DNA of 64,000 nucleotides from Nanobdellota archaeon (lineage in GTDB: Archaea; Nanobdellota; Nanobdellia; Parvarchaeales; Parvarchaeaceae): positions 7,847 through 71,846 of the forward strand of contig JAJZIX010000001.1 of assembly GCA_021810345.1 (NCBI GenBank). The letters run 5' to 3'. The notes under the pieces were generated by a model that had not been told where the DNA came from, made no database searches, and was given only the letters and a program-made list of their open reading frames with translations. This document shows, piece after piece, positions 1 to 64,000 of this stretch. The position numbers and the translations under genes were made by a program. Numbering within the stretch: the stretch's first letter is position 1; each line of letters begins with the position of its first letter.

Positions 1-26
1 ATCGAATCTTTAAACTTGCCAAAGGC

Positions 27-461
27 ATGTATACTACCCTGAATAACAGCGAAGTGATCGGCTTTGCATTTTCCCCGTTCTATTATGGGCTTACCTACGC
101 ACTATCTTATTATAATGTGTGGGAAGAACGAGCCAATCCGGTGATAGTGACAACTAAAACTGTGAGAAGCGGCACGAGAAAAGCAATGGGCATCAATATT
201 TCTGTCTTTAGAATACCAAAGACCATGTTTTTTGGTTACAATATGGTAAAAGGAGAAGCAGTATATTATCCGATTTCAGATCTAGAAAAAACTTTCATAG
301 ATTTAGTATATTTTGGGATAAGCCTTAGGGAAGACACGTTAAACAGATTAGTAGCAAGACTAGATCGCAAAAAATTAAGAGAATATCTTCTTCGTTCTCC
401 TAAACGACTATGGGCCAGCACGGAAAAAATATATTATAGCGCCGTTCATCACAGAATTTAG
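27..461 (+). CDS. hypothetical protein, possibly 5'-truncated by the window edge
   Basis: 144-aa ORF. No recognised motif. The window starts 26 nt upstream, so the N-terminus is uncertain. Confidence 0.3.
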   Translation: MYTTLNNSEVIGFAFSPFYYGLTYALSYYNVWEERANPVIVTTKTVRSGTRKAMGINISVFRIPKTMFFGYNMVKGEAVYYPISDLEKTFIDLVYFGISLREDTLNRLVARLDRKKLREYLLRSPKRLWASTEKIYYSAVHHRI

Positions 462-524
462 CAATTTTACTGGATACCAAGTAGGAAAGAAAATCAAAGG
501 CAAGAAGATAAAGTTCGTCCCATG

Positions 525-1055
525 TTAGAAAACAACCGGTTTTACGTCGAGTTGTATCGGCTTTTCCTCAGGTGGAGGAGGGGCCTGTTTTTGCTGCGGC
601 GGCTGTTCAACAGGCTTTTCCCCTTCTTTTACTTTCTCAATGGCCGATTTAATCTCATTTGCAATTGCCTCGAGCTCTTCTTTGGTTAATTTGTTCGGCT
701 GCCAGGTGTAGTTTATAGTGTCATCCTTGTAGCGCGGGATTATGTGTATTATGCTGTGAGGCGTTACGTTCCCCTTTATAAGCTCCTGGGTGTAGATCAG
801 GTCCACGTTTGTGGCCCCCTGGGAGATCAAAAGTGCATACCCTATTGCTCTGGCAAGTGACATCATCTGGAGGTAAACGTTCTGCGGCGCTTCATAAAGG
901 CTGTTGTAGTGCGCTTTTGGTATCAGCAGGCAGTGGCCCTTGGATGCGGGGTTTATATCCAGTACCGCAATGAAGGCCTCGTCCTCATACACAGGATTGG
1001 AAGGTATCCTCTTGCTTGCAATCATGCAGAAAACGCATTTTTCATTGTCAGCCAT
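525..1055 (-). CDS. HIT (histidine triad) family hydrolase with a Pro/Gln-rich C-terminal tail
   Basis: HSIIHIIP histidine-triad motif (H-phi-H-phi-H). ADNEKCVFCMI N-terminal motif typical of HIT/Hint proteins. Start chosen at MADNEK. The ORF tracker extends it to 1127. Confidence 0.7.
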   Translation of the reverse strand: MADNEKCVFCMIASKRIPSNPVYEDEAFIAVLDINPASKGHCLLIPKAHYNSLYEAPQNVYLQMMSLARAIGYALLISQGATNVDLIYTQELIKGNVTPHSIIHIIPRYKDDTINYTWQPNKLTKEELEAIANEIKSAIEKVKEGEKPVEQPPQQKQAPPPPEEKPIQLDVKPVVF

Positions 1056-1130
1056 AATTAAACCTAAAACCTGCTTGCTTTTATACTTTTTACGCCCTAA
1101 CGTGGTAAAAAATAGGTTTATAAGCAAGGA

Positions 1131-1376
1131 ATGAGGAGAGAGTGTATGAAAGCAAATAATCTGAGAGGAATACCTAAATTCCGCGAAGAGGAAAAGAAAA
1201 TGGTCGACGTGGTCGTCGGTTCAGTGCTTTACGGGCTTGGATTGGTCCTTTTGGCACTAGGTTTTGTCTACCTGCTTAGTCAGGCAGTGCCAAAACTTGG
1301 ATTCGACGTCAGCGAGATCATAGTAGGTGCTATCATGTTCGTGATAGCAATCGCGGTATTCAAGGTAAGAGTGTAA
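1131..1376 (+). CDS. small membrane protein (two predicted TM helices)
   Basis: Hydrophobic stretches GSVLYGLGLVLLALGFVYLL and IIVGAIMFVIAIAVF. No homolog recognised. Confidence 0.3.
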   Translation: MRRECMKANNLRGIPKFREEEKKMVDVVVGSVLYGLGLVLLALGFVYLLSQAVPKLGFDVSEIIVGAIMFVIAIAVFKVRV

Positions 1377-1438
1377 AAAACAAGCTTCTTTGACTTTTTC
1401 TTTTTTTTACTTTTTTATCTAGTGAAAAATTAGAAAGG

Positions 1439-1449
1439 TTTATATATAA
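1439..1449 (+). promoter_or_regulatory. putative archaeal TATA box (TTTATATATAA) about 20-29 nt upstream of the trmB-like start codon, preceded by T-runs
   Basis: Sequence aaaggtttatatataat lies upstream of the ATG at 1468. The oligo-T stretch at 1395-1416 probably terminates the preceding gene. Confidence 0.3.
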
Positions 1450-1467
1450 TGCTCTTCATCCAATATT

Positions 1468-2265
1468 ATGGCATTGACATTCAGTGACGATTACGTTGCA
1501 AAGATCAGAAGGCTTTTTGGTCTTAACCTATACGAGGCAAAAATATGGCTTGCACTGCTCTCACAGGGTAAGGCTACCTCCGGGAAGCTTAGCGATATAG
1601 CAAACATCCCAAAATCAAGGGCATATGACATTCTCGTCTCGCTTGAAAACGGCGGATTTGTCGTCAAGGAGCTTGGCAAGCCAATAACCTACATAGCGAT
1701 ACCGCCAGAGGATCTCATAGAGAAGCTTGAGGAGAAGACCAAGGTAGACACGACTCAGAAGCTGGAGAAACTAGCAAAGCTGAAGGACAGCACGGTCCTG
1801 AAGGATCTGCAGGCCCTCTATACAAAGGGAGTGAAGTACGTTGAAGAGAACAAGGTCGCCAACTCATACCAGGGCATAGACGCAGCATATTTCAGGGTCA
1901 AAAAGAGCATAAGGGAAGCGAACAACGAGATAGTCCTCATAACAACGGCAAAAAGCCTGGAAGAGAAGGTAAATTCTCTGGGCAGGGCCTTGAAACAGGC
2001 GAAGGCCAAGAATGTCTCAATACATATATACGCACCTATAAAAGACGTAAGCGAGGCGCTGGCCGAGGAAATAAAGCAGTTTGGCAAGCTGAACAAGCTT
2101 GATTTAGACATAGGAAGGTTCATAATCGTGGACGGAAAGGAGATTTTCATATTTACAGAGAATGAGGAGGACATCCATCCAAGCAATGAGATCGTCCTGC
2201 ACATAAAGGGTTCTTACATCCCAGAGAAAATAAAGAAAATTGCGCAAATGCACACAAAGGAGTGA
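1468..2265 (+). CDS. TrmB-family transcriptional regulator (winged helix-turn-helix)
   Basis: N-terminus LNLYEAKIWLALLSQGKATSGKLSDIANIPKSRAYDILVSLENGGFV matches the TrmB HTH signature (LSEYEAKVYLALL...IPRSRVYDVL). Confidence 0.65.
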   Translation: MALTFSDDYVAKIRRLFGLNLYEAKIWLALLSQGKATSGKLSDIANIPKSRAYDILVSLENGGFVVKELGKPITYIAIPPEDLIEKLEEKTKVDTTQKLEKLAKLKDSTVLKDLQALYTKGVKYVEENKVANSYQGIDAAYFRVKKSIREANNEIVLITTAKSLEEKVNSLGRALKQAKAKNVSIHIYAPIKDVSEALAEEIKQFGKLNKLDLDIGRFIIVDGKEIFIFTENEEDIHPSNEIVLHIKGSYIPEKIKKIAQMHTKE

Positions 2266-2482
2266 ATCCCCGCGTTTGTAATAAGCTTCTGCCCAGCTTC
2301 TTTCAGCACTGTAGGTTTGGATTTATACCCAAGAGCTTATAGCAATGTATTTATCGATGCAAAAGATATAAAATTATGCGAAGTTGTAAATTTTGGCAGA
2401 CTGAGCGTATTAGTTTGGTATATCAAGATGACATAATTTGGGCCATGGACTATTTTCAGCGTGTAGAGGGACATGAAGGCGT

Positions 2483-5400
2483 ATGACTTACATAAAAACA
2501 CTAGAGCTTGACAATTTTAAGTCGTTTTCAGGCCATGTAAAGTTTGATTTCATAAATGGATTCAATGTAATCGCGGGTGCAAACGGTTCAGGCAAGAGCA
2601 ATGTGATAGACGCACTGATGTTCGTCTTCGGCGGCGCCTCCAAGAAAGACATGAGGAGCGAGCTACTCGTAGACCTGATATTCAACGGCGGAAAAGCGAG
2701 GCAGCAGGCGGAAAGTGCAAAAGTCACTCTTACGCTCGACAATTCCAACAAGGAATTCAAAAACTATGAGGAGAAGGAAGTGTCAATAAGCAGGAAGATC
2801 GACAAGAACGGCAAGAGCGTCTTTAGGATAAACGGTAAAGCATCTACAAGGGAGGAGCTGCTAAACCTGCTTTCGCTAATAAAGGTGAAGCAGGACAGCT
2901 TCAATATAATCCCGCAGGGCCGCATAAACGAGATTGCTGCGTCTTCCAATGAGGAACGGCTTCTTCTAGTTAATGAGATATCCGGCATAAGCGTCTTTGA
3001 GGACAAGAAATCAAAGGCAATGCTAGAGATGAAGAAAGTTGAGGAGAATGTATCAAAGATAGAGACCGTCCTGAACGAGAAGAAAAAATTAATGGAGAAG
3101 CTTCAGGCGGAAAAGCAGAGCGCCACTGAATTCGCCGAGTTGAAAGCCAGGCAGCTTCAGCTGCTTGCCAAGCAGGCCACGATCAAGAAAAATATTGCTT
3201 ATGAGAGATGGGACAAGATCAACAAACAGCTGCAGGAGATAAAGTCGAAAAACCAGAAAGTCGCAGAAGCCGATGGGAAAATAAGCCAAAGGATGAGGGA
3301 AATAAACGATGAAATAACCCGGATAAACACCGAGGCCGAAGCGAAGGGTGAGGAAGAGATCTCGAAGACAGAGGCAAAATCAAAGGAGATAGAGACTGAA
3401 ATAGCACAGCTTTCAGCGGTGCAGAGGACGAATGAGGATCAGCTCAGCAAGATAGAAGAAACTCTAAAGGAGCTTTTGAATACAAAGGAAGAACTTTCTG
3501 CGCAGCTGGACAAGGAGTATGAGGAGACTAAGGAATACTCCGATAAAGTATCATCTTTGGAGGCCAGGAGGAGCAGCCTCTTGGAGGAGCTGAACACCGC
3601 AGAGCGTTCGATGAAGGATATAGAGTCGATAGACAAGGAGATAAATGGATTGAACAGGGAGCTTTATGAGGCAAAGCTCGCTTTGACAAATTACCCCAGG
3701 CTGTCGGAGGTGCAGACAAAGCTCAGCGAGCTAAAAAGCGAATACGATAAGCTGGAGCAGGACAAAAAAGCGGCGACAATAAAATTCTCCACTTTGTCAC
3801 CTGAGGTAGAATCCCTAAGGAATTCAATAAAGAAAGAGTCAGATTCAATATACTGGCTCAGGGAGAACCTACTGTCGCAGAAGAACTCTCTTGCCTCGCA
3901 GAACAGGGCTATAGATGTTGTCAATAGACTGAAAAAGAAGATAAGTGGAATCCACGGGACAGTGAGCGAGCTTTTCACGTTAAAGTCAGACGAGTACACC
4001 GTGCCTATATTCAGGTCGATAGGAAGGAGGGGCGAGTTCATAGTGGTTGACAATGAGAATATCGCTTCTGAATGCATAAAGGAGATAAAAGCGGAGAAGC
4101 TTGGCACGTTCAATTTCATACCTCTGAATAAAATAACCTTTATGCCACTCCCAGCTAAACCCGATTCAGCTGGGGTTATAGACTTTACGATAAATCTGGT
4201 GGATTTTGACCAGGCAGTTGCCGGTGCGATGAAATTCGTTTTTGGGGATACTTTGCTCGTTAAGGACATAGACGGCTCAAGGGATCTTATAAACAAGTTT
4301 AGACTGGTAACCATCGACGGCACTGTCGTAGAGAAAACAGGGGTTATGTCCGGTGGCTCGTACGAGCCGTTTAATATATCAGCCATAATGAAGAAGATTT
4401 CCGAGCTTAACAAGAGCATATCCGACCAGACCCAGCTGAAGGAGGAGCAGGAGGCCGCGCTTATAGAGAAGGAATCCGCACTCAGCTCTTTGATGGCATC
4501 GATAAAATCCTGCGAATTTGGGATGTCGCAGCTGAAGCCGCAGATAGAGGCCATGTCAAAGGAAGTATCAAGGTTCTCCGGCTCAGAAAAGGATATGTCG
4601 GACAGGATAACAGAGCTAGAGAAGATGATACGGGCCAAAATGGATGCGCTGGCTTCCATAGAGAGGAGCAAAATAGACCCTGCAAAACACAAAAAAGAGA
4701 TAGAATACCTTGACTCGCAGATAAAAGAGGCCCAGATGAAGCTCATATCATCAAACAGCAAAACAGAAAACATCTCGAAGATAGAATCTGCAAACGTTAG
4801 CAAGAGGATCTCTGATATGGAGAAGGAGAGGTCCAAGTTTACCGATGATTTCGATAGGATCAACAAAGAGTTGGAGACTCTTAACCTAGAGCTAAAAGAG
4901 ACATCGAAAGAGCTTGACAAGAAATCAGGCGAACTCATCTCGCTTAGGAAGCAGCGGGATGCACTGTCGAAGGAGCTGTCATCACTGAATTCAGAGAGGG
5001 ATCGCATACTTGGAGAGAGCAAGAAGATAGGCGATGAGATAAACGCGCTTAATGTAAGTGATGCTGAACTGAGGGTAAAGTATGAAACCGCGGAAGATGA
5101 GTGCAAGAAGTACGCCGAGGTTAAAGTCGAGCTTGTTGAAGGCGAGACACTGGAAAAGATAAACAAGGAGCTGTCATCCGTCTCGTCAAAGATTAACTCA
5201 TTCGGTCCGGTCAATGAACTTGCCCTGGAGACCTTCAATGCGACTTCAGCGGAGTACAATGAGTTCAACGAGAAGCTCAGCAAGCTACTGGAGGAAAAAA
5301 GCAAGATTGATCAGGTGATCTCGGAGATAGAGGACAGGAAGAAAGAAGCGTTCACTAAGACATTGAACGATATAAACACGGTGTTTTCGATGGTCTTTAA

Positions 5401-5818
5401 CTCGCTGACAAACGGTAAGGCGGAACTTTCGCCGGACACCCCAGATGATATATTCTCAGGAGGGCTCGACATACTCGTTGACCTGCCGAATAAAAAAGTG
5501 AGAAACGTCAGGGGGCTCAGCGGAGGGGAGCAATCCATAGTCTCGCTGTCATTGATAATCGCAATATCAAAGTACACCGATGTTCCCTTCTACGTGCTTG
5601 ACGAGGTCGATGCGGCCCTCGACTCGGTCAATTCATCTAAATTCTCGGAGATCGTGCGCGCTTATTCTGAGAAAACACAGTTCATCGTGATATCCCACAA
5701 TGAAAACACGCTTGTCAATGCAGACGTGCTGTATGGAATCACAATGACTTCCGAAGGCACGAGCAAGGTTGTCGGCGTAAAGCTTCCAGGCAAGGTTGAG
5801 AAGGAAAAGGCTCAATGA
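2483..5818 (+). CDS. smc: SMC chromosome segregation ATPase
   Basis: 1111 aa. Walker A FNVIAGANGSGKSNVIDAL. Long coiled-coil regions flank a central hinge. ABC signature LSGGEQSIVSLSLIIAI and Walker B FYVLDEVDAALD at the C-terminus. Confidence 0.9.
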   Translation: MTYIKTLELDNFKSFSGHVKFDFINGFNVIAGANGSGKSNVIDALMFVFGGASKKDMRSELLVDLIFNGGKARQQAESAKVTLTLDNSNKEFKNYEEKEVSISRKIDKNGKSVFRINGKASTREELLNLLSLIKVKQDSFNIIPQGRINEIAASSNEERLLLVNEISGISVFEDKKSKAMLEMKKVEENVSKIETVLNEKKKLMEKLQAEKQSATEFAELKARQLQLLAKQATIKKNIAYERWDKINKQLQEIKSKNQKVAEADGKISQRMREINDEITRINTEAEAKGEEEISKTEAKSKEIETEIAQLSAVQRTNEDQLSKIEETLKELLNTKEELSAQLDKEYEETKEYSDKVSSLEARRSSLLEELNTAERSMKDIESIDKEINGLNRELYEAKLALTNYPRLSEVQTKLSELKSEYDKLEQDKKAATIKFSTLSPEVESLRNSIKKESDSIYWLRENLLSQKNSLASQNRAIDVVNRLKKKISGIHGTVSELFTLKSDEYTVPIFRSIGRRGEFIVVDNENIASECIKEIKAEKLGTFNFIPLNKITFMPLPAKPDSAGVIDFTINLVDFDQAVAGAMKFVFGDTLLVKDIDGSRDLINKFRLVTIDGTVVEKTGVMSGGSYEPFNISAIMKKISELNKSISDQTQLKEEQEAALIEKESALSSLMASIKSCEFGMSQLKPQIEAMSKEVSRFSGSEKDMSDRITELEKMIRAKMDALASIERSKIDPAKHKKEIEYLDSQIKEAQMKLISSNSKTENISKIESANVSKRISDMEKERSKFTDDFDRINKELETLNLELKETSKELDKKSGELISLRKQRDALSKELSSLNSERDRILGESKKIGDEINALNVSDAELRVKYETAEDECKKYAEVKVELVEGETLEKINKELSSVSSKINSFGPVNELALETFNATSAEYNEFNEKLSKLLEEKSKIDQVISEIEDRKKEAFTKTLNDINTVFSMVFNSLTNGKAELSPDTPDDIFSGGLDILVDLPNKKVRNVRGLSGGEQSIVSLSLIIAISKYTDVPFYVLDEVDAALDSVNSSKFSEIVRAYSEKTQFIVISHNENTLVNADVLYGITMTSEGTSKVVGVKLPGKVEKEKAQ

Positions 5819-6603
5819 GCCTTAAGGACGTCTATAAGCCGTGAGAGCTCATAAAATGAGAGACTTTTCACTTCTTTTTCCCCGATGTCTTTAAGTTTGT
5901 CCTCTATCTCTGAATAGGACTGCCGGCTCTGCCTTTTGGTCTGCACCTCTGTCTCCTGGTAAGCCCTGGCGACGGCGTTTTTCACCAGTAGCTCCTCCCT
6001 TTTCAGTGCTTCCTGCACCAGGTTGCTGGGGATCCTGGAGAATTTCACCATATAACTTGTGACTCTCGGCTGCGGATAAAATGACTCCTTTTTAACCTCA
6101 GCTATTTTCGAGAATTCGAAGAACTGGCGCTGTATAAGCGGGAATTTTTTGTTGTCTCCGTTGATTAGGCTGTCGGATATGCTTTTTGGCAGTATCATCG
6201 TACCAGACAGAAAGTCATAGTGGATCAACTTGTTGAATATCCTGTCGACCAGTGTGTATGGGGGATTTGATATCACTTTGGTGAATTTTGGTATTATTAT
6301 TGACAGCACATCCGCATTTATCAGCTCCACGTTTTTATTGAGCTCATATTTATTTATCAGGTATGAATGCAGCTTGACATCCATCTCTACGGCTATGACC
6401 CTGCAGACTTTGCTTATGTTCTCGGTAAGATAACCAAAGCCAGACCCTATCTCAAGGACGATATCATTATTGTTGAGCTGCTGGCTTTCTATTTCCTTGT
6501 TGATGGCAGCCTCATCTACAAGAAAAAACTGGTCCTTTAACTTGGCCCCGGTTATGCCGTAGTCTTTTATCAACGTCACAGTCCTATCAAGAAGTTCGTC
6601 CAT
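5812..6603 (-). CDS. ksgA: 16S rRNA (adenine1518/1519-N6)-dimethyltransferase KsgA/Dim1
   Basis: SAM motif LEIGSGFGYLT, catalytic NPPY motif and a length of 263 aa fit KsgA/RsmA. Confidence 0.8.
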   Translation of the reverse strand: MDELLDRTVTLIKDYGITGAKLKDQFFLVDEAAINKEIESQQLNNNDIVLEIGSGFGYLTENISKVCRVIAVEMDVKLHSYLINKYELNKNVELINADVLSIIIPKFTKVISNPPYTLVDRIFNKLIHYDFLSGTMILPKSISDSLINGDNKKFPLIQRQFFEFSKIAEVKKESFYPQPRVTSYMVKFSRIPSNLVQEALKREELLVKNAVARAYQETEVQTKRQSRQSYSEIEDKLKDIGEKEVKSLSFYELSRLIDVLKAH

Positions 6604-6994
6604 ACCCCTTGCCAGGCTTAAATTTTTCTATATTGAATGCTTCCCCGCACTTCTGGCATTTTACAACGTAAAACTCCTTGTTTTTGCCGTCTTTTCTCAG
6701 TTTGACCGTATCAAGAGAGCCGGAGTAATCGTTCGCGTACTGGCATTTTGGGCATTTGAACTCAAAGTGAAACTGATCCTCTCCTTTTTTCCTGTAGATA
6801 AGGGTCTTCTCTGTCTTATCGTTGTAATTGATGCTAGACTTCTTTATGAAGCTCAAATCATGCACGTCTATCATAATCTTTGAATCACTTCTTGTTTTTA
6901 GACTCTTTTCTGATATTTTAAGCTTACTGCAGGCCGAGCTGTTGGTGTCGAAAGGTTCGTCCTCACCGTCTGACCGGAAAATCCAGAGCTGCAC
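6587..6994 (-). CDS. zinc-ribbon protein (two CxxC pairs), immediately upstream of ksgA on the same strand
   Basis: C-terminus FKCPKCQYANDY...VKCQKCGEAF. Start uncertain (an internal Met at MIDVHDL is possible). Confidence 0.35.
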   Translation of the reverse strand: MQLWIFRSDGEDEPFDTNSSACSKLKISEKSLKTRSDSKIMIDVHDLSFIKKSSINYNDKTEKTLIYRKKGEDQFHFEFKCPKCQYANDYSGSLDTVKLRKDGKNKEFYVVKCQKCGEAFNIEKFKPGKGYGRTS

Positions 6995-7075
6995 AAACGC
7001 TGCATACAGTATGGATTAGCCCATAAAAGCGGTTTAAATACATTTTTAAATAGTGGCAACCATTAAAAAAGAGTT

Positions 7076-7780
7076 ATGAAGATTCCAAGATCGAGGAGAA
7101 GGGGAAAAAGCAAGGTTTTCAGGGCCAACGCCTTCAGGGCCGTAGGCATATCAAGGCTGATAAGGTCTGATAGCGGGATGAATGGCCGCGTTACAAAATT
7201 AATACATGACGTTTACAGGACTTCTCCTTTGATGGAGGTCAAATTTGAGGATGGGCAGACAACGTTCTTGCCGGCCTTTTCAGGCGCATATGTGGGCAAG
7301 AACATAAGCTACCTGAAGCCAGAGATGCTTACCACTGGTTCTATACAAAAACTTGGGAACATCCCACCGGGCACGGACATATATGATGTTGAGCTAAAAC
7401 CAGGAGACGGCGGCAAGATAGTAAGGGCCGGCGGAACCAGCGCAAAAGTAATGGAAGTGTCCCAGGACAATATAGCTGTCTCTCTGCCGAGCGGTTCAAT
7501 GGTAAGGCTCAACCCGGAGTGCAGGGCGATAATCGGCAGGATCGCAAATGCCGGAAGGAAAGAGAAGCCTTTTTATAAGGCGGGAAACAAATATCACTTA
7601 ATATACGCGCGTGCAAGGTACTGGCCTATGACGGCTGCAGTGGCTATGAACGCCTATGAGCACAAGTTTGGAGGGAAACGTAGAAGTACGCAGCACAAGT
7701 CAAAGAGCGCTTCAAGGCGCGCACCTCCGGGAGCCAAGGTCGGTTCGATAGCACCAAAGCGCACAGGAATGAAAAGATAA
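7076..7780 (+). CDS. rpl2: 50S ribosomal protein L2 (uL2)
   Basis: [33 protein letters not shown] and HKFGGKRR motifs. Basic N- and C-termini. 234 aa. Confidence 0.9.
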
Positions 7781-7782
7781 TC

Positions 7783-8169
7783 ATGGAAGAGTATATTTAC
7801 AGGGGAAAGAAGATAGCCGATTTAAAAGCCATGGACAGGAACGAGCTTTTCAAGCTTGTCAACTCCGATGTTAGGAGAGTCATGAAGCGCGGCTATTCTG
7901 ACGAGGAAAAGAGATTCCTGGCTAACATGAAGAAGAAGAGCGCAAAGTCGAAGCCGATTAAGACCCACCTAAGGGAGATGTTCATACTGCCGGATTTCGT
8001 CGGCCTGACAATCAGTGTCCACAATGGAAAGGAATTCGTTCCCGTTGAGATAAAGCCAAATATGGTGTTCCACAGGCTCGGAGAGTACGCATTGACAACC
8101 AAGCAGGTTAGGCACAACTCGCCTGGCCTAAGGGCTACACGCTCAAGCGGGTTCGTCCCTATTAAGTAA
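7783..8169 (+). CDS. rps19: 30S ribosomal protein S19 (uS19)
   Basis: [29 protein letters not shown] matches the S19 core (GHKLGEF). Position directly after L2. Confidence 0.85.
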
Positions 8170-8174
8170 TTGAT

Positions 8175-8699
8175 ATGGCCACAAAAGTATCCTCTGCAAG
8201 GGAAAGCCTGCCAATATCAAAGAAGCATGTCCATGAAATAGCCGAGGCTATAAAGGGGAAAAACATAGACAGGGCCATAGCCTATCTGGAAAGAGTGAAA
8301 GCACAGAAGGATTTTGTTCCTTTCATGAAATACCCCAGCAAAGGCCACAAACATGGCATACCAGCGGGTTACCCGAAGAAGGCATCGGTCCAGATAATAA
8401 GGATGCTCAAGGAACTGAAAGCAAATGCAAAGTATATGGGTTTTGAGGTGTCAGCTTTGACTGTCTCGGGATACATGCTTGGCAGGGGAGCCTACCCAAG
8501 GTACGGCGGCGGCAAGGTCTATAGGAGGGGCAAGCGCACAAACATAACACTTTATACCATTGTTAATCAGGAGCGCAAGAAAGAGGAGAAGAAACCCGAA
8601 GCGGCTCCGCAAGAGACTAAAAAAGAGGAAACAAAAGAAATTAAAGCAGAAGAGACAAACAAAAGTGAGGCAAAAGATGTTACCAAAGAAAATAATTAA
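8175..8699 (+). CDS. rpl22: 50S ribosomal protein L22 (uL22) with a Lys/Glu-rich C-terminal extension
   Basis: Position between S19 and S3. Central basic core GYMLGRGAYPRYGGGKVYRRGKRTNITLYT. Low-complexity KE-rich tail. Confidence 0.8.
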   Translation: MATKVSSARESLPISKKHVHEIAEAIKGKNIDRAIAYLERVKAQKDFVPFMKYPSKGHKHGIPAGYPKKASVQIIRMLKELKANAKYMGFEVSALTVSGYMLGRGAYPRYGGGKVYRRGKRTNITLYTIVNQERKKEEKKPEAAPQETKKEETKEIKAEETNKSEAKDVTKENN

Positions 8700-9348
8700 T
8701 TCAAAGACCAATGATGAGGTCGCAAGGGAGCTGATAATGAACCGGTTGTCAAGGTTCGGCATAAGCAGCGTTGGGATAGAGAAGACACCGCTTGGCATGA
8801 AAGTAGTTGTGAGGACAACGAAGCCGGGTTTCCTTCTTACAAGAGCGAACCAGACGCTCAAGGACCTGTCAAAGGAACTTGGGGTGTACTTTAAGCAGGA
8901 ATCACCTCACATAGACGTGGAGCAGGTCGACGATCCGCTTTTGGATCCAGAGTCAGTAGCCGATTCGATAGCATTCAAGATTGCAAAGTTCGGTCCGATG
9001 AAGTACAAAGTAGTGGCCCATAAAGCGATGGATGATATAATGGCCGCCGGCGCGAAAGGCGTTGAGATAGAGATAGGCGGAGTGATAAAGGAGAGGGCAG
9101 CTCATTTCAAGTTTAGGCCTCATGGAAGCGTAATGCCAAAAACAGGGCAGCTCGAGGATTTTGGTGTTAGGAAAGCAAAGAAACAGCTTGTACTGAAGCG
9201 CGGATCAATAGGCATAAAGGTCACAATTGTTGCGCCAACGCATGCAGCAAGTGAGGTGGAGTTCAAAAATGGAAGAAAATCTGAAGGATCTGGAGCTGGA
9301 GCTCCTGAAAATGAACATAAAGAGGACGCAGGGGCTGCAGCCAGCTGA
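8677..9348 (+). CDS. rps3: 30S ribosomal protein S3 (uS3), KH domain
   Basis: Start chosen at MLPKKI. The tracker ORF beginning at 8560 is an in-frame upstream extension across the L22 tail. KH-like region and the typical position after L22. Confidence 0.85.
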   Translation: MLPKKIINSKTNDEVARELIMNRLSRFGISSVGIEKTPLGMKVVVRTTKPGFLLTRANQTLKDLSKELGVYFKQESPHIDVEQVDDPLLDPESVADSIAFKIAKFGPMKYKVVAHKAMDDIMAAGAKGVEIEIGGVIKERAAHFKFRPHGSVMPKTGQLEDFGVRKAKKQLVLKRGSIGIKVTIVAPTHAASEVEFKNGRKSEGSGAGAPENEHKEDAGAAAS

Positions 9349-9454
9349 TGCGGGGAAATATCATCGTCTGAAGAAGAAGGTCGCAAAACTGAAGGACGAG
9401 CTCAGGCGCAAAGAGCTAGCAGAAGAGAAAAAAGCATTGAAGTCCAAATCATAA
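9269..9454 (+). CDS. rpl29: 50S ribosomal protein L29 (uL29)
   Basis: MEENLKDLELELLKMNIKRTQG...KKKVAKLKDELRRKE is a coiled helical L29-like sequence following S3. Overlaps the S3 3' end in another frame. Start uncertain. Confidence 0.6.
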   Translation: MEENLKDLELELLKMNIKRTQGLQPADAGKYHRLKKKVAKLKDELRRKELAEEKKALKSKS

Positions 9455-9510
9455 TGCAGGTCTTGTTTTTATTCTTAAAGCATAAAAAGAGCAGATTATA
9501 TTAAGTATGC

Positions 9511-10530
9511 ATGGACAATGAAGAAAGATTTAATTTAATCAAAAGGAATACCGTGGAGATCCTGGTTGAAAGCGAGCTCAAGGCCCTGCTGGATAGCGGC
9601 AAATCAATGTCTGCATATATAGGTCGGGCTACCACCGGCGCGCTTCACCTCGGCCATTTGATTGCTTTGAGCAAGCTAGTTGACCTTTCAAAAGCGGGAG
9701 TAGGAATTAAGGTTCTTCTTGCAGACATACATTCTGTCCTGGACGACCAAAAATCCAGATGGGAGCAGCTGGACCTGCGGGTTGAGTACACCAAAAAATG
9801 CATCGAGCTTGCATTTAACTGGGAGAAGCAGCCGGAGTTCATAAGAGGCTCTGATTATCAGTTGAGAAAGGAGTACGTTCTGGACATGCTGAAGGTCTCG
9901 ACGATCACAACAGTCGACAGGGCGATGCGCGCCGCTTCAGAAGTGACCAGGATGAAGAACCCAAAAGTCAGCGAACTTATCTATCCGCTTATGCAGGCGC
10001 TCGATGAAGAGTACTTGGATGTTGATATCCAGCTAGGCGGGCTTGATCAGAGGCACATACTGGCCTTGGCGAGGGAAGTCCTGCCAATGATTGGATACAA
10101 AAAGAGGATAGAGGTGATGACCCCTCTCGTGGCATCGATGCGCGGGCCGGGGACAAAGATGAGCTCATCGGTTCCAGAAAGTAACATAAAGATATATGAT
10201 TCAGAAGATGCGATCAAAAGAAAGATAAACAGCGCATACTGCCCAGAGGGAGTGGTTCAGGATAACCCAATACTGCAGATAGTCAAGTTTATGATACTGC
10301 CGGCGGATGGCAAGTTCAGGATTGAAAGAGATGAAAAGTTTGGGGGAGACCTTGAGATTGCAGATTACAACGAGTTGGAGAGATTATTCTCGGAGAAAAA
10401 GCTGCATCCTGCGGACCTTAAAGCTGCTGTCACTAGATACTTGGTGAACAGGTTCAAGTTTGCGCGCCAGTACTTCGAAAACAACCTGGACCTTTTGAAG
10501 GAACTAGGCAATGAGTTCTTGCCTTCCTGA
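9511..10530 (+). CDS. tyrS: tyrosyl-tRNA synthetase (archaeal type)
   Basis: HIGH motif ALHLGHL and KMSKS motif KMSSS. N-terminus FNLIKRNTVEILVESELKALL matches archaeal TyrRS. Confidence 0.85.
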   Translation: MDNEERFNLIKRNTVEILVESELKALLDSGKSMSAYIGRATTGALHLGHLIALSKLVDLSKAGVGIKVLLADIHSVLDDQKSRWEQLDLRVEYTKKCIELAFNWEKQPEFIRGSDYQLRKEYVLDMLKVSTITTVDRAMRAASEVTRMKNPKVSELIYPLMQALDEEYLDVDIQLGGLDQRHILALAREVLPMIGYKKRIEVMTPLVASMRGPGTKMSSSVPESNIKIYDSEDAIKRKINSAYCPEGVVQDNPILQIVKFMILPADGKFRIERDEKFGGDLEIADYNELERLFSEKKLHPADLKAAVTRYLVNRFKFARQYFENNLDLLKELGNEFLPS

Positions 10531-10927
10531 TATGGCGGGTGATTTCGTTTTCGAGGAAAAAGTGAAGATCTATGATACAGACGCGCAGGGAGTAGTCCAC
10601 TACGCGGGTTATTACCGCTTTTTCACGGACGCACTCGAATCTTTCTCGTCCAGCAAACTTGGTGAAACACTTTCGGAAGTCAGCAAGAATATATGGTTTG
10701 TTGTAGTGGAATCAAATGCAAAATACTACAAGCCGGCCAGGATGGGCGACAAGCTTGATGTGCACCTGTCCTACAAGCTGCTATCAGACAAATCCATCAG
10801 GTTCGACTTTAAGATATTTAAATCGCAGGAGCTGGTATGCGAGGGATTTATAACTCAGGTTTCAATAGACAGGGATGAATGGAAAGCCACTCCTATACCG
10901 CGCGAAATACTCGATAAGCTGGCCTAA
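10511..10927 (+). CDS. acyl-CoA thioesterase, hotdog fold (4HBT/YbgC-like)
   Basis: DAQGVVHYAGYYRFF resembles the 4HBT active-site motif (DxxGHVNNAxY). About 135 aa. Confidence 0.55.
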   Translation: MSSCLPDMAGDFVFEEKVKIYDTDAQGVVHYAGYYRFFTDALESFSSSKLGETLSEVSKNIWFVVVESNAKYYKPARMGDKLDVHLSYKLLSDKSIRFDFKIFKSQELVCEGFITQVSIDRDEWKATPIPREILDKLA

Positions 10928-11577
10928 AAATCTTCCAGCGATCTGTTGTTAAGGTGATCCAGGGTTCTCCATGTCCTTCTTATCTGATCAGCGTACTTTT
11001 TTTCGTTTATTCTCCCGCTTTTCGAGAGCAGTTCAAGGAATTCTTTTGTTTTTGGATCCGAGGGATAACCGCTCCCAAAGTCATACTCCCACTCTTTTCT
11101 GATTTTAGCTACTTCTCTTTCGCGCCTGGCTTTGGCGATTATGGATGCTGCGGAGACCTCAACGTAATCCCTGTCGGCGTAGTTTTCGGCGATTATCTCT
11201 TTCCCATGTATCCTTGCCTCCAGGTAATCTCTGACTTTCCTCGTGTTTGCGCTTGGGGAATCCACTATTACAGTCTCGCCTTTCAGCGAATTTGCGATAT
11301 CGCTCATCATGTCCAGCTCCAGATAGTTAAGGTTCTTCCCATCGGCAAATCTGCTGTCTATCTCTTTTGGCTGTATCAGCCTTATCTCATAGCCGGCCGA
11401 TTCGGACATTATCACTTTCTCTAGCATTACGATCCTGCGTATGCTGAGCATCTTTGAATCCTTGACTCCGATTTTCCTAAACTTATCAGCAGTCTCCTCA
11501 TCCAAGGCCACTCCTCCTATCGTCATCGGACCTATGACAGGACCGCGGCCTGCTTCATCAATTCCTATCCTTATCAT
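10924..11577 (-). CDS. rnhB: ribonuclease HII
   Basis: N-terminus MIRIGIDEAGRGPVIGPM carries the RNase HII catalytic motif. 217 aa. Confidence 0.85.
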   Translation of the reverse strand: MIRIGIDEAGRGPVIGPMTIGGVALDEETADKFRKIGVKDSKMLSIRRIVMLEKVIMSESAGYEIRLIQPKEIDSRFADGKNLNYLELDMMSDIANSLKGETVIVDSPSANTRKVRDYLEARIHGKEIIAENYADRDYVEVSAASIIAKARREREVAKIRKEWEYDFGSGYPSDPKTKEFLELLSKSGRINEKKYADQIRRTWRTLDHLNNRSLEDF

Positions 11578-11902
11578 CTTTGATTTCCACCGGATGCTTT
11601 ATTTCATCCGCCCTAAATTTTGCGTGGCCGAACTGTATTATCATCTTTATCCCCAGCTTTTCCAGCCCGGTTGGTATATCGCACGCTCCGTAAGCGCTTC
11701 CGCCCCATATGTATACTTCTGCGCCGGTTTTCTTGTGTAGCAAATCTGATATCTCAAGCGCGTGCATCTTGAATCCGTCTGGAATCTGTATGGCTATCTT
11801 ATCATAGTTTTTCTCCTTTATACGGCTGGCCATCTCATCAAAATCTATATCGTACTTATCCGTAAGGTACTTTATTCCCTTGGATACCGGTTCTTCAGAC
11901 AT
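11558..11902 (-). pseudogene. dph2: truncated diphthamide synthase Dph2 (N-terminal domain only)
   Basis: IAIQIPDGFKMHALEISDLL...VYIWGGSAYGACDIPTGLEKLGIKMIIQFGHAKF matches the first domain of archaeal Dph2 (LIQSPEGL...GEINYGACD...LIHLGHS). The reading frame ends after about 115-130 aa where it runs into rnhB. Full Dph2 is about 340 aa with three domains. Confidence 0.5.
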
Positions 11903-11940
11903 AACTTTCAATTCTGCATCCTGGATATAAATACTATACA

Positions 11941-12624
11941 ATGCCAATAAACACAATGGATAAGGAAAAATTCCTTAAAGCTGTATCCATTCTGCAAGGC
12001 AGATACAAGATAAAAAACAGGAAAGAGAAGCCGTTTGACGTGCTAATTCACGGGATACTTTCCACCAGGACGAAGGATACTACAACATTTCCTGCGCAGA
12101 GAAGGCTCCTGTCGCTAGCTGATACGCCACAGAAGATGCTGAAGCTAAGCGATAAGGAGATAAAGGACGTGATATACCCTGTTGGTTTCTACAGGACGAA
12201 GGCAAAGCTGGTGAAGAGGGCGTGCCGAGTCCTCATTGATAAGTATGGCGGCAAGGTTCCTGATACGAAAAAGGATTTGATGTCGCTGCCCGGCGTAGGA
12301 CACAAAGTCGCAAGTCTCGTGCTAGTATGGGGCTTCGGCCTGCCGTTCATCCCTGTGGATACCCATGTCAGCAGGGTATCGCAAAGGCTTGGGATTGTAA
12401 AAAAAGGAACAAAGCCGGAGAAGATAGAGGAGTTTCTAGAGGGTATAACCCCTGCCAAGGACAGGATCCTGCTGAATCACCTGTTTGTAACTTTTGGCAG
12501 GGATATATGTAAGCCAGTTTCGCCTCTATGCTACAAATGTCCAGTCTATGAATTGTGCGAGTTCAGCGGCAAAAAGCATTATTTCGACAGGGGGAAAAAA
12601 CTTTTTAACCCTGCGAAGACCTAA
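11941..12624 (+). CDS. nth: endonuclease III (HhH-GPD DNA glycosylase/AP lyase with 4Fe-4S cluster)
   Basis: HhH-GPD region LMSLPGVGHKVASLVLVWGFG...PVDTHVSRV. Four-cysteine cluster CKPVSPLCYKCPVYELC. Confidence 0.8.
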   Translation: MPINTMDKEKFLKAVSILQGRYKIKNRKEKPFDVLIHGILSTRTKDTTTFPAQRRLLSLADTPQKMLKLSDKEIKDVIYPVGFYRTKAKLVKRACRVLIDKYGGKVPDTKKDLMSLPGVGHKVASLVLVWGFGLPFIPVDTHVSRVSQRLGIVKKGTKPEKIEEFLEGITPAKDRILLNHLFVTFGRDICKPVSPLCYKCPVYELCEFSGKKHYFDRGKKLFNPAKT

Positions 12625-12630
12625 AGTCAT

Positions 12631-13377
12631 ATGGTCTACACATACCGAAGCTTCGCAAGCGATGTCCTGAAGGGGCTGACTTTCTTTTTGGATTTAAGGC
12701 TTCTTTTTGTTTTTGTGCTCATCTTCCTATCAATATTTATTTTCAATTACCTTGGGCTGTTCGCTTTGTTCGGCCTGACGCCGCACCTCTCGCTCTCATC
12801 CGCACGCGCGATGCAGAACCCGGCAGGCGCAGATATTGGGTTGCTTTTGTTTGTAGTGTCGGTGTTTATTGTCATCTTTCTGCTTGAATTGGAACTTTAT
12901 GTTAAGCAAGACCAGGCTAAACACAAGAGCATCTCAAGCATGCTACGCACGGCTGTTGTAAATTATCCGGAATTTATAATCGCGACTTTCTTCCAGTATC
13001 TTGTTATGATAGGCGGGTTGATACTTTTCGTTGTGCCTGGCCTAATTCTTGGCCCGCTCTATGAATTTATAAGCACGTCCACCATCGTCGATAATGCTGC
13101 CTTCTTCAAGGCCGCCGAGGCTTCCAGCTCTGCGGCGAAATCTGATTTTGTAAAGTCGCTTATTCTTCTGCTGCTCTTTTTGGCGATTGGCTTTGTCTTT
13201 CTCTATGTGCTTATGATAGCCCTTGGAGGTGTGGGCCTTCTTTACAGGTATATAATAGGCAGCCTGCTGCTGTCTTATTTGCTTGTAGCTTTCACTGCAA
13301 CCTCGTTTGAGGTATTCTACAGTCTCAACATAGCATCCGGAGGAAGCAAAAAGAAACTTGTAATAAATCCAAACTGA
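12631..13377 (+). CDS. polytopic membrane protein of unknown function
   Basis: 248 aa with at least six hydrophobic segments. No motif recognised. Confidence 0.35.
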   Translation: MVYTYRSFASDVLKGLTFFLDLRLLFVFVLIFLSIFIFNYLGLFALFGLTPHLSLSSARAMQNPAGADIGLLLFVVSVFIVIFLLELELYVKQDQAKHKSISSMLRTAVVNYPEFIIATFFQYLVMIGGLILFVVPGLILGPLYEFISTSTIVDNAAFFKAAEASSSAAKSDFVKSLILLLLFLAIGFVFLYVLMIALGGVGLLYRYIIGSLLLSYLLVAFTATSFEVFYSLNIASGGSKKKLVINPN

Positions 13378-13481
13378 CGCTTTTTCCTTCTTTTAAGGGA
13401 TATAATTCATACAGAAAGCTTTAAATACTAACAATTGTCATAAATAACAGTTAAAAATCTTATTTATAAGAGGTTACCTGC

Positions 13482-13715
13482 TTGGATATCAACGTTTTTG
13501 CCAGTCGTCTGTCCCCGAAGTACAGAATATTGACCCAAGATGAAGTCGCCGCTCTCCTGGAAAAATTCAAGGTAACAACAAAAGATCTGCCAAAAATAAA
13601 AGCTAATGATCCTGCTGCTAAAGCCCTGAATGCATCAGAAGGCGATGTGATAAAAATAACAAGAAAAAGCCAGAGTGCCGGCGAAACAGACTATTATAGG
13701 GCCGTTACGAAGTGA
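13482..13715 (+). CDS. rpoH: DNA-directed RNA polymerase subunit H (Rpb5-like)
   Basis: YRILTQDEVAALLEKFKVTTKDLPKIKANDPAAKALNASEGDVIKITRKSQSAGETDYYRAV matches RpoH (HEIVPKEEVEEIL...LPKI...GDVVRVIRKSPTAG). Apparent TTG start. Heads the RNAP operon. Confidence 0.75.
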   Translation: MDINVFASRLSPKYRILTQDEVAALLEKFKVTTKDLPKIKANDPAAKALNASEGDVIKITRKSQSAGETDYYRAVTK

Positions 13716-15199
13716 TTGACATGGATAAACAAGCTCAGGAAGCACTGCTCATGTTGTCTCTTAGATCTAAGGGTATGGCGGCCCATCACATAACTTCATT
13801 TGAATATTTCATAGATCATGGCCTGCAGAAGGCAATCGACAGCGAGAGCGTAATAGAACCCGTCATAAAGCCCCTGGGATCCGATGACTTCAAGATAAAA
13901 CTTGGTAAGATAACGATAGGAAGACCGGATATCCTGGAAGCTGATGGAATCTCAAGGCAGGTAACACCTATGGAGGCAAGGATAAGGGATCTTACTTATG
14001 ACGCCCCGATGATGCTTACTGTCTCTTACTTCTCAAACAATGAGAAAATAGCCGAAGAGGAAGTCAACATAGGCAGGATACCAATAGTTGTAAAGTCGAA
14101 GTATTGCAATCTGTACGGATTGAACGAGACCGAGCTAAGGAACCTAAAAGAGGATCCTAATGACCCGGGAGGGTACTTCATAATAAGCGGCACGGAGAGA
14201 ATAATAATAACTACAGAGGATCTTGCGCCGAACAACATACTAATAAACAAGGACAACCAGGAGGGTTTCATATACTCCTGCAAGATATTCGCCGATTCTG
14301 ATACGATAAAGGTGCCGCACTCGATACAGCTTTCATCCAGCAACCTGCTGTACATAACATTTGGAAAGGTCAAGAGGGCGCCTCTTGTAGTGATGATAAA
14401 AGCACTTGGCCTGGATCACGATGATACTCTAATAAAGAAAATAGCCGGCGGAAACGAGGATGTAGAGAACACAATAAGCATGAACCTCACTGCATTTGAT
14501 GTCGAAACAGAAAAGGACGCGCTTGAATATATAGGACGGTCACTTCACTCAGTGCATCCTAAGGACACAGCAGAGGCAAACATAGACTCGGTTCTCCTTC
14601 CTTTTCTTGGCAGAGACAAGGACTCGAGGAAGATAAAATCAGAATACTTAGTCTACGTGACGTCACTTCTACTAAAGAATGCTCTTGCAGGCACCGAGGT
14701 GGACAAGGACCACTACTCGAATAAAAGGCTCCACTCAGAATACTACAACATGGACATGTTGTTCAGATCAGTATTCAGGCAGGTAATAAATGATGCAAAG
14801 TACAATTTTGAAAGAGGGATAAAAAGGGACAAAGTGCCTAGCCCCAAGTACATATTTACATCCGATCAGCTTACAGCAAGGATAAAATCTGCTCTTGCAA
14901 CAGGCCAGTGGGTTGGTGGCAGGGTTGGGATAACACAGCACCTTGACAGAAGGAGCTTCCCATCAACGATATCCCACTTGAGGAAAGTCGAGTCTCTGCT
15001 TACATCAAACAGGGAAAACTTCAGGGCGAGGGATCTGCATGGAACGAACTTCGGCAGGTTCTGTGCTGTCGAGACTCCCGAAGGACCAAAGATAGGCCTT
15101 ACGAAGAATCTGGCAGTCCTAGCGACAATCTCTGAAGAAGGAATCGATTACAAAGAGGTACTTGAAAAGATAAAGAAATACGGGGTAAAACCAATATGA
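13712..15199 (+). CDS. rpoB2: RNA polymerase subunit B'' (N-terminal half of the split B subunit)
   Basis: 495 aa. Rpb2 N-terminal-domain sequence. 4-nt overlap with rpoB'. Confidence 0.9.
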   Translation: MIDMDKQAQEALLMLSLRSKGMAAHHITSFEYFIDHGLQKAIDSESVIEPVIKPLGSDDFKIKLGKITIGRPDILEADGISRQVTPMEARIRDLTYDAPMMLTVSYFSNNEKIAEEEVNIGRIPIVVKSKYCNLYGLNETELRNLKEDPNDPGGYFIISGTERIIITTEDLAPNNILINKDNQEGFIYSCKIFADSDTIKVPHSIQLSSSNLLYITFGKVKRAPLVVMIKALGLDHDDTLIKKIAGGNEDVENTISMNLTAFDVETEKDALEYIGRSLHSVHPKDTAEANIDSVLLPFLGRDKDSRKIKSEYLVYVTSLLLKNALAGTEVDKDHYSNKRLHSEYYNMDMLFRSVFRQVINDAKYNFERGIKRDKVPSPKYIFTSDQLTARIKSALATGQWVGGRVGITQHLDRRSFPSTISHLRKVESLLTSNRENFRARDLHGTNFGRFCAVETPEGPKIGLTKNLAVLATISEEGIDYKEVLEKIKKYGVKPI

Positions 15200-16998
15200 C
15201 TTTTGTTTTTATAAATGGTGTTTTGAGCGGAAGGACCGACGATGGCGAGGCGCTCGAGAAAGCGATAATTAAGGACAGGCGCAGCGGAGAGATACCTCAG
15301 TTCGTTAATGTCAGGTACAAGAAAGAAACGGACACAGTCATGATAAATTCCGACAGCGGTAGGCTTACACGTGCACTTATTGTGGTCAAAAATGGCAAGC
15401 CGGCAGTGACAAAGGACGATGTTAGCATGCTCATAGAGGGGCATATAAGTTGGGATGATCTTGTAAAAGCAGGCAAGATAGAATACCTCGATGCCGATGA
15501 GGAAGAGAATACTTACGTTGCTCTAGACGAGAGTGAGCTTACTCCGGAGCACACGCATCTAGAAATAACTCCTCTGTCAATATTTGGTACGCAGGCCGGT
15601 ATGCTTCCATTCATAAATCACAGCAACCCGCACAGGAATCTCCCGGGCGTGAAAAGCATACAGCAGGGGGTAGGCGTATACTCAACTAATTATTTAATAA
15701 GGGCTGACAACGAATCGATGATTGCAGTAGACCAGCAGCTGCCTATAGTCAGAACCAGGCTTTATGATAATGAGGGCATAAAAACCCATGTAATCGGCCA
15801 GAATATTGTCGTTGCAGTGGTTTCATATCTTGGGTACAATATGGACGATGCGATAATCATAAACAAGTCCTCAGTGGATCGTGGGCTTTTCAGGTCGATG
15901 TTCTTCAGGCCGTACAAAATAGAGGAGACCAAGTATGTCGGCGGACAGTCTGATGTAATAACGGTGCCAGATAAAGATGTAGGTGGCTATAGATCAGAAG
16001 ATGCCTACAAGTTTTTAGATGAAGACGGAATCGCTTTTCCAAATGCTCATGTTGACAGCGGAGACGTACTTATAGGCCGCGTATCACCTCCGCGCTTCAT
16101 CTCATCAATAGATAAGTTCAGGCTTGGCGTTCAGAAGCAGGTAGAGTCTTCGCTCGAATGCAGGACCGGAGAAAGCGGTATAGTCGAAAATGTTTTCATA
16201 ACCTCCACTACCGAAGGCAACAAGTATATCTCGCTGAAGGTTCGCCAGGAAAGAAGAGTGGAGATAGGCGACAAGTTCGGATCAAGGAGCGGGCAGAAAG
16301 GAGTTGTCGGAATGATACTGCCGCAGGAGGACATGCCATTCACTTACTCAGGTATAGTACCGGACCTGCTATTCTCACCGTACTCGCTTCCAAGCAGGAT
16401 GTCATTAGCCTACTTGCTGGAGCTCATAGGCGGAAAAGTTGGCGCGATGGGTGGACACATAGTTGATGGTACCTCTTTCACAGGTGAATCAGAGGAATCT
16501 CTAAGAGCGGAGCTAAAAAGCTATGGGTTTAGGGACAATGGCGTAGAGACCATGTACAATGGTATAACCGGTGAACAGATGTCGGTAAGGATCTTTGTGG
16601 GTGATATATCTTACATAAGGCTTAAGCACTTTGTGGCAAACAAGATCCAGTGGAGAGCCAGAGGTCCAGTCCAGCTGCTTAACAGGCAGCCTACTGAAGG
16701 TAAATCAAAGCACGGTGGCCTTAGGCTTGGGGAGATGGAGAAAGACTGCTTTGTTGCTTATGGTGCGGCACTCACGCTTAAAGAGCGTTTCGATTCCGAT
16801 AAGATCATGGTTCCAGTCTGCACTAAATGCGGCATGACTGCAGTTTATAATGTAAAGAAGAAGGTGGGGTACTGCCCGATCGATGGAGACAATGCGCCGA
16901 TTAAGCTCGTTGAGGTCTCCGCTTCGTTCAAGATTTTGCTGGACGAGCTCAAGTCAATAGGCATATACCCTAAGATTCTGGTGGGGAGTAAAGTATGA
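15196..16998 (+). CDS. rpoB1: RNA polymerase subunit B' (C-terminal half of the split B subunit)
   Basis: 600 aa. Conserved Rpb2 C-terminal motifs (GDKFGSRSGQKGVVG, zinc ribbon CTKCG...C). Confidence 0.9.
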   Translation: MTFVFINGVLSGRTDDGEALEKAIIKDRRSGEIPQFVNVRYKKETDTVMINSDSGRLTRALIVVKNGKPAVTKDDVSMLIEGHISWDDLVKAGKIEYLDADEEENTYVALDESELTPEHTHLEITPLSIFGTQAGMLPFINHSNPHRNLPGVKSIQQGVGVYSTNYLIRADNESMIAVDQQLPIVRTRLYDNEGIKTHVIGQNIVVAVVSYLGYNMDDAIIINKSSVDRGLFRSMFFRPYKIEETKYVGGQSDVITVPDKDVGGYRSEDAYKFLDEDGIAFPNAHVDSGDVLIGRVSPPRFISSIDKFRLGVQKQVESSLECRTGESGIVENVFITSTTEGNKYISLKVRQERRVEIGDKFGSRSGQKGVVGMILPQEDMPFTYSGIVPDLLFSPYSLPSRMSLAYLLELIGGKVGAMGGHIVDGTSFTGESEESLRAELKSYGFRDNGVETMYNGITGEQMSVRIFVGDISYIRLKHFVANKIQWRARGPVQLLNRQPTEGKSKHGGLRLGEMEKDCFVAYGAALTLKERFDSDKIMVPVCTKCGMTAVYNVKKKVGYCPIDGDNAPIKLVEVSASFKILLDELKSIGIYPKILVGSKV

Positions 16999-19523
16999 AA
17001 CTTGATTCAAATTTTGTGTTTAGCAAGATAAAGGGAGTAGAGTTCGGACTGCTCTCACCGAAAACCATACAGAAGATGAGTGTAGTGCAGATTACATCAT
17101 CAGAGCTTTACGATATTGATGGTTTCCCCGTTGACGGCGGACTCTCTGATCTTAGGATGGGGGTCATGGATCCAGGACTGCTGTGCAAGACGTGCGGCAA
17201 TACAATAAAGGATTGCCCAGGGCATTTTGGCCACGTTGAGCTGGCAAGGCCGGTATTCAATATAAAAACTGTTTCTTACGTTTATAATCTGATAAATGCG
17301 ACGTGCAACTCATGCGGCAGGATACTTGTACCAGAAGCTACGCTGAAGAAGCTCAGTGAGGCTATACTTTCGGCCGAAGCCACGGGGGGTTATCAGAAGA
17401 AGCTGAAGACAATAAAAGCCATAATAAAGCACGCAAAGAATGTTACTGTGTGTCCATTCTGCAAGGAGAAGCAGCAGAAAATAAAACTGGACAAGCCATA
17501 CGTATTCACGTTGAATGGACAGAAGCTCACGGCCGTTGATATACTTGAAAGACTGGAAAAGATAAAGGATTCAGATCTTCAGTTCTTTGGTCTTGATCCG
17601 GACTACTCCAGGCCAGAGTGGATGATAATGTCTCTCCTCCCCGTCCCCCCAATAACAATAAGGCCGTCAATAACACTGGAAAATGGGCAGAGCAGTGTAG
17701 ATGACCTAACGCACAAGCTTACCGATATAGTAAGGACAAACCAGAGGCTTGCTGAAAACATAAAATCAGGCGCTCCAGAGATAATAATCGATGAGCTCTG
17801 GGATCTCCTTCAATACCACATTACCACATTCATATCAAACGGGACTGCCCAGGTTCCGGTTGCAAGGCATAAGTCAAACAAGAAGCTGAGGACACTCGAG
17901 GACAGGATAAAAGGCAAGGAAGGTATATTCAGGAGCCTTGTTTTGGGAAGGCGCGTAAACTATGGTGCTAGGTCCGTGATCTCTCCGGATGCTTTCCTCA
18001 GGTTTGACGAAGTCGGCGTTCCAATAACGATAGCCAAGGAAGTCACATACCCAGAGTACGTGACTGAAATAAACATTGACAGGATGAAAGCACTGGTCAA
18101 GAATTTTGATACCTACCCGGGCGCGAATTATGTGATAACACAGGACGGCATAAAGAAGAAAATAACCAGTACAACAGTACAGAACCTGGTCGATGAGCTG
18201 AAACCTGGATATATAGTCGAAAGGCATATGGTGAACGGCGATGTGATCCTTTTCAACAGGCAGCCTTCTCTTCACAGGCTTTCGATAATGGGACACAGTG
18301 TCAGGGTCCTGCCGTATAATTCACTGAGGATAAACCCCGCTTCGACCCTTCCATACGGTGCAGACTTCGACGGCGACGAGATGAATATACATATACTTCA
18401 GAATGAAGAGGCGCTTGCAGAAGCAGACATGATACTGAACATAAAGAACAACATAGTCTCACCAAGGCATGGGCTTCCATTGATAGGGGCTACACAGGAT
18501 TACATCTCTGGATGTGCCCTCCTAACAAGCAAGGATATGGAGATTGACGCAAAGACAGCAGAGTTTCTTCTTTCAAATTCCGGCGTGGAAGTTGACCTTA
18601 AGAAGAAAAAATATACTGGCAGGGAACTGTTCAGCATGCTTCTCCCGAAGGACCTAAACTTTGAGGGAAAGAGCAAGACCTACGATGCCACGGGTGATGA
18701 GGATTCAATAGTCAGGATAAAGAACGGCGTCTTGGAGAGCGGCGTGATGGATTCGTCCATAATAGGTAGGGAGAGCGGAAGCCTTATACAGTTCCTTTTC
18801 GTAAGGTACGGCGCAGATGTGACGGCAAAATTCATAGATCAGTCGAACAAGCTTGGCCTGCTGGAGCTCTTCAGAGACGGGATGAGCGTGAATATAAGCG
18901 AGTTTGATATTCCAGAAACCGCAAAGAAGGACATAAAGCAGATAATCGACGACAGCGTGAAAGAGGTCGATAGTCTACTGAAATCTGATGACAAGCTCAC
19001 GGAAGCCAGGATACTGAGCGTTACCAACAGGATAAGGATAAAGATAAGGGACGTACTTGATAAAAACATCTCGAAAGAGCACAATAACGTTCAGTCCATG
19101 ATGATAACAGGAGCAAAGGGCAACATAACCAATTTGATAGCTACAGTCGGCTCGATAGGCCAGCAGCTTCTGAGGGACGCAAGGATCAACATAGGATACG
19201 ATGGCCGCCTTACCACCCACTTTAAGAAGGGAGACAATGGTCTTTTGGCGAAGGGATTTGTTGTGTCGAATTACCGCAGCGGGCTGAATCCAGTCGAATA
19301 CTTCTTACACTCCGCAAGCTCCAGAGAGGGAATGATGGACAACGTGATACGTACCCCAATCTCGGGGTATATGCAGAGGCGTCTGTCTTCTGCGCTGCAG
19401 GACCTTAAGGTCGCTGACGACCTGTCGGTAAGGCTTGGCAACACAGTGGTGCAGTTTTTGTACGGTGAAGACGGAGTAGACGTGTCATTGAGCGACAGGG
19501 GTGAACTTAACATAAACATGTAA
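16995..19523 (+). CDS. rpoA1: RNA polymerase subunit A'
   Basis: 842 aa. N-terminal zinc motifs [17 protein letters not shown]. Catalytic [10 protein letters not shown] motif. Confidence 0.9.
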
Positions 19524-19525
19524 AT

Positions 19526-20647
19526 ATGGAAATACCTAAAAAACATATAGAAGCTTTCAAGCAGAGATACGGGGAAAAGGCAGACCTAAAGAAGCTCGAA
19601 GAGATTTACAAGAAATCACTTATCACGCCAGGAGAGGCAGTTGGAGTAATAGCAGCTCAGAGCATAGGAGAGGCAAGTACACAGCTTACGCTCAAGACAA
19701 AGCACTCCGCAGGGCTTTCGGTGATAAATACAACTTCTGGGCTTCCAAGGCTGGTCGAGATATTTGACGCAAAGAAGGAGATAGCTACGCCCGTCATGGA
19801 CATATACTTGAAGCCGGAATACGCCAAATCTAAACAGAAAGCCGCGGAGTTCGCGAACAGGCTGATAGAAATAAGGATAAAAGACTTGGTTTCATCATAT
19901 GATGTTTCATTGAGGAAAAAAGCAGTCAACTTAGTATTCGACAGGGACACACTCAAATCATACAATTTAACGTTGAGGGATGTGACTCAGAAAATTTCGG
20001 CTGCAAAGATGACTTCTTCCATAGAAGGCGACACCGTAACGATATCTGACAAGTCATCAGACAACGTAAAGAAGCTGATCAGGCTGAGGAACAAAGTGGT
20101 GGACATAAGCATCTCAGGTATGCCTGGGATAAGCAGGGCTGTCCTAAACACAGCGGATGACGGTTCTTTTTGGATCAAGACTGTAGGGACTAATCTTGAG
20201 GAGGTCCTGAAGATGGAGGAAGTTGAGATCAGCTCGACAATATCGAATGATATCGTAGAAGTATCAAAGGTTCTTGGTATAGAAGCCGCAAGGAATCTTA
20301 TAATAGAGGAGATAGACAATACCCTGAGCAATGTCGGGCTTAAGGTGGATTTGAGGCATATGATGCTTATAGCCGATGCTATGTGCATGGACGGTACAGT
20401 AAGAGGCATAGGAAGGTACGGATTGAGCGGCGAAACTGAGTCAGTTCTGGCAAGGGCTTCGTTTGAGGTCCCTCTAAAGCACCTATTTGAAGCTGGAATG
20501 TACCATGAAACAGATCAATTTAAATACACCGCGAACAATATAATGTCTAATCAAGTGATACCCGTCGGAACTGGCGGTGTAAAGCTTGTGGTAAAAGATA
20601 ATGGAAAAGGAAATAGAAAAGACGATGAGAAAAAAGATAGCGAGTAA
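19526..20647 (+). CDS. rpoA2: RNA polymerase subunit A''
   Basis: 373 aa. Rpb1 C-terminal-region homolog directly following rpoA'. Confidence 0.9.
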
Positions 20648-20858
20648 GGAAGTCTCCATTGGAATGAACTCCACTGTCAGGGCTTTCAAGAACAAGCAGC
20701 TGGATTTTATCGTCTACGCGAAAAACATAAGTGAGGAGATGATGTCCGTACTAAATAAGCTGGACATAAATAAGTACGTTTATGATGGAGACAGTGAATC
20801 CCTTTCAATAGCATGCGCTAAATCCTTCAATATCTGCGTTCTAGGCGTTAAAAAATGA
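20601..20858 (+). CDS. rpl30e: 50S ribosomal protein L30e
   Basis: [33 protein letters not shown]...[25 protein letters not shown] matches the L30e pattern. Conserved position after rpoA''. Confidence 0.7.
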
Positions 20859-20862
20859 TTTT

Positions 20863-21267
20863 ATGAATATAAAACTAGACGAAGATACCCTAAGGCTGAT
20901 GAATGTTTTTTCGACTGCTACCGGTATTACCCCCAGGGATTGTCTCCTAGTGGATGATAAGATAGTCTTTGTTGTCAGCCAGGGACAGGCAGGAATTGCA
21001 ATAGGCAAGAGCGGAGTGAAAATCAAGGTACTGCAGGCTATGTTGAAGAAAGAGATAATGGTAATCGAGTATTCGGATGATCCTGTCAAGTTTGTTGAGA
21101 ACTTTGTCAGGCCAAACAGGCTTATATCCGGTTATATGACCGTTGACCCGGGCTCCGAAAAGGAAGTCCATGCATCAATAGACGGAAGGGTAAGCGGAAT
21201 GAAGGTAAAGCTGCTTAAAACGCTGATGCAAAGGTATTTTAATATAATGAACATTAACATAAAGTAA
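20863..21267 (+). CDS. nusA: transcription elongation factor NusA-like (archaeal, KH domains)
   Basis: KH-domain GxxG motifs (IAIGKSGVKIKVL). Conserved position between L30e and S12. Confidence 0.75.
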   Translation: MNIKLDEDTLRLMNVFSTATGITPRDCLLVDDKIVFVVSQGQAGIAIGKSGVKIKVLQAMLKKEIMVIEYSDDPVKFVENFVRPNRLISGYMTVDPGSEKEVHASIDGRVSGMKVKLLKTLMQRYFNIMNINIK

Positions 21268-21270
21268 AAT

Positions 21271-21708
21271 ATGGGTAATAAAACACGTGGTTTGTTCAAT
21301 GGAAGGATGCTTCTGAAGCGCAGGGAAAGAGTAAGGTTCAGCAAGAACAAGAGCAAGTCCTACTTCAGTGGCCACTGGAAGAAGTTCGATCCATTGGGCG
21401 GGGCGCCCCAAGCCAAGGGCATAGTCCTTGAAAAGGTAGAGATAACTCCGAAGAAGCCATCATCTGGTAAGAGGAAGTCATGCAAAGTACAGCTTACAAA
21501 GAATGGCAAAGTTATAACTGCTTATATCCCTTTCAGCAAGGGTATCTCATTCATAGACGAGCACAATGATGTGATGATAGAGAGGATAGGTGGTGCGCAG
21601 AAAGGAGCCAGGGGAGACCTTCCAGGTGTCAAATTCAAGATCACGATGGTGAATGGAATATCACTAAAGGAGTTAGTAAAGGGTAGAAAGCAGAAACCAA
21701 TGAGATAA
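21271..21708 (+). CDS. rps12: 30S ribosomal protein S12 (uS12)
   Basis: KKPSSGKRKSCKVQLTKNGKVITAYIPFSKGISFIDEHNDVMIERIGGAQKGARGDLPGVKFKI is the S12 signature. Confidence 0.9.
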   Translation: MGNKTRGLFNGRMLLKRRERVRFSKNKSKSYFSGHWKKFDPLGGAPQAKGIVLEKVEITPKKPSSGKRKSCKVQLTKNGKVITAYIPFSKGISFIDEHNDVMIERIGGAQKGARGDLPGVKFKITMVNGISLKELVKGRKQKPMR

Positions 21709-21710
21709 GC

Positions 21711-22355
21711 ATGGAACAAACCGAGGAAAAGCAGGGTGCGAAAAAGGCAAAGGAGCCAATTGCTCCAACTGTTTTGCTTTTTGACACTTATGATCTGTCG
21801 TCCGTGGAGGTAAAGGATCCTGGATTGAGAAGGGTGATCTCCCTAAAGCCGCTCGTTCTGCCGAAAACATCGGGCAGATTCTCGCAGCAGAGGCTGGCCA
21901 GAGCAAGGATAAACATAGTCGAGAGGTTAATAGACCATCTTATGGTCCCCGGCCATAAGGGCAAGAAGCACCTAAGGACGTCGAAGATGGCTTCGGGCAG
22001 GTTCTACACAACTTTTAGGATAGTCAGAGATGCGTTTTCTATGATACAGAAAGATGGGAAGAACCCAGTACAGGTGCTGGTGGACGCGATACAAAATTCA
22101 GCCCCGAAGGAGGAGGTGATGACTCTCCTTGTGGCGGGACAGAGGCTGGCAAAGCAGGTTGATACATCCCCGATGAGGAGATTAGACCTCAGCTTAAGGT
22201 GGATAGCACAGGGTACTTTCCAGCTGTCGTTTTCTGGCAAGAAAGCATCGAGGGCACTGTATGAAGTGCTTACAGGTGCAGCTTCGAACTCCGAAACCTC
22301 GTTCCCGGTGTCAAAGAGAATAGACACGGAAAGACAAGCTTCGTCAAGCCGCTGA
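21711..22355 (+). CDS. rps7: 30S ribosomal protein S7 (uS7)
   Basis: 214 aa. Conserved position after S12. S7-like basic helical protein. Confidence 0.85.
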   Translation: MEQTEEKQGAKKAKEPIAPTVLLFDTYDLSSVEVKDPGLRRVISLKPLVLPKTSGRFSQQRLARARINIVERLIDHLMVPGHKGKKHLRTSKMASGRFYTTFRIVRDAFSMIQKDGKNPVQVLVDAIQNSAPKEEVMTLLVAGQRLAKQVDTSPMRRLDLSLRWIAQGTFQLSFSGKKASRALYEVLTGAASNSETSFPVSKRIDTERQASSSR

Positions 22356-22868
22356 GCTTATAATTTTTTCTATACTTGGTATTTCGCTGCTGTAGTCTAC
22401 CTTGTTGTTTGGATGCTTCTTGCCTTTCATTGCATTTATAATCTCATCTACAGTTTTATCAGGATTATGCGTGTTGTCTATCTGTATTGTATTTTTGTGC
22501 AGGCTTTTTGATTCTACATAGCATCCGTCGATTGCCTCAAACATTGCGTTGTCATATATTTTCTGCTTCGAGTATCCCCTTTTTAGGAGCCTTTTATACA
22601 GAACGAGCGGCCTGCACCTCAAAACTACCCACAATGATACTTTTTTGGACCTTATGAAATGCCCAAGATGTGATACAATAACCATGTTGCCGCTGATGCT
22701 TCTAGCCACAATTCTGTTTATCTCAGGAATAGACACCTCCACTTCGCCTTTTTTGCCGGATTTTAGAATCTTGTTAAGGTCTAGCAGCTTGTAGCCAAGC
22801 CGCTCTGAGAGTTTTTTTCCTATAAGGTGCTTGCCTGTGCCAGGCGTGCCGCTTATTACGATTATCAT
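22344..22868 (-). CDS. Fap7/AK6-like putative adenylate kinase (P-loop NTPase)
   Basis: MIIVISGTPGTGKHLIGKKL Walker A at the extreme N-terminus. The length of 174 aa and overall pattern resemble archaeal Fap7 (adenylate kinase isoenzyme 6 homolog). Confidence 0.55.
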   Translation of the reverse strand: MIIVISGTPGTGKHLIGKKLSERLGYKLLDLNKILKSGKKGEVEVSIPEINRIVARSISGNMVIVSHLGHFIRSKKVSLWVVLRCRPLVLYKRLLKRGYSKQKIYDNAMFEAIDGCYVESKSLHKNTIQIDNTHNPDKTVDEIINAMKGKKHPNNKVDYSSEIPSIEKIISSAA

Positions 22869-22959
22869 ATATTCAAGAGTATCAATTCAAATTTAACCCT
22901 TGCCATTGCAATAAAGGTTACAGTAATGTATTTATCGGTAAAAGATAAGATAATAATGT

Positions 22960-24492
22960 ATGGAAGCCGAGAAGATAGCCCTTAGCCTAGATGAAGTGGA
23001 GAAAAAAGTGCTAGTGGCCGTTTCATCAGGTTCCCTAGACTCTTCTTACCTGCTAAAAAACCTTGGGCTGGACAGGGATTCGCTCATGAATGCATCCAGA
23101 AGGCTTTTGGGCAAAGGCCTGGTGAGGATACTAACCTCAATAAATGTTGAATTTGGCCTTACAGAAGCCGGGAAGAAATACGGTAAAGAAGGGCTCCCAG
23201 AGCAAGTTCTGCTCTCATACTTAAAGGCTAATAGGAAAGTGGAATACAAGTCGCTGGCGCAGAGCGTCACTTTAACTCAGGAGGAATTCAGCGCAGCTGT
23301 TGGAGCGCTTAGGAGAATAAATGCCATAGCAATAGACGGAAGCGCCGTAAAACTGCTCGATGAACAACCAAAGGATCTGCTGTTGAAGGAAGAGCTGATG
23401 AAGAAAGCAGAGAACGGTGCAGAACTCGATGAAAGCGAGCAGGTCAAGGAGCTGCTGAAAAGAAAGCTAATCGAGAAAATAGAGAGGGTATCCGAGACCG
23501 TAGAGATAACCGATCTAGGAAAGGAAGTGATGAAAACTAAGGATTTCTCGGTCAGGACAGTAGACAAACTAACACCAGAGGTTATATACAACTGGAAGGG
23601 TGTGGTCTTCAAGGAGTATAACCTGAATATGGACTTCCCATCCCCCCTTTCGGGCAGGAAGAACATAACAAAGCAGTTCGCTTCGATCATAAGAGAGGCT
23701 ATGGTCTCCATGGGATTCCAGGAGATGAAAAGCGGCTACGCTGAGTCAAGCTTCTGGAACTTTGACGTAATGATGTTCAAGCAGGATCATCCCGACAGGG
23801 ACATACAAGATACTGTTCATATGGGGGCTGGCGAGACGATCCCTCCTGCCGGTTTGCTGAAAAGCGTAAAGGAAGTTTATGAATCCGGTTTTAGATCCGG
23901 CAGCGATGATGTTTCTATCGGATTCAGGCGCGGTTTCGATGAGGAAAAAAGCAAAGCGCTCATAATGAGAGGCCACACGACAGCGACTACGTTTAGGTAC
24001 ATATATAATGTTATATCCAAGCACAAGGATCAGCCGGCGAAGTTCTTCTCCGTTGACAAGGCATTCAGGAATGAGACACTTGATTTCAAGCATCTTCCGG
24101 AGCTTTACCAGATAGAGGGTGTTGTGTATGATGACAACCTTTCATTGCCGGATCTGATAGGCTATATAACTGAGTTTTATTCAAAGATAGGCATCAAGCA
24201 GATAAGGCTTAAGCCTACCTACAATCCGTATACAGAGCCGAGCTTGGAGATACAAGCATTCAGCAAGCAGCTTAATCAATGGATGGAAGTGGGGAATTCA
24301 GGAATCTTCAGGCCTGAAACTCTGAGGCCGTTCGGCATAACAAAAAACATAATAGCCTGGGGCTTTGGGATGGAAAGGATGCTAATGTCGCTGCTTGGGC
24401 TGACCGATATAAGGCAAATTTACGGCGCTTTTGCCGACCTTGACCTGCTGAGGAACACCCCCTCTAGCAAAATACTTAGAGGATTAGACTGA
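22960..24492 (+). CDS. pheS: phenylalanyl-tRNA synthetase alpha subunit
   Basis: HPDRDIQDTVHM and FRNETLDFKHLPELYQIEGVV class II motifs. 510 aa, archaeal type. Confidence 0.85.
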   Translation: MEAEKIALSLDEVEKKVLVAVSSGSLDSSYLLKNLGLDRDSLMNASRRLLGKGLVRILTSINVEFGLTEAGKKYGKEGLPEQVLLSYLKANRKVEYKSLAQSVTLTQEEFSAAVGALRRINAIAIDGSAVKLLDEQPKDLLLKEELMKKAENGAELDESEQVKELLKRKLIEKIERVSETVEITDLGKEVMKTKDFSVRTVDKLTPEVIYNWKGVVFKEYNLNMDFPSPLSGRKNITKQFASIIREAMVSMGFQEMKSGYAESSFWNFDVMMFKQDHPDRDIQDTVHMGAGETIPPAGLLKSVKEVYESGFRSGSDDVSIGFRRGFDEEKSKALIMRGHTTATTFRYIYNVISKHKDQPAKFFSVDKAFRNETLDFKHLPELYQIEGVVYDDNLSLPDLIGYITEFYSKIGIKQIRLKPTYNPYTEPSLEIQAFSKQLNQWMEVGNSGIFRPETLRPFGITKNIIAWGFGMERMLMSLLGLTDIRQIYGAFADLDLLRNTPSSKILRGLD

Positions 24493-24493
24493 T

Positions 24494-26140
24494 ATGGTAA
24501 TAATCGATGCGTCGCTTTCAGGTCTGAACAGCCTGCTGCGCAGAAAGCTTGGCAAGGATGAGTATGAAAGGCTATGTTTTAGGTATGGCATAGACATGGA
24601 GGGAAGCGGCGACAATTACTCTTTTGAAACAACATCCGACAGGATTGAAATAATATCGGAGCATTCTCTTGCATATTTGTTCTCAAGACTCCTTGGTGGG
24701 CAGGTCCACAGGAATGAGGCCATCGCTTCTGTAAAAGCCGACATAAAAATAGAGGCGACACACAGGCCATTCGTGAATCTTCTGAGCGTCAAGCTGGATA
24801 AACCCGCCAAGGAAAGCATTAAAGAGCTGATGGCAATACAGGAAAAGTTCGATGTCACTGTCGGAAGGAATAGGCATTCAGCAGCAATAGGGATGTTCGA
24901 CATGTCAAAGCTGAAGTTTCCGCTCTCTTACAAGGAAATGGAAAGCAGCGCCGTTTCATTCGTGCCGCTTGGCTATAATAGTGTGCACAGTCTGGATGAC
25001 ATAATCAAGCAGACGGATAAAGGCAGGGAATATTCGGCCTTGATAGGCAAAAAACCTATAGTTTGGGCGCAGAAGGATGGTAGCATCTTTGCGCTTCCGC
25101 CAATAATAAATGCAGACTTTCCATCTGTTAGTGATGACACGACAAATCTATTGATAGACGTAACAGGGACAGACCGTGATGTTGTGAACTCCATGACAAC
25201 CGCTTTGATATTCAATATGCAGTTCTTCGGCAGTGTTTCCGTTCTGCAGCCAAAGTATGGAAATCAAAGCATAAACCCAGGTTTCAAGATAAAGCAGAAC
25301 AGGTTCAACTTTACGGAGGATAACGTCGTCAAAACACTGGGACTGAATCTTAGTGTTTCAGAAATATCGAAGATACTAAAGTCTTTCGACTATTCCGTCG
25401 AAAAAGACAAGAACGGCCTTGAAGTAACGGTGCCCTTCTACAGGCAGGATGTCATACACCAGGTGGATATAACTGATGATATATTGAGGTTTGTAGGCGT
25501 CGACAAGGTGGAAAAAAGCGCGATAAAGACGCCAACCGTCGGCAAGAGGCTGCCAAATTCACAGCTTGTTGACAACATAAGAGATACAATAGTCGGCTTC
25601 GGATACCAGGAAACCGATCTGAATATCCTGACAAATGAGTCCGTCCAGTTCAATAAGACGCTGATAGCTCCCGAGGATTACGCCCCATTAGTGGAGATAA
25701 AGAGCGGCGAAATAACTATGGCAAGGTCGAACATACTCCCGGAGATGCTCAGGTTAATATCAAACAACCTGCACAAGAAGTTCCCCCAGAATCTTTTCGA
25801 TATCGGAGACGTAGTAATCAAAGCAGATGGAGACGTGCCGTTTGCGAATGAATTGAGGCTCTGTGTTGTCTCCTGCGGAAGGGACTCAAATCTAACTGGA
25901 ATCTACTCAATTTTGAAGAAGGTCTTTGCGGATTCATTTGGCATATCCGATGTAAAGCTTGAAGGATACCCCGCTCAGGGCAAGTTCTCAAAGACTTTCA
26001 TAAAAGGAAGGGCTGCCGTTGTACTAGCGGATGGCAAAGAAGTAGGAGTAGTGGGTGAGCTGCACCCGCAGGTGCTTAACAACTTTGAGATAGAGCTGCC
26101 TGTGTCTGCGTGCGAGATAAATCTGTCAAAGCTGATATGA
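24494..26140 (+). CDS. pheT: phenylalanyl-tRNA synthetase beta subunit (archaeal)
   Basis: 548 aa. Immediately downstream of pheS. B3/B4 and B5-like regions. Confidence 0.8.
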   Translation: MVIIDASLSGLNSLLRRKLGKDEYERLCFRYGIDMEGSGDNYSFETTSDRIEIISEHSLAYLFSRLLGGQVHRNEAIASVKADIKIEATHRPFVNLLSVKLDKPAKESIKELMAIQEKFDVTVGRNRHSAAIGMFDMSKLKFPLSYKEMESSAVSFVPLGYNSVHSLDDIIKQTDKGREYSALIGKKPIVWAQKDGSIFALPPIINADFPSVSDDTTNLLIDVTGTDRDVVNSMTTALIFNMQFFGSVSVLQPKYGNQSINPGFKIKQNRFNFTEDNVVKTLGLNLSVSEISKILKSFDYSVEKDKNGLEVTVPFYRQDVIHQVDITDDILRFVGVDKVEKSAIKTPTVGKRLPNSQLVDNIRDTIVGFGYQETDLNILTNESVQFNKTLIAPEDYAPLVEIKSGEITMARSNILPEMLRLISNNLHKKFPQNLFDIGDVVIKADGDVPFANELRLCVVSCGRDSNLTGIYSILKKVFADSFGISDVKLEGYPAQGKFSKTFIKGRAAVVLADGKEVGVVGELHPQVLNNFEIELPVSACEINLSKLI

Positions 26141-26583
26141 ACTGCGAATTATGTGGATTCAGTGATGAGCATTTTTATAAGACAGATATAGATGGAGCTA
26201 TACTGATTGTCTGCAGCAACTGCGCAAAGAATGGCAGGATAATAGAGGAAGTCTCGGTAGACAAGCCTGCCAAAGTTGGAACAAAGAACCAGAAAACTGA
26301 GAACTTTGGCTATGATCTGGACCCAGACTACCACTTGATAATACGGGGCGCACTGCAGGAGCAGGGCATGACATCCGCAGATCTGGCCTCGAAGATAAAA
26401 GAATCACCTACGGATGTGGAGAAGATAGCATCGGGCAGGATACTCCCGACAGAGACAGTTGCAAAAAAGATGGAGAAAGCCCTCGGAGTGAAGCTTTTCC
26501 TAGAAGATTCGATTGATTTCACCGACACAAGAAATGACAAAGGACTGAAGTTTGAGGATGTCGTAAGCATAAAAAAGAAGTAA
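26137..26583 (+). CDS. archaeal multiprotein-bridging factor 1 (MBF1) with an N-terminal zinc ribbon and a C-terminal HTH
   Basis: Zinc ribbon CELCG...CSNCAK. Cro/C1-type HTH region (LIIRGALQEQGMTSADLASKI). Start chosen at MNCELCG. Confidence 0.65.
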   Translation: MNCELCGFSDEHFYKTDIDGAILIVCSNCAKNGRIIEEVSVDKPAKVGTKNQKTENFGYDLDPDYHLIIRGALQEQGMTSADLASKIKESPTDVEKIASGRILPTETVAKKMEKALGVKLFLEDSIDFTDTRNDKGLKFEDVVSIKKK

Positions 26584-26619
26584 AGTTAATATAGAGAATA
26601 GTGCTTTATCCTAAAATAA

Positions 26620-26702
26620 GCAGAGGTAGCGAAGCGGTCAAACGTGTAAGGCTAAGGACCTTATGGCTCAGGCCTTCGAGGGTTCAAATCCCTCCCTCTG
26701 CA
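26620..26702 (+). tRNA. class II tRNA (long variable arm), Leu-like, apparent anticodon AAG
   Basis: Hand-folded cloverleaf. Acceptor GCAGAGG/CCTCTGC. D-stem with a G-T pair. Anticodon stem TAAGG/CCTTA. Loop CTAAGGA. 14-nt variable arm. T-arm GAGGG-TTCAAAT-CCCTC. Differs at 4 positions from the copy at 51290. May be a degenerate duplicate. Confidence 0.65.
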
Positions 26703-26750
26703 TTTTTTGTCTGATGAAAACCATTTATCCATTCTCTCTATCCTTGTTGT

Positions 26751-26813
26751 ATGAGTCCCCCACGAAGGTCCCAATCAGCACTGGAGTACATGATGATGAC
26801 TATATCCATTTAA
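26751..26813 (+). pseudogene. 20-codon remnant of a pilin-family gene (MSPPRRSQSALEYMMMTISI*)
   Basis: Shares the conserved promoter/5' region and the first 16 codons with the pilin genes at 30660 and 51420. Truncated by a stop after codon 20. Confidence 0.55.
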
Positions 26814-27035
26814 AGCCTTCTGTCCTGCTAGCTGTTAGGAATATGGCCTACAATAATAGTATGTCTTCAGTGAGCTTCGGAAGCGTTTCTTAAAACTCTT
26901 TAATTTAATTTTCTAAACTTCTGCAACAACCATAAACGTGGGTTTTTTGCTAATCCCGTGGCAATTCAATCATAAAAAAGGTTAAATACTTGTAAAAGAT
27001 TATGCTATATATAATTAAAAGAGTCGAGGTGAATT

Positions 27036-27434
27036 ATGGTAGATTTGTCTTTGGATGGCTTTTTGAACATTTTCAAGAAAAATGTTAAGATAGAGGATTC
27101 GAACGAGTACGTGGAGCTTGAGGTTAACCCGAGCGACAAGCCAGCTGCGAAAATTTTCGTCAAGTATTATGCTATAGTCAAGTTTGAGGATGTTTCTCCC
27201 ATACTAAATGACATAAGATCAGGTTACACAATAGCTTTTATAAAAGCAAAGGAACTCCGTGAGAAGGGCGGCCTGGACGAGCTTAAAAGAACGATTTCAA
27301 AGATAAAGAAGAGCGCAGACGCCTCAGAGGCGCAGGTGATAGGAGTAGATGAGGATTACATACTGGTTGTTCCAAACTTCGTGAAAGTGGAGAAAGGCCA
27401 GATCCTTCAAGATCAGCCTACAACCCAGTCTTAA
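27036..27434 (+). CDS. possible SepF-like (DUF552) FtsZ-interacting protein
   Basis: Central region KIFVKYYAIVKFEDVSPILNDIRSGYTIAFIKAKEL...AQVIGVDEDYILVVPNFVKV resembles the SepF fold pattern. ftsZ lies in the same window. Weak call. Confidence 0.35.
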   Translation: MVDLSLDGFLNIFKKNVKIEDSNEYVELEVNPSDKPAAKIFVKYYAIVKFEDVSPILNDIRSGYTIAFIKAKELREKGGLDELKRTISKIKKSADASEAQVIGVDEDYILVVPNFVKVEKGQILQDQPTTQS

Positions 27435-27444
27435 AGTTAGAGAA

Positions 27445-27762
27445 TCACTTTGCTTCAGCCGCAAGGTAAGCTGCAGCTATTGCAGTTTCATCGGATTGCT
27501 TTGGTATACTAAGCATGCTGACCTTTGATTTTATGTCTGCTATGTTCCCGATGGATCCGATTTTGCATACATTGAATCCGAAGCTTAGGTCCTCATACAT
27601 GTCGGCTGCGCTTTTATCGACTCCTACGATTTCCGGCGCTGCCGTATCCAGTATCTCCTTTACCTCGCTCAATGTTTTGACCCTGTGTATCTGCACAGCG
27701 TTTTCTATCATCACAGCGACTATTATCCTGCCTTCACTGAAGGCTATTCCTGCGGTTTTCAT
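27445..27762 (-). CDS. RNase H-like fold protein resembling YqgF/RuvC-like resolvase
   Basis: KTAGIAFSEGRIIVAVMIEN...APEIVGVDKS...DETAIAAAYLAAEA parallels YqgF (LAFDFGTKSIGVAV...PDEIIVGLP...DSASAVIILESY). The first acidic residue is not conserved. Confidence 0.3.
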   Translation of the reverse strand: MKTAGIAFSEGRIIVAVMIENAVQIHRVKTLSEVKEILDTAAPEIVGVDKSAADMYEDLSFGFNVCKIGSIGNIADIKSKVSMLSIPKQSDETAIAAAYLAAEAK

Positions 27763-28312
27763 AAATAAGAATCAATATTAATTCTTCAAAAAAGAACCTC
27801 TTGTTCTCCAACTTTTTGAATCTAAGTCCTATACTCTTTAATGATTTATAAACCTTTTGTATATCATAGGCTGTGGATAAGATCAAAAAAGCCTTTCCAC
27901 CAGGTTTAAGGTGATTTTTCAGGCCCTCAATGAATCGAATAGTGATCTCGCTGCCCCCAGGTCCACCGTAGAGCGCCTTTTCAATCGGCTCTTTCGCCTT
28001 TCCCGGTAGATAGGGAGGGTTGCAGTAAATGACATCGAATTTGCCGTTTATTCTCTTGAACAGATCCGATCTAACCGCAGAATAATTTGTTATGTTGTTG
28101 AGCTTTGCATTCTTTTTTATAAGGGACACCGCTTTGGGGTTTACATCGGCTAGGATCACGTGGTCTGCTTTGGCTGCGGCGTTAAGGCCTATCACTCCGC
28201 TGCCAGCGCATATATCTAATACTTCACCGTGTGCAAATTTCACGGCTTTAAGCATCAGTTCAGAATCCTCCCGCGGCGCATAAACCTCCTCAGAATCAAT
28301 CAGTTTTATCAT
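27734..28312 (-). CDS. HemK/Mtq2-family protein N5-glutamine methyltransferase-like
   Basis: SAM motif LDICAGSGVIGL and catalytic NPPY (DVIYCNPPYLP). 192 aa. Confidence 0.6.
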   Translation of the reverse strand: MIKLIDSEEVYAPREDSELMLKAVKFAHGEVLDICAGSGVIGLNAAAKADHVILADVNPKAVSLIKKNAKLNNITNYSAVRSDLFKRINGKFDVIYCNPPYLPGKAKEPIEKALYGGPGGSEITIRFIEGLKNHLKPGGKAFLILSTAYDIQKVYKSLKSIGLRFKKLENKRFFFEELILILIYENRRNSLQ

Positions 28313-28399
28313 ATTTGGCTTTACAGAATACTCATTAAGAGCATAGATTTATATGCAACTGCAGATTTAAATATAAATCAACGCATAAAATAAAATAAT

Positions 28400-28861
28400 A
28401 TGGAAAAGCATCAGTTGTATGTTTTGGCTGGGCTTTCAGTTTTTATAATTATAATGTTTCTTTTGGCTCCTGCTTTATCCGGCAAGCCAGTGGCCAAATC
28501 GGTGGTGGTATTGCCCTCATTGGCATGCTCCTCGTACAATTTAGGGTTCAATTACACTGGCCCAACATCAATAACAGCCGTCAAGAATGAGACTACATTT
28601 GGAAAATTTTACATCTATAATGAGGGTAATGTAACGGAGAATATAAGCATAGACGCTTCTCCCAAGCCGGGAGAGCCAATCAAGATAGTTAATGCTAACC
28701 CGTTTGAGGCCCAAGTTGGCAATGCAGCTTATTACACGGAGTTTGTCGTCCAGAATCCGTTGGTAGCGGGTAATTATTCCGTAAATGTTAACCTGACCTC
28801 TTCTTATCTAAACTGCTCTAAATCCAAAGTGTTCACCGTGAATGTGTCTGTTCCGTCTTAA
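28400..28861 (+). CDS. secreted or membrane-anchored protein with N-glycosylation sequons
   Basis: N-terminal signal/anchor LYVLAGLSVFIIIMFLLAPALSG. Several N-x-S/T sites. Confidence 0.4.
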   Translation: MEKHQLYVLAGLSVFIIIMFLLAPALSGKPVAKSVVVLPSLACSSYNLGFNYTGPTSITAVKNETTFGKFYIYNEGNVTENISIDASPKPGEPIKIVNANPFEAQVGNAAYYTEFVVQNPLVAGNYSVNVNLTSSYLNCSKSKVFTVNVSVPS

Positions 28862-28863
28862 AA

Positions 28864-29205
28864 ATGGAAAACATCCCAATAAAGGATACTTCGCTTGATG
28901 AGCTGTCTACTGCCGATACAAAGGTCAGGTTTGTTGCAAAAGTCACCAAAAAAGACGATAAGATAGGCACTTTCGAAGTAGAGGACAGAGGGAAATCAAT
29001 AGTCTGCCTTCCTCCTCCGATAGGCGACTTCAGCGTTAAAGAAGGTGACCTGCTCGTGATAACCGGCAGGGTTGCCCCATCGGACGGCAGCGAGGTTGAG
29101 CTGAGAACTGAATACGTAAAAAAGATAGGAGCAGAAGATTATAAGAACTACGACAAGTATTTAAAGATAAGGAAAGAATTATTAAATGATGGAAGCGGAG
29201 TTTAA
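28864..29205 (+). CDS. OB-fold nucleic-acid-binding protein (RPA/SSB-like), upstream of PCNA
   Basis: VRFVAKVTKKDDKIGTFEVEDRGKSIVCLPP...GDLLVITGRV is an OB-fold anticodon-binding-like pattern. 113 aa. Confidence 0.35.
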   Translation: MENIPIKDTSLDELSTADTKVRFVAKVTKKDDKIGTFEVEDRGKSIVCLPPPIGDFSVKEGDLLVITGRVAPSDGSEVELRTEYVKKIGAEDYKNYDKYLKIRKELLNDGSGV

Positions 29206-29929
29206 GGACATAGATCTGTTTAAGAAGATAATGGATGCTGTCGGAGCGTTGATGTCAGACGTTTCCCTAGATTTTGATGAAAATGGATTCAGCATAAAAG
29301 CGATGGATCCCGCGAATATTGCAATGGTGCTTTTCGAGGGCAAAAAGAACATATTCTCATCATTTGTGGTGGACAAAAGCACAAAGCTTTCAGTTTCGCT
29401 CGATGACCTTAATAGTATACTCAGAATGATAAAAAAGGAAGATAAGATAAGGCTTTCAGATTCGAAAAACAAGCTGAGCATAGACATCAAGGGAAAGAAC
29501 AAGATGCATTTTTCGATACCGTTAATAGATGAAAACTACACCGCGCAAAAAGTACCACAGCTGAAATTCACCGCCGATTTCTCTGCTTTGGGCAGCATGG
29601 TAAAAGACGCAATAAAGGCTGCAAGCCTGGTCGATGATTCGGTCTACTTTACAGTCGATGGACAAAGGCTCATAATAGGCTCGAGGAATGAGGAGAAAGA
29701 GTTCTCCGAGGAAGTTTCTATGAACGAAAACAAGGAGCTTTTTGACATAAAATCTGAAGGAACGACAAGGGCTAAGTACTCGATAGAATACTTGATAAAG
29801 ATACTCGGGATCGTGGATCCAGACAAGCCTGTAAAGATGTCGTTTTCCAACAATTACCCAATGAAGCTGGACTACGAGATAAATCCGGATGCTAACATGT
29901 CGTTTATCCTGGCAAACAGGATAGAATGA
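29186..29929 (+). CDS. pcn: DNA polymerase sliding clamp PCNA
   Basis: Collinear similarity to archaeal PCNA: FSIKAMDPANIAMV (ISMRAMDPSRV), PLIDENYTAQKVPQLKFTA (PLIDVEEMEVDLPELPFTA), MSFILANRIE C-terminus. 247 aa. Confidence 0.85.
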   Translation: MMEAEFKDIDLFKKIMDAVGALMSDVSLDFDENGFSIKAMDPANIAMVLFEGKKNIFSSFVVDKSTKLSVSLDDLNSILRMIKKEDKIRLSDSKNKLSIDIKGKNKMHFSIPLIDENYTAQKVPQLKFTADFSALGSMVKDAIKAASLVDDSVYFTVDGQRLIIGSRNEEKEFSEEVSMNENKELFDIKSEGTTRAKYSIEYLIKILGIVDPDKPVKMSFSNNYPMKLDYEINPDANMSFILANRIE

Positions 29930-30373
29930 TCATCTGAAAGTCGGCAGCTCGCCCAAATACAGATGTATATTATTAAGTAACTCGTTTAGACTGTCAAAAT
30001 CAACTGCGAGTATCTTGCTTCCGCCTTCATGGTGATCCATCAGCGAATTGGTTCTGTGCTTGGTAACTAAAAGCGTTATCTTAAGTAGATTTGCGAATTT
30101 ATCGTCGAATCTAACAAAATTCTCGGCCCTGATCTGTTGTTTAAGCAGGAACTCCTCCTCCTTCTGGGGAGGTATATACACATGGTCCTTGCAGTCCACC
30201 AGAAAGGCTCTTTGCTTGTCATAAGCTATCAGATCTATCTGGAATCTGCGGGTGGTCTTGAACCTTACATCTCTTAGAGTTATATACCCAAAGCTTTCGA
30301 ATACATCACCAGTGGCTTTTTCAAAGCTTTCCCAATCAGTTTTCTCCTTTTTGAAATCTACATCGAAGTACAT
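29930..30373 (-). CDS. PD-(D/E)xK nuclease, Hjc/Mrr-like (candidate Holliday junction resolvase)
   Basis: FEKATGDVFESFGY...QIDLIAYDKQRAFLVDCKDH gives the E...D...(D/E)xK arrangement seen in Hjc (AERELIKLLEKHGF...VDLVA...IEVK). Convergent with PCNA. Confidence 0.4.
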   Translation of the reverse strand: MYFDVDFKKEKTDWESFEKATGDVFESFGYITLRDVRFKTTRRFQIDLIAYDKQRAFLVDCKDHVYIPPQKEEEFLLKQQIRAENFVRFDDKFANLLKITLLVTKHRTNSLMDHHEGGSKILAVDFDSLNELLNNIHLYLGELPTFR

Positions 30374-30435
30374 TTATCCTTCAGCGTTAAGGCTTATAAA
30401 ACAGAAAAACCCTCTGATTATATAAATCTTGCAGA

Positions 30436-30509
30436 GCATCGGTAGTCCAGTGGTAAGACACCACCCTGCCACGGTGGTAACCCGGGTCCGAATCCCGGCC
30501 GATGCACCA
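30436..30509 (+). tRNA. tRNA-Gly (anticodon GCC), CCA encoded
   Basis: Acceptor GCATCGG/CCGATGC. Anticodon stem CCACC/GGTGG. Loop CTGCCAC. T-arm CCGGG-TCCGAAT-CCCGG. 3' ACCA. Confidence 0.8.
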
Positions 30510-30623
30510 TTTATTAAATCGTTGCTGCGGTTTTTCTGGCCGCAGTGTCATGCTACTCTTCTTATCCTCCTCTTCTTTCGTCTATACCCGCAAAGCAGCA
30601 GAATTTGGCTGTTGTGGCATATG

Positions 30624-30638
30624 AAAACTATTTATTTA
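30624..30638 (+). promoter_or_regulatory. conserved BRE/TATA-like element (AAAACTATTTATTTA) about 25-35 nt upstream of the pilin ATG
   Basis: The same element recurs upstream of the pilin-family starts at 26751 and 51420. The spacing suggests leaderless or short-leader transcripts. Confidence 0.35.
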
Positions 30639-30659
30639 CTCTCTCCTTTTCTCTCTTAT

Positions 30660-31772
30660 ATGAGTCTCCCACGAAGATCCCAATCAGCATTGGAGTACAT
30701 GATGACTTATGGTTGGGCCATACTGGTCATTGTGATAGTTGCAGGGGTCTTGTACAGTCTAGGTATCTTTTCCCCTTCATCATCGCTGTCAACAACAATA
30801 ACAGGCTTCTCAGGCTTAGGAGTAACTCAAGCTGGATGCGTGAACTCAGTAAACAACCAAATTCTTGAATTGTATGTCACAAACACAGTCGGTTATCCAG
30901 TAAACATAACAAAAATTAACACTACAGGTAACAACGGCGTAGATGCTTCACAAAATGTAAGCTCGATCTTAGGCGATGGGGACTCTGCGGTGTTTTATAT
31001 CAATGGCGCATGCAACAAGTCTTCTTCTTATGGCGGGTCGGTTACTATAACATATACAGAGCCAGGACAAGCCCTTCCAGGGCCTTATTCTTCAACCGGT
31101 AGAGTAGCCAATGTCCTAGTCTCATCTAACTCAAATTTAGTTGCCAGTTTTAATGGTGTTAACTCATTCATAAATGCTTCTTTGAAACAAGAGCCGATCG
31201 GTAAATCTGTCAGAACTGCTATAATGTGGTTTTATGACAGTAATTCAGCCAATAAGCAACATGTATTTGCATATGGCTGTGGAGGTGGATCTTGTGGCGG
31301 AGGTAAATATTTCACGGTTTATATCTCAAATGGTGACTTAACCCTGAATGCGTATTACACCAATCAGGGCGTTTACTCACCAATACAAAATAACACTTGG
31401 TACTTTTTGGTCTATGAATATAATGGCACGGCACAGATAGGCTATGTTGGTTACGCTGGGAATCTTTATAGTGTATACGGAAATTATAATTATAATACAA
31501 CCCAAACGCCTTTGTATATAGGGTGTGAGGGAAATGATAATGGTGCGGTGTGTAATTCTCAGTTTTGGTATGGGTATATCTCCAATTTTCAGTTATACGA
31601 TCAAGCTTTATCAGCAAGGCAGATTACAGACCTATATAAAAGTGGTATGGGAGCTGCACCGCTTTCTAATAGTGGATTAATAAGCTGGTATCCTTTAGAT
31701 GGAAACGCGAATGATTACAGTGGCCAAAATAACAACGGTGTAGCTACCAACGTTCAGTGGGTCTCTACTTAA
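30660..31772 (+). CDS. type IV pilin-like/adhesin protein with a class III signal peptide and a C-terminal LamG-like domain
   Basis: MSLPRRSQSALEYMMTYGWAILVIVIVAGVLYSLGIFSP has a charged n-region, QSALEY and a hydrophobic helix. Secreted-type S/T/N/G-rich composition with many sequons. C-terminus NFQLYDQALSARQITDLY...WYPLDGNANDYSGQNNNGVATNVQWVS resembles LamG_3 motifs. The tracker ORF from 30429 is a spurious extension across tRNA-Gly. Confidence 0.7.
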   Translation: MSLPRRSQSALEYMMTYGWAILVIVIVAGVLYSLGIFSPSSSLSTTITGFSGLGVTQAGCVNSVNNQILELYVTNTVGYPVNITKINTTGNNGVDASQNVSSILGDGDSAVFYINGACNKSSSYGGSVTITYTEPGQALPGPYSSTGRVANVLVSSNSNLVASFNGVNSFINASLKQEPIGKSVRTAIMWFYDSNSANKQHVFAYGCGGGSCGGGKYFTVYISNGDLTLNAYYTNQGVYSPIQNNTWYFLVYEYNGTAQIGYVGYAGNLYSVYGNYNYNTTQTPLYIGCEGNDNGAVCNSQFWYGYISNFQLYDQALSARQITDLYKSGMGAAPLSNSGLISWYPLDGNANDYSGQNNNGVATNVQWVST

Positions 31773-31805
31773 TTGTTCTATTATAATAAGGTGTAGTCAT
31801 CGGCT

Positions 31806-32126
31806 CTATTCTTTTTTTCTGTGTGTAAGTCTATACAGGTAGAACCAATTCCTTATGTTGTTTATCTTCCTTATAATCTGAGAAGGACCTACGAAAAACA
31901 ACACTAACACAACAATAGAGGCCACTGCGATAATAAGCGTATAAGGGTTGAGAAGCCCTATGTACGACAGGCCTCCAAACACCAGAAATGTAGTTATCAA
32001 TCCTGCGTCCTTTCTGTAAGTGTAGGTTATAGCTACAGCAAAGGCGACTATACCTATAAAACCATAGAAGAGAATTGGCTCATTGTACTGCATTGAGAGT
32101 ATTATTGCTGCGAGTACGTTGCTCAT
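31806..32126 (-). CDS. small membrane protein (three TM helices)
   Basis: Hydrophobic profile only. Confidence 0.35.
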   Translation of the reverse strand: MSNVLAAIILSMQYNEPILFYGFIGIVAFAVAITYTYRKDAGLITTFLVFGGLSYIGLLNPYTLIIAVASIVVLVLFFVGPSQIIRKINNIRNWFYLYRLTHRKKE

Positions 32127-32491
32127 AAAAGACTTAATTTTCCAGTTATTTTGTCTATGTCCGCCGTGTAGTAAGGCCCGATCCCTATCGCGGTTTCAGT
32201 CCCGGGCGGTATCTGGGTTTGGCCGGCGTCTTTAACAACCTTGAAAGGAAGCCCTGCAGCCCTGAGTTTTTTCTTCATGTCCTCGAATTCTTCGAGTGTA
32301 TTCACCTTGACAACTACCTTGGTTCCGCCCTCGGAAAGCCACGATTCAACTACATCCTTATGTTTTTTCTCTGTCTCCATATAGCTCATCAAGCTTGCAT
32401 GGGAGGCCTGCGCGGCAATCTTCCCGGTGCCCATCTTCAGGTCTTTTCTTATTATAATCACCTGTTTTATGTCTTGTTTCTCTCTGACCAT
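32123..32491 (-). CDS. pth2: peptidyl-tRNA hydrolase, archaeal Pth2 type
   Basis: KQVIIIRKDLKMGTGKIAAQASHASL matches the Pth2 core ([24 protein letters not shown]). About 120 aa. Confidence 0.8.
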   Translation of the reverse strand: MVREKQDIKQVIIIRKDLKMGTGKIAAQASHASLMSYMETEKKHKDVVESWLSEGGTKVVVKVNTLEEFEDMKKKLRAAGLPFKVVKDAGQTQIPPGTETAIGIGPYYTADIDKITGKLSLL

Positions 32492-32592
32492 TAGATTTAG
32501 ATTTATTTATACGATAAATAATTATCATATCCATCAAAAAGCAAAGAAAACCTATATAAAGGAGGATAATATATTAAATCAATAATCCTGAT

Positions 32593-32766
32593 ATGGAAAA
32601 GGTAAAACAGCACTTTTGTGTTTCATGCAACAGGGAGATAAGCACGATAAAAGATTCTGTGATATTCAAGTGCCCAAACTGCGGCAATGAGCTGGCAAGG
32701 TGCGGTAAGTGCAGAGGGCGCAGCGTGGAGTATGTCTGCAAGGTATGCGGCTTCGAGGGTCCTTAA
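32593..32766 (+). CDS. small zinc-ribbon protein (COG2888-like), 57 aa, not in the ORF track
   Basis: MEKVKQHFCVSCNREISTIKDSVIFKCPNCGNELARCGKCRGRSVEYVCKVCGFEGP has four CxxC pairs. The classic position directly upstream of EF-1beta. Confidence 0.55.
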   Translation: MEKVKQHFCVSCNREISTIKDSVIFKCPNCGNELARCGKCRGRSVEYVCKVCGFEGP

Positions 32767-32767
32767 T

Positions 32768-33037
32768 ATGGGAAAAGTGGTTTTGAAGATAAAAGCACTG
32801 CCAAAGGACACTACATCAGATATAGAAGCATTGAAAAAGCAGCTTAAGGAGTTCCTATCCCAGTTCGGCGATGTATACAAAATAGAGGAACAACCCCTTG
32901 CCTTCGGGCTTACTGTAATACTGATAACCCTCGTAATAGACGAGTCCCAGGGGACCTCCAAGCTCGAGGAAGAATTTCCGAATTTCGACGGGGCCAGCAT
33001 GAATATTATTGAATTAACCCGTGCGCCCGACTTTTAA
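32768..33037 (+). CDS. translation elongation factor 1-beta (aEF-1beta)
   Basis: MGKVVLKIKALPKDTTSDIEALKKQ...IEEQPLAFGLTVILITLVIDESQG...ELTRAPDF. 89 aa. The tracker ORF start at 32687 is an upstream extension. Confidence 0.75.
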   Translation: MGKVVLKIKALPKDTTSDIEALKKQLKEFLSQFGDVYKIEEQPLAFGLTVILITLVIDESQGTSKLEEEFPNFDGASMNIIELTRAPDF

Positions 33038-34111
33038 TTGAGTCTCCAGTTCGTTTAGCAGCAATTTCTTGAAGGCTTCCTCATCTTTTGCTTCTATAGA
33101 TGCGGCGGCTGCCTTGTCATGGCCCCCTCCAGTCCCTTTTATGGTTTTGAAAACCTCCCTGAAAGCGGCAGGCAGGCTTATCCCTTCGACCTGACTGGCG
33201 CGCGCGTTGATTCTTACCAGCTTGTCGTTTATCTTGGTTATGAATATCAGTATGCTGTTGTTGTATTTTTCATCGAAGCTTAGGATTGTCACAAGTGTGG
33301 ATGAATACCTCTTTTTTCTTGGGTCCATATCAAAGAAGATAACTCTGCCGTGGACTTCCTTATGAGCTTCAAACTGTTCGATCAGCTTGTTCAGCTCCTG
33401 TTGAACCTGCTTGTCGGCTGAAACAAGCCTCTCGTTCTTCAGTGTTTCCTCCAGGCTTTTTGAGGATATAAGTATGCCAAGTGCCTCGTCCGACCCATTC
33501 CTGTTGTAAAGGTTTATTATAGCGCCGATCCCGCTTGCGCATACGCCGAAATCGTTGTCGTAGGCGTAATCATCTTTTCCCATTTTGACGTTGTTTTTTG
33601 CTGCGGTCTCAGCTATGAAATCTTTGTTTTCTTTGCCGCCCGAGTCGCTTACTGTGCCAACAGCAGCAATCCAGTCCCAGTCCTTTAGAAGGTCCTGGAA
33701 TATCCTGTACACGACCAGCGAGCATGGAGTATAAGTCTCATCGCCCCACATCTTCGGGTTTAAGTAAACGAAACCACCCGCGTGTATAAGCTCATGATGG
33801 TCTATTACACATAGGTTGTTCTTGTTAAATATCGCCAATTCCTTTTCTTTGACGTTTATGTCGCAGATGATTATGTTTTTTGTGTATTCTGATACGTCAA
33901 GCTTCTTGAAATCTTCATAGTTCGTAGCGCGGTAGTGCACTATATTCTTTCCAAGCGATGAAAGGACCTTTGTCAGCAGCGCAGCGCTGGTTGTGCCATC
34001 CCCATCCAGATGGTAAAATATAGAGAAGTCATCATGGCTTGACATGTAATCCCTCACGCTTTTTACAGCATGCGCTTTTAATTCTTCATCCATACATTTT
34101 AAAATACCCAA
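33014..34111 (-). CDS. DHH-DHHA1 family phosphoesterase (RecJ/NrnA-like)
   Basis: Motifs HLDGDGTTSA (DxD), VIDHH (DHH) and GGGHDKAAAA (DHHA1 GGGH). Confidence 0.65.
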   Translation of the reverse strand: MGILKCMDEELKAHAVKSVRDYMSSHDDFSIFYHLDGDGTTSAALLTKVLSSLGKNIVHYRATNYEDFKKLDVSEYTKNIIICDINVKEKELAIFNKNNLCVIDHHELIHAGGFVYLNPKMWGDETYTPCSLVVYRIFQDLLKDWDWIAAVGTVSDSGGKENKDFIAETAAKNNVKMGKDDYAYDNDFGVCASGIGAIINLYNRNGSDEALGILISSKSLEETLKNERLVSADKQVQQELNKLIEQFEAHKEVHGRVIFFDMDPRKKRYSSTLVTILSFDEKYNNSILIFITKINDKLVRINARASQVEGISLPAAFREVFKTIKGTGGGHDKAAAASIEAKDEEAFKKLLLNELETQLKVGRTG

Positions 34112-34141
34112 GGAATATAGACAATTTCAGCGCTTAAATGC

Positions 34142-36406
34142 CTAATCAGCCTGCTGATTGCTTAATATGTGCCTAAGCTTTTCGTTCGTTTTGTACACTC
34201 TGGCCTTAAGCTTGTCGCTCATCGGTATGTTGTTTTCATACATGTAGGAGACCATTCTTTCCAGAAACAGCTTTGTGGCTATTTTTTCTATCGTTGATCC
34301 GCCGTTTACCTTTAAAGTATAATCTAACGCGGTTTCCGGCACCGCTTCAAATATTACGTATTTGGTTCCAATAGTCTCTGGGTCTTCTGGTACATAAAGC
34401 GCCGCATACCCGCGCGGTGACGGGCCTTTCTTTATGATATCCCTCTCAAAAGACGTGTAATCCTGGTAAGCGAAAGGCTTTGCAGCCACAAGTGTCTTTT
34501 CATCGCCTTTATCATCTTTCTTCACGACTATGTTTAGATGCAGCATATGCTCATCTCCGGCGAACTGTAGATATGCATCCGTTCCGGTGTTCTCTATCAG
34601 GTCTATATTAGCTCTACCGCCGTCCCTACCTCCATGGTATCCAGTAGTATGCAGAGCGTTTGCTTTATAGCCGAAAATTTCGTATTTTTCGCCTCTGAAC
34701 CTCAATTCATCGGGATAATCAACCTTATTGCCGCCTATATGCTCAAACGCTCCACCTATCATGTCGGCTTCATTTGCATGCAAGGCTGCCTTTGCAACAT
34801 GGTTCCCATTTACGAATGCAATTCTGGATGATAGTTTTGCTATGTTGTTGATAACCTTGTAGGTCTCCTTAAGCTGTGCGCCAAGGTTCTGTATTGAGAC
34901 AGAGTACACGCTCTCCCTCAGCTCATTCAAAATCTTGTCATAATCAGGATGGTCGGAAGCGGACACCAGACTTTCGAGTGACCTGCTGTATCCAAGCCTC
35001 TTGTTGTCAATTATATCAGATCTTGCCGCCTTATCGATGCCCCCCTGTGCTAAATCACCCAAAAACAGAGTATATCTATCTTTGCTATCCAGCTTGTCAT
35101 GTGCTATATCAAGTGAGGTTGCCTCAAGAAGCTCATATGCAGTTTTCTGTTCATTGACGCTCGGCGCTCCAACATGCGTGTCGCCTACTAAGATTATTTT
35201 CTTCATGTTCTTCTCTATAGCGAATGGGCCCCCGCCAGATTTTATCAGCGAGTGGCTTATGTGTCTTACGTAGGCTCTCCCATCGTTGCTTATGGAAAAC
35301 AGTACAACTCCCGTGTCAAATGGCTGATCCAGCCTCTTTGAATCGACGCTCTTTCCCCAGCTTTCACTCCTTTTTGTGAGGGCATTTAGATCCTGTAGCG
35401 GCGGCGTGGCCAAAAGCCAAATCGGCTTGCTGTCTTCGACCTCAATTGCGGTGAAGTCAAGCATGGATTCATGTGTTCTGACATAAACATCATCCACCTT
35501 ACCGTTTATTGTATAATCCTTGTGTATCTGATCTATCATTCTTTTCTGGCCGTTTATTAGCGGGGTAACGAATGAGTTTCCGTTATACCTTCCGTTTACG
35601 GCATGCATGACATTGAACTTGACTCCATTTATTTCAAACCTGTTTACAAGGTTATTTGATATTATAACCTTGTTCTTCTTGTTGCCTTCAGAGTATGTCA
35701 GCATCTCCACGAGTTTATTGTTGTAAAGCCTCACAGCTACATCTTTTATACCCGTTTTATCTTTATTTTTCCATTTCGAGACCCCAAAGCTGTCATTGTC
35801 CTCTATGAATGATATTATTGATTGATCTATGTCTTTGTTGTCGGAGAAGATCTCCTTTAAGCTTTTTGCTGCTTTCTTTCCTTTTTTACTTCTGCGCTTT
35901 GATGCTTTTTGTACTTTCTCAAGGGCGGTTATTATCATCTGTACGTTATTATAATCCTTATCTGATATAACATACTCTATTGGTATCCTTTTCTCGTAAG
36001 CAATCTTTAGTATATCCATCAGGGAGTAGTGGGCCAGGGCAAATGCCTCATAAAGGGTGTCGACTCCGCCGTCCTTCCCTTTGTATTTTCCCCTTACGTT
36101 TTCATATATTTCGGTGCCGTATCTTTCGTTTATCCTGTCTTCAAGAAGGTCTATGTACTCTCCTTTCTGCTTACTGTACCTGTTAGCTACATATGGCATA
36201 CCGCCGTTTATGACTATCCTATCTATCTTGTATGGGCTTTCCCTTACAAGCTTTGCAATGTTCTTAAGTACCTCATAGTCCGCGAGTTTTGTGGCCAGCT
36301 CAAGCTCAGAGAGAAAAATGACGTTTGCTTTGATTTCCCTGCCATTGTCGGCTGGAAGCTTAGTTTTTACTTTCTCTTCTAGAAGTTTTTCTAATTCCCC
36401 CACCAT
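34142..36406 (-). CDS. 754-aa protein with a calcineurin-like metallophosphoesterase domain and large unassigned N- and C-terminal regions
   Basis: MPP motifs in order: ILVGDTHVG (GDxH), FLGDLAQGG (GDxxxxG), FVNGNHV (GNH), then HTTGYHGG and GDEHM. About 390 aa upstream of the domain have no recognised family. Confidence 0.55.
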   Translation of the reverse strand: MVGELEKLLEEKVKTKLPADNGREIKANVIFLSELELATKLADYEVLKNIAKLVRESPYKIDRIVINGGMPYVANRYSKQKGEYIDLLEDRINERYGTEIYENVRGKYKGKDGGVDTLYEAFALAHYSLMDILKIAYEKRIPIEYVISDKDYNNVQMIITALEKVQKASKRRSKKGKKAAKSLKEIFSDNKDIDQSIISFIEDNDSFGVSKWKNKDKTGIKDVAVRLYNNKLVEMLTYSEGNKKNKVIISNNLVNRFEINGVKFNVMHAVNGRYNGNSFVTPLINGQKRMIDQIHKDYTINGKVDDVYVRTHESMLDFTAIEVEDSKPIWLLATPPLQDLNALTKRSESWGKSVDSKRLDQPFDTGVVLFSISNDGRAYVRHISHSLIKSGGGPFAIEKNMKKIILVGDTHVGAPSVNEQKTAYELLEATSLDIAHDKLDSKDRYTLFLGDLAQGGIDKAARSDIIDNKRLGYSRSLESLVSASDHPDYDKILNELRESVYSVSIQNLGAQLKETYKVINNIAKLSSRIAFVNGNHVAKAALHANEADMIGGAFEHIGGNKVDYPDELRFRGEKYEIFGYKANALHTTGYHGGRDGGRANIDLIENTGTDAYLQFAGDEHMLHLNIVVKKDDKGDEKTLVAAKPFAYQDYTSFERDIIKKGPSPRGYAALYVPEDPETIGTKYVIFEAVPETALDYTLKVNGGSTIEKIATKLFLERMVSYMYENNIPMSDKLKARVYKTNEKLRHILSNQQAD

Positions 36407-36463
36407 AAGAGAAATTAACTTTGGATATAAATATAAGGTTCCGTTATATTACTTATGTATTAC

Positions 36464-37729
36464 TCATTCAATTGAATCAAATCCACAATATTTTTGCAGT
36501 GGTTTTGGAACCTCTAGGCTGCCGTCCTTGCGCTGGTAGGCCTCTAAAAGCGCTACAAGCGCTCGCTCTATAGGTATCGCGGTTCCATTGACTGTATGCA
36601 CGTACTTTTTTTCTCCGTGCTTGTCCACATACTTTATGTTCAGCCTCCTGCTCTGCCAGTCTGTGCAGTTGGTGAATGATCCAAGCTCCCTGTATTTTTT
36701 CTGGGCGTACATGTATCCCTCTATGTCAAACTTCCTGTATGTAGGCCTGCTGATGTCTCCGCTGCACATACTTAGAATATGGTAGGGTATGCCAAGTTCC
36801 TCCCATATTTCACGCGAGTTGGAGAGGGTCTCGTTTAGGTATTTATCAGAATCCTCTGGCTTGCAGAATATGAACTGTTCTATCTTGTCGAATTGATGAA
36901 CCCTGAATATGCCTTTTGTATCTTTTCCATGCGAGCCGGCTTCCCTCCTGAACGACGGGCTTATTCCCACGAATTTTATCGGAAGGTCGCCCTCCGGCAA
37001 AACCTCGTTCATAAACATCGTTCCCAGAGGATGCTCTGCCGTGGCGATTAGGTACCTCTCTTCATCCCCTTCATCTTCTTTTCCGCTTACCTTGTATAGG
37101 GCCTCCTCGAAGTCCTCGAGTGCAGCTATGCCCTTGAAGGCTTCTTTTTTCAGCATAAATGGCGGCTCTACGGGCAGATAGCCCTTTGAGCTCAGCTTAT
37201 CTATGGCGTAGAACTCCAGTGCCATCGCCAGCTTCACAAGCTTACCTTTTAGGTAATAGAACCTGGAGCCGGTTACCTTAGCTGCCCTTTCCATGTCAAG
37301 CAGAGATTTGGATATCGCGACTTCATCGTGGCTTTTGACCTCAAAGTCGAATTTTTTAATCTCCCCCACTTTCTCTATCTCCTTATTCCCGGAATCATCC
37401 TTACCTACTGGGGTGTCTAGCGACAGCAGGTTCGGTATGTTAAGGAATATTGAATAGGCTTCCTGCAGCTCTTTTTCGATCTCAGCTTCGTCTCCAGCTA
37501 TCTTCTCTCTGATAGCTTTTATCTCATCCTTATCCTTATCCGTCTGTGATTGGAAGTTCTTGCTGACTTCGTTGCGCCTGTGCCTAAGCTTGTCAACTTC
37601 ATTTCTCTTTTTCTTGACGTCTTCGTAGAGGGCTATAACTTTGTCTACGTCGACGTCAAGGTTCCTCTTTTTGATAGAGTCAACCAGTGCATCTCTGTTC
37701 TCTTTTACGTAATTAAGGTCATATTCCAT
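36464..37729 (-). CDS. serS: seryl-tRNA synthetase
   Basis: N-terminal coiled coil. Class II motif 2 GISPSFRREAGSHGKDTKGIFRVHQF. 421 aa. Confidence 0.85.
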   Translation of the reverse strand: MEYDLNYVKENRDALVDSIKKRNLDVDVDKVIALYEDVKKKRNEVDKLRHRRNEVSKNFQSQTDKDKDEIKAIREKIAGDEAEIEKELQEAYSIFLNIPNLLSLDTPVGKDDSGNKEIEKVGEIKKFDFEVKSHDEVAISKSLLDMERAAKVTGSRFYYLKGKLVKLAMALEFYAIDKLSSKGYLPVEPPFMLKKEAFKGIAALEDFEEALYKVSGKEDEGDEERYLIATAEHPLGTMFMNEVLPEGDLPIKFVGISPSFRREAGSHGKDTKGIFRVHQFDKIEQFIFCKPEDSDKYLNETLSNSREIWEELGIPYHILSMCSGDISRPTYRKFDIEGYMYAQKKYRELGSFTNCTDWQSRRLNIKYVDKHGEKKYVHTVNGTAIPIERALVALLEAYQRKDGSLEVPKPLQKYCGFDSIE

Positions 37730-37785
37730 ACTGAGATATGTATATTAATTATCAAATCTAATTTAAATATAGTATTTTAGGCTTT

Positions 37786-37858
37786 GGGTCCATGGTCTAG
37801 TGGTTATGACGTCTGCTTGACGTGCAGAAGGCCGGGAGTTCAAATCTCCCTGGGCCCA
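37786..37858 (+). tRNA. tRNA-Val (anticodon GAC)
   Basis: Acceptor GGGTCCA/TGGGCCC. Anticodon stem TCTGC/GCAGA. Loop TTGACGT. T-arm GGGAG-TTCAAAT-CTCCC. Confidence 0.8.
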
Positions 37859-37866
37859 TCTATTAC

Positions 37867-39993
37867 CTAGCTGCATACACTACTAATTGAGAAGTTTATA
37901 GTCTGGTTAGATCCGCCTGGCAGAGTCCCATTTTTTGGGCAGGGATAATACTCTTTTCCGCTGTATTCTGATGGGTAAACTACAAATCTGCCGCCGCCTT
38001 CCCCTACGTAAAAGGTGAGGTTTTCTACCGAGGCCGTGGATTTGTTAATGTCCTTATAACTTACATTGAAATAAGCTCCAGAAGGAAGACCGCTTTCTGT
38101 AAAGACAGATGTGCAGTTATAGATTTCATTGTACCCCACTTTAAGCGCATCGCCGGCAGTCAATGACCCAGAGCCTGTTGATGGATTATATTCTATTATA
38201 CAGCCAGAGTGCAGGTAGTCTATGTACGAGCTGTAGACTTTAAATTGGTGCGATCCAGTAGCCGTTGAAAATGAAATCGCAGATGAAGAACCAGTGTCAT
38301 TTATTCCGTTGTAATTTACCGTCCAGTTGAGGCCGTAAGGCAGAGCCGATTGGTAAAAGACGGAGACATTCTCAGAGCATGAGGCTGACGTAGAGTACTG
38401 TATAGTTATTGTTGATCCGGCCGCAGAGTAACCCGAAGCAGGGCATGGATAGTAATTCGAGCCGGAGTAGGAGGTGGAATCCACTGAGAATGAATATTTC
38501 CCTTGGGGGGATATTGCTGTTATATTGTCTGGCGCGCTTGATGTCAGCAAGTTGCTGTTGAAATCAACACTCCAGCTTGCACCATTAGGGAGACCGATTT
38601 CATTGAAGATAGTGAAGCAGGAGGTTGTAGTCCCGTAGAAAATCGGGAGTGAACTGCCGGCTTGCAGGGTCCCTTGGGCCGTGGTGGAATACTCATCCTT
38701 GCATCCACCGTGAAATGCAGCTGGAGACGCAAGTGAATAGCTATAATCCCCGGGGGCGGTGGTGAATGAAATAAAAGAGGAGGTAGAGCTGATATTCTCC
38801 CCATCATACTCAACCCACCATTGTGTGCCGTTCCTCATATCGAACGCGTCGAATATGGTTGTGCAGAGGTTTGATTTTGAATTGCAGCTGCTTGTTGTCA
38901 CACTCTGGTTCCATTGCCCGTGCTGCTCTGCGGATACATTTATCGGCAAAGCGGGACTGGCATTGACATCTTTGTATGGCAGCAGATCTATTGATGAGTT
39001 AAGGGGAGTCCATGCGGTTACATTCCATGTTGGGGAGGTGACATAAGCCCCGCTTATCGAGACCGCACTCACGCCTCCAACGCATATATTTGTCCAGTCA
39101 ACGGCAACGTAATACAGCCCGGCCTTCGCAGTCACATATGCAGGCCCGTAGGTGCCTGCCGACTGGCCTTTCCATGAGGCATTGCCGAAAATTGAGACCC
39201 AACTCGATGAACTTGCGTTTCTGTAGAAAACTGCGCTTCCATCGTTCGTAAGTATGTTAAAGCTCACGTTTCCTGTGAAATACATCGCCTTTACTGCTGT
39301 GTATCCCTGCGTGTCATATGGCGCCCCGCAGTTCACATTTCCATTGTTTAGATCTGCAAGCGTGTTTGGGAAAGGCGAAGCAACCTGGCCAAGAAATATT
39401 CCGTTCGCATAGTACTCTTGTGTCTGGTAGGGCACGCCTATGTAAGGGGTGCCAAACGCGTAGGTATTTGATAAAAGCCCGGCTAAATTGCCTGATAACG
39501 TCGTCTGCATCGGGCCTGAGATCTTTCCTGTGGACAACAGTGTGCTTTTCAGCGGTGATTCTACTGATACATATGAGATCTCACCTGGAATTGAGTATGT
39601 GCTTTTGCCAGACTGGCAGACTCCAAGCACGACAAAAATCTGCGATCCTCCCGGAAGCAGCGACACATCATAGTGCTTTGATACAGCGGATCCATTCGGC
39701 TGGGTCAGGTTGAGGCTAGTCAGAATTATAGGCTGCCCCACTTCATTTGAGATTGACAGAAACATCCCAACCCCAGCTACGCATTCAGCCTGCACCTGGA
39801 ATCCGGAGAAGCCGGTGGTGACAGCCGTCAGGCTGGAGGAAGGTGTGAATACACCGAAAGAATAGAGGAAAGCTGCGACTATGACTATTATTATGATAGC
39901 CCAGCCATAGGTCAGCATATACTCCATAGATGACTGAGCGTTCTTGTTTTGTCTAAAAATAGACTTTCTTTTGCTCCAGTTTTTTGAGTGCAT
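37867..39993 (-). CDS. large pilin-like surface protein with a class III signal peptide, tandem beta-sandwich repeats and many N-glycosylation sequons
   Basis: N-terminus MHSKNWSKRKSIFRQNKNAQSSMEYMLTYGWAIIIIVIVAAF is the same leader family as the tRNA-linked pilins. S/T/N/G-rich. The C-terminal 250 aa carry three tandem repeats containing LPNGASWSVDFNSN, LPYGLNWTVNYNG and LPSGAYFNVSYKD. Confidence 0.65.
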   Translation of the reverse strand: MHSKNWSKRKSIFRQNKNAQSSMEYMLTYGWAIIIIVIVAAFLYSFGVFTPSSSLTAVTTGFSGFQVQAECVAGVGMFLSISNEVGQPIILTSLNLTQPNGSAVSKHYDVSLLPGGSQIFVVLGVCQSGKSTYSIPGEISYVSVESPLKSTLLSTGKISGPMQTTLSGNLAGLLSNTYAFGTPYIGVPYQTQEYYANGIFLGQVASPFPNTLADLNNGNVNCGAPYDTQGYTAVKAMYFTGNVSFNILTNDGSAVFYRNASSSSWVSIFGNASWKGQSAGTYGPAYVTAKAGLYYVAVDWTNICVGGVSAVSISGAYVTSPTWNVTAWTPLNSSIDLLPYKDVNASPALPINVSAEQHGQWNQSVTTSSCNSKSNLCTTIFDAFDMRNGTQWWVEYDGENISSTSSFISFTTAPGDYSYSLASPAAFHGGCKDEYSTTAQGTLQAGSSLPIFYGTTTSCFTIFNEIGLPNGASWSVDFNSNLLTSSAPDNITAISPQGKYSFSVDSTSYSGSNYYPCPASGYSAAGSTITIQYSTSASCSENVSVFYQSALPYGLNWTVNYNGINDTGSSSAISFSTATGSHQFKVYSSYIDYLHSGCIIEYNPSTGSGSLTAGDALKVGYNEIYNCTSVFTESGLPSGAYFNVSYKDINKSTASVENLTFYVGEGGGRFVVYPSEYSGKEYYPCPKNGTLPGGSNQTINFSISSVCS
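37870..38616 (-). repeat. three tandem 78-86-aa protein-coding repeats (GLPxGxxWxV...YYPCP... modules) within the surface protein gene
   Basis: Repeat units start at FNEIGLPNGASW, FYQSALPYGLNW and FTESGLPSGAYF. Each carries the YSxS...YYPCP/C-rich tail. A fourth degenerate unit is possible upstream. Confidence 0.5.
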
Positions 39994-40127
39994 GCTACTA
40001 TTAAGAGTCTAGGATATAATAAGTTTAAAGAAAAATAAAAAGGGGGCAATAGAGCCCCCTTTTGTGGAGGAAATTTTGATGAATAGAAGCAAGGCCGGGC
40101 TTCCTTACTAAGCCCGGCAGCTTGCGT

Positions 40128-41216
40128 TTACTTCAATATCTCTATTCCTAGTTCCTGGCTGATTGCGCCGGTTGTCTTGGAAAGAGTATTGAGCTCTTCA
40201 GGCCCTAACAGGTATGGCGAGCTTACTCCTGTTATTATGGTCATGACCCTTAGCTTTCCAGCCAATGAGTCATCGATCTTTGCTCCCCATATAACCACTG
40301 CGTCTGGATCCAGAGACTGTGTTGCCAGTTCACCTATTTGGTTTACTTCAGCCAAAGTCAGGTCAGGTCCACCGCTTATGTGGATAAGAGCTCCTCTTGC
40401 GCCTTTGTAGCTTACGTCAAGAAGAGGGTTGTTTAATGCCCTTCTCACGACTTCAGTTACCCTTGCGTCGGAAGCGTCAGTCTCGCCTATTCCTATGACT
40501 GAAACGCCTCCTTTGTTCATTATCGCCTTTATGTCCGCGAAGTCAAGGTGCACCAGTGCGGTTGCGTCGGATATGGTCTCGACGATCCCTTTGATCATCG
40601 TCGCCACTACCTCGTTTGCAACGTTGAAAGCCTGGTCTACAGGCAGGTTTCCAGCCATGCTGACAAGCCTGTTGTTGTCTATCACTATGACGGTGTCGGA
40701 TGAGTTCCTGAGCGCTTCCAACCCCGTTTCAGCGCTTTCAACGCGCTTTCTTTCGGTTTTGAAAGGCATAGTCACAGTGCTTATGACTATAGCACCCATA
40801 TCCTTTGCCATTTTAGCGAGCACAGGTGCAGCACCAGTTCCGGTTCCGCCACCAAGGCCAGCGCATACGAAGACCAAGTCCGCTCCTCTAAGAGTTTCCT
40901 TGAGTTCCCTTGCAGACTCCTCTGCAGCCATCTTACCCCTTTCAGGGAAGCCGCCTGCTCCAAGTCCTTTTGTCAGCTCCTTGCCTATCAGGACCTTCCT
41001 GTCGCCCTGTCTTGCATTCAGCTGTATCTGGTCTGTGTTTACAAGTATGACTTCGGCTCCCTTTACTCCCTTCTTAAAGAGCCAATTGCCCATGTTGTTT
41101 CCACCGCCGCCCACGCCCACTACTTTTATCAACGCTTGGTTGAATAGTGGTTCGTTGGAGCTGCTCTCTTCCCTACTTGCCTTTAACGCGCTTTCGACAA
41201 GCAAATCCATTACCAT
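40128..41216 (-). CDS. ftsZ: cell division GTPase FtsZ
   Basis: Tubulin signature GGGTGTGAAP. NTDQIQL motif. 362 aa. Confidence 0.9.
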   Translation of the reverse strand: MVMDLLVESALKASREESSSNEPLFNQALIKVVGVGGGGNNMGNWLFKKGVKGAEVILVNTDQIQLNARQGDRKVLIGKELTKGLGAGGFPERGKMAAEESARELKETLRGADLVFVCAGLGGGTGTGAAPVLAKMAKDMGAIVISTVTMPFKTERKRVESAETGLEALRNSSDTVIVIDNNRLVSMAGNLPVDQAFNVANEVVATMIKGIVETISDATALVHLDFADIKAIMNKGGVSVIGIGETDASDARVTEVVRRALNNPLLDVSYKGARGALIHISGGPDLTLAEVNQIGELATQSLDPDAVVIWGAKIDDSLAGKLRVMTIITGVSSPYLLGPEELNTLSKTTGAISQELGIEILK

Positions 41217-41328
41217 TTTCCCTCCTTTAGGCTGAAGAATACAAAACCGAAAGCTTTATATTCTCATCCTTCCTATATTATTTGTAGAAAACTGAGTAAG
41301 TGCCCCAAACTTACAATGTTACGATTTT

Positions 41329-41360
41329 GAAATTTGAATGTTCCCCAACATTCAAATTTT
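41329..41360. promoter_or_regulatory. 14-bp inverted repeat with a CCCC loop (GAAATTTGAATGTT cccc AACATTCAAATTTT) in the ftsZ/gatD divergent intergenic region
   Basis: A perfect 13-bp palindrome plus a G-T pair, followed by TTTTCTTTT. It lies between divergently transcribed ftsZ and gatD. A candidate operator or structured RNA element. Confidence 0.4.
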
Positions 41361-41547
41361 CTTTTAATTAATTATAATACTTCTAGTTATTATTCGCTTA
41401 AAAACGTTATTGAACTGGAGTTATATAACTTTAGTTAACTATTTTGGCCGAAAAATCCGTTTTTTTGTGCAGTTTTTTGGTTTTGGGGATTACAATGAGG
41501 TATAAAAGCATGCAAGGTTATCATTAATATATCTAAAAAAGCCCTCT

Positions 41548-42846
41548 ATGGAAAAAAACAGCTTTAAACCTGCAGTAGGCAAGCTATCTACTGGAGATCC
41601 GATCGAATTTGCTTTCAAGGGCAAAAACATGCACGGCGAATTCGTAAAGGAGGAAGAGTCGTTTCTACTGATCAAGCTGTCCTCCGGGTATGATATTGCT
41701 GTGCCAAAAAACGAGATCAAAATAATCAAAGCAATTAAATCCGGTATTGCCAGAAAAGAAAAAAACGCCGGCGAGGAAAAACCCGAGAAGAACCCCGATA
41801 TTGTTATAGTTACCACGGGCGGAACCATTTCATCAAAAATAGACTACGAGACTGGTGGAGTCTCGCCCACAGTGCCTTCGGATTACTACTTCAATCTTGC
41901 GCCAAAAATGAGGGATTATGGAAAAATAGCCATAAAACCTATAATGAGCGTATTATCCGAGAACATGCAGCCCTCCGACTGGATAAAGATAGCCTCTGCG
42001 GTCAAGGATGCCATTGACGGGGGCGCAAAGGGAGTAGTAGTCACCATGGGAACAGACACGATGCACTATGCCGCATCGGCGATGTCATTTTTGCTCAATC
42101 CACTGTCGGTTCCGGTGGTTTTCACCGGTGCGCAGAGGAGCGTCGACAGGGGTTCTTCCGATGCTTCCACAAATCTCCTGCTTTCGGTCATAGCCGCCTC
42201 TAAATGGGATGGAGGGGAGTCAGTAATATGCATGCATTCTGATTTAAATGATAATCACAATTTTATACTCCGGGGCAACAAGGCCAGGAAGATGCACACC
42301 GAGAGGAGAGACACCTTCAGGCCGATAAATTCAAAGCCACTAGGTGAGGTTTACCTAGATGGCACAATAAAAACCGTTAGTGATTACATAAGAAAAGCGG
42401 ATAAAACGAAGCTTGACACCAAGCTGGACACAAATGTGAAACTTCTGATCTCCTACCCTTCAATGGGGGGTGACATAATAGAATATTATCTGAGCAAGGG
42501 AGTGCACGGCCTTGTCATAGCCGCCACTGGCTTTGGCAATCTGCCGCTTGAGGACAAAACAATATATAAGGCGCTTTTGTCAGCCAATAAGAAGAACATC
42601 CCTCTGGTTATAACCTCACAGGCGCTGTATGGCTCAACGAACAGCTTTGTTTACAGTACATTGAGGGAGATGTCTAAATTTGACAACATAATATATGTGG
42701 GGGATATGACCACCGAGACTGCGTTCGTGAAGTTGATGCACGTCCTTGGCCATACCAGACAAATAGACAAAGTAAAGCAGATGATGCAGTCGAACATGGC
42801 CGGTGAGATATCCGACAGGAGCCAGATCGACACGTTTTTGATATGA
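41548..42846 (+). CDS. gatD: Glu-tRNA(Gln) amidotransferase subunit D (asparaginase-like)
   Basis: IVIVTTGGTISS asparaginase threonine motif. About 430 aa. 4-nt overlap with gatE. Confidence 0.85.
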   Translation: MEKNSFKPAVGKLSTGDPIEFAFKGKNMHGEFVKEEESFLLIKLSSGYDIAVPKNEIKIIKAIKSGIARKEKNAGEEKPEKNPDIVIVTTGGTISSKIDYETGGVSPTVPSDYYFNLAPKMRDYGKIAIKPIMSVLSENMQPSDWIKIASAVKDAIDGGAKGVVVTMGTDTMHYAASAMSFLLNPLSVPVVFTGAQRSVDRGSSDASTNLLLSVIAASKWDGGESVICMHSDLNDNHNFILRGNKARKMHTERRDTFRPINSKPLGEVYLDGTIKTVSDYIRKADKTKLDTKLDTNVKLLISYPSMGGDIIEYYLSKGVHGLVIAATGFGNLPLEDKTIYKALLSANKKNIPLVITSQALYGSTNSFVYSTLREMSKFDNIIYVGDMTTETAFVKLMHVLGHTRQIDKVKQMMQSNMAGEISDRSQIDTFLI

Positions 42847-44657
42847 AAATAAGATGCGGATTCGAGTGGCATGTGCAGCTCAACACCGGAAAGCTATTCT
42901 GTCGCTGCAGGCCGAAAATGCATGATGAGGATGGAGAGATCAAGCTTAAGAGGTTGTTCAAGCCATCATTCGGTGAATCCGGGCGCGTTGACGAAAGCGC
43001 TGCGTTCGAAGGCTCGAAAGCAAAGGAGATACTCTATGACACATACAAGGACTCCGACTGCCTTGTAGATATAGATGAAGAGCCGCCGCATGAAGTAGAC
43101 AGGGAAGCACTTGAAATTGCATTCGAGTTTGGAAATGCACTCAAGGCGACTCTACTTGATAATATAATATTCATGAGAAAGACGATAGTCGATGGTTCTA
43201 ACACCAGCGGATTCCAGCGTACGGCAACAGTTGGCATCGACGGCGAGTTTAGGTTCAAGGACAAGAAAATCGAAATATCCTCCATATCGCTAGAGGAGGA
43301 TTCTGCTAGGAAAGCAGAAGAAAATCAGCAGCTAACCTCCTATAAGCTGGACAGGCTTGGGATACCTTTGATAGAAGTTGCTACAGGCATAATAGAGACG
43401 GACGAGGAGGAAGCAAAGGAAATCGCCCTTGCCTTTGGCAGGTTTACAAGGCTGTTTAACGTGAGAAGAGGATTGGGTACGATAAGACAGGACGTCAACC
43501 TATCAATAGAAGGAGGGCGCAGAGTCGAGCTAAAGGGCTTCCAGAATATTAGGGAGATGGATAAGGCGATACTGAATGAGGCAAAACGGCAGGAAAGCCT
43601 GATACGGATAGCCAAGGATAAGGGCTATCTTAAGGATAACATGGGGGCTGCTGTTGTAAAAGAGATATCGTCCGTTCTCCAGAACAGCTCTTCAAATTTG
43701 ATAAAAAAAGCAATATCCCAGAACAAAGAGATAACAGCGATTAAATTTGAGGGATTCAAAGGCCTTTTTGGTACCAATATAACAGAAGGCAAAAGATTTG
43801 GCACGGAAGTAAGCGATTACCTGAGGATTAAGGCAGGAAGCGGGATAATCCACTCCGATGAGCTGCCTAATTACGGCATAACCCAGGCCGAATCCGATAG
43901 AATTTCGGAGTTTTTGGGCTGCGGCAAAAACGACGCGTTTGTGTTCAGCATACATGACAAGGGACAGCATATCGCTGAGCATATAATCAGAAGGATAAGT
44001 GATTTGCTGACCTTGGTCCCATCAGAAGTCAGGCTTGTAAAGGATGATAATTCCACATCATTTCTCAGGCCCTTGGGCGGAAAAGACAGGATGTATATAG
44101 AGACGGACCTGCCAGTGATAAAGGTGGATTCGGAAATCGTAAAAAAAGCTTCAAAGTACAAGGGATTCAGCGTGGATGCCATAAAAGAAAAGTACGGTCT
44201 AACTGACGAGTACTTGGAGCAGCTGATAAATGCAAACAGGCTATATGAGGCAATAGAGGCGAACCAAAAGCTGAAGTTAGGCTTCAATGTGATAATTGGT
44301 GTGATGGTCGAGGACCGGAACTACATAAGGCACAAGCTCGGCGCGGAGATAAAGGACGAGACTGTATATAATGTGCTCAAGAGCATTGCTTTAGATAGGA
44401 TATCCAGGGATGCTTCCCGCAGAGTGTTTGAACTTATCGCCTTAGGCAAGGCTGGCAGTGTTGAAGAGGCTGTGCAGAAATTTGGGCTAAAAAAGATTGA
44501 TCTGAAGACTTTAGAGGCGGAGATAAGAAGGCTGGTGGAGAAGGACAAGCTGAGCAGGTACGATACTCTCATAACCAACCTGAGGGACAGGCTTGGTTTT
44601 TCATTCGACGCAAAAGATGCGTATGAAATCGCATCAAGGCTTCTGAAAAATGGATAA
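42843..44657 (+). CDS. gatE: Glu-tRNA(Gln) amidotransferase subunit E
   Basis: N-terminus MKIRCGFEWHVQLNTGKLFCRCRP matches the GatE start (CGLEIHQQL...KLFC). 604 aa. Confidence 0.85.
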   Translation: MKIRCGFEWHVQLNTGKLFCRCRPKMHDEDGEIKLKRLFKPSFGESGRVDESAAFEGSKAKEILYDTYKDSDCLVDIDEEPPHEVDREALEIAFEFGNALKATLLDNIIFMRKTIVDGSNTSGFQRTATVGIDGEFRFKDKKIEISSISLEEDSARKAEENQQLTSYKLDRLGIPLIEVATGIIETDEEEAKEIALAFGRFTRLFNVRRGLGTIRQDVNLSIEGGRRVELKGFQNIREMDKAILNEAKRQESLIRIAKDKGYLKDNMGAAVVKEISSVLQNSSSNLIKKAISQNKEITAIKFEGFKGLFGTNITEGKRFGTEVSDYLRIKAGSGIIHSDELPNYGITQAESDRISEFLGCGKNDAFVFSIHDKGQHIAEHIIRRISDLLTLVPSEVRLVKDDNSTSFLRPLGGKDRMYIETDLPVIKVDSEIVKKASKYKGFSVDAIKEKYGLTDEYLEQLINANRLYEAIEANQKLKLGFNVIIGVMVEDRNYIRHKLGAEIKDETVYNVLKSIALDRISRDASRRVFELIALGKAGSVEEAVQKFGLKKIDLKTLEAEIRRLVEKDKLSRYDTLITNLRDRLGFSFDAKDAYEIASRLLKNG

Positions 44658-45234
44658 GATAAGTCTGTCGCAGGAACTGAAAAGACTTCTGCCTCTGGAG
44701 CATTACCCTGTAAAAAATGAGTCTTACCAGACCGATGTAAAAACCGCAGCCGACATGCTATTTATGGTCGACTCAATAAAGCCAATCGCCGGAAAGCTGG
44801 TTGCCGATATGGGCTGCGGCAACGGGATACTTGGCATAGCCGCTGCCCTTATGGGTGCGAGCCATGTAGATATGTACGATATAGACAAGGGGGCCATCAA
44901 AACATGCTCAGAGAACATAAAGCTGCTGAATCTGGCAGATTGCTCGGCCATCGAAGGGGACCTGTTCGATGTGTCCAAGAAGTACGATATAATAATATCG
45001 AATCCGCCGTTCGGGTTCCAGACCTATTTCAACTTGGATGCCATGATCCAGAAGTTTGGACAGATCTCGGGCTGCTTCTTTTTTATTCATAAGGACAATA
45101 AAAACATAAAATTGATTGCTGAAAAGTACGGCGCAAAAACTGCGGAACTGGGGGACATAACCCTTGGACGCACAGCAAGGTTCCACAGGGAAGATTCTCA
45201 CAAGCTTCCAATCGTGCTGGTTTACAGGTGCTGA
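44650..45234 (+). CDS. small SAM-dependent methyltransferase with an NPPF motif (COG2263/METTL5-like putative RNA methylase)
   Basis: DMGCGNGILGIAAALMGA motif I and IIISNPPFG catalytic motif. 194 aa. Confidence 0.55.
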   Translation: MDKISLSQELKRLLPLEHYPVKNESYQTDVKTAADMLFMVDSIKPIAGKLVADMGCGNGILGIAAALMGASHVDMYDIDKGAIKTCSENIKLLNLADCSAIEGDLFDVSKKYDIIISNPPFGFQTYFNLDAMIQKFGQISGCFFFIHKDNKNIKLIAEKYGAKTAELGDITLGRTARFHREDSHKLPIVLVYRC

Positions 45235-45291
45235 TCCCGATCTTAAGCATTTAAAATGGCAACTGCTCTATATCTTATTGGGTGATTAAAA

Positions 45292-45768
45292 ATGGTCTTT
45301 ATTGGTTCTAAGTCCGGCGATGTGATGGGCCTTAGCCTTGGCATTCTGATAACCATAGTCATAATAATAATTCTGCTGCTGGTATTTGTTACTCCAATAA
45401 GAACGATACTTATAGGCACGCTAAGCGCCATCCCTTCCCTGATATCCAGCGTCGGCAAAAGCGGCGGCGGGACTTCTAGCCTGGGCACAACAACCACAAA
45501 TTTCACGGCTTATAACTGTACTGGAGTCTCATGTGTAAGATTTGAGAGCTTACCCTACACATGGACTCTAAACTACAATGGGAACAACCAGTCAGCTTTT
45601 GCAAATCAGTCGATACATTTCACCACTGCCCCTCTGAATTACTCTCTGACAGCTTACCCAATACAAGGTAAAAGCATACAGTACTGCTCAAATCTGAGCG
45701 TAAGCCAACCGGCTACGGCAAAGCTTGAGGCAGGATATTCATACACAATTTATTACAAAGTGTGCTGA
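45292..45768 (+). CDS. membrane-anchored surface protein carrying one LPxxWxxNYNG repeat module
   Basis: N-terminal TM anchor LSLGILITIVIIIILLLVFV. The S/T-rich SLPYTWTLNYNGNNQSAFANQSIHFTTAP module is similar to the repeats in the 708-aa protein. Several sequons. Confidence 0.45.
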   Translation: MVFIGSKSGDVMGLSLGILITIVIIIILLLVFVTPIRTILIGTLSAIPSLISSVGKSGGGTSSLGTTTTNFTAYNCTGVSCVRFESLPYTWTLNYNGNNQSAFANQSIHFTTAPLNYSLTAYPIQGKSIQYCSNLSVSQPATAKLEAGYSYTIYYKVC

Positions 45769-45798
45769 ACCAGATCACTAAAGCTATAAATTCTGCGG

Positions 45799-45999
45799 AT
45801 GCGAGAAATTAAGATGGTTTTTCACAGGCTTGGGAGCAAGGGCGCAATATCGCTCGGACTTGAAATAATAATCTTGATAATCATAGCGATAGCACTGTTG
45901 GTTATCCTGTTGTTTCTTATAAGAAGCGGAATAATATCGCCTGTGACCCACCTGACTTCAACTGTAAACACAAGCAATATAAACAACAGCATCCCTTAG
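45799..45999 (+). CDS. small putative pilin-like protein (class III-like N-terminus)
   Basis: HRLGSKGAISLGLEIIILIIIAIALLVILLF shows the KG-A-ISLGLE pattern, a hydrophobic helix and a short S/T/N tail. Weak call. Confidence 0.3.
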   Translation: MREIKMVFHRLGSKGAISLGLEIIILIIIAIALLVILLFLIRSGIISPVTHLTSTVNTSNINNSIP

Positions 46000-46014
46000 A
46001 ACCCATTCAAAAAA

Positions 46015-46089
46015 GGGGCGGTGATCTAGTTTGGTTATGATGCCAGCCTAGGGCGCTGGATGTCCTGGGTTCAAATCCCAGCTGCCCCA
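46015..46089 (+). tRNA. tRNA-Pro-like, apparent anticodon AGG
   Basis: Acceptor GGGGCGG/CTGCCCC. Anticodon stem CCAGC/GCTGG. Loop CTAGGGC. T-arm CTGGG-TTCAAAT-CCCAG. The A at position 34 is unusual. Confidence 0.65.
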
Positions 46090-46133
46090 TCCCTTATTTG
46101 GGATAATGCTATCATATATCCACACACACAAAT

Positions 46134-46265
46134 ATGTCTCATAACACAAAAAGCCAGTCCGCCCTTGAATATTTAATGACGTATGGCTGGGCCATTTTGG
46201 TCATTGTCATCGTCGCAGGAGTCTTATACAGTCTAGGAATATTCTCACCGGGCTCATCTTGCTAA
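46134..46265 (+). pseudogene. 43-codon pilin-family fragment holding only the class III signal peptide and TM helix (MSHNTKSQSALEYLMTYGWAILVIVIVAGVLYSLGIFSPGSSC*)
   Basis: Near-identical to the N-termini of the 30660 and 51420 pilins. It stops right after the conserved SLGIFSP motif. Located 45 nt downstream of tRNA-Pro. Confidence 0.5.
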
Positions 46266-46291
46266 AGCACATGGGTTTTTCGCGCTCACAC

Positions 46292-46840
46292 TTATAATTT
46301 AAAACTCTCTACTCCAGAATAACTAGGGTACGACATGCTTATTGTTAGATTTGACCACGTAGAAATCGGGACGGGGTTTATGGTGATCGTACTGCCAGAT
46401 ATTTGAATATTACCGTACATGATATCTAAAATATCCCCTTTTGAGATTGTTGCAGGGCCAGAACTCGCAAAAAATATCACGTAGCCTAGTCCGGCATTAC
46501 TTGAAACCCAAACCACGGGGTGGCCAGAGCTCTTTGACTGCACACCTTGATTGCTGGCCCAAGATATCGTGTAGCTTCCGGCTAGTTCTGAGGTTTTGAT
46601 AGAATTCATATACATGGAGATGTGATCTTCATCCATCGATGTAGGATTGATAAAGGTAACCACTAAATTGACGGCTGCAGTAACTGAACTTGAGCCAGTG
46701 TCGTTCCCATTCGACGAGAATGTCATATTCAGGGGACTGCCACCCAATCCGCCACCATGGCCGGCTAAGAAATAGATGGATAGGGACACGGCTACGATGA
46801 TGACTGCAGCTACTGGCAAATACACTGTTTTAATATCCAT
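46292..46840 (-). CDS. secreted or surface protein (N-terminal signal anchor, S/G-rich)
   Basis: MDIKTVYLPVAAVIIVAVSLSIYFLAG anchor. Sequons NMT, NDT and NLT. Confidence 0.4.
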   Translation of the reverse strand: MDIKTVYLPVAAVIIVAVSLSIYFLAGHGGGLGGSPLNMTFSSNGNDTGSSSVTAAVNLVVTFINPTSMDEDHISMYMNSIKTSELAGSYTISWASNQGVQSKSSGHPVVWVSSNAGLGYVIFFASSGPATISKGDILDIMYGNIQISGSTITINPVPISTWSNLTISMSYPSYSGVESFKL

Positions 46841-46865
46841 ACTTTATTCTTTTGATCTCATAGTT

Positions 46866-47180
46866 TTAAGGATTGTAGCCGGAGTATTTGGCCGCATAAT
46901 CCGCTATGACGGGGATTTCTGTATCCTCGCCGTAATACGCTTTTACTGCGATGTACATTCCATAGATAAAGATTAGGAAGACCACGGGCGAACCAAGAAA
47001 AGGCACAAAGACCAAAATAAAATCCAAAACTATGGCGATAATTCCCAGGAATATGGCTTGCAATGAATGAAATTTCAGTCGCTTGTCCTTTTGGCCAGCC
47101 GTAAAAAACATGATTATGCCACTGAGCCACATAAAAAGATATACAAAAATATACGCGATATTTTTTTTCTCTTTCTCCAT
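46866..47180 (-). CDS. small integral membrane protein (three TM helices)
   Basis: Hydrophobic profile. Confidence 0.4.
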
Positions 47181-47284
47181 AATATCTATAATTTATGCGG
47201 TTATTTAAATGTATACTTTTCACTAAATAGCATTATCTCCCCATCCCTTATTCGGGATATAGATGTCAAAGACAGACATAAGAA

Positions 47285-48496
47285 TCAGCAGACGCTTAAT
47301 TCCCCCTTTAGAATTCTATCGGTTATTTCAGGTAACGATGCCAGATTATCGCTTATGAACGCTATAAGCGCGGTTTTCTCATTGCCGTCGACTCTTCTAT
47401 CCGTCAATACAGACAAAGAAAGCGGATCCCTTATATCATCCCCTATCCTGCCAAGCATTGTTAGTTGGTTCTTGAGTCCGAACTTGTCATATATCTTTTT
47501 TGATAGATCAAAAGAAAACAAGCTGTATATTTTCCCTATGTGGGTGACCGGATTTTTACCCGCGGCAGCTTCCAGCGTCATTGGCCTGCTGGGGGTTATT
47601 AGTCCGTTTACCCTGTTTCCACGTCCAACTGCGCCGTCGTCCCCGTTTTCCGCGCTTAAGCCAGTCACAGTCAAGTAGCATCCATTCGCTCCTTCTCCTT
47701 TTCTGTCCATCCCGTTTATTCTAATGCGCACTTTTCTGCTCAGGTTTTTGCTTTTGTTTATGGATTCGATCAGCTCCTTAGTGTGCCTTTCTGTCTCTGT
47801 GAGCATCTCTCTCTTCTTTTTGAAGTAATCTGATTCTGAGGATACAAATCTATCAACGAATGCCATTGCTATTGTAAGATTTATGGTGTTACCTGTCCTT
47901 AGCCCCATCACCTTTACGTCTTCTCCCGAAAAAGGGAAGGCTTTTTTAATTTCTTGTGAATTTAGGTACTGCTCAGTTTTGAGTACAAGCTCTTCAAGAC
48001 TGCTGAGAGGGCAGTAACCGACTGCAAATGAGGTGTCATTGGAGTTCCTTTTGCCGTCATTGTAGAACCCGCTAGTCAAATCTCCAGAGCCCTGGGAAGT
48101 CTCAAATAAGTATCTCATTTTGTCCCCCTCTAAAAATCTTATATTGTCTTTTATCCAGTGCTTGGCCGAATTCTCCGCTATCTCTCTTACAGGTATAAGC
48201 TCTCCGTTAAAATTTGATGTTGCTCTTCCAGAAAATAGTATTGTCGGCTGCTTTAGCACGCTTCCGCCCCCAAATGCAGGCTTTGCGCTTCCGCCGATAA
48301 GTTCTAGCTTGTCCACATTGTGATGCAGTATCCTCCCAAATTTGTCAATATAATATTTCGACAGGTTTATAGAAAAGCTTTCAGCTATTGAATCTGCTAT
48401 GTAATCAGGGTGTCCAAGACCTTTCCTTTCGACGACTTCAGTGTTTACTTTTTCGATGTCTTTGCAGCTAAATTTGCTTAAGGTTATATTCCCCAT
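47285..48496 (-). CDS. S-adenosylmethionine synthetase, archaeal type (MAT)
   Basis: [23 protein letters not shown]...[26 protein letters not shown] matches the archaeal MAT N-terminus (IVERKGIGHPDSICDGIAE...FGTILHHNTDQVELVGG). 403 aa. Confidence 0.85.
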
Positions 48497-48609
48497 CTAC
48501 CTATAATCTAATTACCTGTTTAAAAGCATTATATCAGAAAATGCTTTTCTATACTAATAACTACTTAAGAGGAAAGGTTTTTATATAAGTTTCTATCAGT
48601 ATTTAGAAC

Positions 48610-49452
48610 ATGGAAAAGATGAAAATAGGACTGACCGAGGGATTTTACAGCTATGACTATGGCAGCCCAGAGCATATTTTTTACTTGATAGACGAGCACA
48701 AAGGAAAGAACCTAGACATGCTTGTGGGGCCTGAATGGGGTTTAAACGCAAAACCTGAAGGACTTTATTACCGCCGAAAGTTCAAAAACCTGGATGATTT
48801 TATAGACAACGCGTTTACAGCCGAGACAAAGATATCCGATTATGCACCGAAAGACGCTAAATCTGTCCTGTTGAAAAACCGCGACAGGCTTAGGTTTAGC
48901 ACGCTTAATAACATCCCCTACTCTGAAGCGGAGGCGCATAGAGTCATAGACGCATTGAAAGAGCACAGCAAAAATTGTGATACGCTTATACTCCCAGGGA
49001 CTATGGTGTCATATGACAACAAAGGAAGATTGTCGAATTATATGCCGGTTATACAAAACGGGAAACATTTGAAAAATATATACAAAATAAGCGACGGAGG
49101 TACGCGCTTTTTCAGTCTTTTTGGTGTATTAGAATTTGCGATTAATGAGGACGAATGCGATATCGAGCGTTTTGTCCCAAAGAACAATGTGCTTTATGCA
49201 GACAACAAAAAAATTGGGGTTGAGATATGCGCGGATTCCGGCCGTCTGAGAGAGGTCGGTGTAAAAGATCTGGACCTACAGGTTTTATCTTCGTGTGGAA
49301 ATTATACGATTGAGCCGGCCGTTGAAGAAGGAAAGTATGTCGTCTGTGCAGATGGTGCTAGTGGCAATTATTTCGTCAAAAAATTGTATGGTAAAGAGAT
49401 AAAAAAGAAGTCTGATGGCTTACTTAGCGTCTTTACTGCCAAGCTGTTTTAA
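48610..49452 (+). CDS. carbon-nitrogen hydrolase (nitrilase superfamily) family protein
   Basis: Candidate catalytic triad in context: LVGPEW (Glu), YRRKFKNL (Lys) and KIGVEICADSG (Cys). Confidence 0.5.
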   Translation: MEKMKIGLTEGFYSYDYGSPEHIFYLIDEHKGKNLDMLVGPEWGLNAKPEGLYYRRKFKNLDDFIDNAFTAETKISDYAPKDAKSVLLKNRDRLRFSTLNNIPYSEAEAHRVIDALKEHSKNCDTLILPGTMVSYDNKGRLSNYMPVIQNGKHLKNIYKISDGGTRFFSLFGVLEFAINEDECDIERFVPKNNVLYADNKKIGVEICADSGRLREVGVKDLDLQVLSSCGNYTIEPAVEEGKYVVCADGASGNYFVKKLYGKEIKKKSDGLLSVFTAKLF

Positions 49453-51171
49453 TCCCATAGAATTCTTTATTTCATTGATGGCCAGTATTATACCAGCGTG
49501 TGCAAAACCCTGCGGGTAATTGCCAAGGAAATCCTCGTTTTCCACGTCCACATGCTCGCCCACTAACCCGCTTTTTTTGCCTATCTTTGCAAGGTTCTGG
49601 ATGATGCCGATCGCTTCATTGTTCCTACCCTCCAGAGCATATATCTGGCTTAGCCATCCAGAGCACAGGGAAAAGGGATGCTTGGCCTCCCCCATGCTAT
49701 CGTGCCTGTACCTGAATACGTAGCCTCCAAGCACCAGGTCCTTCTCTATTTTCTTGAGCGTGCTACTGAACAGAGGATTTGTCGCCTCAATAAACCCGAC
49801 TATTGGTATGTTAAGCAGGGCTGCATCAACCTGGTCAGTCCCGGGGTATTTGGAGAAATACCCATTTACGGTGCAGTTTTCCATTGTCCATTTTTTTATC
49901 TCATCAGCTTTATCATGCCATCTGTCGCGCATCCCCAACTCAATGGCTATTTTTCCTGCTTTGTCCAAAGTGGACCACATCATCACCTTAGAAAATGTGA
50001 ATTCCCTTTTTTCACTCTCTTCCCACAATCCGGCGTCGCTCAGTTTCCAGTTCTTTGAGACCCAGTCTGCACAGTATTCAACAGCCCATATCGATTCAGA
50101 CAAAAATGCCTTGTCTTTTGTTTCGCTGTAGTAAGTGTAAAGTGCATTGATAAAGAAACCTTCAACGTCAAGCTGCACCTGTTTGTATGCCGAGTTTCCT
50201 ACTCTTACAGGCTTGGAGCCGTTGAATCCACTGAGCCAGTCTATTGTTCTTTCAGGCGTTGGCGATGAGCCATCCAGTTCGTAGACCGGCTGGCTGAACG
50301 GTTTTCCGGAGAAATCCATTATTCTCATTAGAAACTGGATTATTTTCTTGCCCTCCTTCGGGAGGCCGGCTCTTATCAGCGCTTGCGACATTATGCATGA
50401 ATCCCTTACCCATATGAAGCGGTAGTCCCAGTTCCTGCTTTCTCCAATGGCCTCCGGCAGTGAAGTTGTAGGGGCGGAGACAGGCGCTCCCGACGGCGCA
50501 AAAAATAGACCCAAAATAGCCGATATGGATGAGGAATAGATCTTTGAGAGGCTGTTTAGGCCCTCTCCCGGCAGATTGCTGCTTTCCCACAAAGATTTGG
50601 GCAGGAGGTGCTCCCAATATTTTATCGACCTCTCCTGGCCTTCTTTTGGATATGAAAAGATTATCTCTTTCTCACTGAACAGCCCTTTAGAAACATCCTG
50701 CGAGTATAGAAGGTAAATATACCCCTTTCCCGGTTTGATTAAAATAGAGCTTCCATTGATTTTTGGCTTTAGCCCGAATGTTTTCACTTCTATGCCTTCT
50801 GCAACGCCTGGAAGTGTGAATTTTATACCATCTTTTTTAACCTCTGCATTTAGCTTTGATCTGCCATAGTCAAAAGTTGGAGAAAGACTTATCTCAAGAT
50901 CAATGCTGCTTTCTACCTCCCGTATCAGCGCACTTTGACCAAAAGGCATGAAGTCTGTGATCTTTGCCGTCCCCTTTATGGTCTCAAAAGTTGTCTCCAG
51001 TATGTTTGGTGCGGTATACCTCTGGGAGATTTTTGCTTCGTCCTGAATCTTAATGTCGAAAGAGCCCCCTTTCTCCTCATCCAGAAGCTTTGAGAATATG
51101 GGGGAGCTATCAAACCTTGGCATCGTGCACCAGACTACCTCACCTGAAAGTGATATTAATGCTCCGCTCAT
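49420..51171 (-). CDS. glycoside hydrolase family 15 (glucoamylase/trehalase-like)
   Basis: WDYRFIWVRDSCIMSQALIRAG and NYPQGFAHAGIILAINE are GH15 signature regions. Start placed at MSGALISLSGEVVW. The tracker ORF extends to 51246. Confidence 0.75.
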   Translation of the reverse strand: MSGALISLSGEVVWCTMPRFDSSPIFSKLLDEEKGGSFDIKIQDEAKISQRYTAPNILETTFETIKGTAKITDFMPFGQSALIREVESSIDLEISLSPTFDYGRSKLNAEVKKDGIKFTLPGVAEGIEVKTFGLKPKINGSSILIKPGKGYIYLLYSQDVSKGLFSEKEIIFSYPKEGQERSIKYWEHLLPKSLWESSNLPGEGLNSLSKIYSSSISAILGLFFAPSGAPVSAPTTSLPEAIGESRNWDYRFIWVRDSCIMSQALIRAGLPKEGKKIIQFLMRIMDFSGKPFSQPVYELDGSSPTPERTIDWLSGFNGSKPVRVGNSAYKQVQLDVEGFFINALYTYYSETKDKAFLSESIWAVEYCADWVSKNWKLSDAGLWEESEKREFTFSKVMMWSTLDKAGKIAIELGMRDRWHDKADEIKKWTMENCTVNGYFSKYPGTDQVDAALLNIPIVGFIEATNPLFSSTLKKIEKDLVLGGYVFRYRHDSMGEAKHPFSLCSGWLSQIYALEGRNNEAIGIIQNLAKIGKKSGLVGEHVDVENEDFLGNYPQGFAHAGIILAINEIKNSMGLKQLGSKDAK

Positions 51172-51289
51172 CTGATTACTTATAAATGACAGGTCCTTCA
51201 AGCGCATGATTACCCTTATAATATAATGCTTTATATTGGTTTTCATGCACTGAAAAGTTAATATTGGTGTGGATCTAAAAAGCAGTGTT

Positions 51290-51372
51290 GCAGGGGTAGC
51301 GAAGCGGTCAAACGCGTAAGGCTTAGGACCTTATGGCTCAGGCCTTCGAGGGTTCAAATCCCTCCTCCTGCA
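51290..51372 (+). tRNA. tRNA-Leu (anticodon TAG), class II
   Basis: Same scaffold as the tRNA at 26620 but with a canonical D-stem (GCG/CGC) and loop CTTAGGA. Acceptor GCAGGGG/CTCCTGC. Confidence 0.8.
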
Positions 51373-51384
51373 TTTTGGTTCAAT

Positions 51385-51399
51385 AAAAACTATTTATTC
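51385..51399 (+). promoter_or_regulatory. conserved BRE/TATA-like element (AAAAACTATTTATTC) upstream of the pilin gene
   Basis: Homologous to the elements at 30624 and 26716. Confidence 0.35.
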
Positions 51400-51419
51400 A
51401 TTCTCTTTACCTCTATTAT

Positions 51420-52556
51420 ATGAGTCTCCCACGAAGATCCCAATCGGCATTGGAATACATGATGACGTATGGCTGGGCCATACTGGTAATCGTCATCGTC
51501 GCAGCAGTCCTGTATTCCTTAGGTATCTTCTCTCCTGCATCGTCTTTATCTCTTACAGTAACAGGATTCTCAGGTTTTGTAGGTACTCAGGCCGACTGCA
51601 CTCCATCAGGTGTATTGGTCCTATCACTCAACGATGCGCTCGGAAATCCTGTTTTCATAAAATATGCAAATTCAACATACAATGGCAAAACCTTCTCATC
51701 AAACGTTTCTGAGACTATACTCCCAGACTCTTCCGGTAAGATACTTATACTTAACGGCTGCGTCAACTCATCAAATGTTCATTTTTCATCCACAGTGACG
51801 CTGGAATACACAGAGCCCGGCCAACCCCTGCCTGGGCCTTATATAAGTACAGGTTATATCACAGGCACTACTTCCTCATTCGTACAGAATACAGTCTCAG
51901 AGTTCATTGTAAATCAAAGTCAAATATACATACCAAATTCAACTACTACTTATAATATGTGGCAGGGTGGGCCTTATACCTTGTCATCTTGGGTGAATTT
52001 GACATCTGATACTGCATCATGTCAGCATTATCCTTGTGTAGCTCTTATCCAGGTTGAATTTGGCTGCACATCCGGCGTACAAGACTTCGCGGCAAATTCA
52101 AGTGGTTTTTGGACAAATGAATTAGAGTGGAATGTCACTCACACCTCGTGTACATCCGGTCAGACATCTCCATCAATTTTCGTTCCTTTTGATAAATGGG
52201 CACTTATAACTGGAATCTTCGGGTATAATAGTTCATCCTCTAGCTATTATGTTGAAATCTGTGTGGATGCAAAATGTGATGAAAATCCTTATACTCTTGA
52301 TCATCCCGGTTACCAAGGTACAGGCGCAACGGCAATCGGTGCATACCAGTTATCTGGCAGAATAGCAAATGTCCAACTCTATAGTTTTGCACTTTCCCAT
52401 AATCAGATTCAGACAATGTATGATGAAGGATACGCAGGTATACCCCCAACTACCAATGGATTAGTGGCATGGTATCCTTTGGATGGCAACGCGAATGATT
52501 ATTCTGGTAATAATAACAATGGCGTTGCAACAAATGTTCAGTGGGTATCACCTTGA
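51420..52556 (+). CDS. type IV pilin-like/adhesin protein, class III signal peptide plus LamG-like C-terminus (paralog of 30660)
   Basis: MSLPRRSQSALEYMMTYGWAILVIVIVAAVLYSLGIFSPASS. The C-terminus LVAWYPLDGNANDYSGNNNNGVATNVQWVSP is about 85% identical at DNA level to the 3' end of 30660..31772. The middle is divergent. Confidence 0.7.
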   Translation: MSLPRRSQSALEYMMTYGWAILVIVIVAAVLYSLGIFSPASSLSLTVTGFSGFVGTQADCTPSGVLVLSLNDALGNPVFIKYANSTYNGKTFSSNVSETILPDSSGKILILNGCVNSSNVHFSSTVTLEYTEPGQPLPGPYISTGYITGTTSSFVQNTVSEFIVNQSQIYIPNSTTTYNMWQGGPYTLSSWVNLTSDTASCQHYPCVALIQVEFGCTSGVQDFAANSSGFWTNELEWNVTHTSCTSGQTSPSIFVPFDKWALITGIFGYNSSSSSYYVEICVDAKCDENPYTLDHPGYQGTGATAIGAYQLSGRIANVQLYSFALSHNQIQTMYDEGYAGIPPTTNGLVAWYPLDGNANDYSGNNNNGVATNVQWVSP

Positions 52557-52628
52557 TTCCTTTTTGGCCCAAAGGTTAAATATGCATGCCATTAAAGTAT
52601 ATAAATATCAGGAGAGGAATAGAAGTCT

Positions 52629-52919
52629 ATGGTTATAAAAGGAAAGGGTTCGCACAGGCGTTCCAGGAAAAGATTAAGTAGAGATGAAGGCAAAAAGGGG
52701 TATATAGACATAAAAAAGACCCTTCAGGTCTTCCAGCCAGGCGACAAGGTCGTGATAGACCCGGATTCATCGATACAGAGAAATATACCGCACAGGAAGT
52801 TCTTTGGTCTGCCGGGAGTAGTCTTGTTTAAAAAGGGAAAAACCTATACTATAGAAGTGAAGAAAGGAGGAGCAAGCAAGAGGATTGATTTGCTCCCAGT
52901 GCACATTAAGAGGCTTTGA
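52629..52919 (+). CDS. rpl21e: 50S ribosomal protein L21e
   Basis: GSHRRSRKRLS...FQPGDKVVIDPDSSIQRNIPHRKFFGLPGVV...LLPVHIKRL matches L21e. Confidence 0.8.
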   Translation: MVIKGKGSHRRSRKRLSRDEGKKGYIDIKKTLQVFQPGDKVVIDPDSSIQRNIPHRKFFGLPGVVLFKKGKTYTIEVKKGGASKRIDLLPVHIKRL

Positions 52920-52923
52920 GCAT

Positions 52924-53247
52924 ATGGAATACGACGTAATTGATGAGAAGATAATAAGTGAAACCGAAGTAAAGGAGAAATACATGGATGCTATAGACGA
53001 CAGCAACGAGATGGGCAAAAAGCTTGTGGCGCACATAAAGAAAAACATAAAAATAGACGATTTCAAGGCAACTTTCGACGAGCTTGCTGCTCTTAATCTT
53101 GACATAAGGGATGATTATCTGATGATGCTTGTGGATGTTTCTCCAACCTCTGTGGACCAGGTCAGAGCCATTCTTTCGCCTCTCAAATCCAACATCAAAG
53201 AAGAGGATACAAGGAAAATCTTGGCAGTACTAAAAAAGCATTTATAA
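52924..53247 (+). CDS. rpoF: RNA polymerase subunit F (Rpb4 homolog), probable
   Basis: Conserved archaeal gene order L21e - RpoF - DUF655. Acidic helical 107-aa protein. Call by position. Confidence 0.55.
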   Translation: MEYDVIDEKIISETEVKEKYMDAIDDSNEMGKKLVAHIKKNIKIDDFKATFDELAALNLDIRDDYLMMLVDVSPTSVDQVRAILSPLKSNIKEEDTRKILAVLKKHL

Positions 53248-53271
53248 TGCTGAAATTCCTTAGTTTTTTGT

Positions 53272-53802
53272 ATGCCACGAGACGAATATGCTTATATTTT
53301 GGAGTACCTGCCGTACGGCATGGCAGATTCAAAGGAGAGAAGGCCGTCTGCGATTATACTGACGGATTCGCTGGGCCTGCTGCTGGTCGTGCTTAAGAAG
53401 GACGTGAAAGTGGAGCCCGGTCAGAAGGTCTACATAGGTGAGGATAAGAGGGAAGAAGTGCACCACATAGTAGAGCGCATTTCACCGGACAAACTCAGCG
53501 CAGCAGGCATGCAGTTGCTTACCGATAAACTTCACCAAATAATACTCGAAAATGAGAAGAAATACGTGGACTTGATAAACAAGCTGGGCCCAATAAACGT
53601 AAGGATACATGCGATCAGCCTTATACCTGGAATGGGTAAGAAGACCAGCCAAAAGCTTCTTTTAGAGAGGAGCATAAAGCCATTCGAGTCATACAACGAC
53701 ATAAAAGAGAGAGCAGGGCTCTCAACCACCGTTGATAAAGCAATAGAAGACAGGATAATGGAAGAATTGTATGGCAAGGACAAGTATAGGATATTCACTT
53801 AA
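53272..53802 (+). CDS. DUF655/COG1491 predicted RNA-binding protein (OB fold plus HhH)
   Basis: N-terminus EYAYILEYLPYG. HhH region RIHAISLIPGMGKKTSQKLLLERSIKPFESYNDIKERAG matches the family pattern (LLPGIGKK...ERxKKPFESFEDI). Confidence 0.65.
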   Translation: MPRDEYAYILEYLPYGMADSKERRPSAIILTDSLGLLLVVLKKDVKVEPGQKVYIGEDKREEVHHIVERISPDKLSAAGMQLLTDKLHQIILENEKKYVDLINKLGPINVRIHAISLIPGMGKKTSQKLLLERSIKPFESYNDIKERAGLSTTVDKAIEDRIMEELYGKDKYRIFT

Positions 53803-53918
53803 GGGGTTGTAGTCTAATCCGGCAGAATAGGCGGCTCCAGTTTATCTGGAAACATGACTCTAAACGGGGGATGATTAGAAGAAACCGCTTGATCCAGGTT
53901 CAAATCCTGGCAACCCCA
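53803..53918 (+). tRNA. tRNA-Trp (anticodon CCA) with an intron of about 43 nt after position 37
   Basis: Acceptor GGGGTTG/CAACCCC. Anticodon stem GGCGG/CCGCT. Loop CTCCAG|intron|A. T-arm CCAGG-TTCAAAT-CCTGG. The intron TTTATCTGGAAACATGACTCTAAACGGGGGATGATTAGAAGAA contains a GATGA (C-box-like) motif. Confidence 0.75.
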
Positions 53919-54029
53919 CAGATTATATGGGGCATAGTATATCTCTCTCTTAATTTCACTCCTGCCCCAGTATATACACAAAAGTATATACCTTCAATAA
54001 TTCATGCCCAAATCATCTAAAATCAATAT

Positions 54030-54176
54030 CTAATTGGTACAGGTTTCATCTGGTATCAGCTCTACCACCATGAAATCGATTGGGTTAAGTCCAGCTGCCT
54101 TTACTTTTATTGTTACTTGTCCTGGACCGGCTTTCGGCTTGTCTGTCTCCTTGAGGTTTAAGTTATCTATCCATTC
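54030..54176 (-). pseudogene. N-terminal fragment of a zinc-type alcohol dehydrogenase/quinone oxidoreductase (MDR family), no start codon
   Basis: Minus-strand translation EWIDNLNLKETDKPKAGPGQVTIKVKAAGLNPIDFMVVELIPDETCTN* carries the PGPGEVLIKVKAAGLNPVD MDR N-terminal motif. In-frame stops lie immediately upstream. Confidence 0.45.
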
Positions 54177-54437
54177 TTACTAAGAATCCACGCTTTCATA
54201 TAGTATTATTTTACTAGCGATATAAACGCTTTCTTAAGTTTATATTAGTTTAAAACTTCAAATCGCAGTAAACTAGAAAGACGACTCTTACTGACTGAGT
54301 ATGATTAAAGTTATATAGGTTTATAATATATAAACGAAAATCTTTATATTACGTAATAGCTGATAAAAAAAGTAGGGTTTTAGCTTCAATTAAAGCTAAT
54401 AACAAGTGAAAGTAGTTTTTTTTATCAAGTAGAATAT

Positions 54438-55001
54438 ATGGACAACCTAAAATATACAAAAATCGAAAGGGCAGATAACAAAAAGGTTGCAGTATTTGAT
54501 TGTGATGACACTCTCTTTTTTACAGGAGATTCACTTAGATTAGCTTCAAAAGAAGTATTTAACCGAGATTTAACAAGGCTTCAGATTAAAAAATTACCGC
54601 CAAATATAAGAGCTAATCTATTTATCACTGCTAGTAAAAAATATCATACAGCGTACAAACCAAATAAATTGACTATAGATAAATGTAAGATACTTAAATC
54701 AAAAGGATATGATATCATAGTGTTAACTACTCGTTGGAATACTCTCAGAAAATATACCTTAAAAATCTTATCTAATAACAATATACCTTTCAAAAAACTG
54801 ATTTTGGATAGGAATGGGAGTACAGACGGAGAAAAATTTAAAATACACTACATAAAATCTTTGTTATCAAAATACAAGCAAGTCATTTTTTTTGATGACT
54901 CAATAGAAATTATGCGTAAAGTTGAAAGGTTAAATTCATTAAAAAGGGTGTCACTATATTTAGTTAGCCCAACGCGCATACGTCTATATAGAGCAGGATA
55001 A
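54438..55001 (+). CDS. HAD-superfamily phosphatase-like protein
   Basis: VAVFDCDDTLFF is the DxDxT motif I. Lys-rich, AT-rich gene at the left end of the island. Confidence 0.55.
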   Translation: MDNLKYTKIERADNKKVAVFDCDDTLFFTGDSLRLASKEVFNRDLTRLQIKKLPPNIRANLFITASKKYHTAYKPNKLTIDKCKILKSKGYDIIVLTTRWNTLRKYTLKILSNNNIPFKKLILDRNGSTDGEKFKIHYIKSLLSKYKQVIFFDDSIEIMRKVERLNSLKRVSLYLVSPTRIRLYRAG

Positions 55002-55004
55002 TCT

Positions 55005-56081
55005 TTAAATCGCTGCTCTTTTATAAAAATTTTCGAGATTAATACAATTTTCTTTTATGTTGAAGTGTTCCTTGATTACTTCCCGTGCAGAAATACCGAA
55101 TTTTGAGTAATCTGATAAAACATCTCTTATCCCTTGAGATAGCGCTGAGCTACTCTTAGCTTCTACAGTTACACCCCCACCAAACTTTAATGCTTCTTTC
55201 ATTCCTCCTTGATCTGTTGTAACAACTCCCAAACCACAAGCCATCGCTTCTAACATGCTGGTAAGGACACCTTCTCTCGAATAGGATGGGAATACTCCTA
55301 TCTTAGAACGTGAGTAAATTCTTGGAAGGTCTTTAAAGTTGACATAACCTAAAAAATCAATATTGACTTTTAATTTTTTTGACAAAGCATAAAGTCTTTC
55401 CTTCTCTGGACCCTCTCCAGCAATGGCAAGTTTTAGGTCACTCCCTCGTATTGCTTTAATAAGGTAATCTAGCCCCTTTATTTTTATTAGCCTACCTACG
55501 AATACCAAATCATAAATTTTTTTTGTTTTTACCGGTTTAAAAAAATCTGTTGTTATCCCATTGTGTATAACCTTCTTTATTTTATAAGCAAATTCGGGAA
55601 AAAGAGACTGCCATTTAGTTTTGACCTCGGAGCTGACAGATAATATCTTCCTAGCCCTTCCAAGCCCTATTACAGCTCGTTCTACTCTATTATCCGGGTA
55701 ACCATGTAAATGCAGAATAATGTTCTTATTATCAAGTACGATGTGGTCATTAGAGTAGTGGGATATTATAACATCTGGGTTTATTTTTTTTATAGTCTCT
55801 ACCGAGTCGAGTTGCATCATAAGAGATTCAGAGTCCCAAGCTTCCAGTGGAATTCTTGCACCCGCGTGGTAAACCCGGTCCAAAGACTTGATCCTGGAAA
55901 AGATTACTTTAACATTGGCATCTTTTAGTAATTTTAAATATTCAGAAGGTTTTGACGGTTTTGTGGTAATCAAAGTAACGTCATTTCCCAATTTGGACAA
56001 TTCCGCCATCTGATACACAGGTACAATCTCTCCACCCCCTATATAGTAAGATATCCTAGGCTGAACTACAAGTATTTTCAT
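55005..56081 (-). CDS. glycosyltransferase family 4 (GT-B, retaining)
   Basis: C-terminal REGVLTSMLEAMACGLGVVTTDQGG resembles the GT4 EX7E-region motif (EGFGLVLLEAMACGLPVV). Confidence 0.75.
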   Translation of the reverse strand: MKILVVQPRISYYIGGGEIVPVYQMAELSKLGNDVTLITTKPSKPSEYLKLLKDANVKVIFSRIKSLDRVYHAGARIPLEAWDSESLMMQLDSVETIKKINPDVIISHYSNDHIVLDNKNIILHLHGYPDNRVERAVIGLGRARKILSVSSEVKTKWQSLFPEFAYKIKKVIHNGITTDFFKPVKTKKIYDLVFVGRLIKIKGLDYLIKAIRGSDLKLAIAGEGPEKERLYALSKKLKVNIDFLGYVNFKDLPRIYSRSKIGVFPSYSREGVLTSMLEAMACGLGVVTTDQGGMKEALKFGGGVTVEAKSSSALSQGIRDVLSDYSKFGISAREVIKEHFNIKENCINLENFYKRAAI

Positions 56082-56135
56082 ATCTAAATAATACTCATTT
56101 AATGTATAAATTTACTTACTTCCTAATAATCCGAT

Positions 56136-57290
56136 ATGGAAACCGGGGAAATTATTCCTACAGAGGGAAATGGTGTCGTTGGCATTATACTAATAAATGG
56201 GAAGCTCTTAATTGATCTTAGAAACATGAGCAATCAGATGCACCTATGGGAGTTTCCGGGTGGAGGAATAGAGAAGGGAGAAACCGCAGCATCCACATTG
56301 AAAAGAGAGATAGAGGAAGAAGTTGGAATAAAAGTTAAAAAGATGGAATGGTTGGGTGTAAAAAACCAAGCTGTCCACTGGGGCCATACTGAGTTTGAGC
56401 ATTATTTTTTAATTACCGAGATAGAGGGTCAACCTTTTCCTAATTCCCCAAGAGAAGTTAAAGAAGTCAGGTGGGTATACCCAGAAGAACTAAAAGAGAT
56501 ACTAAATTTAGGGTGGAGAGTTACAGACGGCATGTTCTTATTAACCCGTAAGTTAGACAAATATAAAGAAGTATATTCCTCGCTTAAAGATAGAGATCAA
56601 AGACCTGAATTAGGTTTTGAATATTTTGCGTATTCTGAAACCGTTAAAACAGGGCGGAAAAAAGAAAAACTGAATCAGCAACAGGTTTTTCATGAGGAAG
56701 AAACTGAGCTTAAAAAAATACTTTCAAAAAGAAAAGGTCGATTTTTAGAGATTGGGCCTGGATATGGGCGGTTAACCGAAATAATACTGAAGAAAGCCAA
56801 AACCATAGATTTATTGGAAGTTAACCCAGATTTTAGGGCACTACTTATTAAGAGATTTGGTCATAGGGTGAATTTTCTAGAGGGTGTTGCAGAGAAATTT
56901 AGAGCCGATAAAAAATACAATACGATTCTATGCGCCGAAACAATCGAGAATATAAAAGATATTTATGCCTTTGTTGCAAATGTAAGATTCGCTCTTTCGA
57001 AAGGGGGAGTTTTTATCTTGACGTTGGATAATACAGAATCTTCATCGAAGATAAACAGAGATAATTTCAGAAAATTATATGGAGCAAGTACTACGGGGCA
57101 TTACAGAAAAATTACTTTAAAATCTCTATCTAACTTACTCAGAGACTCGGGGTTTAAATTTAGTATTAACGAAATAGGTCATAAATATGTACCGTTGCCA
57201 GCGAGACAAAGGAAACTACTGATTCCAAAACCGAAAAACAAAAAAGATACTTATGTGTTCTTGATCACTTGTACCGTCTATGAAGAATAA
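56136..57290 (+). CDS. bifunctional Nudix hydrolase / SAM-dependent methyltransferase fusion
   Basis: Perfect Nudix box GGGIEKGETAASTLKREIEEEVGI (GX5EX7REUXEEXGU) at residues ~40-65. Class I MTase motif LEIGPGYGRLTEIIL at about residue 205. Confidence 0.65.
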   Translation: METGEIIPTEGNGVVGIILINGKLLIDLRNMSNQMHLWEFPGGGIEKGETAASTLKREIEEEVGIKVKKMEWLGVKNQAVHWGHTEFEHYFLITEIEGQPFPNSPREVKEVRWVYPEELKEILNLGWRVTDGMFLLTRKLDKYKEVYSSLKDRDQRPELGFEYFAYSETVKTGRKKEKLNQQQVFHEEETELKKILSKRKGRFLEIGPGYGRLTEIILKKAKTIDLLEVNPDFRALLIKRFGHRVNFLEGVAEKFRADKKYNTILCAETIENIKDIYAFVANVRFALSKGGVFILTLDNTESSSKINRDNFRKLYGASTTGHYRKITLKSLSNLLRDSGFKFSINEIGHKYVPLPARQRKLLIPKPKNKKDTYVFLITCTVYEE

Positions 57291-58194
57291 ATTGAGTGTA
57301 ATAATAAGTACTTATAAGCACGGCGCGAAACTTTTTTCATTATTAGATTACCTTAATAATCTAAATTTAGACGAAATAGTGGTTATAGATGATCATAGTA
57401 ATAGAGGGGGAGAGATAATAAACAAGCTTAAGAGTTTAAATATAAAATCAAGACTTATAGTAACTAAAAAACCGTACGGTCCGTGGGCAACTAAAAGCAT
57501 TGGAATAAAGGTCGCTAAAAATGATTATATCTTGCATCTGGATGGTGATTGTGAACCTGTAGACAGCGATATAATATCAAACCATTTAAAATGGTTAAAA
57601 AAAGGTTACATATTTGTTTTTGGTAATATACTATTTAAAGAGAAAGACATTTTAACAAATGCATTCTATGTAAGATACTGTCTTTCATCAAGTAAATATT
57701 TTCTAGAGGAACCTAAAGAATTCGATTCCCAAAATATAATAGCCATAACTGGAAATAATTTTTCATTGAATAGAAAAATGCTCTATACTAAAGATATCCC
57801 GAACTTAGGTTTGTATGGTGGGGATGACCTGTATTTTACTACATTAAATATGAGAAAAACGGGTAAAAAGGCGATTTTTGACCCAACTATATTTGTAAAA
57901 CATAAACATGTTTTATCATTACGCAAGCTGATTAATAAGTACTACACTTACGCAGTCGGGAGCGGGGTAAATAGGCGGTTTTTCGGAAAGTTAGGTGACT
58001 ATTACACTGAACCACTCATGAAGATATACTTTTCAAGAATACCCATAGCACTTAATAAATTTGGTTTATATCCGGCTCTTCTGTTTTTTATTTTGTATCC
58101 ATTATACACGGTCGTAACCATACCTGGTTTCATACGCGGATTTACTTTAAAGATAAATAAAATAAAAATAGATTACAAAGAGATAAAAGTTTGA
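57280..58194 (+). CDS. glycosyltransferase family 2
   Basis: LSVIISTYKHG and HLDGDCEP (DxD) motifs. C-terminal hydrophobic segment. Confidence 0.7.
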   Translation: MKNKLSVIISTYKHGAKLFSLLDYLNNLNLDEIVVIDDHSNRGGEIINKLKSLNIKSRLIVTKKPYGPWATKSIGIKVAKNDYILHLDGDCEPVDSDIISNHLKWLKKGYIFVFGNILFKEKDILTNAFYVRYCLSSSKYFLEEPKEFDSQNIIAITGNNFSLNRKMLYTKDIPNLGLYGGDDLYFTTLNMRKTGKKAIFDPTIFVKHKHVLSLRKLINKYYTYAVGSGVNRRFFGKLGDYYTEPLMKIYFSRIPIALNKFGLYPALLFFILYPLYTVVTIPGFIRGFTLKINKIKIDYKEIKV

Positions 58195-58235
58195 TACCTT
58201 AAAGGTTTATATAATACCTGCTATCATACATAAAT

Positions 58236-59099
58236 ATGCCCGGCTCGTATTACGTACGAACAAAGCGAGGGGATGTCCACATAAAAGACGACATAAACAT
58301 AGAAAATGTCTTCCTGCGAATACCTGGCGTAGTATCTGTAAACCATTCTGATACCTTAGAGGACGTATTAGATAGGTATTCTGATGTTTCTGGTTTAGAT
58401 AAAGAGGATTTATCGTACAAAATGACGCCAAAGGATCGTATAGCTCTTGCTGAAATTATTCTAGAATTTTGCGGCGAAACTGAAGGAGTTTATACTATGG
58501 AAGGCGCGGCCATAATAAAAGATAATAAATGTGTTATTCTACAAGGGGACAGCTTAGCGGGTAAGAGCAGAACTGCATATGAGCTTAAGAAATCCTATTC
58601 TATAGGCGGAGATGATAGCGTTCTGCTTAGAATTTTCGGCCAAAAATTAGAATTCGTGGGGGGAAATAGACACTCTGCCCCCAAATTTTGGCATGATAAC
58701 AAAGAATATACTGACTTCGGTGAAAATGCCGTAGCCGACTCAGAGGTGGTTGCTGTAATAAAGTTGAAAACAGTTTATACTCCCAATTCGGATAAATATA
58801 TATTACAGAAATTATCGCCAGATAACCTGCAATTCCTACTATGGTCATGGGTTTCGTCTAAGAGTAGGAGTGTTGGTAGCTATTTGAAGGATATGGAATA
58901 TCCTTTACCTTCCTTAGATACAAATGAATTATCTAAAAAAAGGTTAAATTTTTGTAAGGAAGCGAGCTACGTTCCGTTCTATTTTTATGAAGGCGGGGTC
59001 GAAAACTTATCATCAATAATCTCAATGTTAATAAAAGATGCGGATCACATAAAGGAAGCGGCATATGCCGTAAATTATAAAGATTCTCGGTTAAAGTAA
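58236..59099 (+). CDS. HprK-like P-loop kinase domain protein
   Basis: GAAIIKDNKCVILQGDSLAGKSRTAYELKKSYSIGGDDSVLL parallels the HPr kinase C-terminal domain (HGvLVdv.GvGVLItGdSGvGKSEtALELI.rGhrLVADD.V.I). Confidence 0.5.
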   Translation: MPGSYYVRTKRGDVHIKDDINIENVFLRIPGVVSVNHSDTLEDVLDRYSDVSGLDKEDLSYKMTPKDRIALAEIILEFCGETEGVYTMEGAAIIKDNKCVILQGDSLAGKSRTAYELKKSYSIGGDDSVLLRIFGQKLEFVGGNRHSAPKFWHDNKEYTDFGENAVADSEVVAVIKLKTVYTPNSDKYILQKLSPDNLQFLLWSWVSSKSRSVGSYLKDMEYPLPSLDTNELSKKRLNFCKEASYVPFYFYEGGVENLSSIISMLIKDADHIKEAAYAVNYKDSRLK

Positions 59100-59996
59100 T
59101 TTCTCAATTTCATTGCATATAAACTTCATGCTCCCTTTTATCTGTACTATTGGGATACTTTTTGCGATCTTTCTAGCCAAGCCGATTCGCTTAACAGATA
59201 AATCTATAGTATCTAGTGAACTTAACGGTCTTTTGAACCCGTCTATATAACAACTGTAAAGCCCCCGTATTTCTATACTTAAAAGCTCATACATATGAAA
59301 GATGGATTTTTTACTATTTCCCCAAATTATTTTAACATTATTACCCGTGATCTGTGGGTATACAAATGCAGCTATCCTTGGTTTTTCTTCCATACTATCT
59401 TGATTTAATCCTTTCATATCCTCGTAAATCTTGTAGTGCTCCTTTATGTAAGGCGAAATTTCTTCCATAATTTTGATTTTTCCGACTATATTAGCATTTC
59501 TATCGATAGTTGCTTGACCGTCGGATACAAAATTGAATTTATTATTTTTTACGAGGCTTATGGCGGTACTGCTTTTTCCAGTATCTTTCCAACCAAACAG
59601 GAAAATCGCTTTTCCCTCTCTGCTCACAGCGCTACCGTGTATGCTATACATCATTGATTCTTGTTTTTTGCGCTCGAGTAGGTGTTTTGCTATCGAAATT
59701 ATGTCTTTTGGTTTATTGCCAGTATACTCTGATTTTGGATAGTTTTCCTTCAAGTGAAATTTATTAGATCGATTAACAAAAACATAAGGATATTTTTTAT
59801 TTACATTGTTAATAGAAGGAGAAGTTACAATTTTTTTTATTAATTTATCATTTAGAGTTTTTAATACCAGTTTTCTGTCACCAATTATGTTTATACCAAC
59901 ACCACAACTCTCTAAAGCCAAACTGGCTTTATCTTTAGTATATAAGGCTTTTGTTACGGCCTTTACATCTTTTTCAAAACTAGCATACCAATTCAT
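59091..59996 (-). CDS. HprK-like P-loop kinase domain protein (paralog, convergent with 58236)
   Basis: IHGSAVSREGKAIFLFGWKDTGKSSTAISLVKNNKFNFVSDGQATI has the same HprK-like Walker A plus downstream acidic motif. Confidence 0.5.
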   Translation of the reverse strand: MNWYASFEKDVKAVTKALYTKDKASLALESCGVGINIIGDRKLVLKTLNDKLIKKIVTSPSINNVNKKYPYVFVNRSNKFHLKENYPKSEYTGNKPKDIISIAKHLLERKKQESMMYSIHGSAVSREGKAIFLFGWKDTGKSSTAISLVKNNKFNFVSDGQATIDRNANIVGKIKIMEEISPYIKEHYKIYEDMKGLNQDSMEEKPRIAAFVYPQITGNNVKIIWGNSKKSIFHMYELLSIEIRGLYSCYIDGFKRPLSSLDTIDLSVKRIGLARKIAKSIPIVQIKGSMKFICNEIEKLL

Positions 59997-60008
59997 ACCA
60001 TGTTAAAA

Positions 60009-60082
60009 TGGGCCCGACGGGATTTGAACCCGCAACACTCTGGTTAAGAGCCAGATGCTCTACCGTGTTGAGCTACGAGCCC
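60009..60082 (-). tRNA. tRNA-Lys (anticodon CTT)
   Basis: Reverse complement folds with acceptor GGGCTCG/CGGGCCC, D-stem GCTC/GAGC, anticodon stem TCTGG/CCAGA, loop CTCTTAA and T-arm GCGGG-TTCAAAT-CCCGT. Confidence 0.75.
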
Positions 60083-60162
60083 ACTATTTACTTATGCTAT
60101 TATGAATAACTCTTGCTTTATTTAAGCTATTAGTTCGGTATATTGGCTGGGGTAAAAATAGA

Positions 60163-60696
60163 TTAACTACGGGTATATCTTTTGATTTCTCCCTTGTTGA
60201 TATAGTAAAATTCAATTTTTTTGGGTTCTATACTGCTCAATATATAATCTATGTTTTCTTTTTTGTCTTCCAAAGCTACCAAATTTGAGTATCTACCCAA
60301 TAATTTGTTGAATTCATCAAGCTTCCACTTTTCATCACTGGTAGAGTGATCCTTTGGCAGTATCACATCCTTATACTTTATTCCAACGGAAGATAACATT
60401 CTCTCGGTAATCAACCTGTGCTCTTCCCCTTTAGCACTCAGTATTATTATGTCGTATCCTGAGGACTGCATAGTCTTGATGTAATTTATTACGGCAGTGT
60501 TTGGCACGGCTTTATCCCAATATTTGTCATGAGCGAGGTAGTACACCTTCCTTTTTGTTTCCTTGTCTTTTTTCTTGACTTCTTCCAAATCCATCTGCTT
60601 CCCTAATATTTCCAGAGACGCGGCCCTTATGCAGTCATTTATTAAAAAAAGCGTATCATCAAAATCAGACACTACCGCAGAAAGTTTAGTTTTCAC
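60163..60696 (-). CDS. HAD-superfamily phosphatase-like protein (distant paralog of 54438)
   Basis: AVVSDFDDTLF is the DxDxT motif. About 177 aa. Similar domain layout to the protein at 54438. Confidence 0.55.
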   Translation of the reverse strand: MKTKLSAVVSDFDDTLFLINDCIRAASLEILGKQMDLEEVKKKDKETKRKVYYLAHDKYWDKAVPNTAVINYIKTMQSSGYDIIILSAKGEEHRLITERMLSSVGIKYKDVILPKDHSTSDEKWKLDEFNKLLGRYSNLVALEDKKENIDYILSSIEPKKIEFYYINKGEIKRYTRS

Positions 60697-60748
60697 AGTT
60701 CTCTAAGGTCAGAATTATTTAAATACTTTGCCGCCTTTACTTCATGAT

Positions 60749-60821
60749 GGGCCTATGGTCTAGTGGTTATGACGTCTGCCTTACACGCAGAAAGCCGGGA
60801 GTTCGAACCTCCCTGGGCCCA
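60749..60821 (+). tRNA. tRNA-Val (anticodon TAC)
   Basis: Acceptor GGGCCTA/TGGGCCC. Anticodon stem TCTGC/GCAGA. Loop CTTACAC. Otherwise near-identical to the tRNA-Val(GAC) at 37786. Confidence 0.8.
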
Positions 60822-60898
60822 ATCCCCCCTCAAACAAATTTCAGTCTGCGAGAGGACAGAAAAAGTATTTATTCTGATTGAATCATTAAAATATAATA

Positions 60899-62368
60899 AT
60901 GACTATGGAAGAGTATAAAAACCTCGAAGAAGAGCTTCTATCAACCATAAACAAAGTAAAAGAGAATGATGGATTTGGGGATTATATATACATTGGGAAG
61001 GAAAATATAAAAAAATTAGAGAGTATACTAATGCCGAGGTTCTCCAAAGAGGGAAACTCATTCAAAATAGCATTTAAATGCGATGCAGACTACGAATCTG
61101 CAATAGATCTTTATAGAAGGATAGACTTCGAGGCGGACGAGCTGAATGAATCTCTCAAAGGTATATACGGGGATACTAATCTTAGCATTTCATTAACCTC
61201 AAAAAGATCCGGAAGCATTTCAAAGATGATATCTATAGGAACCAACGGAAGCGATCCACTTTTTAGAATTCAGTACAACAGCATACTGGACGCGGAGGAG
61301 GGCAGCCTTGAGTTGATTTTCAGCAAAAAGGTGACTAAAAACATTGCATCTTGTAAAAATATATTCAAAAAGATCTGGGAGGGAATTATACTAGACAACG
61401 AAAGAGTCTCCAATATTTTGGATAAGTACAGCAAGGAATATGATCTGGATGATTATCACAAAAATGGTAGGGATACTCCCATACAGGAGCAGTCTAATCC
61501 ATATCAAAACAGTAACCTCTTAGAAACAAAGGTCGCCAAGCACAATCTCTGGGATAGAATAGGAGGGTATACGGAAATAAAGAAAACTGTGGAGACGGAG
61601 CTTATATATCCACTGAAGAATCGAACGTTTTACAAGGACTTGATGGAGAAAACGATGGGCATCCAAAACCAGCCAGAGATAGGACCAATACTGTTTTACG
61701 GGCCGCCCGGAACCGGCAAAACTATGATGGCGAATGCAATCGCCGGAAGAGCGGGCCTTGAGTTTTCATACATAAGCTTGTCTAATATCATCTCCAGATA
61801 CATGGGAGAAGGCCCGGAAAAGCTAAGAGCCGCCATGGATTCAGCAATCGCGGCAAAGGACAAAGATACGTTGCTATTCATAGATGAAATAGACTCGATA
61901 GGAAGCAGAAACTCAAAAAGCTCTTCAGCAGCTGATCTGGATGACAGAAGGCTTGTGAATACCTTTCTCACCGAACTAGACGAAATCGCGGAAACTCGGG
62001 GCTCTTCGGTAATAGTGATCGGAGCGACCAACAGCGAGGAAGCGCTGGATAAGGCAATGCTCTCTAGATTCAAAGATGAGATATACTTCCCGCTGCCATC
62101 GAAGGATGACAGGGAGAAAATACTACCGCTTTACATAAAGCACCTGGACAAGGTAGACATAAGCAAACTTGCTGCAGCAACGGATGGCTTTTCGTGTAGA
62201 GACATAAAAAACATGTCTGAGCGCGCCATAAAGATATTCCTCAAGGATTACGTTGAGAATGGAAGAGAGTCCACATTACCGGATATCAACGACTACCTTA
62301 AATCTTCGAGGCAAACCGCAGAAAAGTACAAGATTGGCGGCTCTAACTACACCTCCGCCTACGCCTAA
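60899..62368 (+). CDS. AAA+ ATPase (single AAA domain) with an unassigned N-terminal region of about 240 aa
   Basis: Walker A ILFYGPPGTGKTM. Walker B LLFIDEIDS. Second region of homology DKAMLSRFKDEIYFPLP. Confidence 0.75.
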   Translation: MTMEEYKNLEEELLSTINKVKENDGFGDYIYIGKENIKKLESILMPRFSKEGNSFKIAFKCDADYESAIDLYRRIDFEADELNESLKGIYGDTNLSISLTSKRSGSISKMISIGTNGSDPLFRIQYNSILDAEEGSLELIFSKKVTKNIASCKNIFKKIWEGIILDNERVSNILDKYSKEYDLDDYHKNGRDTPIQEQSNPYQNSNLLETKVAKHNLWDRIGGYTEIKKTVETELIYPLKNRTFYKDLMEKTMGIQNQPEIGPILFYGPPGTGKTMMANAIAGRAGLEFSYISLSNIISRYMGEGPEKLRAAMDSAIAAKDKDTLLFIDEIDSIGSRNSKSSSAADLDDRRLVNTFLTELDEIAETRGSSVIVIGATNSEEALDKAMLSRFKDEIYFPLPSKDDREKILPLYIKHLDKVDISKLAAATDGFSCRDIKNMSERAIKIFLKDYVENGRESTLPDINDYLKSSRQTAEKYKIGGSNYTSAYA

Positions 62369-62370
62369 AA

Positions 62371-63261
62371 ATGGATGAAGAAAGCAAAATTTTGCATTCG
62401 GCAGAGCATGTGTTTGCACGCTCGCTACAGAACCTTGGCCTTGATATACATGTTAGAAAAGCCGACACAGACGAGCCAGGTGATTTCGGGAAAGCATTCA
62501 TAAAAGAGACAATACCCATCGAAAAAATAGAGGAAGCCGCAGAGAGCACAAATACGGAACTTTCAAAAAACCTGGAGATAAGCGAGTATGAATTCGAGAA
62601 TATGGCCAAAGCACTGGAAAAATTCAACAAGCTCAGGTTCAATGAAGATAGGATAGACAAGGAAGGCAGAATCAGAGTAATAAAAATAGGGGATTTTGAT
62701 TATTCTGCATGCAAACACCAGCATGTCAAAAATACGGGAGAAATAGGGCTCTTTGTCGTGACAAAGGTAAAATACTTAGGAGGCGAGACGGAGATCGACT
62801 TTCTGGCCGGAAAGAAAGCAGCTGAGTACGCAATAAAGCAGTCGAATGCGGCGCTTGATGTGTCGATGCACAACAATCTCAGCATAAACCAAATAAACAG
62901 GTTCATAGACGACTTGAAGGCCAGGCTGAAGGGCTCGGAGAAGGAAGGAGAAGACCTACTGCGTCTGCTCTTGTCAGAAAGCAAATCAAGTATTTTAGTG
63001 CTTAAAGGGGTGAAATTAAGTGAGAAGATGCCTACCGTTTCAAAATTCTTGAAGGACAATCCAGACAGATGTGTTGCGCTGTTGAATGAAACACAGATAT
63101 TCATAAGCAGGGGCGAGAAAAACAGCACTGATATAAAAACTGCAGCGGAGAATCTGAAAGCAGAAAACCTGTTCATTGGCTCCTATGATGATATGCACTT
63201 GTCCGGGAAGCTCACTGATGTAGACAGAGTAAAAGAAGCGATTCTGGATTTTATACATTAA
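62371..63261 (+). CDS. AlaX/ThrRS-editing-domain-like protein (putative aminoacyl-tRNA deacylase), tentative
   Basis: HSAEHVF (HxxxH) and CKHQHV (CxxxH) fit the zinc-binding motifs of the tRNA synthetase second additional domain. Confidence 0.4.
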   Translation: MDEESKILHSAEHVFARSLQNLGLDIHVRKADTDEPGDFGKAFIKETIPIEKIEEAAESTNTELSKNLEISEYEFENMAKALEKFNKLRFNEDRIDKEGRIRVIKIGDFDYSACKHQHVKNTGEIGLFVVTKVKYLGGETEIDFLAGKKAAEYAIKQSNAALDVSMHNNLSINQINRFIDDLKARLKGSEKEGEDLLRLLLSESKSSILVLKGVKLSEKMPTVSKFLKDNPDRCVALLNETQIFISRGEKNSTDIKTAAENLKAENLFIGSYDDMHLSGKLTDVDRVKEAILDFIH

Positions 63262-63302
63262 ATAGCACTAAAGTATTAATAAAACGCAGGATTATACCAT
63301 TG

Positions 63303-64000
63303 ATGGAGATAACAAGTCTGAATGCATTGAAAATCTTGAACGCAAATTCAAATTTCACTATAGAAGTGATATTGCGCACGAAGCAGGGCGAATATAGAGG
63401 CTCCTCTCCGGCAGGAGAAAGCAACAGCATGTTTGAAGTCAGCCAGTTCAGCACTGGCATAGATAAGGAAATAGAGGAATTCAATGAATTTTTAGGCAAG
63501 CTGAAAGGCAGGAAAATTGAATCTTTGAATGACATATTTACAATAGAGAAAGAGCTTCCAAAGGAGTTCATCGGTGGGCCTTCTCTCTCACTTTCTTACG
63601 CATTGCTGTATGGGTTAAGTGCTTCACTCGGCAAGGAGCCTTACCAGCTGTTCGAGAAAAAAGCAAAGGTCCTGCCAATATGCAAAATGATAGGGGGAGG
63701 CATGCATGCTTCCGGGCTTGGAATGGATATACAGGAAATATTAGTAACGACGGTAAGCGACCAACTACCGGAGAGTATAGGCGGCACGCTTAAGGTATAC
63801 AAGAAAGTAAAGGAGCTGCTTGAGAAGACCACCAGCAGCTTCCTTGGTGGTGTGGACCCAGAAGGCGGGTTCATAAGCGCGCTTGGCAACTATGAGTCAC
63901 TAAGCCTAGTCAAGAAAGCGGTGGAGGATATCACCAAGCAGGAGAAGCTGGACATAAGGATGGGTGTGGATTTCGCTGCTTCTACCTTTTATAAAAATGG
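63303..64000 (+). CDS. divergent enolase-superfamily protein, 3'-partial (runs off the window)
   Basis: ILNANSNFTIEVILRTKQGEYRGSSPAGES (enolase ILDSRGNPTVEV...AAVPSGASTG), LPICKMIGGGMHAS (LPVPMMNIINGGAHA) and GGVDPEGGF...RMGVDFAASTFY (GDEGGFAP...LALDVAASEFY). Several catalytic-region positions differ from canonical enolase. Confidence 0.4.
   Translation, partial: MEITSLNALKILNANSNFTIEVILRTKQGEYRGSSPAGESNSMFEVSQFSTGIDKEIEEFNEFLGKLKGRKIESLNDIFTIEKELPKEFIGGPSLSLSYALLYGLSASLGKEPYQLFEKKAKVLPICKMIGGGMHASGLGMDIQEILVTTVSDQLPESIGGTLKVYKKVKELLEKTTSSFLGGVDPEGGFISALGNYESLSLVKKAVEDITKQEKLDIRMGVDFAASTFYKN

Follow-up and report, generated by a model that had tools for sequence, protein, structure and literature searches.

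Flexible (replacement-type) cell-surface glycosylation islands, such as O-antigen and capsule loci and the low-GC 'metagenomic islands' of Haloquadratum, SAR11 and Prochlorococcus, pass between genomes through homologous recombination within flanking sequence that is conserved. Integrase-mediated elements that target tRNA genes include archaeal SSV-type and pTN3-like elements, as well as bacterial genomic and pathogenicity islands. We compared with both of these a six-gene cassette located at positions 54310-60002 of a 64-kb window, i.e., the whole stretch of DNA analysed, from a Parvarchaeota/Parvarchaeales (DPANN) archaeon recovered from acid-mine-drainage metagenomes; short metagenomic contigs served as the other comparison material. 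The cassette resembles flexible glycosylation islands in its low GC content, its glycosyltransferase cargo, its lack of mobility genes and its conserved flanks, which include a tRNA gene; furthermore, its site is full, remnant or empty across related species, and its identity to homologs is decoupled from that of the core genome. It differs from them in being fixed within the window species rather than variable, in having a DPANN archaeon as host, and in being one fixed six-gene set, found at other loci elsewhere, rather than a hypervariable assortment. Like the tRNA-targeting elements, it adjoins a tRNA 3' end, stands out in composition and is missing at the equivalent site of a relative, but it has no integrase, att duplication or replication genes, and its junction lies outside the tRNA. 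In our judgement, it is quite probable that the cassette was acquired horizontally without an integrase and is part of a wider conserved module, with a glycoconjugate role being the most likely.

Composition and gene content

The earlier note had described an AT-rich island at 53803-60821. Sliding-window analysis bore out the discontinuity in GC content, with values of 0.30-0.38 in 1-kb windows at 54-61 kb and 0.41-0.49 elsewhere. The segment 54310-60002 had a GC content of 0.340, as compared with 0.445 ± 0.014 for 967 same-size windows elsewhere, the minimum of which was 0.410 (z = -7.6). The extent first given to the AT-rich tract was, however, too wide, with tRNA-Lys lying inside that span and HAD2 further out. 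Codon usage likewise set the cassette genes apart from the host core, as the earlier note had anticipated: their GC3 values were 0.24-0.35 versus 0.509 ± 0.058 for the other ORFs of the window, and they accounted for six of the seven lowest values among 64 ranked ORFs. The RSCU of the cassette correlated with that of the host core at r = 0.20, and with those of the L025 cassette, L025 flanks and L026 flanks at r = 0.92, 0.86 and 0.84, respectively. In relatives, the GC contents of cassette and host were near equal (0.340/0.318, 0.349/0.360 and 0.400/0.411), as opposed to 0.343/0.441 in the window organism. The composition and codon usage of the cassette are thus those of a lower-GC lineage (~32-36% GC, like L025 and L026), not those of its 44% GC host.

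All of the genes and tRNAs listed in that note were found using Pfam, Rfam and ARAGORN. The cassette itself comprises 5,693 bp, and the proteins that it encodes have confirmed folds and intact catalytic motifs; all are soluble except GT2. HAD1 (54438..55001, + strand) is a type-III HAD phosphatase with an intact DxDxT motif, akin to PNKP-phosphatase, to class B/C acid phosphatases and to LNS2; its likeness to nucleic-acid 3'-phosphatases is as strong as that to lipid or sugar phosphatases. It is followed by a soluble GT-B glycosyltransferase of family GT4 (55005..56081, - strand; Pfam Glycos_transf_1, E = 2e-33) and by a fusion of Nudix and class-I SAM methyltransferase domains (56136..57290, + strand; Pfam NUDIX, E = 5e-21, and Methyltransf_23, E = 3e-14). 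The Nudix domain has an intact Nudix box, with MutT, CTP pyrophosphohydrolase and RppH as its PDB relatives, and is MutT-like more than clearly of the NDP-sugar type. The GT2 glycosyltransferase (57280..58194, + strand; Pfam Glycos_transf_2, E = 5e-14) overlaps the fusion gene by 11 nt; it has a DGD motif, and its C terminus carries a hydrophobic anchor (residues 254-285). Among solved structures, TarP and PglI come closest to it, and its PHROGs matches are GtrB-like.

The two remaining genes encode paralogous P-loop proteins. K287 (287 aa; 58236..59099, + strand), an HprK-fold protein with a GDSLAGKS P-loop, had no Pfam match and is 23% identical to K301 (E = 5e-9). K301 (301 aa; 59091..59996, - strand) gave a weak Hpr_kinase_C match only and, on a structure model of moderate quality (pLDDT 68), is predicted to be an HprK/PEPCK-fold member of an uncharacterised family. 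When compared with HPr kinase/phosphorylase and HprK-related kinases (TIGR00679, TIGR04352, TIGR04355; lasso-peptide kinases), K301 has a different N-terminal region, scores far below the cut-offs of the curated models (21.7 bits vs 240; Pfam, 20.4 vs 33.3) and neighbours GT4, Nudix and GT2 genes rather than PTS or RiPP genes.

Insertion site

The boundaries of the cassette were defined by alignment to L028, in which the site is empty of the cassette and holds an intact 329-aa Zn-dependent alcohol dehydrogenase (ADH). Window positions 60003-60822 align to L028 2888-2068, and 54052-54309 to L028 3144-2884, ending 2 nt from the 3' end of the L028 tRNA-Lys. By these alignments, the foreign DNA is a 5.7-kb insertion with clean edges, lying 11 nt 3' of tRNA-Lys(CUU) (60008..60083, - strand; ARAGORN, Rfam), a native gene, the 3' flank of which is the insertion site. 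The K301 start codon lies 11 nt from this tRNA. The decayed dehydrogenase fragment that had been noticed earlier is indeed present: tblastn with the intact L028 ADH identified a Zn-ADH/MDR stub of codons 1-50 with a frameshift (54051..54199, - strand). The adjoining spacer (54200..54309) aligns to the L028 ADH/tRNA-Lys intergenic spacer, and would once have joined the two genes before the insertion split them. The ADH stub probably arrived with the cassette, so that the foreign tract including the stub and spacer is probably 54052-60002. A 5-bp direct repeat, TTTAA, is found at both cassette junctions; such a repeat may be due to chance in AT-rich DNA.

The left edge has a separate history. 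The tRNA-Trp(CCA) gene (53803..53919, + strand; Rfam, 44.6 bits), missed by ARAGORN in bacterial mode, was detected by Rfam and by intron-aware ARAGORN (-i), with a 43-nt intron (37/43). It is a native gene at the margin of a rearranged block, and is conserved in L017, the closest named relative, which has no cassette beside it. We rejected tRNA-Trp as the integration boundary: the insertion is bounded by the region upstream of the ADH gene on one side and by the tRNA-Lys 3' end on the other, and it was a separate rearrangement that brought the tRNA-Trp block up against the truncated ADH. Positioned 9-10 nt 3' of a tRNA, here tRNA-Trp, is a 75-bp element (53928..54002, + strand) with two predicted hairpins and no covariation, which also occurs 3' of tRNA-Ile(GAU) in L012 and of tRNA-Lys in S3 (L010, L031-L036), was not found in viral contigs, and marks rearrangement junctions. 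On the right, HAD2 (60163..60696, - strand), a HAD1 paralog, and tRNA-Val(UAC) (60748..60822, + strand; ARAGORN, Rfam) were rejected as parts of the island, given that the tRNA-Lys/HAD2/tRNA-Val/AAA block is conserved in relatives without the cassette. HAD2 has a normal GC3 (0.44) and lies between tRNA-Lys and tRNA-Val in both L028 and S3 (59-62% aa identity), and tRNA-Val is native and conserved in L028, L010 and S3. Accordingly, of the three flanking tRNAs first proposed, only tRNA-Lys forms an edge of the island, and the HAD paralogs do not bracket it, HAD2 being native and outside the insertion.

Evidence for horizontal acquisition

Horizontal transfer of the AT-rich tract, as had been proposed, is strongly supported by codon usage, by incongruence between cassette and core identities, and by the existence of full, remnant and empty states at one site. 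Against Ca. Acidifodinimicrobium (L024/L029), identity reaches 66-78% for the proteins of the cassette, whereas it is 42-46% for core proteins next to it and 39-46% when SMC, KsgA and a small neighbouring protein are all counted. In a second species, S3, a decayed remnant of the cassette occupies the same site and is 93% identical, with flanks at 65-73%; the Nudix-methyltransferase gene is the sole one kept intact (90% aa and 92.9% nt identity to the window), with deletions elsewhere within the cassette. Outside S3, the best cassette matches are ~73% identical at the nucleotide level. The 5' region of ADH is similarly close between the window and S3 (94.5% nt; 39/40 aa), as compared with 48-59% aa for core proteins, and the identity drops to 60-80% just past tRNA-Lys. 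S3 and L028 form a pair of sister species (AAA 80%, HAD2 83% and ADH 92% aa identity), to which the window organism is an outgroup (47-62% aa). In the window species, the cassette was present on every contig among the exact matches listed, from several samples, and is fixed.

Could the tract be a native, vertically inherited operon, AT-rich for functional reasons (low expression; Lys/Asn/Ile-rich proteins), with the empty L028 site and the short S3 version reflecting deletions? We consider this extremely unlikely. Deletion between the TTTAA repeats in L028, which could be precise, is possible in principle in place of an insertion here; moreover, S3 shows clear deletions within the cassette, distant relatives keep its internal gene order, and a rather high AT content is seen in native HAD2 and the AAA N-terminal part as well. 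Nevertheless, insertion is favoured over an L028 deletion because of the composition and phylogenetic incongruence: GC3 and RSCU are far from the host core and match low-GC lineages, cassette GC tracks host GC in other hosts, identities of the cassette far exceed those of adjacent core genes, and the locus differs in every lineage.

Route of transfer

An integrase-type integrative element or provirus remnant that targeted a tRNA gene and has since lost its integrase and att sites appears improbable, although several observations fit it. The cassette abuts a tRNA 3' end, here that of tRNA-Lys; in Ca. Acidifodinimicrobium, tRNA-Thr lies about 23-24 nt upstream of HAD1; a fragment of the TnpB N-terminus, read by eye, is found close to the variant left flank of L012; and DPANN viruses from these habitats encode glycosyltransferases (PMC12647753). 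Against this, 54310-60002 contains no integrase, transposase or viral gene, and no integrase was found among the ORFs. Att-like repeats, a duplicated tRNA 3' segment and terminal repeats were searched for at the cassette and not found, and three viral scans together with phage and plasmid collections yielded no relatives. The insert consists of six metabolic genes alone, and it meets the flanking DNA at a junction 11 nt away from the tRNA, not within it. Given that no integrase, att repeat or viral link was found, recombination is the probable means of transfer, with tRNA-Lys(CUU) as its likely anchor. One crossover would have fallen within this tRNA gene, which is near-identical between the partners, while the opposite side would have been joined illegitimately or through a repeat.

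A recurrent gene module

The same internal gene order is found in L024/L029, L025 and L026/L027, each time at a different locus, which marks the set as a functional module that moves, not as an operon kept from an ancestor. The earlier note had set against a horizontal origin both an even GC profile and a gene order conserved in distant relatives; the order is indeed conserved, but GC content is discontinuous and the loci differ. Orthologs of K287 occur in L025 and L026 but not in L024 or L029. More distant homologs of the K proteins (25-36% identical) adjoin GT4, Nudix and GT2 genes, with or without a HAD or methyltransferase-fold domain, in L030, L037/38, L039/40, L041 and L042; the L039/40 contig carries a bacterial 23S rRNA, and bacterial core genes accompany L042. 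The GT4s adjoining these distant K genes are 35-37% identical to the cassette GT4 over their full length, compared with a half-length match for a control GT4, which suggests that one GT4 subfamily co-occurs with the K301/K287 family. Across these neighbourhoods, the constant part of the module is GT4 together with Nudix and an HprK-fold P-loop protein, whereas GT2, HAD, the methyltransferase-fold domain and a nucleotide kinase are there in some cases and not in others. The module recurs in several DPANN lineages and in bacteria, and probably represents an uncharacterised conserved pathway.

Predicted function

Judged from its domains and neighbourhoods, the cassette most likely functions in nucleotide-sugar-dependent synthesis or modification of a (phospho)glycoconjugate. 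The soluble GT4 and membrane-anchored GT2 would build a glycan and the methyltransferase would decorate it, with the P-loop kinases, type-III HAD phosphatase and MutT-like Nudix domain processing phosphorylated or nucleotide-linked intermediates. No nucleotidyltransferase, flippase or oligosaccharyltransferase is present in the cassette. Like archaeal N-glycosylation (Agl) clusters (AglJ and AglD, GT2; AglP, methyltransferase), the cassette encodes a membrane-anchored GT2, a GT4 and a SAM methyltransferase, and it gave weak AglJ and Agl16 matches with scores far under the cut-offs. Unlike them, it has no AglB, flippase or sugar-nucleotide synthesis genes, and nothing in the Agl clusters corresponds to its kinases, Nudix or HAD.

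Alternatively, the product might be a small soluble glycoside, i.e., a compatible solute or thiol-like cofactor, whereby a kinase phosphorylates an acceptor, GT4 glycosylates it, HAD dephosphorylates it, and the methyltransferase and GT2 elaborate it, in a logic modelled on the MshA/MshA2, sucrose-phosphate synthase/phosphatase and GpgS/GpgP pathways. The co-occurrence of kinase, GT4 and phosphatase and the solubility of every protein but GT2 accord with this, as does the similarity of GT4 to BshA, MshA, the sucrose-phosphate-synthase domain and GlcNAc-phosphatidylglycerol synthase, although the NCBIfam scores are all far below equivalog cut-offs. This product is rather unlikely, however, as the HAD is of type III (PNKP, acid-phosphatase or lipin-like) and not a capped sugar-phosphate phosphatase, and the anchored GT2 most resembles TarP, PglI and GtrB, enzymes whose acceptors are polymers or linked to lipids. 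When compared with HAD-plus-glycosyltransferase pathways (Bcs3 capsule polymerase, MshA/MshA2, sucrose-phosphate synthase/phosphatase), the cassette has separate proteins and adds HprK-fold kinases and the Nudix-methyltransferase fusion; no sequence-level orthology with these pathways was found.

A role in repair, decoration or defence through the modification of nucleotides or of the ends of nucleic acids, with glycosyltransferases adding sugars, is highly improbable. The PNKP-like phosphatase, P-loop kinases, RppH/MutT-like Nudix domain and methyltransferase do echo Pnkp/Hen1 RNA repair. A PADLOC defence search, however, returned generic Nudix and methyltransferase matches only, the cassette contains no ligase, nuclease or known defence architecture, the predicted K301 fold is HprK/PEPCK and not PNK, and GT4 and GT2, the most conserved partners of the K proteins, resemble envelope-glycan enzymes. 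Finally, the sequon-rich pilins encoded nearby, which the earlier note had put forward as what the product might decorate, include a pilin-like protein of 378 aa with nine N-X-S/T sequons.

An AT-Rich Insert Lies 3' of tRNA-Lys

In 1-kb windows, GC content was 0.30-0.38 at 54-61 kb, as compared with 0.41-0.49 elsewhere, and the discontinuity claimed in an earlier note on this DNA is thus both real and large. The six-gene cassette at 54310-60002 has a GC content of 0.340, i.e., z = -7.6 relative to 967 same-size windows elsewhere (0.445 +/- 0.014; minimum 0.410). The ORF list and Pfam matches agreed with the gene content described in that note: HAD1 (54438-55001, +), GT4 (55005-56081, -), a Nudix and class-I methyltransferase fusion (Nudix-MT; 56136-57290, +), GT2 (57280-58194, +), K287 (287 aa; 58236-59099, +) and K301 (301 aa; 59091-59996, -). 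The last two, members of an HprK-fold P-loop protein family (the K family), are 23% identical (E 5e-9). The start codon of K301 is 11 nt past tRNA-Lys(CUU) (60008-60083, -), beyond which come HAD2 (60163-60696, -; 30% identical to HAD1), tRNA-Val(UAC) (60748-60822, +) and an AAA ATPase gene. On the other side, the decayed dehydrogenase fragment noticed previously was indeed present, consisting of the first 50 codons, with a frameshift, of a Zn-ADH/MDR dehydrogenase (ADH; 54051-54199, -).

The window contains eight tRNA genes. Among these, tRNA-Trp(CCA) (53803-53919) was missed by ARAGORN in bacterial mode, but was found by Rfam and typed by intron-aware ARAGORN. Its 43-nt intron (53839-53881) marks the genome as archaeal, and is kept with few changes in L017, the closest named relative. 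Euryarchaeal tRNA-Trp introns are much longer and have a C/D-box guide.

Codon usage in the cassette also departs from that of the host core. GC3 was 0.24-0.35 in the six cassette genes, as against 0.509 +/- 0.058 in other ORFs, and these genes account for six of the seven lowest values among 64 ORFs. Cassette RSCU correlated poorly with that of the host core (r = 0.20), but well with that of the homologous cassette in the low-GC relative L025 (r = 0.92) and with the flanking genes of L025 (r = 0.86) and of a further low-GC relative, L026 (r = 0.84). The host core itself gave r values of 0.88-0.91 with L017 and with the flanks of the Ca. Acidifodinimicrobium loci L024/L029. GC contents of cassette and rest of locus were 0.340 and 0.318 in L025, 0.349 and 0.360 in L026, 0.400 and 0.411 in L024, and 0.343 and 0.441 in the window. 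A further AT-rich stretch (60899-61460; GC 0.33-0.38) encodes the N-terminal region of the native AAA ATPase, a region outside the AAA domain that is poorly conserved among relatives. As a result, a two-change-point fit to composition alone stretches the low-GC segment to 53920-61460, thereby blurring the true insertion boundary.

That boundary was revealed by L028, a related species with an empty site, in which the order is AAA, tRNA-Val, HAD2, tRNA-Lys and then, directly, an intact 329-aa ADH. Window positions 60003-60822 align to L028 2888-2068 (74%) and positions 54052-54309 to L028 3144-2884 (81%), which together define 54310-60002 (5,693 bp) as cleanly inserted DNA, a few bases away from the 3' end of tRNA-Lys. 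The junction reads GGGCCCA-GTTTTAATCACAC in L028; in the window, it reads GGGCCCA-TTTTAAC-ATGG... on the tRNA side and ...TATAAC-TTTAATCATAC on the far side, placing a TTTAA repeat on both sides of the insert. Since the insertion lies 3' of tRNA-Lys, HAD2 and tRNA-Val are native, whereas the earlier note had counted HAD2 into the island and set tRNA-Val at its edge. HAD2 is kept at the same place in two relatives without the full cassette (59-62% aa) and has a normal GC3 (0.44).

The proposal that tRNA-Trp bounds the island was likewise wrong, given that its surroundings differ in L017 and that L012, a strain-level variant of the window species, has a different left flank. In L017, tRNA-Trp converges on a tRNA-Leu(UAG) located ~105 bp further on, followed by GH15. 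A pilin-L21e-RpoF-DUF655-tRNA-Trp block (window 47275-53919; L017 5977-12717) is inverted or translocated between the two, and tRNA genes sit at breakpoints of genome rearrangements in the window lineage.

The Cassette Was Acquired Horizontally and Its Site Exists in Three States

Codon usage, GC content relative to the host, incongruent identities and the states of the site in other species all bear out the claim of a horizontally acquired island. Cassette proteins are 66-78% identical to their counterparts in L024/L029, as compared with 39-46% for the SMC, KsgA and small neighbouring protein adjacent to the latter. Ca. Acidifodinimicrobium, one of the Parvarchaeota, is a genus found in acid mine drainage, and its GC content is 41-42% (PMC7779479); one cassette homolog is labelled 'Candidatus Acidifodinimicrobium sp.'. 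Conservation of gene order in relatives, a point raised in the earlier note, was found for the internal order of the cassette (44-79% aa), but at unrelated loci, i.e., in L024/L029 (without K287), L025 and L026/L027 (without HAD1).

The ADH/tRNA-Lys site holds the full cassette in the window, a remnant in a third species, S3, and nothing in L028. Six independent contigs (L031-L036) represent S3, and the proteins encoded on them bear the name 'Candidatus Parvarchaeota archaeon'. The contigs contain an intact ADH, Nudix-MT, 37 and 49 bp of GT2, a 75-bp element and tRNA-Lys, an arrangement that represents what is left of a decayed cassette at this site. With AAA 80%, HAD2 83% and ADH 92% identical (aa), S3 and L028 are sister species, for which the window organism is the outgroup (47-62%). 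Nudix-MT is nonetheless 90% identical between the window and S3 at the aa level (92.9% nt) and the ADH 5' region 94.5% identical (nt), as opposed to 65-73% in the flanks; identity collapses directly beyond tRNA-Lys. Given the kinship of S3 and L028 together with these high identities, we conclude that the common ancestor of S3 and L028 had an empty site, and that transfer of the cassette between S3 and the window lineage took place long after the two had diverged. Of 40 residues compared in the ADH stub, 39 are the same in S3; the stub most likely hitch-hiked with the cassette, this near-identity making decay in situ less likely than co-transfer. The foreign tract, including the stub, would then span 54052-60002.

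Nudix-MT is the sole cassette gene still intact in S3 (384 aa in all six contigs, e.g., L033 7812-8966). It differs from the window copy at 29 synonymous and 39 non-synonymous codons, and the S3 copy may therefore function on its own or experience relaxed selection.

Exact-match look-ups placed the locus, at 99.8-99.9% identity, in many MAGs and contigs of one study (GCA_0273709xx, ERZ27237xxx). Among named genomes, 'Candidatus Parvarchaeota archaeon FK_Sedi_A_Bin.293' (L017) came nearest, its DUF655 protein being 85% identical (aa). Among the matches listed, the only window-species variants were the different left flank of L012 and a mosaic contig, L010. The site resembles a recombination-exchanged flexible glycosylation island in having conserved flanks with alternative contents and an identity decoupled from that of the flanking core (92.9-94.5% vs. 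65-73% nt). It differs from one in that content was not polymorphic within the population, the same cassette being present in every window-species contig among the matches listed.

Transfer Probably Involved Recombination in a tRNA Gene

In common with integrase-type tRNA-targeted islands, the cassette is tRNA-adjacent (11 nt), anomalous in composition (z = -7.6) and absent in a relative (L028). In contrast to such islands, it lacks both an integrase and an att duplication. No tyrosine or serine recombinase or transposase was found in the six ORFs (Pfam, NCBIfam, PHROGs) or in the ORF list for 53.7-60.9 kb, and a repeat search revealed neither a duplicated tRNA 3' part nor a terminal repeat, but only the 5-bp TTTAA at the junctions. 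A viral origin was rejected: viral contigs, scanned twice with proteins and once with a DNA pattern, yielded no relatives, PHROGs were negative for the K proteins, and tblastn found no cassette relative in phage and plasmid collections. A sigma-70 promoter/terminator scan, based on a model that does not apply to archaea, gave results at shuffle level.

The most economical mechanism would be recombination in which one crossover fell within the tRNA gene, which is nearly invariant, and the other side of the insert was joined illegitimately or through repeats. In Ca. Acidifodinimicrobium, HAD1 starts about 23-24 nt past tRNA-Thr(GGU).

Predicted Functions of the Cassette Enzymes

The Nudix box (GX5EX7REUXEEXGU) of Nudix-MT is intact (GGIEKGETAASTLKREIEEEVGI), and the domain is MutT-like, scoring 75.6 bits against a threshold of 21.1 (PF00293). 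Polyprenyl-phosphate glycosyltransferases of the GtrB, DPMS or AglD type combine a GT-A domain bearing DxD with membrane helices at the C terminus; GT2 has a Pfam match, a DGD motif at residue 88 and a single C-terminal hydrophobic stretch (254-285), a membrane anchor that suggests a lipid-linked or surface product. It came nearest to TarP, PglI and GtrB, with GtrB-like PHROG matches (E 9e-8) and equivalog scores far below cut-off. The AF2 model of HAD1 (pLDDT 84.5) is that of a type-III HAD, combining motif I (DxDxT) and a minimal cap with a Rossmannoid core. It most closely resembles class B/C acid phosphatases, the phosphatase domains of Pnkp1 and T4 Pnkp, and LNS2/lipin.

Judging from domains, intact motifs, folds and conserved co-occurrence, we hypothesize that the cassette encodes a nucleotide-sugar-dependent pathway which makes or modifies a glycoconjugate via phosphorylated or nucleotide-linked intermediates. 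A small phospho-glycoside pathway seems an improbable alternative, and a role in nucleic-acid or nucleotide modification a very improbable one. The cassette differs from archaeal N-glycosylation (Agl) clusters in that neither the oligosaccharyltransferase AglB nor a flippase is encoded among its genes or in the immediate flanks (51-64 kb). A known anti-phage defence system was rejected, as the defence search with PADLOC matched no defined gene set and gave generic single-domain matches only, i.e., PDC-S07 (Nudix) and mad2 (methyltransferase).

K Proteins Belong to a Module Found in Archaea and Bacteria

The K family shares an HprK/PEPCK-type P-loop fold with Walker A with the HprK/P kinases (PF07475, TIGR00679), but K301 and K287 do not reach the curated score thresholds of that family. 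K301 scored 20.4 bits against a Pfam threshold of 33.3, and 21.7 against 240 for TIGR00679; K287 had no match at E <= 0.01. Neither HPr, whose Ser46 is the target of HprK/P kinases, nor any PTS gene appeared in the K neighbourhoods examined. K301 has an invariant core of HGSAVS...GWKxTGKS...VSDGQ. A profile search of 1.84 billion representatives identified 389 relatives of K301, 147 of them at E <= 1e-10 and almost all 260-310 aa in length. All ten relatives sampled bore no name apart from the label 'hypothetical protein'. Sequence searches of the PDB with K301 and GT4 gave nothing useful, and a word-indexed protein search based on an alignment of 42 family sequences recovered cassette orthologs only.

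We compared the neighbourhoods of distant K-family members, 25-36% identical (L043 being more distant). The orders were GT2-GT4-K-NUDIX in L037/38; NDK-GT2-GT2-GT4-K-HAD-NUDIX in L039/40, on a contig with a bacterial 23S rRNA; (BpsA_C-K fusion)-NUDIX-GT4-GT2-thymidylate-kinase-like in L041; NUDIX-NUDIX-GT2-NDK-like-GT4-K-methyltransferase in L042, which is bacterial (Pol III alpha, GatCAB); GT4-K in L030; and CTP synthase-K-NDP-sugar epimerase/dehydratase in L043. The module-linked GT4s matched the window GT4 along the full length (35-37% identity, E 1e-46 to 1e-66), as opposed to a control GT4 from outside the cassette, which matched the C-terminal half only (E 9e-16).

These co-occurrences raise the possibility, which we put forward tentatively and hold to be rather doubtful, that GT4, the HprK-fold P-loop protein and Nudix, with a variable GT2, type-III HAD, methyltransferase-fold domain or nucleotide kinase, constitute an undescribed pathway conserved across domains (several DPANN lineages and bacteria) and exchanged horizontally. 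K would then be a new HprK-fold kinase class acting on a sugar, polyprenol or protein acceptor, and the product a phosphorylated or methylated surface glycoconjugate, possibly built from scavenged nucleotides or lipid carriers. A literature search found no paper on the cassette or on an HprK-like/Nudix/GT cluster.

Islands of this kind are familiar in themselves; what adds interest here is a site history resolved into full, remnant and empty states, the lack of mobility machinery, and a cargo belonging to a conserved, uncharacterised enzyme module of both domains. Tiny genomes and dependence on a host characterize DPANN archaea, in which attachment to the host and resistance to viruses are prime candidate roles for surface glycoconjugates. 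The locus captures, at base-pair resolution, a trait moving between species without an integrase. With ~390 representative K sequences, without name or Pfam model, the enzyme set is compact, conserved and wholly uncharacterised, and the location of K beside a specific GT4 and Nudix in most archaeal and bacterial neighbourhoods examined makes it a defined biochemistry target, as well as a marker for gene flow among ultra-small symbionts.

Additional Features of the Locus

The ~75-bp element occurs at window 53928-54002, L012 3030-3104, L010 4205-4278 and in the S3 contigs (e.g., L033 9041-9114), and in no other locus examined. It lies 9-10 nt 3' of tRNA-Trp in the window, tRNA-Ile in L012 and tRNA-Lys in S3, while its far side adjoins a truncated gene each time (a GT2 fragment, or ADH cut at codon 50). 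Within it, a 36-nt core shows no differences between species that are ~70% identical in core DNA. Considered as a structured RNA, the element has two potential hairpins, TGGGGCA...TGCCCCA and the GTATATAC palindrome, but no compensatory changes were present across three copies. The element could be a recombination hot spot, a small RNA or what remains of the end of a mobile element; alternatively, a mechanism of recombination or mobility that has so far gone unrecognised could have left it as a footprint.

In L012 (GCA_027370195.1), an identical island is joined at window 53928 to another left flank (1-3030) containing eRF1, a short TnpB-like N-terminal fragment (MLTAYRFRLHPNEEQEEMF..., recognised by eye) and tRNA-Ile(GAU). 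Such a switch of flank implies that the 75-bp element was the point of a strain-level rearrangement or else of a misassembly. L010 (GCA_027371275.1) is 99.9% window-type up to window 57316 and thereafter S3-type (98.7% to L033), with the deletion junctions of S3 (L010 junction at about 4156-4290). Rather than just a shorter island, it is a mosaic of window-type and S3-type sequence, which arose by natural recombination between species or by chimeric assembly in the 93%-identical Nudix-MT region.

Four tRNAs (Leu-AAG, Gly-GCC, Pro-AGG and Leu-UAG) each have, within ~45-110 nt and in the same orientation, a downstream N-terminus resembling that of type-IV pilins, QSALEY(L/M)MTYGWAIL (window 26620-26893, 30436-31772, 46015-46265 and 51289-52556). 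Two of the four N-termini belong to full genes (383 and 378 aa); of the others, the first is a 43-aa stub and the second degenerate. The K301 and AAA genes start 11 and 76 nt past tRNAs. Taken together, these arrangements suggest tRNA-linked duplication of pilin gene heads or tRNA-promoter-driven transcription.

Finally, a second variable spot near the window lies between a MamF-like gene and AdoMet synthase, where an extra ORF without Pfam match varies among the same-species strains L001-L006. Located left of AdoMet synthase at locus coordinates of about 1760-4010 (near window 46.8-47.3 kb), this ORF is absent in L001 and L006, and encodes 457 aa in L002 and 673 aa in L003-L005.

Follow-up and report, generated by a model that had tools for sequence, protein, structure and literature searches.

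K1 and K2, the products of two neighbouring genes in a 64-kb window of archaeal DNA (the whole stretch analyzed here, 64,000 nucleotides), belong to an unnamed family of soluble P-loop phosphotransferases, two-domain proteins of ~290 residues in the PEPCK/HPr-kinase superfamily. This family supplies the kinase of a gene module that is conserved, and largely cytoplasmic, in ultrasmall archaea and uncultured bacteria. The conserved core of the module is one kinase, a GT4 glycosyltransferase and a Nudix protein, the latter two encoded directly upstream of the kinase. Many lineages add to this core a GT2 glycosyltransferase, a SAM methyltransferase, a HAD phosphatase and an NDK-like protein. Pairing of K1 with K2 is confined to an acid-mine branch of the DPANN archaea, and is a lineage-specific elaboration of the one-kinase core.

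An earlier note on this DNA had described K1 and K2 as convergent paralogs that overlap tail to tail by 9 nt, and the open reading frames, the overlap and a BLASTP comparison (23% identity across 217 aa, E=5e-9) all agree with that description (Table 1). The note had also placed a Walker A motif in an HPr-kinase context in both proteins. The peptides that it quoted are present, GGDDS at residues 124-128 of K1 and VSDGQ at residues 157-161 of K2, each downstream of the Walker A, and the similarity exceeds that of a chance P-loop. Read from the N-terminus, the motif series of K2 is IHGSAV, GWKDTGKS, SDGQ, IEIRG, SLDT and R270; that of K1 is xEGA (with Glu in place of His), GDSLAGKS, GGDD, SxSR, SLDT and R. 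The active-site changes are thus reciprocal: K2 keeps the His and has lost the second acid, and K1 keeps both acids and has exchanged the His for Glu. For this reason the two proteins probably serve two separate steps, or else work together as a hetero-oligomer, to judge from their motifs. Orthologs of K1 are 69% (L002/L011), 52% (L006), 44% (L003) and 34% (L048) identical to it, and the convergent, overlapping K2/K1 layout recurs at five further distinct loci (L002, L003, L005, L006 and L011), with overlaps of 4-7 nt.

Table 1. Features of the kinase cassette (positions are those of the window)
Feature	Position	Strand	Description
HAD phosphatase a	54438-55001	+	DxDxT motif FDCDDT; Pfam DUF2608, LNS2, Acid_phosphat_B
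GT4	55005-56081	-	Pfam Glycos_transf_1 2e-33; ortholog of the gene directly preceding the kinase in most loci
Nudix-methyltransferase fusion	56136-57290	+	Pfam NUDIX 5e-21, Methyltransf_23 3e-14; MutT-like; class I SAM
GT2	57280-58194	+	Pfam Glycos_transf_2 5e-14; one C-terminal hydrophobic segment, residues 261-279
Candidate BRE/TATA-like element AAAGGTTTATATAATA	58198-58213	+	~25 nt before the K1 ATG; read from sequence, putative function
K1	58236-59099	+	287 aa; intact ORF; divergent paralog in the mini-PEPCK/HprK-like kinase family
K1 Walker A, GDSLAGKS	58545-58568	+	Residues 104-111
Overlap of the K1 and K2 stop regions, TTAAAGTAA	59091-59099		9 nt, tail to tail
K2	59091-59996	-	301 aa; intact ORF; paralog nearer the main family
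K2 Walker A, GWKDTGKS	59571-59594	-	Residues 135-142
tRNA-Lys(CUU)	60009-60082	-	ARAGORN; Rfam 70 bits; between HAD b and K2
HAD phosphatase b	60163-60696	-	Paralog of HAD a (~30% identical); lies upstream of both tRNA-Lys and K2

Word-indexed homolog searches returned 5 and 2 close relatives, and 6 with a 69-sequence alignment as query; it was an exhaustive profile search that exposed the family. That search gathered 1071 representative clusters at E<=1e-3, and 220 at E<=1e-10, and among the matches listed nearly all representative clusters are 250-330 aa long. We define the family by a length of ~260-330 aa and by the motifs H-[GSA]-S, GxxGxGK[ST], [DN]-E, R-K-I-R-G, S-[LI]-D and R. The active-site string, which is HprK-like, runs from a His-Gly, across 15 residues, to GxxGxGK[ST], and then, after ~15-20 residues, to an acidic pair; beyond this lie a conserved Arg-Gly loop, an S-L-D motif and an invariant Arg. 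Across 69 diverse members, neither the Gly and Lys of the P-loop (G140 and K141 of K2) nor one Arg varies, the Arg-Gly loop and the S-x-D motif are nearly invariant, and the main family retains the His, the P-loop, the D-E acids and the Arg. K1 and K2 depart from this set by lineage-specific substitutions, and score 190 and 283 bits, respectively, against the family HMM, which places both within the family.

No curated cut-off, whether for HprK/P, HprK-related kinases A and B, ScmC or PEPCK, is reached by these proteins. Pfam Hpr_kinase_C (PF07475; cut-off 33.3 bits) gives 20.4 bits with K2 (E=4e-4) and 13.2 bits with K1 (E=0.066). The HprK/P model TIGR00679 gives 21.7 bits with K2 against a cut-off of 240, and the HprK-related kinase A and B models (TIGR04352 and TIGR04355) give 16.1 and 13.6 bits against cut-offs of 200 bits; K1 matches none of these three. 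The Pfam model for the N-terminal HprK domain (PF02603) matches neither K1 nor K2 and is missing from the families listed for the 69 relatives; Pfam PEPCK_ATP (PF01293) likewise matches neither protein. Among the 69 members, Hpr_kinase_C is matched by 28, HprK/P by 26, HprK-related kinases A and B by 34 (best E 4e-11 and 2e-9, well under the cut-offs) and, weakly, PEPCK_ATP by 9. These four counts speak against an unrelated P-loop family, the alternative that the earlier note had envisaged. The sub-threshold Pfam and NCBIfam matches are consistent for K1, K2 and the 69 relatives, and support a placement at the superfamily level. The relatedness to HprK that the note had claimed therefore stands at that level and falls, on scores and on the missing N-terminal domain, for membership in HprK/P or in the RiPP-associated HprK-related families. 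Against solved structures, the family profile ranks HprK/P first (E=2e-6), aligning with HprK residues ~134-193 and covering the His-Gly, the P-loop and the acidic motif; a single-sequence search of the PDB with K2 gave a chance match only. The names of cluster members are uninformative on function, and searches of the literature on HprK with Nudix/GT or DPANN/CPR, and on ScmC, turned up no paper or curated family describing these kinases, in keeping with the note's suggestion that the pair could belong to an undescribed modification pathway.

Structure prediction draws the comparison in another direction. With the AF2 model of K2 (pLDDT 93.4) as query, Foldseek ranks 1-35 are all ATP-PEPCK, with both domains covered (TMq 0.41-0.53; best match E=3e-8, probability 1.0); HprK/P follows at E=1.8e-5, also with probability 1.0 but with far lower query coverage (TMq 0.23-0.27). 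By its predicted fold, the N-domain of K2 groups with PEPCK, and the C-terminal domain matches HprK/P. The model places the protein in the PEPCK-like/HprK P-loop superfamily; taken as a whole, it resembles a half-size ATP-PEPCK more closely than it does HprK/P.

The genes of the window island, 54438-60696, all belong to the conserved module. They correspond to the neighbours named by the earlier note, GT2, GT4, Nudix-MTase and HADs, each with its Pfam match (Table 1). The Nudix-methyltransferase fusion, in which the Nudix box GGGIEKGETAASTLKREIEEEVGI is complete, is followed on the + strand by GT2 and then by K1, which closes the run; outside the window, Nudix and methyltransferase are separate genes, or fused again. 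Gene order in the window is rearranged in that the GT4 is not adjacent to K2, yet the Nudix lies within 3 kb, and linkage to GT4 and Nudix is retained. The window GT4 is 31-39% identical to the module GT4s of metagenome-derived loci (L017-L045). HAD a is kept at the cassette end in L001, L002, L010 and L011. The spacers between genes are 3, 54, -11, 41, -9 and 12 nt, and the remaining gap is filled by the tRNA. The tRNA-Lys, separated from the K2 start by 12 nt, probably has no part in the pathway. The AAAGGTTTATATAATA element occupies most of the 41-nt spacer between GT2 and K1. A scan for bacterial-type promoters and terminators gave results at or under background, the bacterial model being irrelevant for an archaeon. 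No direct repeats of at least 14 nt, sought as integration scars, flank the low-GC island. A sequon-rich, pilin-like protein is encoded 2 kb upstream, at 51420-52556.

The earlier note had raised a RiPP-type setting as one possibility, and had proposed to look for tiny precursor ORFs in the intervals 58195-58235 and 59997-60162. The former is 41 nt of promoter-like DNA with a TATA-like element and the latter a tRNA-Lys gene; the only 'ORFs' in the two are a protein reading of the tRNA and some fragments that are out of frame, and the precursor idea was rejected. No precursor peptide or other RiPP machinery occurs in the cassette, and the RiPP-type setting is not upheld. Companions of the RRE/PqqD, peptidase, cyclase and radical-SAM/SPASM kinds are absent from the cassette and from the 25 commonest neighbour families of 18 loci, and no leader peptidase, PqqD-like protein, radical-SAM enzyme or exporter belongs to the module. 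RiPP-type companion genes were found only at one distant locus, L014.

The gene neighbourhood, which the note had proposed to compare across archaeal genomes, proves to be conserved, and the link of the kinases with GT2/GT4, Nudix-MTase and HAD genes is not an accident of one genome. We counted partners within 6 kb of the kinase at 29 non-redundant loci. A GT4 of the BshA/MshA/SPS-like kind is present at 25/29, and at 17/29 lies directly upstream, its stop overlapping the kinase start. A MutT-like Nudix accompanies the kinase at 24/29 loci, a GT2 at 20/29, a methyltransferase at 12/29, a HAD phosphatase at 11/29 and an NDK-like protein at 8/29. The HAD subfamilies differ: nucleotidase-like HAD-IA proteins occur in the bacterial loci, and DUF2608/LNS2-like proteins in the window. 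The solved relatives closest to the GT4 profile are BshA (4e-40), cyanobacterial sucrose-phosphate synthase (5e-37) and MshA (2e-30), with GT4s of lipid-linked glycans behind them (1e-28 and weaker), a preference that is one of E-value rank and says nothing direct on acceptor specificity. Hydrophobic segments are missing from nearly all module proteins in a simple hydropathy scan, and no polyprenyl-phosphate transferase, flippase or oligosaccharyltransferase is found among the 25 most frequent neighbour families. The long GT2s of bacteria have an N-terminal extension that, judged by eye, may be CYTH-like.

Modules are chromosomal, and lie beside housekeeping genes. In one bacterial genome the module shares a cluster of polysaccharide type with genes for an epimerase, a pyruvyl transferase and a processive GT2. 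At L056 it is carried on a conjugative element, together with a thymidylate-synthase-like/HD fusion, a second P-loop kinase, a carbamoyltransferase and a restriction-modification system. Among the Parvarchaeota/Acidifodinimicrobium loci the cassette is conserved and the flanking contexts differ. Three other ideas were discarded. The thymidylate-synthase-like gene is not a hidden component of the module, since it occurs in L056 only and is missing from all other loci examined. A defence system was set aside because PADLOC has no match for the kinases, GT4, GT2 or HADs, and its Nudix and methyltransferase matches are generic. A phage or plasmid origin was dropped because IMG/VR, GenBank phages and PLSDB contain no relatives of the kinases at the sensitivity used.

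What do these kinases phosphorylate? Our tentative preference is for a non-protein acceptor or product of the GT4, with the phosphate presumably removed later by the HAD. The kinase would use ATP, or possibly pyrophosphate as HprK/P can, to phosphorylate a hydroxyl of its GT4 partner's substrate, which could be the acceptor, prior to glycosylation, or the resulting glycoside. Further elaboration of the product would fall to GT2 and the methyltransferase, and the transient phosphate would be taken off by the HAD, on the logic of sucrose-phosphate synthase and its phosphatase or of MshA and a phosphatase; the Nudix and the NDK-like protein would handle the nucleotide donor and by-product pool. 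We lean toward a small molecule because the closest solved relatives of the GT4 are BshA, SPS and MshA; because the module is mostly free of hydrophobic segments and, among its commonest neighbours, of lipid-carrier enzymes; because kinase and phosphatase co-occur; and because the whole-protein fold resembles that of PEPCK, a small-molecule kinase. Several points count against this reading. To our knowledge, every characterized enzyme with an HprK-type catalytic domain (HprK/P and the lasso-peptide kinases) targets a protein or peptide serine. HADs are present at 11/29 loci and are of differing subfamilies, and a phosphatase step is therefore not universal. The polysaccharide-type cluster favours a polymer over a small solute. 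Finally, the nucleotide enzymes (MutT-like Nudix, NDK-like and the occasional dTMP-kinase-like, MazG and adenosine deaminase) are the most constant partners after GT4, and phosphorylation of a GT4 substrate explains them only loosely.

The HprK-type precedent would be honoured if K1 and K2 phosphorylated a RiPP, or a surface or secreted protein, which GT2 and GT4 then glycosylated, possibly via the phospho-serine. The closest named families by sequence (HprK/P, RiPP-associated A/B and ScmC) point this way, as do the sequon-rich pilin-like protein upstream and the distant L014, where two kinase copies lie by a radical-SAM/SPASM gene, a C39 peptidase, an ABC transporter and many small ORFs. Cytoplasmic glycosylation of peptides or proteins by soluble GT2 and GT4 enzymes has precedents, moreover. 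We nevertheless consider this unlikely: the cassette spacers leave no space for a precursor ORF, the 114 neighbours at 18 loci include no recurrent gene for a peptidase, PqqD-like protein, cyclase or exporter, all matches to RiPP-linked families fall well short of the cut-offs, and the constant partners are Nudix and GT4 rather than peptide-modifying enzymes. A protein substrate of another sort is envisaged if the kinase is a switch in the manner of HprK/P, one that gates glycan synthesis through reversible phosphorylation of the GT4, or of some other enzyme of the module, and is reset by the HAD or by an intrinsic phosphorylase activity. The overlap of GT4 stop and kinase start in 17 loci suggests a stoichiometric complex, the catalytic motifs are HprK-like, and the HADs of the window resemble cap-less, macromolecule-directed groups (LNS2, NIF and PNKP-type matches). 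A dedicated regulator for one glycosyltransferase over hundreds of ~1-Mb genomes would be unusual, however, and a two-domain, PEPCK-like cleft suggests a small ligand; we regard a switch as improbable.

A further reading centres on nucleotides: the pathway would build or alter a nucleotide, a nucleoside or a base of nucleic acids, the Nudix converting NTP to NMP, and methylation, glycosylation and phosphorylation following. An NDK or dTMP-kinase, with a nucleotidase, would manage the pool, and the analogue would be the hypermodified DNA bases of phages. The Nudix is MutT/NudG-like, has a full Nudix box and is fused with a methyltransferase in several lineages; NDK-like proteins occur in 8 of the 29 loci; and dTMP-kinase-like, MazG, adenosine deaminase and YjjG/PynA-like nucleotidase HAD proteins occur in one or a few. 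At L056, the thymidylate-synthase-like/HD fusion, P-loop kinase, carbamoyltransferase and restriction-modification genes fit the same scheme. We doubt it, nonetheless. Thymidylate-synthase-like genes are confined to that locus, modules are chromosomal and lie by housekeeping genes, and the phage and plasmid searches, at the sensitivity used, and PADLOC drew blanks for the kinases; GT4 and GT2 enzymes that act on nucleic acids are rare, and a polysaccharide-like cluster hosts the module in one genome. A specific form of the idea would make the module a chromosomal pathway, common to DPANN archaea and ultrasmall bacteria, that yields a nucleotide or nucleic-acid base in glycosylated or phosphorylated form and is the cellular equivalent of DNA hypermodification in phages, with the kinase acting on the nucleotide or base. 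The L056 context and the nucleotide-type partners elsewhere leave room for this form, which we think rather improbable. Least credible of all, and in our view very improbable, is that K1 and K2 are degenerate or non-catalytic P-loop proteins (ATPase, scaffold or pseudokinase) with a superficial resemblance to kinases. K2 does lack the second acid of the HprK 'ADD' motif, K1 the His of His-Gly, and every curated family score is sub-threshold. Against this, the Gly and Lys of the P-loop never vary across the 69 members, nor does the Arg, and both the Arg-Gly loop and the S-x-D motif are nearly invariant; the main family retains the His, both acids and the Arg; and both paralogs have been kept over several lineages, down to 34-50% identity.

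Whatever its substrate, the kinase adds to the PEPCK/HprK superfamily a new and compact branch that is named by no curated model, and its tight coupling with a glycosyltransferase is a combination not described for this fold. With genomes of ~1 Mb, DPANN archaea and ultrasmall uncultured bacteria rely on hosts, and a module of five to eight genes kept in many of their lineages therefore probably matters to them. The substrate, if found, would give function to about a thousand protein clusters, and could bring to light a new glycoside, a new glycopolymer or a modified nucleotide where symbiont and host meet. The window itself adds that the kinase can be duplicated, with active-site changes that are reciprocal, and it gives evidence for horizontal movement of the cassette between acid-mine archaeal lineages.

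Each of the known systems that the module calls to mind matches it in part. HprK/P shares with the family a P-loop, GxxGxGK[ST], that comes after a His-Gly strand and ahead of an acidic motif. Of its set (GxSGxGKS, His-Gly ~15 upstream and Asp-Asp ~17 downstream), K2 has one acid (SDGQ), and K1 has Glu for His. HprK/P also has a MurE-like N-terminal domain, which is missing from K1 and K2, and their C-terminal half is different. Its context is the PTS and catabolite control, whereas that of the kinase family is GT4/Nudix, and the host of the window is an archaeon; a six-frame translation of the 64-kb window contains no HPr-like His15 or Ser46 motif. For half of the family (34/69), the named proteins that come closest are HprK-related kinases A and B, ScmC (TIGR04249/PF27840) and the lasso-peptide kinases, and precomputed annotations give weak or faint ScmC matches for some members. 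Like the kinases described here, these enzymes stand alone, in biosynthetic clusters rather than in the regulation of sugar uptake. Their companions (PqqD-like protein, radical SAM/SPASM enzyme, lasso cyclase/peptidase and precursor) are missing from the window cassette and from the 25 commonest neighbour families. ATP-PEPCK (PckA, PF01293) is the best structural match over both domains of the K2 model, and E. coli PckA shares the layout of the family, H-x15-GxSGxGKT plus an acidic pair. ATP-PEPCK is much the larger, at ~530 residues versus ~290, identity is roughly 10%, TM-scores normalized to PEPCK are only ~0.3, and its role in gluconeogenesis is unrelated to the gene context of the kinases.

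The remaining parallels are of function. Two-step glycoside pathways (sucrose-phosphate synthase and SPP, MshA and a phosphatase, GpgS and GpgP), together with BshA, have in common with the module the GT4 kinship and a HAD alongside. In these pathways the phosphorylated acceptor comes from central metabolism, and there is no dedicated kinase, Nudix, GT2 or methyltransferase; the likeness is a functional analogy, and not homology of the kinase. In the synthesis of the LPS core, the GT4 enzyme WaaG is encoded beside WaaP and WaaY, kinases that phosphorylate the growing glycan. Although the fold of WaaP and WaaY is that of eukaryotic protein kinases and their substrate is a lipid-anchored core at the membrane, whereas the module described here is soluble and without lipid-carrier enzymes, this partnership of glycosyltransferase and kinase would be the functional analogue for a glycan-kinase reading of the module.

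The two kinase genes, K1 and K2, converge within a glycosyltransferase island, and the features that the earlier note had read there are all present: the two open reading frames, the quoted Walker A peptides, the 9-nt tail-to-tail overlap, and neighbouring GT4, GT2, Nudix-methyltransferase and two HAD genes. The overlap joins the stop regions and reads TTAAAGTAA. The Walker A motif of K1 is GDSLAGKS (residues 104-111), followed by GGDDS; that of K2 is GWKDTGKS (residues 135-142), followed by VSDGQ. BLASTP aligns the two at 23% identity over 217 residues (E=5e-9), and by this measure they are paralogs. Beyond its own clade, the best matches of K1, the family members P0097 (34%) and P0051 (32%), are closer to it than K2 is (only 23%); K1 did not arise by recent copying of K2.

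Coordinates of the features discussed (entries marked L lie on related loci, the rest in the window)
Feature	Position	Strand	Remarks
K1	58236-59099	+	287-aa ORF
K2	59091-59996	-	301-aa ORF
HAD a	54438-55001	+	cassette neighbour
GT4	55005-56081	-	cassette neighbour
Nudix-methyltransferase	56136-57290		Nudix fused to class I methyltransferase
GT2	57280-58194		cassette neighbour
HAD b	60163-60696	-	second HAD of cassette
HAD b and tRNA-Lys(CUU)	60009-60696	-	in series with K2
Low-GC region	54000-60700		contains cassette
Intron-containing tRNA	53803-53918	+	116 nt; Rfam tRNA 44.6 bits; not reported by ARAGORN
tRNA-Val	60749-60821		bounds cassette
tRNA-Leu(AAG)	26620-26702	+	ARAGORN; anticodon loop read as CUAAGGA agrees
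tRNA-Pro(AGG)	46015-46089	+	ARAGORN; anticodon loop read as CUAGGGC agrees
378-aa protein	51420-52556	+	archaeal class III (type IV pilin-like) signal peptide QSALEYMMTYGWAILVIVIV
Recurrent 234-296-aa protein	L024 5962-6804; L025 2444-3286; L028 2731-3621; L023 4063-4767
GT2 N-terminal domain	L024 4376-5080
Module on conjugative element	L056 3477-12120
Distant kinase locus	L014 255-19166

K1 and K2 form a branch of their own within the PEPCK/HprK P-loop superfamily, a placement drawn from profile, Pfam/NCBIfam and fold searches together. Pfam Hpr_kinase_C matches K2 at E=4e-4 (20 bits; cut-off 33 bits) and K1 at E=0.066; in NCBIfam, K2 matches HprK/P (1e-4) and the HprK-related kinases B (5e-3) and A (0.03), models with cut-offs of 200-240 bits. 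In word-indexed searches no more than 5 and 2 close homologs came up, including one that is named Candidatus Acidifodinimicrobium. An exhaustive profile search with a seven-sequence query found 1071 representative proteins at E<=1e-3 (220 at E<=1e-10), and nearly all among the 150 matches listed are 250-330 aa long. We scanned 69 of the 1071 one by one: Hpr_kinase_C was matched by 28 (best 1e-7), HprK-related kinases A and B by 34 each (best 2e-9 and 4e-11), HprK/P by 26, PEPCK_ATP by 9 and ScmC by 2, and none of the 69 reached a curated Pfam or NCBIfam cut-off. Searched against all PDB sequences, the 69-sequence profile places HprK/P on top (1ko7 2e-6, 1jb1 4e-6), in an alignment spanning the ‘SxHGxxV’, P-loop and ‘ADD’ motifs. 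A confident AlphaFold2 model of K2 built on the same 69-sequence alignment (pLDDT 93.4, pTM 0.89) has ATP-dependent PEPCK at ranks 1-35 of a Foldseek search of the PDB (E 3e-8 to 8e-6; query TM-score 0.41-0.53; ~330-390 alignment columns). The HprK/P structures begin at rank 36 (E=1.8e-5, TM-score 0.23-0.27) and cover a far smaller portion of the query. The family thus resembles HprK in the sequence of its active-site region, and PEPCK—in miniature—in its two-domain overall build. The HprK kinship proposed in the earlier note holds at the level of the superfamily; the proteins do not belong to HprK/P or to the RiPP-linked HprK-related kinases, all scores being below cut-off, and neither profile nor fold searches lead to an unrelated P-loop family.

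No model in Pfam-A (2025 copy) or NCBIfam (release 20) covers this kinase family; a newer Pfam model, ScmC, has faint or weak precomputed matches to some relatives only. Nor did full-text literature searches bring up an account of a kinase of this kind linked to Nudix and glycosyltransferases, or of one from DPANN or CPR. The superfamily and its chemistry are known; the architecture and the conserved module are new.

The family carries catalytic-type motifs. Residues G140 and K141 of the P-loop and R270 (K2 numbering) are invariant in the 69 sequences, and G135, I243, R244, S260, D262 and G288 nearly so. Mapped on the family HMM, the motifs fall into three groups.

Motifs of the three kinase groups
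Group	His-Gly motif	P-loop	Acidic motif	Arg-Gly loop	S-L-D motif
Main family	H-[GSA]-S	GxSGxGK[TS]	[SGA]-D-E-K	R-K-I-R-G	S-[LI]-D-x, then R
K2 clade	IHGSAV	GWK[DN]TGK[ST]	SDGQ	IEIRG	SLDT
K1 clade	xEGA	G[DE][ST]L[AS]GKS	GGDD (relatives: GGDEH, GGDK, GADD)	SxSR	SLDT

In K2 the second acidic residue, at the position that aligns with the second Asp of HprK ‘ADD’, is gone; K1 has Glu in place of the His of the others, with both acids mostly kept. These changes are thus reciprocal, which suggests that K1 and K2 may catalyze two different reactions or form a hetero-oligomer. That either is non-catalytic strikes us as very improbable.

A metagenome scan with the main-family alignment yielded 29 loci, to which look-ups with single representatives added more; neighbours were labeled by Pfam on single proteins, by Pfam on 114 neighbours of 18 loci, and by local iterative searches. 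The 114 neighbours include NUDIX (20), GT4 (16), GT2 (12), HAD (5), NDK (5), adenosine deaminase (3) and methyltransferase (3). Within 6 kb of the kinase in 29 non-redundant loci, GT4 occurs in 25, Nudix in 24, GT2 in 20, methyltransferase in 12, HAD in 11 and an NDK-like protein in 8; the four loci lacking GT4 are short contigs or do not extend upstream of the kinase. The kinase is tightly linked to GT4 and Nudix, and in 17/29 a same-strand GT4 lies immediately upstream, its stop overlapping the kinase start. The window GT4 (31-39% identity to module GT4s; 46% mean column identity) is the ortholog of these, and the methyltransferase part of the Nudix fusion is the ortholog of free-standing module methyltransferases. 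Given these counts and orthologies, all genes of the island are parts of one conserved module, and the duplication of kinase and HAD is a lineage-specific trait. In one relative a BpsA_C/methyltransferase-like domain is fused to the kinase, and Nudix, GT4, GT2 and a dTMP-kinase-like gene come next. The hosts of the wider family include bacteria, with ComM, RNase J, SpoVG and conjugation genes in the flanks; the contigs include one of 953 kb and several recovered from <0.2-µm groundwater fractions. Such features would fit CPR/Patescibacteria. Four loci carry, in or adjoining the module (in two, between GT2 and GT4), a 234-296-aa protein that neither Pfam nor NCBIfam recognizes. The ~530-aa GT2s of bacterial modules have a conserved N-terminal domain of ~235 residues (alignment A9), with no Pfam match; our guess from its sequence is that it might have a CYTH-like (triphosphate-tunnel) fold.

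Among close relatives, the cassette HAD, GT4, Nudix-methyltransferase, GT2, (K1), K2 recurs in Candidatus Parvarchaeum acidophilus ARMAN-5, two Parvarchaeota MAGs, one Acidifodinimicrobium MAG and several metagenome contigs, at 44-79% protein identity to the window and with different flanking genes. The convergent K2/K1 overlap (4-9 nt) is retained in six distinct loci; K1 is absent from L001/L009 and L010, where K2 and GT2 are just 92 bp apart. Cassette GC is 0.346, against 0.442 in the rest of the window; in ARMAN-5-like relatives it equals genomic GC (~0.33). This, with flanks that differ per genome, speaks for the window's lineage having gained the cassette horizontally from a low-GC relative, and suggests transfer among acid-mine DPANN lineages. 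A search for direct repeats of at least 14 nt on its flanks found none. The cassette is bounded by tRNA-Val and, at the left border of the low-GC island, the intron-containing tRNA, with tRNA-Lys inside. Just 12 nt separate the 3' end of tRNA-Lys from the K2 start codon in a same-strand series, so K2 may be co-transcribed with the tRNA and freed by its processing. Elsewhere in the window, tRNA-Leu(AAG) and tRNA-Pro(AGG) are A34 tRNAs of kinds that are unusual in archaea. The 378-aa pilin-like protein, 2 kb upstream of the island, has many N-x-S/T sequons and is a possible glycosylation target; its linkage to the island is not conserved in relatives.

The partner enzymes look soluble in that hydrophobic segments are missing from almost all module proteins (the window GT2 carries one, C-terminal), and no polyprenyl-phosphate glycosyltransferase, flippase or oligosaccharyltransferase is among the 25 most frequent neighbour families. 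The solved structures closest to the GT4 profile are BshA (4e-40; acceptor L-malate) and cyanobacterial sucrose-phosphate synthase (5e-37); MshA (acceptor inositol phosphate) scores 2e-30, and the GT4s of lipid-linked glycans (PglH, PimA/B, PglA) 1e-28 and weaker. The Nudix proteins keep an intact Nudix box within a MutT-like ‘FPGG’ context and match MutT, NudG, RppH, Ap4A-hydrolase and DIPP-type structures, with no clear favourite. HADs of bacterial modules are YjjG/PynA-type nucleotidase-like; those of the window have DxDxT and hit the DUF2608, LNS2 and class-B acid phosphatase models. One bacterial genome has the module within a larger polysaccharide-type cluster (epimerase/dehydratase, polysaccharide pyruvyl transferase, GDSL esterase, processive GT2, GH18). 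At L056, on a bacterial conjugative element, a Nudix/HAD/GT4/kinase/methyltransferase module adjoins a thymidylate-synthase-like protein of 457 aa, which carries an HD-type motif at its C-terminus and is found in no other locus examined; a further P-loop kinase, a NodU/CmcH-type carbamoyltransferase, a PD-(D/E)xK nuclease and a restriction-modification system are nearby, and the region looks like a DNA-base hypermodification locus. L014 has a distant kinase relative in two copies, with HAD, a radical-SAM/SPASM enzyme, CTP synthase, GT4, a C39 peptidase, an ABC transporter and a run of small ORFs (34-121 aa), a RiPP-like setting that differs from the main module.

What do the kinases phosphorylate? 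A peptide or protein is the RiPP idea of the earlier note; L014 is the one locus with a RiPP-like context, and such machinery does not recur. The two intervals where precursor peptides had been proposed are taken up by a 41-nt spacer that contains a BRE/TATA-like element and by the tRNA-Lys gene, which weakens this reading further, and we consider it unlikely. We doubt to a similar degree a pathway that modifies a nucleotide or nucleic acid: the nucleotide-type partners and the L056 context speak for it, but the kinase family was not found in phage, viral or plasmid collections and has no PADLOC match. Less probable again is a regulatory switch acting on GT4.

Our preferred reading, held tentatively, is that the kinase acts on a non-protein substrate of its GT4 partner. 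It would place phosphate on a hydroxyl of the GT4 acceptor or product; GT2 and the methyltransferase would elaborate the result, HAD would take the phosphate off again, and the handling of nucleotide donor and by-products would fall to Nudix and the NDK-like protein. Against it, all characterised HprK-type enzymes, to our knowledge, phosphorylate protein or peptide serines, and HAD is not universal; the nucleotide enzymes are accounted for just loosely. The pathway logic of such a kinase-GT4-HAD scheme would be that of sucrose-phosphate synthase and phosphatase, and of MshA.
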